This document shows, one piece after another, positions 1 through 24,000 of a stretch of DNA of 24,000 bases. The notes below the pieces were generated by a model. The model did not search any database and was not told where the DNA came from. It was given only the letters and a program-made list of their open reading frames with translations. How positions within the stretch are numbered: the stretch's first letter is position 1; each line of letters begins with the position of its first letter. The DNA comes from Methanolobus psychrophilus R15. Its GTDB lineage: Archaea > Halobacteriota > Methanosarcinia > Methanosarcinales > Methanosarcinaceae. The DNA lies in the NCBI GenBank assembly GCA_000306725.1, contig CP003083.1, forward strand, positions 2,258,042 to 2,282,041, written 5' to 3'. Made by a program: the position numbers and the translations under genes.

Positions 1-826
1 TCTGAAGCTGCGCGGGGTCGGCATGTCTCAGTCCAGGTATCTGTTCACATTGCATAACGGGATGTTCACAAGTTTTGAGCCATTCCGGGTTTCCTATCCT
101 GAGAATACTATAATACCATCTCCTGTGCCGGATTCTGCCCGTAGTAAGATTTCAACGGGTAGCCCTGACTTTGATGAAATACTGGGTGGCGGGTATCAAA
201 AAGGGAGCTTCAACCTGTTCGAGATCACAAGCGGTGTCGGTGATTCATTTTACAGCATCCTGTTGCCGACATTCATAAATCATCTCAATATGGGCAGGGC
301 CATGCTCAGCATCCCGACAGAAGGTACCAGTGTCGAGACTGAAAAGAGGATGATCTCTCCTTTCACAAATGAGGATAATTTCCCCAGGCAGTTCAAGGGT
401 TTTGAGATACGTGACCAGAAGGGCCGCATCCCTCCATATGTCGAAGCGTTCTCCGGCAACGTCTATAAGGACATGGAAATATTCTATCAGTCAAAACACG
501 AGATGATGCGCCAGTACGGCTCCCCGCTGCTTGACTATATCGGGCTTGACAGTATGGAGTACAGTTACGGCTGGGAGAACATAGGCGCTGTAATAGGACA
601 GATAGCCTCTGTTACAAAGACTACGGAGAATGTCGTGGTTGCTGTTGCAAAGCACGGTCAGAAGATCACTGATTCTGTTGCGCATATGGCCACTACTCAC
701 TGGAAGTTTGAGAACGTTGATAAGACTCTTGTTATGTATGGCATTGTTCCAAAGACCGGGATGTATGTGGCTCAACTCGAATTTGGCTCCGGATATCCAC
801 AGGTCAGATTAGTTCCTATCAAATAA
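1..826 (+). CDS. KaiC/RecA-superfamily signalling protein, 3' part (5' end outside window); the domain in view has a degenerate P-loop
   Basis: The frame is open from nt 2 (LKLRGVG precedes the first Met at 23), so the gene starts left of the window. This reads like the end of a preceding KaiC-type domain. ISTGSPDFDEILGGGYQKGS is the canonical KaiC/RadA domain opening. The Walker A position (GxxGxGK[ST]) reads ITSGVGDS (nt 224-247), i.e. Lys->Asp. Stop at 824-826. Confidence 0.6.
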   Translation, partial: LKLRGVGMSQSRYLFTLHNGMFTSFEPFRVSYPENTIIPSPVPDSARSKISTGSPDFDEILGGGYQKGSFNLFEITSGVGDSFYSILLPTFINHLNMGRAMLSIPTEGTSVETEKRMISPFTNEDNFPRQFKGFEIRDQKGRIPPYVEAFSGNVYKDMEIFYQSKHEMMRQYGSPLLDYIGLDSMEYSYGWENIGAVIGQIASVTKTTENVVVAVAKHGQKITDSVAHMATTHWKFENVDKTLVMYGIVPKTGMYVAQLEFGSGYPQVRLVPIK

Positions 827-847
827 TCTCCAATCTTGTATTTTTCT

Positions 848-889
848 TAATATATCCCAAACATTAATATGAATATAGGACTAATATTT
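848..889 (+). promoter_or_regulatory. AT-rich putative promoter with three TAATAT hexamers at exact 17-nt spacing
   Basis: TAATAT occurs at 848-853, 865-870 and 882-887. The last, extended to TAATATTT (882-889), is centred ~26 nt before ATG 912. That is the usual archaeal TATA-to-TSS distance. Confidence 0.3.
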
Positions 890-911
890 ACAAAACAAGT
901 TTCAAAGGTAA

Positions 912-1976
912 ATGATAATGGATGATCAGACTCAGGAAATTCTGGCAACTCTAAGGGACGGGCTATCAGACAAAAGTTCATTGTTCTTTGCTCAGGTTGA
1001 CAGTTTTGTCGAACGCCTGGTCTATCTTCATATCTACGATGTGCTCCGCAATGACGCTGACAGAAATGTTGTGTGGCTATGCCTGAATTCCCCGCGTGAT
1101 AAGATCCTCGGGAAATTCGGGGACTTCGGCTTTAATATAAGCGGTTCAATGGACCGTTTGTTCTTCATTGATATCGAAGTGCCGGGCAAGTCTCCCCAGC
1201 AAGGGACCTTTTACTGCAGTTCTCCGGCAGATTACACCAAAATGGCATCCCATATCTCTAACCTTTTTGAAAGGAACATGCCTGCCCTGCTGGTGATGGA
1301 TAACATGAATGTGCTGGCCACAGACACAATGCAGGTTGTCGAGACATTCATGCAGTTTGTCGAAAAGAAAGTGCACGAGAAAGAAGGGGGCATTGTTTCA
1401 GTACTTTTGAAGGATATACTCTCCCCTGAAAATGAAATGCTTGTAAAGTCCTTTTTTGATGTTGTTCTGGATGTCACCAACATAGGTGAAGTACATGCTC
1501 AGATTGGTCTCAGGGACTTTGATTTCAGGTACTTTGTGGAGGACGGATATATAAGATTGGAGTACGCCCCAAAGAAAATCAAAAGGGACAAATTGAAGGT
1601 CCTTATAGTGGACGATGAGCCAGATATCCCGGAGCTCTTGAAGCTATCCCTCATCAGCGAACCTTATGACTTCCTGGTAGCATACAATGGTGAGGAAGCG
1701 ATCGATATCGCCTTGAAGGAACATCCCGACCTGATATTACTTGATATCATGATGCCTGACATGGACGGATATGAAGTTGTAGGGCAGCTCAAGAAAAGCA
1801 AAACTGCAAATGATATACCGGTAATAATGATCTCCGCAAAGACTGCGATAGAAGATAAGGTAAAAGGCATGGAGCTTGGCATTGATGACTACATTGCCAA
1901 ACCTTTTGATAAAAGGGAAGTGAAGGCCAGGATTAAAATGGTCATGAGGCGGCTTGGCTGGTCTATAGAGGAATAA
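912..1976 (+). CDS. Hybrid response regulator: P-loop-less KaiC/RecA-like N-terminal domain (tentative) plus C-terminal receiver (REC) domain
   Basis: 354-aa ORF. The C-terminal ~120 aa is an intact REC domain: VDDEPD acidic pocket, LLDIMMPDMDG phospho-acceptor Asp, MISAKT and IAKPF Lys. The N-terminal ~225 aa has the size of a KaiC-like domain. It has no glycine-rich P-loop; the expected region reads SSLFFAQVDSFVERL. The N-domain call is by eye only. Confidence 0.75.
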   Translation: MIMDDQTQEILATLRDGLSDKSSLFFAQVDSFVERLVYLHIYDVLRNDADRNVVWLCLNSPRDKILGKFGDFGFNISGSMDRLFFIDIEVPGKSPQQGTFYCSSPADYTKMASHISNLFERNMPALLVMDNMNVLATDTMQVVETFMQFVEKKVHEKEGGIVSVLLKDILSPENEMLVKSFFDVVLDVTNIGEVHAQIGLRDFDFRYFVEDGYIRLEYAPKKIKRDKLKVLIVDDEPDIPELLKLSLISEPYDFLVAYNGEEAIDIALKEHPDLILLDIMMPDMDGYEVVGQLKKSKTANDIPVIMISAKTAIEDKVKGMELGIDDYIAKPFDKREVKARIKMVMRRLGWSIEE

Positions 1977-2035
1977 TTATATATTACAATAATATATTGT
2001 CTACGTATATATTATTTCCTTTGCAGGAGTATAAG

Positions 2036-2410
2036 ATGCATCCAAAAATCATGGTCGTAGACGACGAGCCAGATACAATAGATCTTGTGAAGATCATCCT
2101 TGAGTCCGAGAATATACAGGTTATCGGCGCCAGCAGTGGTTTTGAATGCCTTGAACTGATGGAGCTGGAGAAGCCGGATCTCATTTTACTTGATATCATG
2201 ATGCCCGATATGAATGGATGGGAAACCTTCCATAAGATCAAGGAAAAAAACCCTGCTCTTCCTGTTGCAATGCTTACTGTAAAGAGTCAGGAATTCGATA
2301 AGATGCTTGGCCTTCATGTGCTCAAGGCAGATGACTACATCACAAAACCGTTCAGCAGGAAAGAACTGATAAAAAGGACCATGGACCTGTTAGGAACAAA
2401 GGCCGAGTGA
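2036..2410 (+). CDS. Stand-alone CheY-like response regulator receiver protein
   Basis: The ORF track starts at 1997. AGGAG at 2025-2029 sits 6 nt before ATG 2036, giving MHPKIMVVDDEPD, the normal receiver N-terminus. The DD pocket, LLDIMMPDMNG, MLTVKS and ITKPF are all present. There is no output domain. Confidence 0.85.
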   Translation: MHPKIMVVDDEPDTIDLVKIILESENIQVIGASSGFECLELMELEKPDLILLDIMMPDMNGWETFHKIKEKNPALPVAMLTVKSQEFDKMLGLHVLKADDYITKPFSRKELIKRTMDLLGTKAE

Positions 2411-2411
2411 G

Positions 2412-3470
2412 TCACAGGATCTCACAAAGGATGGCCTTTCTGTCTTTAAGGAACAGGTGAGCTTTCCGGTCCCCGCTTAAGTTGTCTTCTAACCGGTTGC
2501 GTATATCCCAGTACTCTTTGGGCTCCACTGCAGCTCTTAATATAACTGTTCCAAAACCGTTCTTCTTCAGGAAACCATTGATGTGTGCGGTGTCAAAATC
2601 CTGAACGCTTAACACCTTATATTTGTTCTTCAGCATTGGATGATTTACAGGTACTTCAGAAGTAAGGAAAAGACGCTTCCTGTCAATCAAAAACAAGCAG
2701 ATATCGGGAGCCTGCCTTTCCAGGTCATGCGCAAGTTGCGAGAGAAGCCCGGCCCTTTCCACTGACTCTTCCGGCTCATAAGCATAATAGGCAAGTTTCT
2801 CAGATGGCTCCAGGTCCTGCGCGTCTAAGGTGGACTCGATGCGTGCACGGGATGGCAGGGCTACTGCTGAGGTATCACATCTCATGAGGCTGCCAAAATA
2901 AAGGTTAAGCCTGTTTATTTTCCCGTCAAGGGACAAATACTCCTTCTCGCATTCAAAGGGTATCCTGTCGGGGGTGAGCTGTGGAGGCGCCTCAAAAGCA
3001 AAGTCAGATGCTTTGGAACTGTATGAAGCTATTACTTCAGGTATTGCAGGCCGAAGGTTTCCTATGTCGCGCAGATTCTCACTCGCAGGTCTTGCAGGAT
3101 CTGAAAATACAATGTCAAGTTCCGGCAGTTGCCTGATAACCTCGGGTGACAGCGCATCCCCGCAAATGAATTCAACGTTATCGATCCCAAGAAGCTTGCA
3201 GTTCTTTTTTGCATAGGATATCTTCTTCGCATCGATCTCCACTGCATAGACCATATCGCACTCACTTGCGAAATAGATCGTCTGCCCGCCAACTCCGCAG
3301 CTGATATCTGCAATAGTGCTGCATTTAAGTCGTGCAGCCCTGTATCTCGCGACATCTTCAGGTGTTGCGAATCTCACTCCGTCCTTGTCAGAAACGATAT
3401 TATGTCCAAATCTCTTTTTGCGTGGCAATCTTATCCCGGAAAAAAGGGGTCTCAAATGATTTAAAGTCAT
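2412..3470 (-). CDS. Class I SAM-dependent methyltransferase, possibly RNA/cap-guanine-N2-type with a C-terminal extension
   Basis: 352-aa ORF. SAM-binding motif I is IADISCGVGGQTIYFA. An acidic residue ends beta-2 (VYAVEID). Motif IV-like element is VFSDPARP. The subfamily is uncertain. Its stop codon lies 1 nt from the stop of the convergent receiver gene. Confidence 0.7.
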   Translation of the reverse strand: MTLNHLRPLFSGIRLPRKKRFGHNIVSDKDGVRFATPEDVARYRAARLKCSTIADISCGVGGQTIYFASECDMVYAVEIDAKKISYAKKNCKLLGIDNVEFICGDALSPEVIRQLPELDIVFSDPARPASENLRDIGNLRPAIPEVIASYSSKASDFAFEAPPQLTPDRIPFECEKEYLSLDGKINRLNLYFGSLMRCDTSAVALPSRARIESTLDAQDLEPSEKLAYYAYEPEESVERAGLLSQLAHDLERQAPDICLFLIDRKRLFLTSEVPVNHPMLKNKYKVLSVQDFDTAHINGFLKKNGFGTVILRAAVEPKEYWDIRNRLEDNLSGDRKAHLFLKDRKAILCEIL

Positions 3471-3525
3471 CTCTGCAGAATATGGAGTTTTCTGGCAGTA
3501 GTAAGTTCTCGCTGTGATCCTCTAT

Positions 3526-3550
3526 TATTCAATATTTTTATATAATATCG
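3526..3550. promoter_or_regulatory. Shared divergent promoter region (TATA-like TTTTTATATAATAT) between the methyltransferase gene and flaD
   Basis: This is the only strongly AT-rich box in the 81-nt divergent gap 3471-3551. TCAATAT (3529-3535) is followed by TTTTATATAAT. It lies ~60 nt upstream of ATG 3606 and ~65 nt from the minus-strand ATG at 3470. Confidence 0.4.
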
Positions 3551-3605
3551 CATGTATATTGAAGTATCTATAGATGTCTTATCAGCTAGTGTTATAAGTG
3601 AAACC

Positions 3606-4922
3606 ATGTCCGGCTTGAGCGATGCTTTAAAAAAGGTGACAACAGGCATTCTGGGTAAAAAGGGTGCAAATAAAGGCAGTAGCTCGCCTTTTGGTTCAGG
3701 CAATCCTCCGTTTTCCTCTGGTGTTCCCGATCTTAATTCGCTTCCTGACCTGGCTTCCGCTTTCCCTCCGGGGTCCCCGCCTGGTTTTCCGGGCACAAAG
3801 CCCTCTTTTCCTCCGGGAATGGGCTCGGCTACCGGCATGCCGTCATCTCCTCCAGGAATGATGCCTCCGGGCATGGGTGCTCCCGGAGCTGCACAAGCTG
3901 CCAATGCTGAGCATAAAGAAGCCATAGAAGTACATGGCAAGAAGATCAAGGACGTTGAAACGAAGCTCTCAAAGGCCGATGTAACGCTGAGCATGGTGCA
4001 GCGTGATAATGAGGAGATTAAGAAAACCGTTGACAAGATCGACCAGAGCGTGCTTGAACTGTTGTCACTTTATGAGATCGTTTCCAATCAGGTCAATCCT
4101 TTCGTGGGCGATGATATCGGATCCCGTGCTACTATAGAGAGGTTCGAGAAAACAGAGAAAAGGATCACTGAACTTGCGGACCTGCTTGTTATCTTTAAGA
4201 ACGACATGGATACTGTCATTCATAAGCTGAACATGCCCGGCATTTCCAAAGAGGTTGGTTCAAAGATGCAGGACATCGAATCCAAGCTGAATGCATTTGC
4301 CGATGCAATGTCCATGATGCATGAGAGCTTGGAGCAATTAACCTCCCGGACAGAGGAACTCACCGGCAAGACCGAAACCATCGATCAGAACATACTCGAA
4401 CTGGCGGAATCTACAAGCAACATCTCCTCCAGGGTGGATGAGCTGGAAAGGAAAAGCGCTCTCCAGTCTCTGAACGATGCAAAAGAAGAAATGGAAAATG
4501 CTTCAGACGAAAGGTCGGATAACAGGGGACAGGATAATTCCCGTACAGGGCAAAAGAAAGGCCTTCCCCTTGTACGCCTGGAGAACCTGAGGACCGATCC
4601 TACCAGTGTTGTAGTCCTGCTCAACTGGATAGAATTCCTGATGGAGCGTGTCGGCAGGAACAACCTGATGGATGCGCTGGACTATTATGTGGACATCGGA
4701 TGGATAAGTGAGGATGTCCGGTCAGAAGTCATGGCATATGCCCGTGGCATCGACTACTATGTGGAAAAACCTACATGGCGCCTGCTTCCTGAAGATCATA
4801 CCAAATCACTGCTGTTTATAGAAAGGCTCTGCGGGCGTAAGATCGACCGTAACATGCTAAGCTCCATAGATAGGGAGATGTCAAAGGTTAAACACGGGCT
4901 GGAGGAACTCTATGGGATTTGA
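3606..4922 (+). CDS. flaD: Archaellum protein FlaD/FlaE family (ArlD/E) with FlaC-like coiled coil and an N-terminal Pro/Gly-rich linker
   Basis: The C-terminal ~115 aa (LVRLENLRTDPTSVVVLLNWIEFLMERVGRNNLMDALDYYVDIGWISEDVRSEVMAYARGID) is the FlaD/E signature region. The middle ~200 aa is E/K/L-rich and heptad-like. The gene lies directly upstream of flaF-J. I prefer ATG 3606 (MSGLSDALKK) as the start, because ATG 3552 sits only a few nt after the TATA-like box at 3535-3548. The longest ORF is 3552-4922. Confidence 0.85.
   Translation: MSGLSDALKKVTTGILGKKGANKGSSSPFGSGNPPFSSGVPDLNSLPDLASAFPPGSPPGFPGTKPSFPPGMGSATGMPSSPPGMMPPGMGAPGAAQAANAEHKEAIEVHGKKIKDVETKLSKADVTLSMVQRDNEEIKKTVDKIDQSVLELLSLYEIVSNQVNPFVGDDIGSRATIERFEKTEKRITELADLLVIFKNDMDTVIHKLNMPGISKEVGSKMQDIESKLNAFADAMSMMHESLEQLTSRTEELTGKTETIDQNILELAESTSNISSRVDELERKSALQSLNDAKEEMENASDERSDNRGQDNSRTGQKKGLPLVRLENLRTDPTSVVVLLNWIEFLMERVGRNNLMDALDYYVDIGWISEDVRSEVMAYARGIDYYVEKPTWRLLPEDHTKSLLFIERLCGRKIDRNMLSSIDREMSKVKHGLEELYGI
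3678..3908 (+). other. Low-complexity Pro/Gly/Ser-rich segment inside flaD, with imperfect CCTCCGGG(A/C)ATGGG (PPGMG) repeats
   Basis: It translates as SSSPFGSGNPPFSSGVPDLNSLPDLASAFPPGSPPGFPGTKPSFPPGMGSATGMPSSPPGMMPPGMGAPGAAQAANA. It also generates the spurious 189-aa antisense ORF 3467-4036. Confidence 0.8.
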
Positions 4923-5343
4923 GGTTACGGTGGTCGTAGCTATATTTTTTGTTTCGGCTCTTGTGGTTGGAACCTTTTCCTACACCGCATTGAGTGCATC
5001 TTCTGATATTGTAAACGATGCATCAGAAGATCAGCACCAACTCCAGAGCAAGCGGCTGCAGACATCTATTAACATTGACCACTCTGTCCCCGGAGCTTCG
5101 GGAAGCACTTATGATCTGACAGTAACGCTTACAAACACAGGCAGTGAAACACTCCATTTCGATGAGCTGAATGTCCTTATCGACGGGTACATAGAACCTT
5201 ACACTTTTAATGAATCTGCTGCTGTCTGGGTTCCTGCAGAGACACGCAGCCTGACTGTGCCAGATCTTATGGGTGAAGGGACACACCGTATTAAAGTCGT
5301 GACTGAGAACGGCCTGTCAGCATATGATACTTATTTTGTGTAA
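4912..5343 (+). CDS. flaF: Archaellum protein FlaF (ArlF)
   Basis: 143 aa. It has the MGF start with an N-terminal hydrophobic helix (MGFEVTVVVAIFFVSALVVG) and a beta-rich remainder. It overlaps the flaD stop by 11 nt. Position is between flaD and flaG. Confidence 0.8.
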   Translation: MGFEVTVVVAIFFVSALVVGTFSYTALSASSDIVNDASEDQHQLQSKRLQTSINIDHSVPGASGSTYDLTVTLTNTGSETLHFDELNVLIDGYIEPYTFNESAAVWVPAETRSLTVPDLMGEGTHRIKVVTENGLSAYDTYFV

Positions 5344-5344
5344 G

Positions 5345-5422
5345 CCAGACGGTGTCATATTTATATAGTATTGTCAATATATTATAATCTCGATTATATT
5401 CTTGAATTCACGACCAGACGGT
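5345..5422 (+). repeat. Exact 9-nt direct repeat CCAGACGGT (5345-5353 and 5414-5422) bracketing a 60-nt AT-rich spacer between flaF and flaG
   Basis: Read directly from the sequence. The first copy starts 2 nt after the flaF stop. The second ends 8 nt before the flaG ATG. The spacer contains the TATA-like ATTTATATAG and TCAATATATTATAAT. Confidence 0.6.
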
Positions 5423-5430
5423 AAGAAAGC

Positions 5431-5937
5431 ATGAAAAACAACAACTTTCTCACAATGGGAACCTTTTCCAAGTGCCAAAAGGCAGAGACTGCCATAACGC
5501 ACATGATCTTTTTCATTGTGGCCATCATTCTGGCTATGGGAGTCATCACAGTCCTTTCTGCTGATGTGCAGTCTATCGTCTCATCTTCCTCTGTGAACAG
5601 CAAACTGATAGCACAACAGATGAGGACCGATATAACAATAGTGAACGATCCCTTGATGGTGCCCTATGACATTCCAGGCAACAGCTATACTTTTTATGCA
5701 AAGAACACAGGCAGGACCGAGTTAACACCAGAGTTTATAACAGTGCTTGTAGACGGAATTATGGTTGCACCTTCAAATATGGAACTTGAACTTCTCGATG
5801 GTGATGTGGTGTGGAGGCCCGGTGATGTTCTTGTGTTACGTGTGATCCCAAGCCCCAGCCCCCTTGATCCCGGGGACCATCGCATCCTTGTCGTCGCAGA
5901 TAACGGGAAGTCCGGCAGCATGAGCTTCAAAACATAA
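5431..5937 (+). CDS. flaG: Archaellum protein FlaG (ArlG)
   Basis: 168 aa. The N-terminal archaellin-like hydrophobic helix is ETAITHMIFFIVAIILAMGVITVL, followed by a beta-rich domain. Position is between flaF and flaH. An alternative start is Met9 at nt 5455. Confidence 0.75.
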   Translation: MKNNNFLTMGTFSKCQKAETAITHMIFFIVAIILAMGVITVLSADVQSIVSSSSVNSKLIAQQMRTDITIVNDPLMVPYDIPGNSYTFYAKNTGRTELTPEFITVLVDGIMVAPSNMELELLDGDVVWRPGDVLVLRVIPSPSPLDPGDHRILVVADNGKSGSMSFKT

Positions 5938-5947
5938 CGGAGAAAAA

Positions 5948-6643
5948 ATGGTAAAGATATGTTCATTCGACATTCCCAGGGACGAGCTCAATGGGAAACT
6001 GGGCGGCGGTTTTCCTGTAGGCTCACTTGTAGTGATAGAAGGTGGGAGCGGCGGTGGCAAGAGTTCCATCTCACAACGCCTTTCATTTGGGCTTAATGAG
6101 AATAAAGTAAGTGTTACACTCATATCCACTCAGATGACAACAAAGGGTTTCATCAACCAGATGTACTCAATGGACTATCCCATAGCCGCTTACCTGCTGA
6201 ATGGTTCTCTTCTGTACATCCCGGTAATTCCGCTCGTCCAGGCAGCAAAGTCGAGGTTCGATTTCCTTGAGAGACTGATGGCTGCAGAAGAGCTATTCGA
6301 AAAAGATGTTGTTATAATTGACACGATCTCTTCGCTCATAAAATACAGTGCAAATACGGAAAAGAGCCTTGATCTCATCTCTTTTTTCAAGAAGCTCAAT
6401 GGAATGGGGAAGGTGATAATCCTCACTATAGAGCCCAACCAGCTTGATGAGGACATAGCTTCAATGTTCAGATCATCCTGCGATGTTTACATCACTCTTA
6501 AATCGAGACCCCTTGGAAGCGAGGTCAAGCGTACTATTGTTGTGAACAAGTTCACGGGGGCAAAAGGCCCGGTGGGCCAGATGATAGGTTTCAGGATAGA
6601 ACCAAGGGTTGGCCTGGTAGTGGAGATAGCGTCCGTATCATGA
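5948..6643 (+). CDS. flaH: Archaellum KaiC-like ATP-binding protein FlaH (ArlH)
   Basis: 231 aa. KaiC-like opening is LNGKLGGGFPVGSLVVIEG. Walker A GGSGGGKS is intact (nt 6041-6064). A Walker B-like element is VVIIDT. GGAG Shine-Dalgarno (SD) motif lies upstream. Position is before flaI. Confidence 0.88.
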   Translation: MVKICSFDIPRDELNGKLGGGFPVGSLVVIEGGSGGGKSSISQRLSFGLNENKVSVTLISTQMTTKGFINQMYSMDYPIAAYLLNGSLLYIPVIPLVQAAKSRFDFLERLMAAEELFEKDVVIIDTISSLIKYSANTEKSLDLISFFKKLNGMGKVIILTIEPNQLDEDIASMFRSSCDVYITLKSRPLGSEVKRTIVVNKFTGAKGPVGQMIGFRIEPRVGLVVEIASVS

Positions 6644-6663
6644 GGTCCGTGGAAGGTGATTGA

Positions 6664-8325
6664 ATGGATCTGGAGTTTGAGAAAGCCATACAGAGAAATC
6701 CGCATCTGGGTGAATATGTACGGAAGTTCATGCGGGAGAACGGTGCTGATGAACCTGTTTTCATGGTAAAGCTTTCCAAGGACCTAAATAAGGAAAATGT
6801 AAATCTCATCCTGCCTGTGGGGGATCCTGTCTTCATTCACCTCTATGGCACTTCCGAACTGGGAGAGGTTCGCTACTACAGCATAGAGCCATTGTTGAAC
6901 GACCTGGAGAAACAAAAGTACGATATCATCCTGAGCATCATCCTTGAAAAGTCGGCTAACGAATCCCTGCCTGATTCCGAGAGCGAGTTAAAGGAACTAA
7001 TAATAAGGCTCCTTGACGAATCTGTTGATATCGGTGCCGGAGGGAGCATCGAAGCTGATGATAAGAAAGGCAAGTTCGATATATTGAGCAAACTAATACC
7101 TGTGCAGAAAAAAGTTCCTTTAACCCAGAATGAATACAACAAGCTGCTCTACCATATAGAAAGGAACATTATCGGTTCCGGTCCCATAGAACCTGTTATC
7201 AGGGACCCGTATCTTGAAGATATCAGCAGCATTGGCGTGAACAATGTGTTCATTGTCCACAAGATATTCGATACAATTAAAACAGACCTGACCTTCGGGG
7301 ATGAGAAAGGTCTTGACAACTGGCTCAGGAGCATGAGTGAGCGTATCGGCCGCCCTGTAAGCGATGCCCGCCCTATTGCAGATGGTGCACTGCCCGACGG
7401 GTCACGTATCAACATCATCTACAGTATAGATATCAGTAGACGTGGTAGTAGTTTCACGATGCGTAAGTTCAGTGAGGTCCCTGTCAGCATCATCCAGCTC
7501 ATCAACTGGGGTGCATTAAGTGCTGAAGCGGCTGCCTATATGTGGATGTGTCTTGAGAACGGTATGAGTGTCTTTTTCAGTGGGGAAACTGCCAGTGGAA
7601 AGACTACAATGCTTAATGCCTGCCTTGCGTTCGTCAATCCCAGGGCAAAGGTATTCAGTGCCGAGGATACGGCTGAAGTCCAGCCTCCCCAGCCAGTATG
7701 GCAGCAGCTGATCACGCGTGAGGAAGGTCCTGTGGATTCCAGGGTGGATACGTTCACTCTGCTCAAGGCTGCTTTGCGTTCCAGGCCGAATTATATAATC
7801 GTAGGTGAGATCCGTGGAGCCGAAGGTAACGTGGCTTTCCAAGGCATGCAGACCGGGCACCCCGTCCTGGCAACCTTCCACGCATCTGCTGTCACTAAGA
7901 TGATACAGCGCCTGACAGCTGATCCTATCAATGTCCCTGTGACCTTCATCGATAACCTTAATGTGGCAATGATATTATCCGCCGTCTATCGTAAGGGGAA
8001 ATTCCTTCGCCGATGTCTTGCCGTAGAGGAAATAGAGGGATACTATGAAGAAGTAGGTGGAGTGGTCACCAGGGCAGTGTTCCAGTGGGACCCCGAAACC
8101 GATAAGCATAGCTTCAGGGGCCTGAACAACAGTTACATCCTTGAGAACAAGATAGCCACTAAACTGGGTTATGAGGATAAGAGGCAGATATACCAGGACC
8201 TTTTCCTCAGGGCAAGGATACTGGAAGAGATGCGTTCACGGGGTATAGAGGACTACTATGATGTACTTGATATCATAGTGAAGTTCTATAAGCATGGCGT
8301 CGATGGCCTGCCTTTCAGCGTGTAG
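6664..8325 (+). CDS. flaI: Archaellum motor ATPase FlaI (ArlI), type II/IV secretion ATPase family
   Basis: 553 aa. Walker A is GETASGKTT. Walker B/Asp-box region is NYIIVGEIRG. His-box is LATFHA. GGTGAT SD at 6655-6660 lies 3 nt before the ATG. Confidence 0.93.
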   Translation: MDLEFEKAIQRNPHLGEYVRKFMRENGADEPVFMVKLSKDLNKENVNLILPVGDPVFIHLYGTSELGEVRYYSIEPLLNDLEKQKYDIILSIILEKSANESLPDSESELKELIIRLLDESVDIGAGGSIEADDKKGKFDILSKLIPVQKKVPLTQNEYNKLLYHIERNIIGSGPIEPVIRDPYLEDISSIGVNNVFIVHKIFDTIKTDLTFGDEKGLDNWLRSMSERIGRPVSDARPIADGALPDGSRINIIYSIDISRRGSSFTMRKFSEVPVSIIQLINWGALSAEAAAYMWMCLENGMSVFFSGETASGKTTMLNACLAFVNPRAKVFSAEDTAEVQPPQPVWQQLITREEGPVDSRVDTFTLLKAALRSRPNYIIVGEIRGAEGNVAFQGMQTGHPVLATFHASAVTKMIQRLTADPINVPVTFIDNLNVAMILSAVYRKGKFLRRCLAVEEIEGYYEEVGGVVTRAVFQWDPETDKHSFRGLNNSYILENKIATKLGYEDKRQIYQDLFLRARILEEMRSRGIEDYYDVLDIIVKFYKHGVDGLPFSV

Positions 8326-8334
8326 GTGAGCTTC

Positions 8335-9990
8335 ATGAGTTATGAGAAGGCTTTCAAGAACCTTGGCATGGAACCTCTGGTTTACGCAAAGAAATTTGCC
8401 TTGCCTATTGTTCTGTTTGGAATTGTGTTCGCCGTTCTCATGTACACGTTGCTTCCTAATCTCTTCGTAGGTCCTGCAAAATACATACCCATACTGGTAA
8501 CTTTTGCATGCGTTTTTTTCGCCTTTTCATATCCTCTTTCCATTCTTGCTGCAAAGGCCACGCGTATAGATAACAATATGCACTACTACATCACTCAGAT
8601 GGGTTCCATAGCAACCGCGGAAACTCCCCGTCTCGACATCATCCGTATCGTTTCGGAGAATGACGACTACCGTGAACTTGCGACGGAAACACGGAAAATA
8701 TATGATCTAGTGACCGTGTGGCACATGAGCCTGGCTGATGCCTGCAGGTTCATATCCAAACGTACTCCTTCTATCATCTTTGAAGACTTCCTCGACAGGT
8801 TCGCCCATGCACTCCAGTCAGGGGAGGATGTGAAAAGTTTTCTTTTTGCCGAACAGAACGTGGTCATGAACGAATATGAGTCCATGTACAATGGAGCCCT
8901 CTACGCTGTCGAGATAGTAAAGGAAATGTTCGTTTCCCTGGTCATGTCCCTTATCTTCCTGGCCTCTTTTGCAGTCATCATGCCTGTAATTACCGGTATG
9001 AACGCGGAATTGCTGATGTCTATTGTTGTTGTGGTCTTCCTTGTGACCGACCTTGTCATGGTTATGTTCACCAGGAGCAAAGTTCCTCAGGATCCGGCAT
9101 GGAACAGGTCTAATGCATTGACCAAGGATAAGCTCAGACTGTATCGTTCCATTCCCATCTCGATCGGCGGCTGTATAATTGTAGGTATGGCAGTTCTCAT
9201 GTATGGTAAGATCGAGACCCCTATCGCCGTTGCAATGTTCCTTACTCCTCTGGTTTATACGGGGCATGTTGCACGTAAGATCGAAAAGGGCATCCGTCGG
9301 AAAGATGAGAACTTTCCTGCTTTTATCCGCTCCCTTGGCAGCTCTGCAGGTGCCAGGGGAGGCCTGATCGATGATGCATTGAAAGCTCTGCGGTCTCACG
9401 ATTTTGGCCCTCTTACAACAGATGTCAATAATCTTTATAAGCTGCTGGCGACAAGGATTGATAAATTTGCTTCATGGGACCATTTCGCTGCAAACATCGG
9501 GAGTAATCTCATCCAGAGGTTCTCTGTAATGTTTGTCGAGGCAACTAACCTTGGGGGCCAGCCAGATGTTATAGGTGACATCATAGCAACAAATTTCCAC
9601 AGGATTGTCAACCTGAGGAAAAAAAGGACCCAATCCGCAAACAGCCTTGTGGGTGTCCTCTATGGACTTACGGGAGGAATTGGTTTTACCATGTACATTT
9701 CCCTCGGTGTCGTAGGACTGATGCAGGATATGTTCGCAACCGTGGAGATGCCTGCCGGTATGTCCATAGGTATGGTGCTGTACACTAATGTCGGGAACAT
9801 TACCACTCTTGAGAACATGGTACTTGGAATAATGATTGGCCATTCCCTGATGTCTGCCATTCTCATAAGGATAGTTGACGGAGGCCACATGCTCAGCTCA
9901 ACCATCGACTTTGTTATCATGGTGTGGATATCAGGAGTAAGTGCAATCGTGACAATGGCAGCAGTGTCCTCGCTTCTTGGGATGACTTGA
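8335..9990 (+). CDS. flaJ: Archaellum polytopic membrane platform protein FlaJ (ArlJ)
   Basis: About 550 aa with many hydrophobic helices. It lies immediately after flaI. GGTGA at 8325-8329 sits 5 nt before ATG 8335. The ORF track's 8326 start is a GTG that overlaps the SD. Confidence 0.88.
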   Translation: MSYEKAFKNLGMEPLVYAKKFALPIVLFGIVFAVLMYTLLPNLFVGPAKYIPILVTFACVFFAFSYPLSILAAKATRIDNNMHYYITQMGSIATAETPRLDIIRIVSENDDYRELATETRKIYDLVTVWHMSLADACRFISKRTPSIIFEDFLDRFAHALQSGEDVKSFLFAEQNVVMNEYESMYNGALYAVEIVKEMFVSLVMSLIFLASFAVIMPVITGMNAELLMSIVVVVFLVTDLVMVMFTRSKVPQDPAWNRSNALTKDKLRLYRSIPISIGGCIIVGMAVLMYGKIETPIAVAMFLTPLVYTGHVARKIEKGIRRKDENFPAFIRSLGSSAGARGGLIDDALKALRSHDFGPLTTDVNNLYKLLATRIDKFASWDHFAANIGSNLIQRFSVMFVEATNLGGQPDVIGDIIATNFHRIVNLRKKRTQSANSLVGVLYGLTGGIGFTMYISLGVVGLMQDMFATVEMPAGMSIGMVLYTNVGNITTLENMVLGIMIGHSLMSAILIRIVDGGHMLSSTIDFVIMVWISGVSAIVTMAAVSSLLGMT

Positions 9991-10013
9991 CTGAATAGGA
10001 TCTCGAAAAGGAA

Positions 10014-10053
10014 AGGAGTGTCAGGCCCTTCTGCCTGGTAGTGGAGGAGTGTC
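10014..10053. repeat. Direct repeat AGGAGTGTC (10014-10022, 10045-10053) flanking a small hairpin CAGGC-N6-GCCTG (10022-10037) in the convergent flaJ/dehydrogenase gap
   Basis: Read directly from the sequence. It lies in the 72-nt gap between two convergent stop codons. It may be a bidirectional termination or processing element. Confidence 0.3.
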
Positions 10054-10062
10054 TTTACCAGT

Positions 10063-11064
10063 CTATTTCCTCATCTCTTTTTTAATGTGATCTACAATTG
10101 CACAGGTCATCTCTTTAGTTGTATAGGCTCCGCCCAGGTCGGGAGTAATTATGCCCTCAGTAAGAGCAGCATCCACAGCTTCCTCAACGAGTGCAGCTTC
10201 CGACATGTGCCCCTGCCATTCCAGCATCATCTTAAGGCTCAGTATGGCAGCGATAGGGTTTGCTATGCCTTTTCCTGCGATATCCGGGGCACTTCCGTGA
10301 ACGGGTTCGAAGAACGCGTGGTTGGTGCCGATATTAGCGCTGGGTAGTAATCCGAGGCTGCCGACGAGTGCTGCAGACATATCGCTGAGGATATCCCCGA
10401 AAAGGTTGGTTGTGACTATCACATCGTATTTTTCAGGCGAGCTGATAAGTTTATAGGCCATTGTGTCCACTAGCTCGTCACTGTAGTCAACACCGTGCAA
10501 AGCCGCTGTCTCGCGGCAGACATCCAGGAAGAGTTTGTCGGATTTCATTACATTGGATTTATGGACAATAATGATCCTGTTTTTTCTTTCCTTTGCCAGT
10601 TTACAGGCGTAGGCGGCTATCCTCTCCGAGCCCTTGCGGGTGATAACTCTTTTTGTCCAGGAAGTATCCTGCCCGATTTCCTCTATTCCTGAATAAAGCC
10701 CTTCGGTATTTTCCCTGACGATCACGAAATTGAAATTACTTCTGTCAAGGATACCTCTCACAGTGGGCAGCGGCCTTATCGGGCGGATGTTGGCATACAT
10801 GTCAAGCTCTTTCCGGATGGTCAGGAGCACACTCTTATAGTTGGGATCAGGCGGGGTTGTGACAGCTCCAAAGAGTATGCAGTCACATCCTTTCAGGACC
10901 TCAAGATCCTCATCGGTAATAGCCTGGCCGGTCTTCTCCCATTTGCCATATCCCAGTTCCACAGGCACTTTCTCAACATCCAGTCCGAGCGCGTCCAGCA
11001 CCTCTACGGCCGCAGGGATCACTTCCTTCCCAATCCCATCACCCTCAATAACAGCAAGTTTCAA
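10063..11064 (-). CDS. Isopropylmalate/homoisocitrate dehydrogenase family enzyme (LeuB or methanogen AksF; context favours AksF-type)
   Basis: 333 aa. The family is marked by MKLAVIEGDGIGKEV at the N-terminus and FEPVHGSAPDIAGKGIANP. The start must be TTG (11064-11062), because an in-frame TGA lies three codons upstream. GAGGTGAT SD sits 3 nt upstream. I cannot separate LeuB from AksF by eye. Confidence 0.85.
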   Translation of the reverse strand: MKLAVIEGDGIGKEVIPAAVEVLDALGLDVEKVPVELGYGKWEKTGQAITDEDLEVLKGCDCILFGAVTTPPDPNYKSVLLTIRKELDMYANIRPIRPLPTVRGILDRSNFNFVIVRENTEGLYSGIEEIGQDTSWTKRVITRKGSERIAAYACKLAKERKNRIIIVHKSNVMKSDKLFLDVCRETAALHGVDYSDELVDTMAYKLISSPEKYDVIVTTNLFGDILSDMSAALVGSLGLLPSANIGTNHAFFEPVHGSAPDIAGKGIANPIAAILSLKMMLEWQGHMSEAALVEEAVDAALTEGIITPDLGGAYTTKEMTCAIVDHIKKEMRK

Positions 11065-11957
11065 TCCATCACCTCAACATTAGTTAAGAAGTTGTCCTGC
11101 CCCTTTAATTCCCTTATCAGGTCCCACACAGCACTGGCCACGAAGAACTCGGATGCTCCCCAGTGTACCACAGCGCCTTTGATACCCTTTATTGTTACAA
11201 TGCCTGACTTTTCCGAACGGCAGCATCTTGTTATAAAAGGCCTTGAAGGCTTAAATATATCCGACTTAAAGGGGCAGATATTCACAAAAGAGTAATCGAT
11301 CCCTGGAAATCTTGACTCGAAAAGGCTTCTCGATATTTCACATCCTACAAGTAGCGACCCATCCTCTGTGATCACATCGGAGTCAAGGCACTTACCATCC
11401 AGTCCCGATGAAGAGCATGGGAATACCGTTCCTTCTCCTTCAAATCGCCGCAGGTCTGTAAGGTTCTCCGAGAACTTCACTGCAAGGTCCCCGAACACCC
11501 CGCTTGCCTCAAGCCTCCTTATAACACTGGAAAGCCATGATGGCTCGGGTGGAACGACATCCACTATTTCGATATCAAGGATGGCTGATAGGTCCGGCTT
11601 GTGCACAAAGGTCACATGCATATCAATGCCTGTGAATATCACCGTGTTGACAATTCCCTTGCAGAGCTCATGTGCAGTTTCAATCAGAAGGGCACGGTCC
11701 TTGATGTTGAGTTGCCTGCCATACTTAATGATTTCCTCACCGCCGGCTATTCTCTCAAGAGAGCTGACATCCCGCAGGAGCTGGTCCCCTGTCTGGCTGA
11801 CCCGGTACAGAATGTATGTATCAGTCTCATCACCGCAGGAACAAAAGTTCTCTTCGATCATGTAGTCAGTGAGGAAATAGATGCGTCTGTCAGCGTCATC
11901 GGGAATGGGGTGAGTGACCCCCACATTCTTGTACTCTTGAGGAAAGATCATAGCCAT
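11061..11957 (-). CDS. Cys-rich conserved-looking protein of unknown function (9 Cys in 298 aa)
   Basis: This is the longest ORF in the interval. It is co-oriented with both neighbours. Its TGA overlaps the downstream TTG start (TTGA, 11061-11064). It begins 28 nt after the upstream gene's stop. Cys motifs are CSC, PCSSSG, GKC, GCE, ICP and RCCRS. I recognise no family. Confidence 0.6.
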   Translation of the reverse strand: MAMIFPQEYKNVGVTHPIPDDADRRIYFLTDYMIEENFCSCGDETDTYILYRVSQTGDQLLRDVSSLERIAGGEEIIKYGRQLNIKDRALLIETAHELCKGIVNTVIFTGIDMHVTFVHKPDLSAILDIEIVDVVPPEPSWLSSVIRRLEASGVFGDLAVKFSENLTDLRRFEGEGTVFPCSSSGLDGKCLDSDVITEDGSLLVGCEISRSLFESRFPGIDYSFVNICPFKSDIFKPSRPFITRCCRSEKSGIVTIKGIKGAVVHWGASEFFVASAVWDLIRELKGQDNFLTNVEVMD

Positions 11958-11985
11958 ATTGCAACTATCCGTATCAATTTAGATC

Positions 11986-12471
11986 TCATTCTTTTGCCGC
12001 AGCTTTCCTGTGCGCCACAAGTCCGCCATCGGTCAGTATTTCCAGCAGGAAGGCCGGTAGTTTGTTTCCATGACAGGTCCTTCCGTTGACCCTGACAGTG
12101 CCTTCAAGGAGGTTTATCTCCATCTCGTCCCCTTCATTGCACTCAACATCCACCTCTATCAAAGGAAGCCCCACATTTATAGCGTTCCTGAAGAAGATCC
12201 TGGCAAAATACCTGGCAACAACGCAGGAAACGCCTGCATGTTTAAGTGCAAGGGGCGCCTGCTCCCTGGAAGAACCGCAGCCGAAGTTATCTCCTGCAAC
12301 TATTATGTCACCTTTGCTGACCTTGCGGGGGAACTCGGGGTCAATGCCTTCCATCGCATGGTCAGCAAACACCTGCATGTCCGTTGTACGAAGGTATTTC
12401 CCGGGTATGATGACATCCGTATCGATATCGTTCCCGAAAATCCATACTCTTCCTTTGATTATGCTGTCCAA
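11986..12471 (-). CDS. hacB: Aconitase-family small subunit, homoaconitase type (HacB/AksE) rather than LeuD
   Basis: 161 aa. [29 protein letters not shown] matches LeuD/HacB N-termini. The substrate-loop reads YLRT (nt 12385-12396), which is the homoaconitase form in Methanocaldococcus; the isopropylmalate isomerase form is [14 protein letters not shown] is present. The start is TTG (12471-12469), with GGTGAT SD 3 nt upstream and an in-frame TAA five codons upstream. Confidence 0.65.
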
Positions 12472-12510
12472 TATATCACCTTGAATTTAGTGTAACAATT
12501 CTGTCCTCTG

Positions 12511-12518
12511 ATAAAAAT
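12511..12518 (-). promoter_or_regulatory. TATA-like box (ATTTTTAT on the minus strand) for the hacB operon
   Basis: It lies ~40 nt upstream of the TTG start at 12471. This would leave a short 5' UTR that contains the GGTGAT SD. Confidence 0.3.
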
Positions 12519-12560
12519 GTGTTCCGATGAATGCCTTGATAAGCAGATCATGGAACCAGG

Positions 12561-12582
12561 CGAAAAATGTAAAAAAGAAAGG
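12561..12582 (-). terminator. Oligo-T archaeal terminator after aglB (minus strand CCTTTCTTTTTTACATTTTTCG)
   Basis: T6 and T5 runs on the transcribed strand lie 12-35 nt downstream of the aglB stop (12594-12596). They precede the hacB promoter region. Confidence 0.45.
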
Positions 12583-12593
12583 TATGTGACAGA

Positions 12594-15104
12594 TCAGACC
12601 TCTATCACATTTCCATCCAGTACTGCGCGCTCACTGACACTTACCTGCTGGGTAACGTTCCCGTGACTTATCGTGTAAGCACCTGTGGGCCTTACGGCGA
12701 ACTGGGTCTCTCCCGGGATTGGTCCCTCTGTTGAATAGGGCACCGTGAAGGAGTACGTGCCATCAGATGTGGCAGACTGGGAGTAGGTGAATGACCTACC
12801 CTGGTTTGTCTGAATGGTGTTGCTGATGGTCACGGTCTCACCTGCTGGTGCCGTACCTGTAATGGTTGCGCCTTCGACATACTCGAATGTCTTGACGTAA
12901 CCTGAATCTGTCAGGGGCAGGTTGCCTCCAAAGAGCACGTTATACACGTTCTTGTATCCCGTCTCGCTGGTGTATCCTGCTGGTGCTGCAGGAGACTCAT
13001 GCACAAGGCGATATTGTTGCAGGCCGCTGCCATCAAAGATATGCAGCCTCGCTTCCATTGAGTCGTAGTACCTCTGTCCGGGCACATACTGGGAACCGCT
13101 GTCAGTCTGAACTGAGACATAGTAACCCTCCGTGTCCAGTGTCCAGGCCGTCATTGCATAGAACTTACCTGTTGCCATCTCCACATCGGAGATGATGTAG
13201 CGTGATGCAACTTTGTCCGGGTCCGGATGGATCGCATTAAGGACCGCCGTTGCTTCCTCTTCAGAAGGTGCTGTGAAGAATGGCGCAGCTCCCGGCCTGT
13301 TCTCTTCATCGATACTTACAGAGCGCCCTCCAATACCTGCCTGGAAGGGATTGGCATTTGGCAGCCGCCGCGCAATGGTCTCTATCTCATGCCCATAATC
13401 CCACCAAGACATCACTCCATATGCCGTGTCAGGATAATCAAAGCGTTCTCCACTTTCAGGTGCTTCGTATATCTTAAGGAAATCCATGCCCGGGTCTGGT
13501 GTGTTGGCTTCCATCCAGAAGAGCGAGTCAAGCCAGTAGCCATTCATTCCGCTGGCATACTTTGACTGCTCCATGGCAAGGCTGTAACTGGGATAGGCTA
13601 CGAGCAACAACAGCATGAATATGGTAATTAAATGGGCTACCTTTATGTTCTTGCTCAAGAAGCCGGGAATCTCACCCATGGATTTTACTTTGTCATGGTA
13701 GGCAGCTTCAATCTTTTTCCATCCGACAAGGTCAAGGACCTTTGCTGCGAAGTATCCTGAGAGTAATGCGACGTTGATTGCATAATAGTATGCAAAACGG
13801 TTCTGCCCATATATGGCAAGGAGCAGTATGAAGGTCCAGACAAGGACGAGCAGCTCTTCAGGTCTTTTTTCCTTCCTGACACTGTAGGCCAGCATGAACA
13901 CAGCGATTATTGAAATGAAGAAGCCCATGGCGAAGTTGTACCAGACAGAGCTGAGGGTGAACGCACCTCCGCGGTAGAAGATGGAGGAGACCTCACCGAT
14001 GGTGGAATGGCCGCCAGTCTTCACTGAAAATATAAAATCTCCGATGCCTGCTATCGAATTAAATATTGACGGAGAGGCTATTCTTATTGCCAGAAGCCCC
14101 ACCACTATTGTTGCGATAAGTGCCAAGGGGTAGTAAAAAGGCTTCATTCCCTTATCGATGAGTACTTTATAAACAATACTCATATACACGAAAGCAAAAA
14201 TCGCGGCAAATGCTGTTGCGACATGGAACCATGAATAATGCAGTGCATTGAAGCCTATTTCCCAGTTCACAAAAGGAAGGACAGGCAATAGTCCTACTAC
14301 AAACGTAATAATTCCTACAATTTCTAGATATTCAGTCGGTTTTTTGTTAAAGTAATCTACACTATACTGCACTGCTGCAAACACGACAATGATCATGCCG
14401 AACATGGGAGCGCCCGGCCATGTAAGCTGGTAGGCTGCATACATAAATCCTGCCAGAATTGCATATATTACTGGTCTGGTGGATTCTTTGTTCCTGTCCT
14501 GCAACATCTTTAAGGAAAGGTTCCTCTTTTTTGCCTCGATGAGTGCAAGCATGAAGAACAGCATCAATAATGTACTGAACAGGATTTCTCCCACATGATG
14601 GTCAGTGAAGATGATTGTTGAACGGTTAAGGAATTGTCCGGGAGCTATGGCTAGAAGAAAGGCTGCCAAAGCACCTGTTTTCCTATCCTTCAAATGTTTG
14701 CCTATATAGTACACAGGAATCACTGTAAGAGAACCCAGAACGGCAGGGAAATAAGCTCCAATTGTATTTACAAGACCTGTATCTGGATTCCCAAACCCTA
14801 TAAACAGCGCTGTCAATGCGATCATGTGATCGAAAAGGGGGCCGAAGTGGATGTAAGAACCATTAGGGAAATTTGTTAAAGGGTTGTATAACACTCCGTG
14901 AGGATAGTTATGTAAGAGCACTTCAACCATGCGCATGTGGTATAGGGGATCATTGCTGAATCTTACAAAACCGTTTGGCAGGAATACACTATCTGCAGGA
15001 CGTATGCGAATGATGAATGCAATTATTGCTGAAACTATGACTGCCAATAAGCATGGCCAGCAAGTTTTGTCTTTTATGGAGCCTGTTATTTTATCAAATA
15101 CCAT
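12594..15104 (-). CDS. aglB: Archaeal oligosaccharyltransferase AglB (STT3 family)
   Basis: 836 aa. The N-terminal half is polytopic membrane. The WWDYG catalytic motif (MSWWDYGH) is encoded at nt 13392-13406. The C-terminal domain is soluble and beta-rich. Confidence 0.92.
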   Translation of the reverse strand: MVFDKITGSIKDKTCWPCLLAVIVSAIIAFIIRIRPADSVFLPNGFVRFSNDPLYHMRMVEVLLHNYPHGVLYNPLTNFPNGSYIHFGPLFDHMIALTALFIGFGNPDTGLVNTIGAYFPAVLGSLTVIPVYYIGKHLKDRKTGALAAFLLAIAPGQFLNRSTIIFTDHHVGEILFSTLLMLFFMLALIEAKKRNLSLKMLQDRNKESTRPVIYAILAGFMYAAYQLTWPGAPMFGMIIVVFAAVQYSVDYFNKKPTEYLEIVGIITFVVGLLPVLPFVNWEIGFNALHYSWFHVATAFAAIFAFVYMSIVYKVLIDKGMKPFYYPLALIATIVVGLLAIRIASPSIFNSIAGIGDFIFSVKTGGHSTIGEVSSIFYRGGAFTLSSVWYNFAMGFFISIIAVFMLAYSVRKEKRPEELLVLVWTFILLLAIYGQNRFAYYYAINVALLSGYFAAKVLDLVGWKKIEAAYHDKVKSMGEIPGFLSKNIKVAHLITIFMLLLLVAYPSYSLAMEQSKYASGMNGYWLDSLFWMEANTPDPGMDFLKIYEAPESGERFDYPDTAYGVMSWWDYGHEIETIARRLPNANPFQAGIGGRSVSIDEENRPGAAPFFTAPSEEEATAVLNAIHPDPDKVASRYIISDVEMATGKFYAMTAWTLDTEGYYVSVQTDSGSQYVPGQRYYDSMEARLHIFDGSGLQQYRLVHESPAAPAGYTSETGYKNVYNVLFGGNLPLTDSGYVKTFEYVEGATITGTAPAGETVTISNTIQTNQGRSFTYSQSATSDGTYSFTVPYSTEGPIPGETQFAVRPTGAYTISHGNVTQQVSVSERAVLDGNVIEV

Positions 15105-15127
15105 ATGCTAACATCTCTTCTTTTTTA

Positions 15128-16267
15128 TTATTGTTCCTCTTTCTGGTGTAGAGTATATCTTGCATCTTCAATCGCTTCCCAAGAACCTGCAGTTGGTATT
15201 ATGAATGAGAAATTCATAACGAGTTGTGTTGTCACAAACGAAATCAATAGATTCCCTATTTTAGGTATTGCGATTAATATCAATAATCCTATATATAACG
15301 GTTCTTCGAGTATAACAAAGGGATATAGAACTGTTATGCCCAAAATGACGACGGGTGAGATAATGTGTGTAAGAAGTGCATATGGATAGATTATTTTACC
15401 AAATTTCCCTTTCCCAAGAAGGTCCAAATTGTCTAGGTACACTCTCCTTAAACCGTTTATTCTTTTCATTTTCTGGACCGTTCGCCCTTTTAGTGTAAGC
15501 GGGACACGCTCGTATACTATGGCGTTCTTATTATAAACCACTCTATAACCCAGATGGATGATCTTGTAGAGCATATCTGAATCATCCGCATAGGCGTTTG
15601 GATTTATCCTTATTTTCTGGAGAAGCCTCGTCCTGAAGCTCATAAGTGGTCCGTTACACACAGAAACAGAATATATGTTGCTCTCACCCTGTCTCCATAG
15701 GTCGAAAACGGACCGATATGAATCCTCATGTGATTTCGATATTCTTGTTCTGTCAGATACGATAACTATCTTTCCTGTAACTCCGCCCACTTTCGGATCA
15801 GCATACTCCCTCACGACCTGCAACAGGGAATCCTCTTTCAATATTGCATCTGCATCAGATATAACTGTTATCTCAGTTGTGATCTTTGAAAAGATCCAGT
15901 TCAAGCCTCTGGCCTTACCTTTGCCACCTTCGTTTTTAATAATGATGGTCTTGAACCCATTTTTGTCTATGGACCCCAACGCGCTCTTTTCTGAACTATC
16001 GGTGGAATAATCATCCACTATTATCACTTCAAGCTTGTCTTGTGGATAATTTAATTTATATGTATTCTCTATCTTTTCTTTGATGACCTTCTCTTCGTTA
16101 TACATTGGTATTATTAACGTGACAGTTGGAAGATTATCAATATCCGGTAATACTGTACTTGACTTGGAATAGATATGCATGATAATAGTGTATGAGGCAA
16201 AAAGAATTATCTCAAATAGAACAAGGACCTGCCAAATAACTAAAGGATCGATTATATTAAGCAACAT
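15128..16267 (-). CDS. Membrane-anchored family-2 glycosyltransferase (GT-A fold)
   Basis: 379 aa. An N-terminal TM helix is followed by PTVTLIIPMYNEE, IIVDDYSTDSS and the VISDADA DxD-type motif. Several TM helices lie at the C-terminus. It sits 23 nt upstream of aglB on the same strand. Confidence 0.85.
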   Translation of the reverse strand: MLLNIIDPLVIWQVLVLFEIILFASYTIIMHIYSKSSTVLPDIDNLPTVTLIIPMYNEEKVIKEKIENTYKLNYPQDKLEVIIVDDYSTDSSEKSALGSIDKNGFKTIIIKNEGGKGKARGLNWIFSKITTEITVISDADAILKEDSLLQVVREYADPKVGGVTGKIVIVSDRTRISKSHEDSYRSVFDLWRQGESNIYSVSVCNGPLMSFRTRLLQKIRINPNAYADDSDMLYKIIHLGYRVVYNKNAIVYERVPLTLKGRTVQKMKRINGLRRVYLDNLDLLGKGKFGKIIYPYALLTHIISPVVILGITVLYPFVILEEPLYIGLLILIAIPKIGNLLISFVTTQLVMNFSFIIPTAGSWEAIEDARYTLHQKEEQ

Positions 16268-16327
16268 TATTTATTACCTTTTATAATTATTCAGTTTTTA
16301 CATTATTTCTTTCAGATAATGGTCCTG

Positions 16328-17803
16328 TCAGTGCATATTCAATTTCCATTTGATTTTCCTAGCAAGATAAGCCAACTTGAATAAAAATTTTGAAAATAAC
16401 TCATTTGCCAACATCTTTGCTTTAATCCTTTGAAGATGGGGGTTTTTGAGATACTTGCCCATGAAAGTCCCCTGTCTTACTGATTCCGGCTTATAGTACA
16501 GGAATTGATAGCCTTTTACACTTTGCCAGTATGCGAACTTGATAGCTCCTGTCCTTTTAGGTCGATTAAGTTCCTGCTCTATCAATCTTATTATGTCATT
16601 GCGGTCTTTCGGTATGTAGCAACCTTCAACATCTTCATATGTCGTTCTGCCGATCAAGATGGATGGTTTACCCCAGAATACACTTTCAATTCCTATTGTT
16701 GAACCAAAGGTAATAATCTTTTCACATGCATCCATCAGTTCATAGGAATCAATTTTAGAATCAGCAGGGATTATAAAGAGGTTTGCTGCTTTCAGTTCAC
16801 TCAACTCTTTTATCTGGGTATTCTTCAAACCTTTAAGATTCGGATGTATCCTCAGATAGAACGTAATATTTTGATTGATTTCTGAATGTATGATCGAATC
16901 GATAGCTTCGGTCTGAGTCCTGTAATAAGGGTTTTCCCATCCTTCTATCGCTTCGAACTCATCTTGGGATGAGATGTAAATAGCAATGTTCCTCTTATGG
17001 GGATTAAAACCCTCAGGCAGGTTTCCTTTGATCTGGGACTTAGTGAATGAATACCAACTCTGGTCTTTTCCGCCTCTGCGTTCTTCAAACCAAGAGATTG
17101 CTATCTTTTCCTTTTTAGCGTCGTCTGGCTCGCTATCCCAACATGTGTCTATCTCTTTTTTCTGATAGTCCAGATTATGAGGATATGTGTTTTCTGTCAA
17201 AGAATATTTATTGAGGACCCCCGCCCTTTCATGCACATAGGTTCTTATTTCCATGTCCTGCGCGGCTCTCAAGGCGGGTCTCAGTGGTACATATCTTCCG
17301 TTGAACAAATAGAATATATCCGGCTTTATAATCTCAAGATGATGCCGGGTCGCGTTATAAATTGCTACTGACATCATCAAGTTCTTTTCCAGAAAGAACC
17401 TGTACTGTGTCACGTCGATTTTAGGTTCTCTCACCATGCTGATAAGGGAAGAAGCGACTGCCATCCCCACATCTATTCCACCTACCTTGAAGCTCTTCAA
17501 TTCTTCCATTGTTGAAAAAACAGGTAAGTTGAGGTCTGTCATAAAATCATTTAAAGCAAGATCATGTCTGTTCTCTTCAGGGAGATGTATGATATTCAAT
17601 CCCCTGTCACTTCTGGATTTGCACAGGATACATCTGAGCTTGAGATGGCTGGGATTAGGTTCACAATATGGTAATTCTCCTGAACATTGGATCACATGGA
17701 CCTCGTCACCTGCATCGATATGTCTGGCAGCGATTTCAAGGTCGGTTGCAAGGTGTGGCACCCAGTCTGCAAAGGGCATATAGATAAGGATCTTCATTTT
17801 CAT
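16328..17803 (-). CDS. Putative GT-B glycosyltransferase resembling capsule KpsS/KpsC-type (CMP-ulosonic-acid-dependent) enzymes; candidate nonulosonic-acid transferase
   Basis: 491 aa. Patterns reminiscent of the Capsule_synth family are FNGRYVPLRPALRAAQDMEIRTYVHERAG, IAIYISSQDEFEA...LRIHPN (an HP motif) and ITFGSTIGIESVFWGKPSILIGRTTYEDVEG. An N-terminal C-x6-C-x10-C-x2-C cluster is encoded at nt 17621-17686. The family call is from memory of motifs and is not verified. Confidence 0.45.
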   Translation of the reverse strand: MKMKILIYMPFADWVPHLATDLEIAARHIDAGDEVHVIQCSGELPYCEPNPSHLKLRCILCKSRSDRGLNIIHLPEENRHDLALNDFMTDLNLPVFSTMEELKSFKVGGIDVGMAVASSLISMVREPKIDVTQYRFFLEKNLMMSVAIYNATRHHLEIIKPDIFYLFNGRYVPLRPALRAAQDMEIRTYVHERAGVLNKYSLTENTYPHNLDYQKKEIDTCWDSEPDDAKKEKIAISWFEERRGGKDQSWYSFTKSQIKGNLPEGFNPHKRNIAIYISSQDEFEAIEGWENPYYRTQTEAIDSIIHSEINQNITFYLRIHPNLKGLKNTQIKELSELKAANLFIIPADSKIDSYELMDACEKIITFGSTIGIESVFWGKPSILIGRTTYEDVEGCYIPKDRNDIIRLIEQELNRPKRTGAIKFAYWQSVKGYQFLYYKPESVRQGTFMGKYLKNPHLQRIKAKMLANELFSKFLFKLAYLARKIKWKLNMH

Positions 17804-18059
17804 CCCATAATATATAATTAATTTGGATTCTTTTGTAATAATTATTGTGTATGTGAGGCCATTGAATGCATATTAACTAGAACACTATTTTTCGTTCAAT
17901 ACTATATATCTGAGTAAATAACCTTCAAATCCTAAACTACTAAGATTTTTTGCTCCTGAATTCTTACTTAAATTACGAGCTGCAAGATGCAGAGACTTTT
18001 TGCGGCCAAGTTTAATGACTTAAAGTGTTCTATACCTTCAATGTCTGTTCCAATTCTAC

Positions 18060-18071
18060 CAGAAAAACTAA
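18060..18071 (-). terminator. Weak oligo-T signal (TAGTTTTTCTGG on the minus strand) just after the methyltransferase stop
   Basis: A T5 run lies 8 nt after the stop codon at 18075-18077. It opens a 271-nt non-coding gap. Confidence 0.2.
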
Positions 18072-18074
18072 GTA

Positions 18075-18998
18075 TCATTTTTCATTTCCTTTATTTTTCA
18101 GTTTTGCATAAATTATGCAAGTTCTTCCAATTCCTAATTTCGCTAGTGATGTATATATGTTTCTTCGAAGCCTGTCGTCAATATTCCCTTCGAGTTTCAT
18201 CCTTCTTTCATGACATTTACTACCAATTTCATTGTTATCAATGTAGTTATCCTCCATTAGTAAAAACAATTCCATAGGGAAATCTGCGGTTTGCAAATAA
18301 ATTTCGAATCCACACTTGTCCAGTAACTGGGTTAAACTGGAGAAATTAAAATAGTTGATGTGGTCAGGTATTGCCAGCCAGTAGTGGGATTTGCATATTT
18401 TATTTTTATGTGTTTGTAACTGGAGAACGTTGAAATCATTTGGAACTTCTACACAAATCATTCCTGATTCATTTAGTAAATCTTTACAAATAGTTATTAT
18501 TTCAAGGGGATTTGGTATATGTTCAAGTACACATTTCAAATTGATAAAATCAAAGTATCCATACCATTTTTTTTCTATAAAATCCTCAAGTGTAGTATTA
18601 AATACATTAGTGTTTAAAAAATTAGCCATTTCACTTGCTGTGCATGAAGGTTCTATTCCAAATGTTTCCCAGCCATTTTCCTCCATGAATTTAAGGAAAA
18701 GTCCATTTCCACAACCAACATCTAGTAACCGTTTGTTACCACCAATATCATTTATGTAATTATTTAATATGTCAAATTTATCCTGATACCATAAATTTGA
18801 CCATTTTATCTCTTTAACCTCTTTTTCATAGTCTAAGAGTTTTGGTTTTTTTTCTTGATAATATTGCTTTTCATAGTATTTTTTAATCTCTTCTTTTGAT
18901 GGAATTGGATATAGGTGTTTGAATCCGCAAAAGTCACATTCAATTATTTCCACTTCCCCATTTGTTGCCACTACTTTCCCTTTGTGCATAGCATCCAC
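18075..18998 (-). CDS. Class I SAM-dependent methyltransferase with N-terminal Cys pair (possible Zn ribbon)
   Basis: 307 aa. Motif I is RLLDVGCGNGLFLKFMEENGW. The N-terminus has ECDFCGFKHLYPIP. It lies in the glycan cluster. The true start may be Met4 (nt 18989), given that GAGGTGG abuts ATG 18998. Confidence 0.8.
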   Translation of the reverse strand: MDAMHKGKVVATNGEVEIIECDFCGFKHLYPIPSKEEIKKYYEKQYYQEKKPKLLDYEKEVKEIKWSNLWYQDKFDILNNYINDIGGNKRLLDVGCGNGLFLKFMEENGWETFGIEPSCTASEMANFLNTNVFNTTLEDFIEKKWYGYFDFINLKCVLEHIPNPLEIITICKDLLNESGMICVEVPNDFNVLQLQTHKNKICKSHYWLAIPDHINYFNFSSLTQLLDKCGFEIYLQTADFPMELFLLMEDNYIDNNEIGSKCHERRMKLEGNIDDRLRRNIYTSLAKLGIGRTCIIYAKLKNKGNEK

Positions 18999-19118
18999 CT
19001 CTTAAGTTCATTTTACAATCAAATGTTTAATAAGTAAATTCTCTGACTAATTGTTTTATAATATTCGAAGCAACAATCGTAATAACAATTGAGACTCCGG
19101 TACTTTTTCTTTTATGTT

Positions 19119-20204
19119 TTATTCTATACAATCCCATCTTAAAGGAGTACCTTTCTTAATATCTTTCCTTGCTTTTTTCTGTAGTATTTCAGTTAAAAAT
19201 CTAGTATGTAACCCGAAACCAGGTCTTATAGATTTAATATTTTTTTCAGTGAATTTTTCTCCAGTGTTAATATCTTCCACAACAAATAAGGATCTTGAAA
19301 AATCCCTGCTTTTCTTGGCTTTTTCTGTTAGCTCATAAGTCACTTCACCGAGTGCTTTTTCTGTATCTCTGACAGCCTTCACCATTGATTCGAATTCATG
19401 GAAATCAAGTGAGAATGCAGCATCGGGCCCTCCCATATTCCTGTCAAGGATGAAATGCTTCTCAATTATTTTTGCACCAAGCGCAACAGATGCGATAGGT
19501 ACGGCTATCCCAAGGGTGTGATCAGAAAGCCCGACGACTGTTCTGAAAGTGTCGATTATGTTCGGTATTGTTTTCAGATTGAGTTCTTCGAGTGGCGCAG
19601 GATATGCAGATGTGCATTTCAATAGTGCTATCTGCTGATTCCCCATCCTTTTACAGGAAGCAATGGCTTCCTCTATGTCCGAGAGTGTTGCGATACCTGT
19701 GGATATGATAACCGGTTTTCCTTTTGATGCGACATATTCTATGAGTGGGATGTCTGTTATTTCAAAGGATGCGATTTTGTAGGCAGGGACTTCCATCTTT
19801 TCAAGAAGGTCAACTGCAGTTGTGTCAAAAGGAGAGGAGAAACAGATAAGTCCAAGCTCTTCAGCTATCCTTTTAAGCTCCGGTTGCCATTCCCAGGGGG
19901 TATATGCTTCCTTATAGAGATTATAAAGTGTCTTCCCATCCCACAGGGTTCCATGTTCTATCTGAAAGAACTCATTGTCACAGTCGATCGTAATTGTATC
20001 AGGTGTATATGTCTGAAGCTTTACAGCATCAGCGCCCGATTCTTTAATGGCTCTTATTGTATCGACTGCAAGGTCGAAATTCTGGAGGTGGTTCGCTGAA
20101 ACTTCCGCTATTATGAATACCGGATGTCTTTCACCAATGCATCTGTCAGCAATTCTGATTTCCATGTTTCCCTCAATTGTATATTTGTTAGCATTGATAG
20201 TCAT
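19119..20204 (-). CDS. pseI: Nonulosonic acid synthase of the NeuB family, pseudaminic acid synthase (PseI) type
   Basis: 361 aa. It shows PVFIIAEVSANH, GADAVKLQTYTPDTIT, LWDGKTLYNLYKEAYTPWEW, KIASFEITD, LLKCTSAYPAP and GLSDHTLG. The C-terminal SAF-like tail is IKSIRPGFGLHTRFLTEILQKKARKDIKKGTPL. By recall it closely parallels Campylobacter PseI. Confidence 0.8.
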   Translation of the reverse strand: MTINANKYTIEGNMEIRIADRCIGERHPVFIIAEVSANHLQNFDLAVDTIRAIKESGADAVKLQTYTPDTITIDCDNEFFQIEHGTLWDGKTLYNLYKEAYTPWEWQPELKRIAEELGLICFSSPFDTTAVDLLEKMEVPAYKIASFEITDIPLIEYVASKGKPVIISTGIATLSDIEEAIASCKRMGNQQIALLKCTSAYPAPLEELNLKTIPNIIDTFRTVVGLSDHTLGIAVPIASVALGAKIIEKHFILDRNMGGPDAAFSLDFHEFESMVKAVRDTEKALGEVTYELTEKAKKSRDFSRSLFVVEDINTGEKFTEKNIKSIRPGFGLHTRFLTEILQKKARKDIKKGTPLRWDCIE

Positions 20205-20233
20205 TTACTTTAGTAATTTAGTTCCCGTCTTCC

Positions 20234-20866
20234 TCATTGCATGTTGTCGTGCAGGATTCGTGCTATCTGCTGCTTTTCATGGTCGTTCAGCTCATTCCTG
20301 ACCTGGAAATGAGGCATGCCCAGATTCTTCGCTCCCTGTATATCTGCAATGGGGTCATCTCCTATCATCAAGGCTTCAGAGGCCTCTATGTCGTAAAATT
20401 GCAGGACCTGCGTGAAGTATTTAGGGTGGGGTTTTGCAAAGTCCAATCCATCCTGTTGTGAATAAAATATAGTATCAAAATATCTTTCAAGCCTTAACGC
20501 CTCAACTTTCATTTTCTGAGGCATCAACCATCCGTTGGTAAGCAGACAAAGCTTGTATTCCTTTGATAGTTTCCAAAGGAAGACTTCTATGTCTTCCCTC
20601 AGGGATATTTCCGGGCAGTGCTCTCGATAGACATCCACTAACTTGCTGATAATACAGCTATCAATGTTCAGTTTCCTACACAGATAATCGAAATTGTTCC
20701 CTCTTCCATTGAGAACGAATGATTCTAATAGTGAAGAGTAAACTGCGTAATGATTCAGGGACTTTTCCTTCGCTAAGAAAATAGCAACGGCTTTAAACCC
20801 ACTGATGACGTATTCTCTTTCATTGTACAACGTGTTATCCAGATCAAAGATAATTATTTTTGTCAT
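20234..20866 (-). CDS. HAD-superfamily hydrolase (phosphatase-type)
   Basis: Motif I is IIFDLDNTLY (DxDxT). Motif II is LLTNG. Motif IV is IGDDPIADIQGA. The preferred start is ATG 20866 (MTKIIIFDLD). The ORF track's 20890 start is a GTG. Either way it overlaps the ATP-grasp 3' end (stop 20844-20846). Confidence 0.8.
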   Translation of the reverse strand: MTKIIIFDLDNTLYNEREYVISGFKAVAIFLAKEKSLNHYAVYSSLLESFVLNGRGNNFDYLCRKLNIDSCIISKLVDVYREHCPEISLREDIEVFLWKLSKEYKLCLLTNGWLMPQKMKVEALRLERYFDTIFYSQQDGLDFAKPHPKYFTQVLQFYDIEASEALMIGDDPIADIQGAKNLGMPHFQVRNELNDHEKQQIARILHDNMQ

Positions 20867-21818
20867 GTGCATCAATAAATATGTCCTCACTATACCGTAG
20901 CATCATGAGACCTTCTTTGAAGGGCTCCACGTCAATCTTGCCCTTATTCAGTAGTTTGATCAGATAAAGAGGAGTGTTTCTGCCAGCTGCAAAACTTAAA
21001 TTAGATGCTCCTCCGAAACGGGGATTCACTTCGATGAATTTTACCTCCCCTAATCCAGTTTTAAAGCATTGGATGACATTATGGCCTATTAATTTCATTT
21101 TTGTAGCAAGTAAAATGCACAGGTCTGTTATTTCCTGATCATTCACTGTGATTCCGACCTTCGATTCTCCTGAGACGACCTTTATTCTAACCCTAGGGAC
21201 CAGGCTGATAAAATTCCCATCAAGATCTGAAAAATAATCTATACTGTACTCGGTCCCTTCTATATATTCCTGTATTATGGGGTCATCAATATTTCCAATG
21301 AGTTCGTGCAATTCTCCCTTGTCTTTAACAATATAGAATTTTCTGGCACCGGCACCTGTCTTTGATTTGAGTACACAAGGATAAGTAATGTCATCAGAGA
21401 TCTGTGTCCATGACGTTATTGCTGGTAAATCATTTTCCTGTAAGAATCTGAAGAATTCAAACTTATCTGAGCACATATTTGCGACCATGGGATCAGGAAC
21501 CATGACCTTTGCCATAGTTCTGTCTTCAATATGTTTTTTGTGTTTTGACAGGTAAAGTACATCCTCATCCCTTGTTGGAACAATAAGGCGCACTTTGTTC
21601 TCAGTACACAGTTTCTCTATGAAATCCAGATAGTTAGGACTATTCAGTCTTGGGCATATCGTATACTCATCGCAGAAGTAAAGTGCTGCAGAAAGGGAGT
21701 CAATATCTATCCCTATTACTTTCCCTTCATTCTTTTCTTCTGCCAGCGCTTTTTTGAATTCTTTTACAAGCAGCACTTTCGTAGAAACACTGGTGATAAG
21801 GATTGTGGTTTCAGTCAT
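20844..21818 (-). CDS. ATP-grasp family ligase
   Basis: About 325 aa. It has a pre-ATP-grasp N-domain, then CVLKSKTGAGARKF, IIQEYIEGTEYSIDYF and the Mg/ATP-site motif KFIEVNPRFGG. The preferred start is ATG 21818 (MTETTILI), 1 nt after the SDR stop. The longest ORF starts at 21842. Confidence 0.8.
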   Translation of the reverse strand: MTETTILITSVSTKVLLVKEFKKALAEEKNEGKVIGIDIDSLSAALYFCDEYTICPRLNSPNYLDFIEKLCTENKVRLIVPTRDEDVLYLSKHKKHIEDRTMAKVMVPDPMVANMCSDKFEFFRFLQENDLPAITSWTQISDDITYPCVLKSKTGAGARKFYIVKDKGELHELIGNIDDPIIQEYIEGTEYSIDYFSDLDGNFISLVPRVRIKVVSGESKVGITVNDQEITDLCILLATKMKLIGHNVIQCFKTGLGEVKFIEVNPRFGGASNLSFAAGRNTPLYLIKLLNKGKIDVEPFKEGLMMLRYSEDIFIDAHDKNNYL

Positions 21819-21819
21819 C

Positions 21820-22764
21820 TCAATGATTTTTTTTCTTTTCATAACTGATTATCTCTCTGATTCCTGATTCGAGATCGTATTGAGGAGACCAAGACAATTC
21901 TTTTTGCATTTTACTTATATCTGCACAACTTGATTCATATAGCTCTTTTCTGGATTCGATTGCATTGACATTGAAATCCCCTAGGTTCTTTTTTAAGATT
22001 GTAATAACATCTTTGACTTTAGAAGATACACCGGTTCCTAAATTGTAGATGCCTGTAGCATTATTGCTCTCACCTAGTTTTAATAGTCCTGCAGCTACAT
22101 CCCTTGCAAATATATAGTCAAATCGATTATCTTCGTTGAACAAAATAATATCCTTTTCTTGAAGGATATCTCTTATCCACCGGGAAATTATGTCACGTGA
22201 TCCTTTTCCATATACTCTGAATATTCTTGCAGACACAGTATCAAAAGGATATTCATTATTCCGGCTAAGGAATTCCAGATCAGCTTCTGTCTGGAGCTTT
22301 GCAACACCAACCGTGTTCCTGGGACTGATGGTAGAACTTTCAGTCAAATGGTTTTGTTCTTCAATGTTGTTATACTGTTCTTTGTCGTATATCAGATAAC
22401 TGGATGCAAAGATAACCTTTTTCAAAGAAGGGTATTTGATAATCTGATCGATCAGATAATGAGATGCAAGGATATTATTCTTGAAATTGGATTCCCAGAA
22501 GTCCTTTCTTTCTTCGGTTCTTTCAAAATCGGCGGCTAAATGAAAAACGTATTCAGGTTCAAAGCGGAAAAGGAACTGGTTATCAGGTCTTGAAAGATCC
22601 ATCTGGAAGTATTCTATATTACTCAGTTCTGAAGGCTTTTCCTGAAAATCCACACATCTTATTATGGCTCCCTGCTTCCTGAGCATATCAATGAGCTCTT
22701 TTCCAATTACTCCTGCTCCGCCGGTTACTAGTACTTTCTTGTTGTTGAAAAACATGATGATCAC
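21820..22764 (-). CDS. Extended SDR (NAD-dependent epimerase/dehydratase family), atypical: catalytic Tyr position is Val
   Basis: 314 aa. The Rossmann motif is VLVTGGAGVIGKEL. HLAADF and FASSYLIYD are present. The PxxxYxxxK position reads PRNTVGVAK (Val at nt 22309-22311, Lys at 22297-22299). RIFRVYGKGS follows. Confidence 0.8.
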   Translation of the reverse strand: MIIMFFNNKKVLVTGGAGVIGKELIDMLRKQGAIIRCVDFQEKPSELSNIEYFQMDLSRPDNQFLFRFEPEYVFHLAADFERTEERKDFWESNFKNNILASHYLIDQIIKYPSLKKVIFASSYLIYDKEQYNNIEEQNHLTESSTISPRNTVGVAKLQTEADLEFLSRNNEYPFDTVSARIFRVYGKGSRDIISRWIRDILQEKDIILFNEDNRFDYIFARDVAAGLLKLGESNNATGIYNLGTGVSSKVKDVITILKKNLGDFNVNAIESRKELYESSCADISKMQKELSWSPQYDLESGIREIISYEKKKNH

Positions 22765-22765
22765 C

Positions 22766-23308
22766 TTATAAATATTCCGACCTTAACATCGAATGCATCA
22801 CACTGTCATGGTATTCGCCATTTTTGAAAACGTGTTTTCTGAGGATACCATCTCTTTTCAGTCCGAAGCTTTCCAGTGTTTTGATGTGACTTTCCCTGTA
22901 AACATAGGTCTCTGTATATATCTTATTCAAATTGAGCTGCCCGAATCCATATTGTGAGAGCATTTTGAGGACTGCAAGCAGCGTTTTATCATGTACGGTA
23001 TTGTCGCATTCAAGATCAGTGTCCAGTAAAAAAGATAATTCTCCTCTTGATGATATGTAATCAATATTGGTAAGACCACAATAACCAACGAACCTGTCAT
23101 TCTCATCGATTATTGAAAAAAGGACTGAATCATTACTATTGGCAATGATATCCCAGTATTTCTCCTGGTTTCTGTCAGTAAGGGGTTTCCATTGACGAAG
23201 TATGGACATTTGCTCATTGCGCCATTTTTTTATATTTTCCAGATCACCAAACTCTATGTTCGATAAGTATAGACCATCTGCTTCCAATATTCTAGCTCTC
23301 ATGAGCAA
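22766..23308 (-). CDS. GNAT-family N-acetyltransferase, PseH-like by context
   Basis: 180 aa. An N-terminal WRNEQ motif is followed by a GNAT core (VGYCGLTNIDYISSRGELSF ... YGFGQLNLNKIYTETYVYRESHIKTLESFGL). It lies between a cytidylyltransferase and nonulosonic-acid genes. Its stop is 1 nt before the SDR start. Confidence 0.65.
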   Translation of the reverse strand: MLMRARILEADGLYLSNIEFGDLENIKKWRNEQMSILRQWKPLTDRNQEKYWDIIANSNDSVLFSIIDENDRFVGYCGLTNIDYISSRGELSFLLDTDLECDNTVHDKTLLAVLKMLSQYGFGQLNLNKIYTETYVYRESHIKTLESFGLKRDGILRKHVFKNGEYHDSVMHSMLRSEYL

Positions 23309-23343
23309 ATCTCCTATAATATGTTAACGAAAAGCATTACATT

Positions 23344-24000
23344 TTACTTTGAATGTACCGCTGTTTGCATGATATGTTCGTTTATCTTTATTAACTCTGG
23401 TTGTTTATCCAATAATTCCTTGATGTCTTTTAGCAAAAACATTTTTTTTGTAGGGTATAGATGTTGATAGATTTTTGTGATTAAGTCAAAGTCTTCTACT
23501 GTGTCCAGTGTAAGTCGTAAGTGACTCAAGTCTTCTTCATTTGATACATTATGCTGCTTAAAAAAATCAGTGTGTTCTCTTATATATGGTGTTACATGTT
23601 CTCTTTCATAATCTTCTTTTGCTTCGTTCCATGCTCTTTCAAGCACATTGAACGTGAAAATTTCTGTATCCATTCCTCTTGGATATGTAAGCTTTAAAGT
23701 ATTGGAACAGTAATCACAATCTTTATTCAGAAACTCTTCAATAACCTTATCTATTATGGTAGGGTCGATTAATGGGCAATCTGATGTGATTCTAATTATT
23801 ATATCAGCTTTAGTCTGTACAGCAGCTTTATAATACCTGTCAAGGACGTCGCTCTCACTTCCTCTCAACACGATGATTTTGTCACTATATTGTTTTATCG
23901 TGATGTCAATAATGTCGTTTTCGTCACCATATGGTATAGCGATGACAATTTCATCAATTAATGTGGAACTAGATATTCTGTCGATGTCCCAAAGTATTAT
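23344..24000 (-). CDS. SpsF/PseF-like acylneuraminate-type cytidylyltransferase; 5' end outside window
   Basis: The frame stays open upstream of the ORF track's GTG at 23871 all the way to nt 24000. My hand translation there is IILWDIDRISSSTLIDEIVIAIPYGDENDIIDITIKQYSDKIIVLRGSESDVLDRYY. This is followed by IIIRITSDCPLIDP and EREHVTPYI, which is typical of SpsF-type CTP-transferases. Confidence 0.7.
   Translation of the reverse strand: MILWDIDRISSSTLIDEIVIAIPYGDENDIIDITIKQYSDKIIVLRGSESDVLDRYYKAAVQTKADIIIRITSDCPLIDPTIIDKVIEEFLNKDCDYCSNTLKLTYPRGMDTEIFTFNVLERAWNEAKEDYEREHVTPYIREHTDFFKQHNVSNEEDLSHLRLTLDTVEDFDLITKIYQHLYPTKKMFLLKDIKELLDKQPELIKINEHIMQTAVHSK

Follow-up and report, generated by a model that had tools for sequence, protein, structure and literature searches.

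The three signalling genes that lie, in the same orientation, about 1.1 kb upstream of the archaellum (arl) operon of Methanolobus psychrophilus R15 probably form a lineage-specific two-component/KaiC-family signalling set that is an inherited neighbour of the archaellum genes, with the archaellum as a candidate target only. They were analysed in a window of 24,000 nucleotides, which is the whole stretch of DNA considered here (Table 1).

Table 1. Features of the 24,000-nucleotide window
Feature	Position	Strand	Description or basis
Gene 1 (fragment)	2..826	+	Domain-1 tail (~20 residues), linker and entire degenerate domain 2
Degenerate Walker A, gene 1 domain 2	224..247	+	ITSGVGDS; Lys->Asp, first Gly lost
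Gene 2	912-1976	+	P-loop-less KaiC-fold N-domain fused to intact receiver (REC)
Gene 2 N-domain (residues 1-225), inactivated KaiC-like (iKaiC)	912..1586	+	AlphaFold, Foldseek
Gene 2 C-terminal REC (residues 230-342)	1599..1976	+	PF00072, 105 bits
Gene 2 Asp278	1743-1745	+	Predicted phospho-acceptor
Gene 3, stand-alone receiver, 124 aa	2036..2410	+	PF00072, 101 bits
Gene 3 Asp53	2192-2194	+	Predicted phospho-acceptor
Class I SAM methyltransferase	2412..3470	-	Methyltransf_15/31/25 matches
Archaellum accessory operon (genomic context of the signalling genes)	3552..9990	+	Pfam, NCBIfam
arlCDE fusion	3552 or, more likely, 3606 to 4922	+	Pfam FlaC_arch and Arch_fla_DE
arlF	4912-5343	+	Pfam Arch_flagellin (operon)
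arlG	5431-5937	+	Pfam Arch_flagellin (operon)
arlH	5948-6643	+	Pfam KaiC; NCBIfam ArlH, 273 bits (cutoff 215); intact GGSGGGKS
arlI	6664-8325	+	Pfam T2SSE
arlJ	8326-9990	+	Pfam T2SSF

Domain composition of the signalling genes

The window opens inside gene 1: 516 nt of its 5' end lie outside, and the fragment, whose translation includes KISTGSPDFDEILGGGYQKGSFNLFEITSGVGDSFYS (window 2-826, + strand), represents only the C-terminal half of the protein. The missing end was recovered from full-length homologues, which are 446 aa long and show 95-100% identity across the fragment (100% in locus L001, positions 10001-11341). A preliminary description of this DNA had reported a KaiC-domain opening followed by an altered Walker A, ITSGVGDS, and both the translation and hhalign agreed with it, the latter aligning every column of this motif with the Walker A of ArlH, GGSGGGKS (motif region, E=1.9e-4). 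Among 19 homologues, the G-V-G of the motif was invariant and D-S was conserved in at least 90%. The opening of domain 2 is of the KaiC type, has an LGGG..GS motif in common with ArlH, and gave weak NCBIfam matches to the KaiC CII start, RadB, RadA and FlaH (13-17 bits). The N-terminal domain, as represented by the full-length homologues, has an intact Walker A (GKPGTGKTT, at least 90% conserved) and a Walker-B-like IVVDSID, and its strand expected to hold the catalytic EE apparently reads IYISPR, as judged by eye. Since the N-terminal Walker A is intact, loss of the P-loop is limited to domain 2, and the earlier description "P-loop-dead" applies to this domain and not to the whole protein.

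Full-length gene 1 (L001) matched the Pfam families GvpD_P-loop (PF07088, 69.8 bits, cutoff 24) and KaiC (37.7 bits). Gene 1 scored 25.8-27.5 bits against GvpD_bR2 (PF20440; 25.8 bits for the full-length protein) at a cutoff of 27.9, over the first ~65 model positions only; a Bathyarchaeota relative of 34% identity covered the entire PF20440 model (51.6 bits). The structural model of the gene 1 family, which is of low confidence (pLDDT 57), aligned with two-domain KaiC in Foldseek (E=9e-14, ~480 columns). On sequence grounds, gene 1 is a GvpD-like, two-domain KaiC-family protein with a predicted nucleotide-binding N-domain and a degenerate C-domain. GvpD, the haloarchaeal gas-vesicle repressor (PF07088 and PF20440), has an N-terminal P-loop followed by basic region 2 (PF20440), a layout that gene 1 probably shares, with a degenerate KaiC-like domain in second place, and NCBI annotates gene 1 homologues as 'GvpD P-loop domain-containing protein'. 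In contrast with GvpD, gene 1 is shorter (446 aa), falls just below the PF20440 cutoff and occurs in loci without gvp genes or a GvpE partner: no gvp gene was found in the 20-kb neighbourhoods of 36+ loci, where the neighbours were alaS, gene 2, gene 3, or a kinase and a binding protein. Identity with true GvpD was rejected because this context is lacking, and gene 1 appears from its domain layout to be of GvpD architecture, not an orthologue. A circadian-type KaiC, which has two functional Walker A motifs and a catalytic Glu, was ruled out by ITSGVGDS as the second Walker A, and no KaiB-like gene was present among the Pfam-identified neighbours (alaS, REC proteins, methyltransferase).

Gene 2 had been described as a P-loop-less N-domain joined to an intact REC, which agreed with our analysis (Table 1). 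The N-domain contains no GxxxxGK[ST]; the loop behind strand 1 reads WLCLNSPRDK, and the domain retains a Walker-B-like stretch (LLVMDNMN) and a motif of the family, YCSSxxDYTKM. The AlphaFold model (pLDDT 85 overall, ~90 in the N-domain) shows alternating beta/alpha elements and has KaiC as its best Foldseek match in PDB (E=1e-10, prob 1.0). Together with the match of the low-confidence gene 1 model, this bears out a KaiC/RecA fold for both degenerate domains. Pfam matches of the N-domain among 37 members were weak (KaiC in 7, best 4e-6; DUF835 in 11; Elongator Iki1 in 13), stand-alone homologues of 200-270 aa matched KaiC/DUF835/DUF7090/DUF7504, and the N-domain profile gave no meaningful match to PDB sequences. 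Profile-profile comparison with either gene 1 domain gave no significant result, whether the alignments were shallow or deeper; therefore, there is no evidence that the gene 2 N-domain is a gene 1 paralogue. In the REC domain, D234, D235, D278, S308 and K330 were invariant among 37 homologues, and Foldseek matched it to the VicR/MicA/RpaA receivers (rmsd 1.5-1.8 A). The family is narrowly distributed: phmmer against 1.84 billion representatives returned only 20 matches at E<=0.001, the few at E<=1e-24 belonging to the family itself (full-length or fragments) and the rest being distant stand-alone domains, and all named homologues came from Methanolobus, Methanohalobium, Methanohalophilus or unclassified Methanosarcinaceae.

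The absence of Walker A from both domains, and the splitting of gene 2 into three ORFs in one Methanohalophilus assembly (L046), might suggest that these domains are decaying, functionless remnants of former ATPases. We consider this very improbable in view of their strong purifying conservation, the gene 1 C-domain being more conserved than the active N-domain and 18 positions of the gene 2 N-domain being invariant in 37 homologues (down to 49% full-length identity), with gene 2 reading frames intact across dozens of genomes and a confident AlphaFold model.

Gene 3 is the stand-alone receiver previously noted, with D9/D10, D53, T81 and K104 as receiver residues, and is a paralogue of the gene 2 REC (43-47% identity). 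A phosphorylated single-domain receiver, a form that gene 3 has, is also the signal carrier in CheY-CheF-ArlCDE, the taxis input of Euryarchaeota. However, gene 3 scored only 68 bits against the archaeal CheY model NF041367 (cutoff 200), so identity with CheY was rejected, and it resembled OmpR/PhoB-type receivers more than archaeal CheY. No che or cheF gene was found in the window or in the sampled loci. The methyltransferase gene between the signalling genes and the arl operon, whose opposite orientation had already been pointed out, occupies this place in most loci; its function is probably a housekeeping one, unrelated to theirs. It is divergent from arlCDE and convergent with gene 3, the stop codons being 1 nt apart; because of this arrangement, genes 1-3 cannot share a transcript with arl. 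AT-rich, TATA-like intergenic stretches precede genes 2 and 3, which suggests that both have promoters of their own.

Gene order across related loci

Comparison of 57 related loci revealed a block, alaS-(gene 1)-gene 2-(gene 3)-(methyltransferase)-arl-leuB, in which the most constant neighbour of gene 2 was alaS, not arl. First, alaS was found directly upstream of gene 1 or gene 2 in all loci with upstream sequence except L041. The alaS stop codon and the gene 1 start were 8 nt apart in L001, and gene 1 is probably co-transcribed with alaS. Gene 2 occurred without gene 1 in L037-L046 and L053-56, and gene 1 without gene 2 in L028 and L033, where alaS-gene 1 was kept though gene 2, gene 3 and arl were absent. 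A sensor kinase (sCache-HAMP-PAS-HisKA-HATPase) and a PhnD-like binding protein were encoded between genes 1 and 2 in L026/27/29/30/31, the kinase gene of L029 spanning 11353-13215. The constancy of alaS, its close spacing to gene 1 and the survival of the pair alone would fit a functional tie of gene 1, and ancestrally gene 2, to alaS (for example, a signal coupled to alaS expression or to translation or stress status), with arl irrelevant. Such a tie seems quite improbable to us, since little can be concluded from proximity to an essential gene where synteny is high, and genes 2 and 3 may well have their own promoters; moreover, no case in which KaiC-like or REC proteins control an aminoacyl-tRNA synthetase is known to us.

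Second, arl genes were located at most 4 kb downstream in Methanolobus (about 30 loci) and in L029/L031, L037, L039 and L041. By lineage, arl adjacency was retained in Methanolobus, a sister clade, Methanohalobium and two deeper metagenomic lineages, and it covered five arrangement classes over a range of 37-100% identity in the gene 2 N-domain. In contrast, arl was not downstream at this locus in L038, L040, L042/43, L044-46 and L055/56. The block of L042/43 retained the methyltransferase, a cytochrome, leuB-DUF7714-leuD and gene 2, although arlCDE-J and gene 3 were gone, and an intact 355-aa gene 2 was present across cultured Methanohalophilus species with no arl gene within 10 kb. Gene 2 without nearby arl was therefore observed in at least two lineages. 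Methanohalophilus is not known to be motile, a trait that was not used as evidence here. On the other hand, L041 kept gene 2-gene 3-methyltransferase-cytochrome-arl together despite an upstream rearrangement that left neither alaS nor gene 1 in place, and L039, which is very divergent (37% identity in the gene 2 N-domain, 64% in alaS), kept the order gene 2-gene 3-methyltransferase-arl. Gene 3 was absent from every sampled locus without arl. The persistence of this order in L041 and L039 and the loss of gene 3 with arl are compatible with a real tie to motility.

The SurE-alaS genes upstream and leuB downstream were as conserved as arl adjacency, and because this flanking housekeeping synteny is equally conserved, adjacency to arl is little informative. 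Gene order next to arl is best read as inherited, and not as an operonic or obligate functional link. Thus, the linkage to archaellum genes proposed in the preliminary description was recovered in several lineages, but as evidence it is equivocal at best. Dedicated control of the archaellum by gene 2 (with gene 3 and perhaps gene 1), in which the phosphorylated REC would cause the dead domain, acting as mimic or partner of ArlH, to bind ArlH/ArlI/ArlCDE and so to tune assembly or rotation, or in which arl transcription would be under CirA-like control, is in our judgement rather unlikely. The arrangements that keep genes 2 and 3 with arl favour it, and KaiC-family genes adjoining archaellum loci have been predicted to be regulators (PMC4858521); the lack of a common transcript, the equally conserved flanks, and the loci in which gene 2 outlasts arl argue against it. 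Furthermore, Methanosarcina has arl and che operons (PMC11362671), yet lies outside the six genera that possess the fusion.

Relationship to described KaiC-family and receiver proteins

The fusion in gene 2 had been presented as part of an undescribed module, which did not hold: in the list of Galperin, Makarova and Koonin (2018), "iKaiC-REC" response regulators are confined to six genera of Methanosarcinaceae, among them Methanolobus, Methanohalobium and Methanohalophilus (PMC5847659, Table 2 and text). These regulators (e.g. Mbur_2185/ABE53050/Q12U26) and gene 2 are alike in domain order, length class and narrow taxonomic range, and no structural difference separates them. Based on architecture, length class and taxonomy, gene 2 is almost certainly their orthologue. 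The papers on these regulators (PMC5847659 and, as described there, Makarova et al. 2017 mBio) catalogue architecture only, and report neither the alaS/arl neighbourhood nor the gene 1 and gene 3 partners nor a function. Other combinations of an inactivated KaiC-superfamily domain with a receiver are REC-DUF835 and MEDS-REC (PMC5847659), and the gene 2 N-domain gave weak DUF835 matches; in these proteins, however, REC comes first, the lineages are Methanomicrobia, Thermoplasmata and Thaumarchaeota, and DUF835 proteins are often membrane-bound.

The arl operon itself encodes, as had been recognized, a KaiC-like protein with an intact P-loop, namely ArlH/FlaH, the partner of the ArlI motor ATPase. 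ArlH has the same superfamily fold as the degenerate domains, but its Walker A is intact and serves ATP binding, and its gene is part of arlFGHIJ, whereas the degenerate domains fail the ArlH/FlaH models: the FlaH model PRK06067 (cutoff 194) gave 13.2 bits for the gene 1 C-domain, and the gene 2 N-domain matched none of these models. Aligned to ArlH by hhalign, the gene 2 N-domain reached E=0.013 at 13% identity. Both domains resembled KaiC, RadA/B or DUF835 at least as much as they did ArlH; the suggestion that they are ArlH mimics was accordingly not supported, and the lack of preferential similarity is a further argument against dedicated archaellum control. Among experimental precedents for control of motility by a KaiC-like protein, the best, which speaks for such control, is CirA of Haloferax volcanii, whose deletion caused hypermotility and raised arl transcripts (PMC10983859). 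As in Methanolobus, a KaiC-family gene, here located inside the arl cluster, adjoins arl genes yet is transcribed separately from them. CirA, however, is a single domain with functional Walker A/B and no REC, whereas in Methanolobus a dead domain is combined with REC, in a family that also occurs away from arl. The literature on motility, archaellum and che gene content of Methanolobus and Methanohalophilus offered nothing decisive.

Proposed signalling scheme and its significance

As a lineage-specific set, the three genes would represent a hybrid of bacterial-type two-component and archaeal KaiC-family signalling, and their output is most likely a phosphorylation-controlled protein interaction. 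A histidine kinase, encoded beside gene 2 together with the PhnD-like binding protein in the sister clade and presumably elsewhere in Methanolobus, would phosphorylate gene 2 at Asp278 and gene 3 at Asp53. Once the C-terminal REC is phosphorylated, the ATP-blind iKaiC domain of gene 2 may dock differently on its partner, for which a ring-forming KaiC-family protein is the most plausible candidate; gene 3 could provide another output or act as a sink for phosphate. A more specific version, which we regard as unlikely, is that in motile methylotrophic Methanosarcinaceae a histidine kinase would phosphorylate iKaiC-REC and the small REC, whereupon the ATP-blind KaiC-like domain would dock on the motor module ArlH/ArlI, or on a KaiC-type protein that controls arl transcription (the GvpD-like gene 1, for instance). 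Such a two-component route to the archaellum would bypass CheY-CheF-ArlCDE, and the copies in lineages lacking arl would be retargeted or relict.

The main value of these results is corrective: the architecture had been catalogued before, the gene 1 protein as a whole is not P-loop-dead, and arl adjacency is conserved no better than housekeeping synteny. KaiC-family proteins have been proposed as archaeal signalling hubs, yet we know of almost none with a known partner or output, and to our knowledge no iKaiC-REC regulator has been studied experimentally. The locus therefore offers a compact test case, in which a dead KaiC-like domain under receiver control, a GvpD-like ATPase and an adjacent candidate target operon occur together, and to which some genomes add a cognate-looking kinase and a binding protein. 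If the archaellum link is real, archaeal motility would here receive two-component input from outside the Che system for the first time.

Gene content around the archaellum operon

The window proteins had their nearest relatives in Methanolobus MAGs (93-100% identity). Genes 1-3 and the archaellum (arl, fla in older naming) operon cannot be co-transcribed because the convergent methyltransferase gene (MT) intervenes; the MT and gene 3 stop codons are 1 nt apart. AT-rich, TATA-like stretches that might act as promoters lie upstream of gene 2, gene 3 and arlCDE. For arlCDE itself, the ATG at 3606 is a more likely start than that at 3552, as homologues, covering 0.97 of the longer ORF, have N-termini that match MSGLSDALKK....

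Features of the window and their positions
Feature	Position	Strand	Remarks
Gene 1	2-826	+	ORF open at 5' window edge
ITSGVGDS of gene 1	224-247		
Gene 2	912-1976	+	354 aa
Gene 3	2036-2410	+	124 aa
MT	2412-3470	-	class I methyltransferase, 352 aa
TATA-like TTTTTATATAA	~3533-3545		near arlCDE start
Archaellum accessory operon	3552-9990		arlCDE fusion, arlF, arlG, arlH, arlI, arlJ
arlI	6664-8325		
leuB-like, DUF7714, leuD-like genes		-	downstream of arl operon
N-glycosylation and nonulosonic-acid-type (AglB/glycosyltransferase/NeuB) cluster	12594-23871	-	adjoins arl operon, beyond the leuB-like/DUF7714/leuD-like genes
AglB oligosaccharyltransferase	12594-15104	-	
NeuB-type synthase	19119-20204	-	
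Cytidylyltransferase	23344-23871	-	
Remaining cluster genes	within 12594-23871	-	GT2 glycosyltransferase, capsule-synthesis-like protein, methyltransferase, HAD hydrolase, ATP-grasp, epimerase, GNAT

The product of arlH, for which the preliminary description had noted an intact P-loop, is a genuine ArlH: it reaches 273 bits with the NCBIfam ArlH model (cutoff 215), and its Walker A is intact. The scanned window ORFs included no recognisable archaellin gene (arlA/arlB); PF01917 matched ArlF and ArlG only. In some Methanolobus relatives (locus coordinates: L052 15718-19233, L021 ~17192-18382, possibly L022) arlI is a single ORF of 1171 aa, in which about 596 inserted in-frame residues, beginning with Cys (CIRDGYIA...), separate '...NVAFQGMQ' from TGHPVLATFHAS. 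The motor ATPase there seems to harbour an endonuclease-containing intein, for which the Pfam Intein_splicing match stayed below cutoff (E=1.3e-5); the window ArlI lacks the insert.

Domain architecture of genes 1-3

The gene 1 translation in the window contains ...KISTGSPDFDEILGGGYQKGSFNLFEITSGVGDSFYS..., and column-by-column alignment of its ITSGVGDS with the ArlH Walker A GGSGGGKS confirmed the Lys->Asp replacement read earlier. Among 19 homologues the G-V-G core was invariant and the next D-S at least 90% conserved. Full-length homologues, which supply the 5' part removed by the window edge, are 446 aa long, are annotated by NCBI as 'gas vesicle protein GvpD P-loop domain-containing protein', and contain two KaiC-like domains. 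The degenerate domain visible in the window is the second; the first bears GKPGTGKTT together with IVVDSID, which resembles a Walker B. The AlphaFold model of the family was poor (pLDDT 57), yet ~480 columns aligned with two-domain KaiC (Foldseek E=9e-14). Thus, with an intact P-loop in the first domain, the reported P-loop death holds for the second domain but not for the protein. Pfam analysis of the L001 copy, 100% identical over the window fragment, gave 69.8 bits for GvpD_P-loop and 37.7 bits for KaiC, GvpD_bR2 falling slightly short (25.8 bits, cutoff 27.9). Two-domain relatives from Bathyarchaeota (L034 6600-8006; L035, L036; 24-34% identical) fit GvpD_bR2 far better, the 34% identical one matching the whole model at 51.6 bits; therefore, GvpD-like architecture reaches beyond haloarchaea and methanogens, without gas-vesicle context.

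As previously described, gene 2 fuses a domain lacking a P-loop (225 residues) to a complete receiver (PF00072, 105 bits), whose acidic pair D234/D235, acceptor D278, S308 and K330 were invariant in 37 homologues, and gene 3 consists of one complete receiver domain (101 bits; D9/D10, D53, T81, K104). In the 37 family members, the gene 2 N-domain matched KaiC in seven (best E=4e-6), DUF835 in 11 and Elongator Iki1, another inactive RecA-like family, in 13, which as sequence evidence alone is weak, though consistent, support for a KaiC-like domain. A phmmer search of 1.84 billion cluster representatives returned only 20 matches at E<=0.001: a handful from the gene 2 family, the rest stand-alone archaeal proteins of 200-270 aa (Ca. 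Methanoperedens, Micrarchaeia, others) that themselves match KaiC, DUF835, DUF7090 and DUF7504. The predicted KaiC fold of this domain is supported by a high-confidence AlphaFold model (mean pLDDT 85, N-domain ~90), for which KaiC gave the top PDB matches (E=1e-10, probability 1.0), with receivers matching the C-terminal part ranked in between. No relationship of the N-domain to either gene 1 domain was detectable beyond the common fold. The degenerate domains had been proposed as ArlH mimics or partners; at the sequence level, specific ArlH likeness was found for neither the gene 1 C-domain (13 bits against the FlaH model, cutoff 194) nor the gene 2 N-domain (collinear alignment, 13% identity, E=0.013).

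The arrangement had also been considered undescribed. However, Galperin, Makarova and Koonin (2018; PMC5847659) listed 'iKaiC-REC', an inactivated KaiC-like domain fused to a receiver, among archaeal response-regulator outputs (example ABE53050/Q12U26, Mbur_2185) and gave it as specific to six Methanosarcinaceae genera, Methanolobus among them. Our gene 2 homologues came from exactly the genera named there; thus, gene 2 belongs to this catalogued, functionally uncharacterised family. KaiC-family ATPases often adjoin archaellum and other type IV pilus loci and were predicted to be regulators (Makarova, Koonin and Albers, 2016; PMC4858521), and the KaiC-like CirA, within the Haloferax volcanii arl cluster, represses motility and arl transcription (PMC10983859).

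Gene order across related loci

We compared 57 related loci, 36 obtained by the gene 1 family in GTDB genomes, 10 by exact-protein look-up of divergent gene 2 homologues and 11 by a metagenome scan with the gene 2 N-domain, all annotated by tblastn with window proteins.

Arrangement classes (g1-g3, genes 1-3)
Class	Loci	Order
(a)	Methanolobus, ~30 loci	alaS-g1-g2-g3-MT(-)-arlCDE..J-leuB(-)
(b)	sister clade, L027/29/31, part of L026/30	as (a), with minus-strand insert between g1 and g2 and multihaem cytochrome before arl
(c)	L025	alaS-g1-g2-g3-THUMP methyltransferase; arl absent from remaining 2.9 kb
(d)	Methanohalobium, L037	alaS-g2-IS605 remnants-arlCDE..J-leuB; without g1, g3, MT
(e)	L039 (g2 N-domain 37%, alaS 64% identical)	alaS-g2-g3-MT-arl
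(f)	L041	unrelated genes-g2-g3-MT-cytochrome-arl
(g)	L042/L043	alaS-g2-MT-cytochrome-leuB-DUF7714-leuD; block otherwise intact, without arl operon, g1, g3
(h)	Methanohalophilus and relatives: L038, L040, L044-46, L055/56	alaS-g2, then unrelated genes, up to 10 kb
(i)	L028, L033	alaS-g1, then unrelated genes; without g2, g3, arl

SurE-alaS-...-arl-leuB is an ancestral block of these genera, and arl adjacency alone says little because the housekeeping flanks are equally conserved. The most constant neighbour of gene 2 was alaS, and the alaS-gene 1/alaS-gene 2 junction was the most conserved adjacency in the whole region. In Methanolobus, gene 1 starts 8 nt past the alaS stop (L001; alaS 7215-10003, immediately before the window begins). 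Such conservation suggests co-transcription of gene 1 with a housekeeping gene.

It seems unlikely that genes 1-3 are dedicated to motility. The gene 2-gene 3-MT-arl order does date from the deepest split sampled and stayed linked through the class (f) rearrangement, and gene 3 is missing from both arl-less classes, (g) and (h), but these are few, phylogenetically dependent events. On the other hand, gene 2 is intact in classes (g) and (h) with arl absent at the locus, and cultured Methanohalophilus species share a conserved orthologue of 355 aa; either of genes 1 and 2 is found in loci that lack its counterpart. Methanosarcina, a genus outside those listed for the fusion (PMC5847659), possesses arl and che operons (PMC11362671). 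Overall, the preliminary sequence observations all held, with gene 1 corrected as above, and the preliminary interpretation was partly supported: the fold stands, the novelty does not, the synteny is equivocal and ArlH mimicry is without specific support. The locus is not the proposed undescribed motility module.

Two individual cases deserve mention. In L042/L043 (11189-14969) MT, multihaem cytochrome and leuB are contiguous and the whole arlCDE-J operon is gone from its usual place, a natural deletion that could give a handle on what else co-varies with archaellum loss. In L046 (10001-11066), a Methanohalophilus read-assembly, the iKaiC-REC gene lies in three ORFs (130, 111 and 118 aa), either a pseudogene or an assembly frameshift; it is intact in siblings L044 and L045.

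A candidate kinase and possible signalling route

We know of no iKaiC-REC protein with known function. The class (b) insert (L029 11353-14119, minus strand; also L026, L027, L030 and L031) codes for a periplasmic binding protein resembling PhnD and for a sensor kinase with the domain order sCache-HAMP-PAS-HisKA-HATPase, which is a candidate cognate kinase of both receivers; the Methanolobus locus lacks the kinase gene, which would there be encoded elsewhere. The parts seen are two intact receivers, one of which has an ATP-blind KaiC-fold domain fused on its N-terminal side; a KaiC-family neighbour whose two domains have a single nucleotide-binding site between them; and, in the sister clade, the adjacent periplasmic-sensing histidine kinase. 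Such a kinase would phosphorylate D278 of gene 2 and D53 of gene 3. With neither enzymatic nor DNA-binding features in its output domain, gene 2 would have to act through a protein-protein interaction; a KaiC fold would most naturally pair with ring-forming KaiC-family proteins, with gene 1 where present, other KaiC paralogues and ArlH as candidates. Gene 3 might provide another output or act as a phosphate sink, and gene 1, by analogy with GvpD, could set the level of a transcription factor. The locus is still a reasonable experimental lead in an unstudied family; the sister-clade loci offer a candidate cognate kinase. On balance, we lean towards a hybrid two-component/KaiC signalling set with inherited arl adjacency, the archaellum being one candidate target.

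Follow-up and report, generated by a model that had tools for sequence, protein, structure and literature searches.

The locus lies within a window of 24,000 nucleotides of the Methanolobus psychrophilus R15 genome and consists of three consecutive genes, all on the (-) strand. The first gene (11986..12471) encodes a hacB-type homoaconitase small subunit of 161 amino acids with a TTG start; translation of nt 12385-12396 confirmed the YLRT loop reported in the preliminary description, which occupies residues 26-29 of the protein. It is followed by an open reading frame referred to here as X (11061..11957), predicted to encode a Cys-rich protein of the DUF7714/XcbA superfamily with 298 or possibly 296 amino acids, and by an aksF-type gene (10063..11064) for a dehydrogenase of the homoisocitrate/isopropylmalate family, with 333 amino acids and a TTG start. 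As described before, the TGA stop of X (11063-11061) overlaps the TTG start of aksF (11064-11062) in the sequence TTGA (11061-11064). A Shine-Dalgarno-like AGGTGAT (12475..12481, -), which presumably pairs with the 3' end of the 16S rRNA, was read from the sequence 3 nt before the TTG start of hacB, and the Shine-Dalgarno sequence GAGGTGAT (11068..11075, -) was read within the 3' end of X, 3 nt upstream of the aksF TTG. Reading of the aglB/hacB intergenic region (12500..12580, -), based on sequence only, revealed an oligo-T run immediately 3' of the aglB stop and a TATA-like box, TTTTTATCA, about 30-40 nt upstream of the hacB start, which together suggest that hacB, X, and aksF form their own transcription unit. 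X is a single-copy gene in the Methanolobus genome. Its orthologues begin with MIFP, so that translation may actually begin at the second ATG (11951) and give a protein of 296 amino acids.

Profile searches revealed that the small subunit is of the archaeal LeuD/HacB type (TIGR02087, 227 bits, cut-off 109). Its best equivalog was HacB2_Meth (NF040625), with a score of 217.1 bits that falls narrowly under the cut-off of 230, and it reached only 179 bits against the leud model, while the LeuD paralogue of the genome showed the reverse ranking, with leud above HacB2_Meth. The work of Jeyakanthan et al. in 2010 is said to have shown a role of the YLRT versus YLVY loop in small-subunit specificity. 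YLRT was present in 45 of the 47 X-linked small subunits, the remaining two having HLRT and YLRS, respectively. The separate LeuD of the genome, with a YLIL loop and TIGR02084 as its best match, adjoins a LeuB (C1:1881310-1882947) that passes the equivalog NF002898 (412.9 bits, cut-off 393). The true leuD-leuB pair is thus located elsewhere in the genome, which rules out LeuD and LeuB as identities of the window genes and upholds their initial reading as a homoaconitase-type small subunit and its dehydrogenase. The dehydrogenase is of the LEU3 type (PF00180, 332 bits; TIGR02088, 468.9 bits, cut-off 409.8) and scored 356.1 and 358.6 bits against the AksF equivalogs NF040619 and NF040626, below their respective cut-offs of 500 and 540. 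Its assignment as aksF was based on the elimination of LeuB, found elsewhere, and on synteny, as its orthologues are located with aksA, hacA, and hacB (locus L047 and others) and end an aksA-hacA-hacB-X-aksF cluster in other orders. A third ICDH/AksF-like dehydrogenase is encoded in the genome at C1:1034834-1035892.

The preliminary description recognised no family for X, and this had to be revised: X is catalogued as Pfam DUF7714 (PF24830), which it matched over its full length with 303.1 bits (cut-off 25), residues 3-283 corresponding to profile positions 1-279 of 280. X also matched the NCBIfam model NF052538 (XcbA_fam) with 67.3 bits (E 1.3e-18). Because this score is below the curated cut-off of 150 bits, X is assigned not to XcbA proper but to a sister branch within the XcbA superfamily, formed by the archaeal DUF7714 proteins. 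XcbA_fam was matched by 21 of 21 diverse DUF7714 proteins (best E 1.7e-28), and alignment of the two profiles with hhalign gave a probability of 100% (E 1.1e-45) over 261 columns, in which the Cys motifs of the two families line up and the profile identity is only 24%. A search of 1.84 billion proteins with the DUF7714 profile returned 296 representative proteins, and 9 of 10 sampled distant matches were true XcbA-family proteins (186-469 bits, cut-off 150). A top XcbA-type match (locus L153), likewise labelled PF24830 by Pfam, lies in a cluster with an epoxide carboxylase, ComA, two lyases, and a PLP enzyme.

XcbA is the last enzyme of bacterial coenzyme M (CoM) synthesis in Xanthobacter autotrophicus Py2 (Wu et al. 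2022, PMC9457059). It is a [2Fe-2S] protein with a redox-active cluster of low potential (-372 mV), reported in one in vitro study as the reducer of sulfoethanethioaldehyde to CoM, and the 2022 description of the bacterial pathway stated that it was "not homologous to any known protein" (PMC9457059). The present comparison links it to a widespread archaeal family and places X with a Fe-S reductase of CoM synthesis, not in an unrelated family. X and XcbA have PF24830 in common, are both roughly 290-300 amino acids long and alignable end to end, and share five Cys, located in the motifs PC, GC, CP, and CC, as well as a similar (H/P)WG motif; each of the two genes lies in a cluster for the biosynthesis of a thiol cofactor of the methanogenesis type. 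They differ in their neighbours, which are hacB and aksF for X but xcbB (ComA), the lyase genes xcbC and xcbD, and the PLP enzyme gene xcbE for XcbA. They also differ in host, that of X being a methanogen in which CoM is synthesised via cysteate, ComDE, and MMP16. Scans of X with the Pfam and NCBIfam models gave no match to COG1900, PF01837, or TIGR03287, and X was ruled out as a COG1900 or CCG-domain protein, as it lacks matches to these profiles. A PDB sequence search with X returned nothing significant, and a Foldseek search of its AF2 model (pLDDT 89.9) against the PDB gave no significant neighbour, indicating a fold without a solved relative. A prior assignment of DUF7714 to coenzyme B (CoB) was not found in the literature search.

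The nine Cys residues noted earlier in X, including those of CSC, PCSSSG, and RCCRS, were all confirmed (positions 39, 41, 99, 181, 190, 206, 228, 245, and 246), but only five of them are conserved. An alignment of 21 DUF7714 proteins showed that C181, C206, C228, C245, and C246 are invariant. Each of these five C-terminal residues is retained by 90 or more of the 96 superfamily members compared, and all five are likewise invariant, in the same PC, GC, CP, and CC motifs, in 14 XcbA-type proteins, so that X carries the signature of the superfamily. The CSC motif, C99, and C190 are lineage-specific, and CSC was rejected as a functional motif because it is unconserved.

Genomic context analyses confirmed the conservation of the hacB-X-dehydrogenase order. 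Of 50 loci drawn from many families, 47 had the genes as hacB-X-aksF or hacB-aksF-X, with identities of X down to 32%, and this adjacency places the three-gene arrangement far beyond chance. All 30 Methanosarcinaceae loci had the order hacB-X-aksF, and among the 20 loci of the remaining families, 17 had one or the other order. X is located beside or between hacB and aksF in Methanosarcinales (including Methanoperedens), Methanothrix, Methanocellaceae, and Methanomicrobiales. The trio belongs, in several families outside Methanosarcinaceae (Methanomicrobiales-like), to an extended cluster of mmp11, a radical SAM gene, a gene for a TPP enzyme of 438 amino acids, aksA, hacA, hacB, X, and aksF. 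Divergent relatives of X were observed in other contexts, namely a cluster with radical SAM-SPASM and NadA-paralogue genes and the neighbourhood of an AIR-synthase-like gene.

The distribution was surveyed in 401 genomes of the host phylum, with M. jannaschii as the only control outside it. DUF7714 was detected in 178 of the 401 genomes, exclusively in McrA-bearing families, as anticipated for a protein confined to CoB makers; identified carriers are, among others, Methanoperedens, Methanocellaceae, Methanoculleus, Methanospirillum, and Methanothrix. It was not found in the Mcr-positive families f13 (0/49, McrA in 32/49), f6 (0/70, McrA in 7/70), f10 (0/4), f14 (0/4), f20 (0/2), and f30 (0/2), nor in the M. 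jannaschii control. True XcbA-family proteins, at or above the cut-off, occurred in 0 of the 401 phylum genomes, and thus do not substitute for it. As X was not found in several families that have Mcr or in M. jannaschii, and no XcbA substitute was seen in the phylum genomes, it cannot be the universal enzyme.

Every reaction of methyl-coenzyme M reductase depends on CoB, whether in methanogenesis or in anaerobic methane and alkane oxidation, and to our knowledge no gene has been firmly assigned to any step after 2-oxosuberate. As a relative of XcbA that is retained in the CoB precursor operon across four named orders of archaea that metabolise methane, X is a testable candidate for the thiol-forming step of CoB synthesis. 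The initial suggestion that X might serve a CoB step, or Fe-S or sulfur handling, is thereby supported, and the family to which it maps points to a putative thiol-forming Fe-S reductase. More specifically, X may be a Fe-S reductase by which the thiol of 7-mercaptoheptanoate is set free, a reading to which we give slightly less than an even chance. From the homology, Cys conservation, synteny, and distribution observed here, we infer a cluster, a substrate, and a step as follows. A Fe-S cluster would most likely be held by four of the five invariant C-terminal Cys (PC, GC, CP, and RCC motifs, plus HWG), as in XcbA, and two electrons would pass, with participation of the remaining Cys, to a C=S or S-S bond, giving a free thiol. 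The substrate would most likely be a sulfur adduct of 7-oxoheptanoate, either 7-thioxoheptanoate or a hemithioacetal or persulfide form, since X lies between or beside hacB and aksF and, in several families outside Methanosarcinaceae, is clustered with aksA, hacA, the TPP enzyme gene, and mmp11. The reaction would yield 7-mercaptoheptanoate, which forms the thiol arm of CoB.

This assignment competes with the explanation that COG1900 enzymes, and not X, perform the CoB thiol step, for which published genetics on MMP16 and L-ASST in the same kind of step speak (PMC12068725). In M. acetivorans, the primary CoM synthase is MMP16, encoded beside cs/comDE, and an MMP16 and L-ASST double mutant was unobtainable even with CoM and methionine, from which the authors suggested that COG1900 enzymes act in CoB synthesis (PMC12068725); this implies that the thiol step requires more than X. 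This is the sole relevant paper found, and it goes no further than suggesting COG1900 enzymes for late CoB synthesis, that is, for the conversion of 7-oxoheptanoate to 7-mercaptoheptanoate (PMC12068725). The established or proposed net chemistry of these enzymes (MMP16/ComF MA3299, MJ1681; L-ASST MA1821/MA1822), in which an aldehyde, a sulfur source, and two electrons give a thiol with the use of Fe-S or ferredoxin modules, is the one proposed for X. COG1900 enzymes have no sequence relationship to X, however, and MMP16 is broadly distributed in methanogens (PMC12068725) and clusters with CoM genes, whereas X is lineage-restricted and clusters with CoB precursor genes. The same genetics would also agree with X serving another step or product, as the electron-supplying partner of an aldehyde sulfurtransferase of the COG1900 type in the branch leading to CoB, as a disulfide or persulfide reducer, or in the synthesis of a different 2-oxoacid-derived thiol. 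The patchy distribution of X fits an auxiliary, lineage-specific function, and the radical SAM-SPASM/NadA-paralogue and AIR-synthase-like contexts of its divergent relatives also speak for another role. However, the conserved extended cluster showed no COG1900 gene at the loci examined, and MMP16 and L-ASST already possess ferredoxin modules, a domain in the former and a subunit in the latter (PMC12068725). We regard this role as unlikely.

A role of X in CoM synthesis appears quite unlikely. X would then reduce sulfoethanethioaldehyde, formed from sulfoacetaldehyde and sulfide, as the sulfide-dependent backup of MMP16 mutants, and its place in the aks operon would reflect co-regulation of two thiol cofactors. 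This chemistry is that of XcbA, the only characterised homologue (PMC9457059), and the backup (EC50 137 uM) was described as sulfide-dependent, with a non-orthologous enzyme not excluded, in a paper that nowhere mentions XcbA (PMC12068725); X would thus offer an alternative explanation for backup thiol synthesis in M. acetivorans. However, the published backup candidate is L-ASST (PMC12068725), and none of the loci examined had X beside comDE, cysteate synthase, or MMP16; a bona fide comD lies 190 kb from X in the Methanolobus genome, while X is tied to hacB and aksF in nearly all loci. Slightly less likely still, in our estimate, is that X acts as a redox or Fe-S accessory of chain elongation, either by carrying electrons or by reducing or repairing the labile [4Fe-4S] cluster of HacAB. 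The low-potential redox-active cluster of XcbA (PMC9457059) would suit this function, as would the position of X directly 3' of hacB, its translational coupling to aksF, and its five invariant Cys. XcbA-family proteins, however, occur in clusters without an aconitase-type enzyme, and hacA, the bearer of the cluster ligands, is not adjacent to the trio in Methanosarcinaceae. In addition, X is absent both from M. jannaschii, which possesses homoaconitase, and from family f14, which has an aksA-hacA-small subunit-aksF-like operon.

As for the chemistry of the favoured thiol-releasing reductase, HdrB (CCG-domain) and ferredoxin:thioredoxin reductase have a Fe-S cluster beside a reactive Cys and carry out two-electron S-S or S-C reduction in one-electron steps. 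Their likeness to X would be a mechanistic analogy only: HdrB has five Cys per motif, but X has no Pfam CCG match, its Cys order and spacing differ, and it has no structural neighbour in the PDB.

X represents a concrete, deletable candidate, with XcbA as a chemically fitting characterised homologue and five defined Cys to mutate, and, if confirmed, would serve as a target or marker specific to the methanogen lineages of the four orders Methanosarcinales, Methanotrichales, Methanocellales, and Methanomicrobiales. The conserved cluster around it points to further candidates, for a decarboxylase and for an enzyme that depends on ATP. A broader and rather doubtful reading is that DUF7714 is the dedicated 7-thioxoheptanoate to 7-mercaptoheptanoate reductase of these orders and that the eight-gene cluster would contain the whole missing late CoB pathway, with the TPP enzyme as 2-oxosuberate decarboxylase and mmp11 as ATP-dependent threonine ligase or kinase. 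The TPP enzyme of the cluster is IOR-alpha-like, and methanogenesis marker 11 has a TiaS-kinase-like domain.

The Cys-rich ORF lying between the small subunit and dehydrogenase genes, here called X, very probably encodes an Fe-S protein of the XcbA superfamily that is functionally tied to the synthesis of coenzyme B (CoB) precursors. The host genome is a single contig of 3,072,769 bp, in which the window occupies positions 2258042-2282041. Reading of the sequence revealed three consecutive ORFs, all on the window's minus strand: a hacB-type small subunit of 161 amino acids with a TTG start (11986-12471), X, of 298 amino acids (11061-11957), which starts 28 nt past the small subunit, and an aksF-type dehydrogenase of 333 amino acids, also with a TTG start (10063-11064). 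The features reported in the preliminary description were all recovered: the small-subunit loop is GKYLRTT, with YLRT encoded at 12385-12396, the nine Cys of X are at positions 39, 41, 99, 181, 190, 206, 228, 245, and 246, and the TGA stop of X and the TTG start of the dehydrogenase share the overlap TTGA. The sequence GAGGTGAT is located 3 nt upstream of the dehydrogenase TTG, and AGGTGAT is found ahead of the small-subunit TTG, again with a spacing of 3 nt; in contrast to these TTG-started neighbours, no clear Shine-Dalgarno sequence was read ahead of either of the two in-frame ATGs at the start of X (MAMIFP; window 11951-11957). Since all X orthologues begin at (M/V/L)IFP, the true start may be the second ATG, at 11951. 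Of the named relatives of X, the best come from Methanolobus. An oligo-T run past the stop of the upstream aglB gene, together with a TATA-like TTTTTATCA approximately 30-40 nt ahead of hacB, suggests, as far as the sequence alone can be read, that hacB-X-aksF may be a transcription unit of its own.

No family had initially been recognised for X, a view that had to be abandoned, as the protein matched Pfam DUF7714 (PF24830) end to end with 303 bits and gave a weak, full-length match to NCBIfam XcbA_fam (67 bits, E 1.3e-18, below the cut-off of 150). The XcbA protein from Xanthobacter autotrophicus Py2, reddish-brown and containing nine Cys, shows a [2Fe-2S] EPR signal and has a potential of -372 mV; it reportedly reduces sulfoethanethioaldehyde to coenzyme M (CoM), and the authors of that study identified no homologue with a known function (PMC9457059). 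XcbA_fam was matched by all 21 diverse DUF7714 proteins (best E 1.7e-28), and when a profile built from these 21 was searched against 1.84 billion proteins, it retrieved only 296 representatives, of which 57 had E <= 1e-30; ten distant matches were sampled, and nine proved to be true XcbA-family proteins (186-469 bits). Alignment of the two families with hhalign gave a probability of 100% (E 1.1e-45, 261 columns, 24% identity), with PC, GC, CP, CC, and (H/P)WG in register, and one XcbA-type protein, encoded in a cluster of epoxide-carboxylase / SDR / XcbA / ComA / lyase / lyase / PLP, carries the precomputed Pfam label DUF7714. Over its full length X is homologous to a thiol-forming Fe-S reductase, and conservation extends to the Cys that are its putative ligands and catalytic residues: of the Cys-rich pattern first pointed out, the five C-terminal residues C181, C206, C228, C245, and C246 do not vary within DUF7714 and are retained by at least 90 of 96 superfamily members, while CSC, C99, and C190 lack such conservation. 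Of the homology and structure searches proposed in the preliminary description, the former linked X to XcbA and the latter, performed with a confident AlphaFold model from a 21-sequence alignment (pLDDT 89.9, pTM 0.83), returned no significant PDB neighbour (best E 0.045, TM ~0.2); a PDB sequence search with X was empty. X belongs to a branch that is sister to XcbA, differs from it in gene context and probably acts on another substrate.

The flanking genes were compared with leucine-pathway homologues. The window small subunit matched TIGR02087 with 227 bits, and its top equivalog was HacB2_Meth at 217 bits, which did not reach the cut-off of 230, followed by leud at 179 bits. Exactly one further small subunit occurs in the genome (contig positions 1881310-1881789); its loop is YLIL, its scores are in reverse order (leud 222, HacB2 193), and the dehydrogenase after it passes the LeuB equivalog NF002898 (412.9 vs 393). 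A true LeuD/LeuB pair thus sits outside the window, from position 1881310 onward, which settles the earlier question of whether the window pair is genuine LeuD/LeuB and rules that assignment out. The window dehydrogenase passed TIGR02088 (468.9 vs a cut-off of 409.8) and did not pass the AksF equivalogs (~357 bits vs 500 and 540). By elimination, together with the YLRT loop and synteny in other orders, the best reading of the pair is hacB plus aksF; what the YLRT loop does was reportedly described by Jeyakanthan et al. in 2010. A third, ICDH/AksF-like dehydrogenase adjoins a 447-aa LEU1-type synthase, convergent with it, at ~1.034 Mb of the host genome (1033383-1035892, outside the window). 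These two may be an isocitrate dehydrogenase and a Re-citrate synthase for 2-oxoglutarate synthesis; alternatively, this dehydrogenase could be the real aksF, altering the reading of the window dehydrogenase.

When the proteins of all three window genes were searched by tblastn in 50 loci, the genes were found together in 47; the gene order, a point raised for checking in the preliminary description, is conserved. The order hacB-X-aksF was present in all 30 Methanosarcinaceae loci; among 20 loci of 13 other families it occurred in 13, and hacB-aksF-X in four (families f8 and f12), with X identity down to 32%. Exceptions to these arrangements were a single genome of f17 and, in f35, two divergent copies. 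Across four orders, X is locked into the CoB 2-oxoacid elongation operon. The linked small subunits (n = 47) carry YLRT in 45 cases and HLRT and YLRS in one each. Several Methanosarcinaceae loci have an X-aksF gap of roughly 0.7-0.9 kb, and the single gap read (L002:2503-3063) holds a gene for a 186-aa multi-pass membrane protein that by eye looks MntP-like (manganese exporter).

Neighbour clustering revealed that 14 of the 20 loci outside Methanosarcinaceae have the unit extended upstream, at its fullest in the order mmp11 / radical SAM / TPP enzyme / aksA / hacA / hacB / X / aksF (for example L047:7351-12796; also L052-L060 and L049-L051). All 14 have the aks genes clustered with a TPP enzyme (438 aa, IOR-alpha-like); 10 of them also hold methanogenesis marker 11 (mmp11; TIGR03280, TiaS TCKD-like) and the radical SAM protein, which has a weak LipS2-like match. 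The aksA-type synthase (376 aa) is shorter than the LeuA equivalog models that it partly matched (roughly 500 aa). The cluster genes are scattered in the host Methanolobus genome, yet mmp11 and the TPP enzyme are adjacent (2620691-2622992, outside the window). The TPP enzyme and mmp11 offer candidates for 2-oxosuberate decarboxylation and for ATP-dependent late steps of CoB synthesis.

The phylum was sampled evenly with 401 genomes of at least 80% completeness; 178 of them held DUF7714, all-or-none within each numbered family, and 222 held McrA. Every DUF7714-holding family is an Mcr family (McrA was scored in 170 of the 178 holder genomes) and DUF7714 was not found in families without Mcr, X being confined to Mcr-bearing lineages within this sample. 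The restriction to CoB producers, raised as a question in the preliminary description, stood for these 401 genomes of one phylum: DUF7714 occurred within Mcr families only. Several Mcr-positive families were without it, namely f13 (0/49; McrA 32/49, divergent), f10 (0/4 vs McrA 4/4), f14 (0/4 vs McrA 3/4), f20, f30, and the Mcr-positive part of f6. A true XcbA-family protein as substitute was found in 0/401 genomes. Named holders include Ca. Methanoperedens nitroreducens, a Methanocellaceae MAG, Methanoculleus nereidis, Methanospirillum lacunae, and Methanothrix; among 14 named control genomes, M. acetivorans alone scored for DUF7714, and M. jannaschii gave no score. Family f14 has an aksA-like / hacA / small subunit / aksF-like operon without X (L146:5130-9088, L148:5361-9318), with the specificity loop GKYKFD (YKFD in place of YLRT).

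In the literature searched, neither a mention of DUF7714 nor a gene assignment for late CoB steps was found; DUF7714 is a catalogued, uncharacterised family, with no link to XcbA or a CoB operon found there. We tentatively propose X to be an Fe-S-cluster protein that reduces the sulfur adduct of 7-oxoheptanoate to 7-mercaptoheptanoate. Such a reaction would directly parallel that of XcbA with a C7 substrate, the aldehyde being supplied through decarboxylation of 2-oxosuberate by the adjacent TPP enzyme. In M. acetivorans, the primary CoM synthase is MMP16 (MA3299, COG1900, adjoining cs and comDE), and a double mutant of MMP16 and L-ASST was unobtainable even with CoM and methionine, which the authors of that work attribute to an essential role common to the two enzymes, probably in CoB synthesis (PMC12068725). 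Given these COG1900 genetics and the lack of X in M. jannaschii and several Mcr lineages, X is unlikely to be the sole or universal solution, and a role as partner or in another step of thiol formation has a lesser, though real, chance of being correct.

The same study describes a sulfide-dependent CoM backup, possibly L-ASST, leaves a non-orthologous enzyme possible, and does not mention XcbA in its text (PMC12068725). X as a backup CoM reductase would agree with the XcbA reaction, and is improbable given its place among the CoB genes; comD (sulfopyruvate decarboxylase, CoM pathway) is a separate gene 190 kb from X. Slightly more improbable again is an Fe-S or redox accessory of homoaconitase, which would suit the linkage to hacB; both large subunits of the host genome are remote from the window pair, and the f14 operon dispenses with X. 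Away from hacB and aksF, the divergent DUF7714/XcbA-like f35 copies have other neighbours: that of L061 (2869-6902) is divergently oriented relative to a set of radical SAM-SPASM, NadA-paralogue and Fe-S genes, and that of L062 (5312-7368) lies directly 3' of an AIR-synthase-related (PurM/SelD/HypE-like) gene.

Follow-up and report, generated by a model that had tools for sequence, protein, structure and literature searches.

The CMP-pseudaminic acid (Pse) pathway of Campylobacter and Helicobacter has as its output the O-glycosylation of flagellin. In Archaea, a Leg-type nonulosonate (LegB/C/G/I/F) has been experimentally shown to cap an AglB-dependent N-glycan in Halorubrum sp. PV6, where glycan genes lie near aglB (PMC6137143). 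The sps pathway of Bacillus subtilis makes Leg; it has SpsG, its precursors are UDP-linked, and SpsF serves the activation step (PMC7439481). Transfer of Pse or Leg has been genetically proven for Tannerella forsythia Tanf_01245 and TFUB4_00887 (BFO_1060 family). These enzymes share with the beta-Kdo transferases KpsS, KpsC and WbbB (GT107/GT99) a GT-B fold in which a variable N-terminal part is combined with a common C-terminal domain of the CMP-binding type carrying an HP motif (PMC5420450). For the modification of glycans, Campylobacter jejuni Cj1438C and Cj1435 provide an experimental precedent for an ATP-dependent amidoligase paired with a HAD phosphatase within a glycan cluster, with glucuronate and serinol phosphate as substrates (PMC11800397).

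The window, a 24,000-nt stretch of the Methanolobus psychrophilus R15 genome, takes in the 11.4 kb at the downstream end of a low-G+C gene island that measures 25.6 kb and has about 22 genes, all on one strand. All ten ORFs that an earlier note had described in this part were found at their positions on the same (minus) strand, and their family assignments hold (Table 1). The island extends from ManC to aglB, with neighbours mostly overlapping or less than 60 nt apart. Within the window cluster, intergenic spacing ranges from -47 to +60 nt, barring the two largest gaps (271 and 120 nt), which flank the methyltransferase gene. Three gaps of 120–271 nt in the island could leave room for internal promoters. 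The G+C content drops from 0.45–0.50 outside the cluster to 0.31–0.44 within it, the methyltransferase gene standing at 0.314. Immediately past nt 24000 lie PseC, a small cupin and PseB, followed by a GDP-deoxy/C-methyl-sugar module, a flippase and TnpB. Gmd, SDRs and a sugar C-methyltransferase are among the island genes, and the flippase is of the Wzx/MurJ type. Overall, the island has the appearance of a variable locus for N-glycan genes.

Table 1. Features of the window, in order of position.
Feature	Position	Strand	Evidence
Archaellum accessory operon (flaC/D/E fusion, F, G, H, I, J)	3552..9990	+	
Three housekeeping-type genes	10063..12471		
aglB, archaeal oligosaccharyltransferase, last gene of the island	12594..15104	-	TIGR04154 843.3 bits, cut-off 450
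Membrane GT2 glycosyltransferase, 379 aa	15128..16267	-	Pfam Glycos_transf_2 83 bits; four hydrophobic segments
KpsS/KpsC/WbbB-like GT-B protein, 491 aa	16328..17803	-	Pfam Capsule_synth 26.8 bits, cut-off 20
SAM-dependent methyltransferase, tailoring	18075..18998	-	Methyltransf_23 85.7 bits
PseI-type nonulosonic acid synthase	19119..20204	-	TIGR03586 516.2 bits, cut-off 340.25
HAD-IA phosphatase-type hydrolase	20234..20890	-	HAD_2 84.5 bits
ATP-grasp ligase, PylC-like N domain	20844..21842	-	PylC-like_N, ATP-grasp_3, ATPgrasp_Ter
Extended SDR	21820..22764	-	Epimerase family 107 bits
GNAT N-acetyltransferase, PseH position	22766..23308	-	Acetyltransf_4 74 bits
SpsF-type cytidylyltransferase, cut by window end	23344..24000	-	CTP_transf_3 134.9 bits, full length

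Like the Campylobacter and Helicobacter pathway, the island encodes PseB, PseC and PseI equivalogs, together with an N-acetyltransferase and a cytidylyltransferase in the expected places. The synthase is the only NeuB-family member above the family cut-off in the genome. It passes TIGR03586 and falls short of the NeuB model (299.8 bits, cut-off 399.65), and its top match among solved structures is the pseudaminic acid synthase 8h2c (349 bits), ahead of SpsE (198 bits) and NeuB (162 bits), which bears out its earlier reading as a PseI-type rather than a NeuB/LegI enzyme. The prediction that pseB and pseC would lie just beyond nt 24000 also proved right once the contig was extended, as both are there above the curated cut-offs (PseB, 515.2 bits against 407.75; PseC, 464.7 bits against 423.5). 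A PseG equivalent had been expected there too, but none was found past nt 24000 or anywhere in the genome, where the top match reaches 22 bits and lies outside the island. In the control for this search, the PseG-like SpsG of B. subtilis exceeds the TIGR03590 cut-off. Searches for PseG were likewise negative in five congeners that share the module and in 14 of the 15 PseI-positive genomes among the 151 Methanosarcinales genomes searched. With no PseG for the sugar-freeing step, the pathway could be incomplete or otherwise routed. The missing PseG and the presence of an extra epimerase-like gene make the island pathway a variant of the known one, not a new kind.

The earlier labels 'PseH-like' and 'PseF-like' hold at the superfamily level but not at the equivalog level: against cut-offs of 93.1 for the PseH model and 205.7 for the PseF model, the GNAT and the cytidylyltransferase reach 34.5 and 38 bits, respectively. 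Unlike their Campylobacter and Helicobacter counterparts, the GNAT is generic, with diamine/spermidine N-acetyltransferases as its nearest structures, and the cytidylyltransferase is of the SpsF type. The latter, 246 aa when complete and reaching window-equivalent position 24084, is the genome's sole protein to pass the Pfam cut-off for CTP_transf_3. It resembles the activating enzyme of the B. subtilis sps pathway, from which the island differs in being Pse-type and in lacking a PseG. A further departure from the Campylobacter and Helicobacter pathway is the FdtA/QdtA/CapF-like cupin, which the earlier note did not foresee and which separates PseB from PseC in most PseI-positive loci. Its fold is close to that of NDP-4-keto-6-deoxy-sugar isomerases and epimerases (TM 0.65–0.75), and its HxH pair is invariant. 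Given the position of this cupin between PseB and PseC, the product may be a Pse stereoisomer, perhaps not pseudaminic acid proper.

The island also adds a block of SDR, ATP-grasp, HAD and methyltransferase genes to the Campylobacter and Helicobacter set. Alignment of the SDR to 4zrm places Val at the catalytic Tyr position (PRNTVGVAK), a change kept in all five congeneric copies. The ATP-grasp ligase scores 238 bits on a PRK12767-type model, under the cut-off, and its sole relative in the PDB is 2pn1, a protein of unknown function. The HAD hydrolase, at 105 bits, is under the cut-off of TIGR02253 and has PH1655 and N-acylneuraminate-9-phosphatase as PDB neighbours (~51 bits). For this pair, Cj1438C and Cj1435 offer a mechanistic model, the likeness being functional only. 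The methyltransferase is 74–85% identical at the equivalent position in four congeners. Since the four tailoring genes are conserved across congeners, the earlier proposal of a further modified sugar is plausible.

The proposed wiring of the cluster to aglB agrees with our data, as the island ends in the only STT3-family oligosaccharyltransferase gene above cut-off in the genome and holds a flippase and candidate transferases. AglB has additional Pfam matches to STT3, AglB_core-like and AglB_L1 and a WWDYG motif at residue 567. It is oddly divergent, sharing ~51% identity with seven relatives, which show 60–91% identity among themselves. As the genome has one gene each above the family cut-offs, a working pathway would require the NeuB-family, CTP_transf_3 and STT3 genes to act together.

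The best candidate for the CMP-nonulosonate transferase is the 491-aa protein encoded two genes away from aglB; its translation probably begins at M3, which would leave 489 aa. It hits the NCBIfam BFO_1060 family of the Tannerella transferases at 42 bits, far under the cut-off of 200, and matches solved Kdo transferases weakly (E 0.02–0.04). Its AF2 model (pLDDT 92) has a GT-B fold with the highest TM-score to KpsC (6mgb, 0.51), and its HP and S-x-G-x-E motifs align with those of KpsC and WbbB. It differs from the Tannerella and Kdo transferases in having an N-terminal Cys4 cluster and in belonging to an archaeal clade adjoining aglB; C38, C45, C56, C59, H318 and P319 are invariant or nearly so in its family. 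Genes of this family adjoin NeuB-family genes in archaea and one cyanobacterium, and across the loci compared the N-terminal half varies while the C-terminal HP domain is common. No close homologue was found in genomes G008 and G014; in G008, a 534-aa protein with the same HP-motif domain stands in for it.

The Pse module adjoining aglB is kept at 72–91% identity in four congeners. The order PseB, cupin, PseC, cytidylyltransferase, GNAT, PseI and, further on, KpsS-like, GT2, AglB also occurs in Methanococcoides methylutens, G074 and G127, and in G001, G006, G020, G074, G127 and Methanococcoides the GT2 keeps its place beside aglB and the KpsS-like gene. Identical gene order in four congeners and another genus indicates that this arrangement is not due to chance.

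What we observed is the gene content, the family membership of PseB, PseC, PseI and AglB, the absence of PseG, two protein folds and conserved synteny; in the following scheme we infer each chemical step, the sequence in which tailoring occurs, the acceptor and the target proteins. On balance, the island probably makes a CMP-activated Pse-type sugar that is delivered to AglB for N-glycosylation. PseB, the cupin and PseC would turn UDP-GlcNAc into a UDP-4-amino-4,6-dideoxy-hexosamine, with epimerisation of the 4-keto intermediate as the probable role of the cupin. The GNAT would N-acylate the amino sugar, some enzyme other than PseG would release the free sugar, PseI would condense it with PEP, and the SpsF-type cytidylyltransferase would form the CMP-sugar. 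Tailoring by the Tyr-less SDR, the ATP-grasp ligase, the HAD phosphatase and the methyltransferase would probably add an amide-linked substituent, phosphorylated and then dephosphorylated, as well as a methyl group. The KpsS-like GT-B protein with its HP motif would move the sugar onto a dolichol-linked oligosaccharide assembled by the membrane GT2 and further island glycosyltransferases. The island flippase would translocate the glycan, and AglB would transfer it to Asn of surface proteins, an output that differs from the flagellin O-glycosylation of Campylobacter and Helicobacter. The predicted system would resemble that of Halorubrum sp. PV6, although it is Pse-type rather than Leg-type, its biosynthetic genes are contiguous with aglB, and a KpsS-like transferase candidate is identifiable.

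A CMP-Pse-type sugar might instead be destined for a lipid-anchored or capsule-like polymer, an O-glycan or an exopolymer, with the adjacency to aglB reflecting a hot-spot for glycan genes. Bacterial members of the KpsS/KpsC superfamily use lipid acceptors for capsules, the nonulosonates in Methanoperedens enrichment biomass are unassigned to N-glycans (PMC11337218), and the Pse of M. smithii was never connected to a protein glycan (PMC6137143). Moreover, the Pse module of G008 stays at aglB with different transferases on the opposite strand. We nevertheless consider such a destination unlikely, since six genomes from three genera keep the KpsS-like, GT2 and AglB genes side by side in one orientation, a Wzx-type flippase but no Wzy-type polymerase or ABC exporter was seen in the island, and aglB is a common clustering site of Agl genes (PMC6137143). 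Less probable still is a pathway that is dead or yields UDP-3-amino-3,6-dideoxy-hexosamine through a ketoisomerase cupin, PseI and the cytidylyltransferase being relics or acting on another substrate. The nearest solved relatives of the cupin are indeed the 3,4-ketoisomerases QdtA, FdtA and WlaRA/B, an activity that would divert the intermediate from nonulosonate; the UDP-sugar would stay unreleased without PseG, and the GNAT is nearest to generic amine acetyltransferases. However, PseC and PseI score well above their equivalog cut-offs, and many genomes retain intact copies of PseI, the cytidylyltransferase and the HP-motif transferase at 59–91% identity, which suggests that purifying selection maintains a functional nonulosonate route. 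For 13 of the 15 genomes with PseI, no stop inside that gene was reported, and the recurrence of the PseG-less layout in 14 genomes of several genera is hard to square with decay.

The KpsS-like protein could itself be the missing UDP-sugar hydrolase, a PseG/NeuC analogue, rather than a transferase. Foldseek E-values place UDP-GlcNAc 2-epimerases on top, hydrolysing NeuC among them, some family members (P0100, P0117) match Pfam Epimerase_2, and most PseG-less loci that we examined encode the protein or a distant relative of it. We give this assignment very little credence, as TM-scores to the epimerases are 0.23–0.35, against the higher value for KpsC, and alignment with CMP-Kdo transferases matches both its invariant HP motif and its S-x-G-x-E segment. 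The variable N-terminal half joined to a shared HP domain is the pattern of the Tannerella Pse/Leg transferases (PMC5420450), and G008 and G014 do without a close homologue.

Between the archaellum accessory operon and aglB lie three housekeeping-type genes (Table 1), and the order KpsS-like, GT2, AglB, HacB-like, DUF7714, IsoDH, archaellum genes is also seen in Methanococcoides. The earlier note took archaellins and the S-layer to be probable carriers of the sugar; the link that we see between island and archaellum is positional only, a conserved synteny interrupted by unrelated genes. The archaellins themselves are encoded 1.78 Mb away by four genes, with just two to three sequons apiece.

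The ten minus-strand genes that the earlier note had placed between 12594 and the end of the window were confirmed in the ORF list, and their labels were borne out by Pfam and NCBIfam scans (see table). The window corresponds to G000:C1:2258042-2282041 in the studied genome, a single contig of 3,072,769 bp. We retrieved a further 18 kb of this contig past nt 24000 (locus L001), where the minus-strand run continues. The complete island spans ~25.6 kb and ~22 genes on a single strand, with aglB as its final gene and a TnpB gene closing the other end. G+C content is 0.45-0.50 in the left part of the window and drops to 0.31-0.44 across the ten minus-strand genes. The position of TnpB at the distal edge of this low-GC island fits the border of a mobile or recombining island. 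A scan with sigma-70 promoter and terminator models, the sigma-70 model being not applicable to archaea, returned counts no higher than those of shuffled sequences.

Features of the aglB island and its flank (window coordinates, unless marked L001; L001 features are listed in order away from the window)
Feature	Position	Strand	Basis or remark
Archaellum accessory operon	3552-9990	+	Single FlaC/D/E fusion, then FlaF, G, H, I, J
Isopropylmalate/isocitrate-dehydrogenase-family, DUF7714 and aconitase-small-subunit genes	10063-12471		Between archaellum operon and aglB
DUF7714 gene	11061-11957	-	303 bits; between aconitase-small-subunit and Iso_dh genes
AglB	12594-15104	-	TIGR04154, 843 bits (cut-off 450)
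Membrane glycosyltransferase GT2	15128-16267	-	Pfam/NCBIfam; in the ten-gene run
KpsS-like protein, 491 aa	16328-17803	-	Weak Capsule_synth and BFO_1060-family matches
Class-I methyltransferase		-	Pfam/NCBIfam
NeuB-family synthase		-	Pfam/NCBIfam
HAD hydrolase		-	Pfam/NCBIfam
ATP-grasp protein		-	Pfam/NCBIfam
Extended SDR		-	Pfam/NCBIfam
GNAT	22766-23308	-	Pfam/NCBIfam
CTP_transf_3 cytidylyltransferase		-	Interrupted by window end; 246 aa in full (completed from L001)
PseC	L001 93-1232	-	TIGR03588, 464.7 bits (cut-off 423.5)
Cupin, 148 aa	L001 1229-1675	-	Pfam FdtA and CapF/WbjC C-terminal domain
PseB, inverting UDP-GlcNAc 4,6-dehydratase	L001 1639-2622	-	TIGR03589, 515.2 bits (cut-off 407.75)
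428-aa protein	L001	-	No family assigned
GDP-mannose-dehydratase-like SDR	L001	-	
607-aa protein	L001	-	Methyltransferase tail
Sugar C-methyltransferase	L001	-	
Wzx/MurJ-type flippase	L001	-	
Gmd	L001	-	631 bits
Further SDR	L001	-	
Sugar-1-P nucleotidyltransferase	L001	-	
ManC	L001	-	
IS605-type TnpB	L001 14327-15466 (window-equivalent 38327-39466)	-	OrfB_IS605 and Cas12f1-like TNB domain; directly past ManC

PseB and PseC, which had been expected just past nt 24000, are both encoded there and score above their model cut-offs; the equivalog model identifies PseC as a C4 aminotransferase. Whether the synthase belongs with PseI or with NeuB/LegI was settled by equivalog HMM cut-offs and a ranking of PDB matches, and the PseI-type assignment made from the sequence stood. 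The synthase scored 516.2 bits with the PseI model TIGR03586 (cut-off 340.25) and 299.8 bits with the NeuB model, under the cut-off of 399.65. Among solved structures, it matched the pseudaminic acid synthase 8h2c with 349 bits, SpsE with 198 and meningococcal NeuB with 162. It is the sole NeuB-family gene in the genome. By definition, the product of a CMP-pseudaminic acid pathway is based on 5,7-diacylamido-3,5,7,9-tetradeoxy-L-glycero-L-manno-nonulosonic acid.

A PseG equivalent had also been predicted past nt 24000, and on this point the prediction failed: in L001 and the whole genome, the best match to the PseG model TIGR03590 reached 22 bits, at an unrelated locus, against a cut-off of 153.55. 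Control genomes scored above this cut-off, indicating that the search works. PseG was likewise not found in five congeners carrying the same Pse module (the PseB-cupin-PseC-cytidylyltransferase-GNAT-PseI core). In a wider sample of 151 Methanosarcinales genomes, 15 contained PseI above cut-off and four a PseG-like match at E<=1e-8; just one of these four is PseI-positive (G109), its PseI barely passing at 342 bits. TIGR03590 therefore recognised no PseG in 14 of the 15 PseI-positive genomes, and many of the genomes with PseI and without PseG are complete single contigs, which argues that the absence is a lineage-wide feature and not an assembly gap.

Several candidates for the missing enzyme were considered. 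Two PseG-like matches at genome 248.9-250.9 kb (22 and 20 bits, in proteins of ~417 aa) were rejected as far under the cut-off; they span positions 14-95 of the model only, and nothing matching them was retrieved at E<=0.001 from two relatives (G001 and G020). The 428-aa and 607-aa island proteins were also rejected as PseG, with no family match even at E 0.1 save the methyltransferase tail. Neither was found in the regions fetched around the Pse module of G008 and G001, and their motifs, compared by eye, look like those of distant GT-B glycosyltransferases. In this genome a HAD hydrolase lies directly upstream of PseI; its solved relatives include N-acylneuraminate-9-phosphatase, at just ~51 bits over the HAD core. 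Most relatives have a xylose-isomerase-like TIM barrel directly downstream of PseI. Accessory genes differ between locus variants, and no accessory family is universal.

A small cupin is encoded between PseB and PseC in the studied genome, in Methanococcoides and in the relatives G001, G006, G008, G014, G020, G074, G116, G127 and G162. Its Pfam FdtA score is 36.8 bits (cut-off 23). With Foldseek, its AF2 model (pLDDT 82.5) retrieved the 3,4-ketoisomerases QdtA, FdtA, WlaRA/B and FdtD (TM 0.65-0.75), with further matches to RmlC, NovW and the CapF cupin domain. The fold is that of a small cupin, and the catalytic pair of His residues, an H-x-H (H65/H67), is invariant. Because PseC is a high-scoring C4-aminotransferase equivalog, we favour a role for the cupin as a putative epimerase acting on the 4-keto intermediate. 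Given this extra enzyme, the final product may differ from Pse itself and be one of its stereoisomers. Four other PseI-positive loci have, instead of the cupin arrangement, a PseB-like gene (~45% identity) with a second extended SDR behind it, reminiscent of the Pen/Pal pair of enzymes in Bacillus thuringiensis. The longest-ORF start of the cupin is probably too long, as homologues are mostly 133 aa, which corresponds to a start at M16 and would abolish the 37-nt overlap with PseB.

The cytidylyltransferase reached 38.2 bits on the PseF equivalog TIGR03584 (cut-off 205.7) and 134.9 bits on Pfam CTP_transf_3, whose cut-off no other gene in the genome passes; by these matches it is SpsF-type. 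A Bacillus subtilis spsF mutant still makes legionaminic acid and loses its transfer (PMC7439481), which fits an activating role for the SpsF subfamily. The GNAT scored 34.5 bits on the PseH model TIGR03585 (cut-off 93.1) and among structures is nearest to diamine N-acetyltransferases; on this evidence it is a generic GNAT, in a position that suits the PseH role. In the SDR, the catalytic Tyr is replaced by Val (PRNTVGVAK vs PISPYGIAK of 4zrm), a change kept in all five congeneric copies, which argues for a selected feature and not a lesion. The sole relative retrieved for the ATP-grasp protein is a structural-genomics entry. As a working model for the ATP-grasp/HAD pair, we use the capsule decoration of Campylobacter jejuni, where an ATP-dependent amidoligase works with a HAD phosphatase (PMC11800397). 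By analogy, the ATP-grasp ligase would couple a phosphorylated partner to the sugar by an amide bond, and the HAD would strip the phosphate after ligation.

The KpsS-like protein matches Pfam Capsule_synth (26.8 bits; cut-off 20) and, below cut-off, NCBIfam BFO_1060 (42 bits; cut-off 200), the family of Tannerella forsythia Pse/Leg transferases. Deletion of the genes for these transferases leads to loss of the terminal nonulosonate, and the enzymes combine a conserved C-terminal HP-motif domain with a variable N-terminal part (PMC5420450). Homologues of the KpsS-like protein (~489 aa) are abundant in Methanosarcinales (source names include Methanomethylovorans, Methanococcoides, Methanoperedens and Methanocomedens) and also occur in cyanobacteria. 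An alignment of 37 homologues shows an HP dipeptide (H318, P319) and four N-terminal Cys residues with little or no variation. The AF2 model (pLDDT 92, pTM 0.90) has a GT-B fold with the HP motif in the nucleotide-binding half. A conserved donor-binding half joined to a variable acceptor half is as expected of a glycan-specific transferase, and leads us to read the protein as a candidate CMP-nonulosonate transferase. A minor rival, of low probability, is that it would be a hydrolase analogous to PseG or NeuC. UDP-GlcNAc 2-epimerases head the Foldseek matches by E-value, yet their TM-scores are just 0.23-0.35; the best TM-score belongs to KpsC 6mgb (0.51 over 298 columns). A profile search of PDB sequences matched solely KpsC and WbbB (E 0.02-0.04), in an alignment that includes both the HP motif and a segment S-x-G-x-E.

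The genomic setting of the candidate transferase was also followed. In Methanococcoides methylutens the homologue lies between the Pse module and GT2-AglB, and in Leptolyngbya sp. PCC 7376 it is two genes from a NeuB-family synthase. No close homologue was found in G008, a relative with a full Pse module; a 534-aa protein is present there instead, and hhalign (probability 79%, E 1.5e-5) aligns its C-terminal part with the HP-motif domain. The longest-ORF start of the 491-aa protein is probably too long, the database copy being 489 aa, which would put the start at M3.

AglB is the only STT3-family protein encoded in the genome. It carries WWDYG at residue 567, nine hydrophobic segments and the Pfam STT3, AglB_core-like and AglB_L1 domains; the STT3 membrane domain and the AglB peripheral domains are both present. 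The gene order Pse module-KpsS-like-GT2-AglB-HacB-like-DUF7714-IsoDH-FlaJ-FlaI-FlaH is shared with Methanococcoides, and several congeners keep the identical order on the aglB side, which argues that the aglB/archaellum neighbourhood is ancient synteny. The aconitase-small-subunit/DUF7714/Iso_dh trio is kept beside aglB in Methanococcoides and congeners. Against the AglBs of Methanococcoides and of six congeners or relatives, AglB itself shows just ~51% identity, and those AglBs share 60-91% with one another. Identity reaches 65-81% for the neighbouring HacB-like, DUF7714 and IsoDH genes and 60-76% for GT2 and the KpsS-like gene next to aglB. By these identities, aglB alone looks replaced or fast-evolving. 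The archaellum accessory operon contains no archaellin genes. Four of these lie at genome 475.9-480.6 kb, 1.78 Mb distant, and each encodes 2-3 N-x-S/T sequons, some within the signal peptide. With archaellin genes distant and sequons few, nothing beyond synteny was found to link the sugar to archaellins, and the archaellum link of the island is positional only.

We infer all steps of the locus chemistry, and read the locus as a variant of a known system type, with a single uninterrupted candidate route for a Pse-type sugar that starts at UDP-GlcNAc and ends at AglB. The interpretation in the earlier note was largely right, save for the lack of PseG, the additional cupin and the reduction of the archaellum connection to one of position. 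A more specific scheme, a PseG-independent route of the Methanosarcinales, is possible and, taken as a whole, rather unlikely. In this scheme, the cupin, dedicated to this task, would edit what PseB makes, and the sugar would be freed by a non-homologous hydrolase, the candidates being the HAD here and, in relatives, the PseI-flanking xylose-isomerase-like TIM barrel. The product would be a new Pse stereoisomer or derivative, with which KpsS-like, Cys4-bearing CMP-nonulosonate transferases, a previously unrecognised archaeal family, would cap AglB-dependent N-glycans. If true, a Pse-type sugar and a nonulosonate transferase would for the first time be defined in an archaeal N-glycosylation pathway.

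According to the summary in PMC6137143, a survey of 122 archaeal genomes detected nonulosonate genes in <20% of them and a complete pathway in six species; the same paper reports Pse in Methanobrevibacter smithii extracts, with no tie to a glycoprotein. In the literature searched, the legionaminic acid of Halorubrum is the sole nonulosonate whose presence in an archaeal N-glycan has been shown structurally (PMC6137143). A Methanoperedens enrichment yielded sugars of Pse/Leg mass (PMC11337218). Pseudaminic acid is never mentioned in a 2024 review of archaeal N-glycosylation, where legionaminic acid occurs in the reference list only; the review also reports that the S-layer protein of Methanolobus psychrophilus is N-glycosylated in a condition-dependent way. 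The names attached to homologues assign the studied genome to Methanolobus. An N-glycosylated S-layer protein of this genus is already under study (PMC11407970, citing Li et al. 2020), and the locus is directly testable in this organism. The interest of the locus also lies in a PseG-less logic that recurs across genomes and in an identifiable candidate family of archaeal nonulosonate transferases. The enzymology questions raised are the replacement of PseG in 14 Methanosarcinales genomes, the action of the cupin on the 4-keto intermediate and the possible role of the KpsS-like family as the archaeal nonulosonate transferase. Answers would fill a gap among the transferase families of nonulosonate biochemistry, might supply a new hydrolase, and would aid the reading of Pse/Leg-type sugars from methanogen and ANME biomass.

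In contrast to the synteny on the aglB side, island content upstream of aglB differs from species to species. In one draw of 24 congeners, just 10 carried a NeuB-family gene, and five of these 10 had close PseI orthologues (76-87% identity). Tailoring sets are swapped among the Methanosarcinales Pse loci L037 (G127), L036 (G116), L040 (G074), L038 (G099) and L042 (G084): some carry an aldo/keto reductase, a classical SDR and a TIM barrel, and others a class-III aminotransferase along with a formyltransferase-like protein. This swapping suggests many different N-acyl decorations upon one core. In the relative G006 (L022/L023), the methyltransferase and the KpsS-like gene are separated by ~7 kb of additional genes and the cytidylyltransferase shows just 44% identity, differences that we take as a further sign of probable mosaic exchange within the island.
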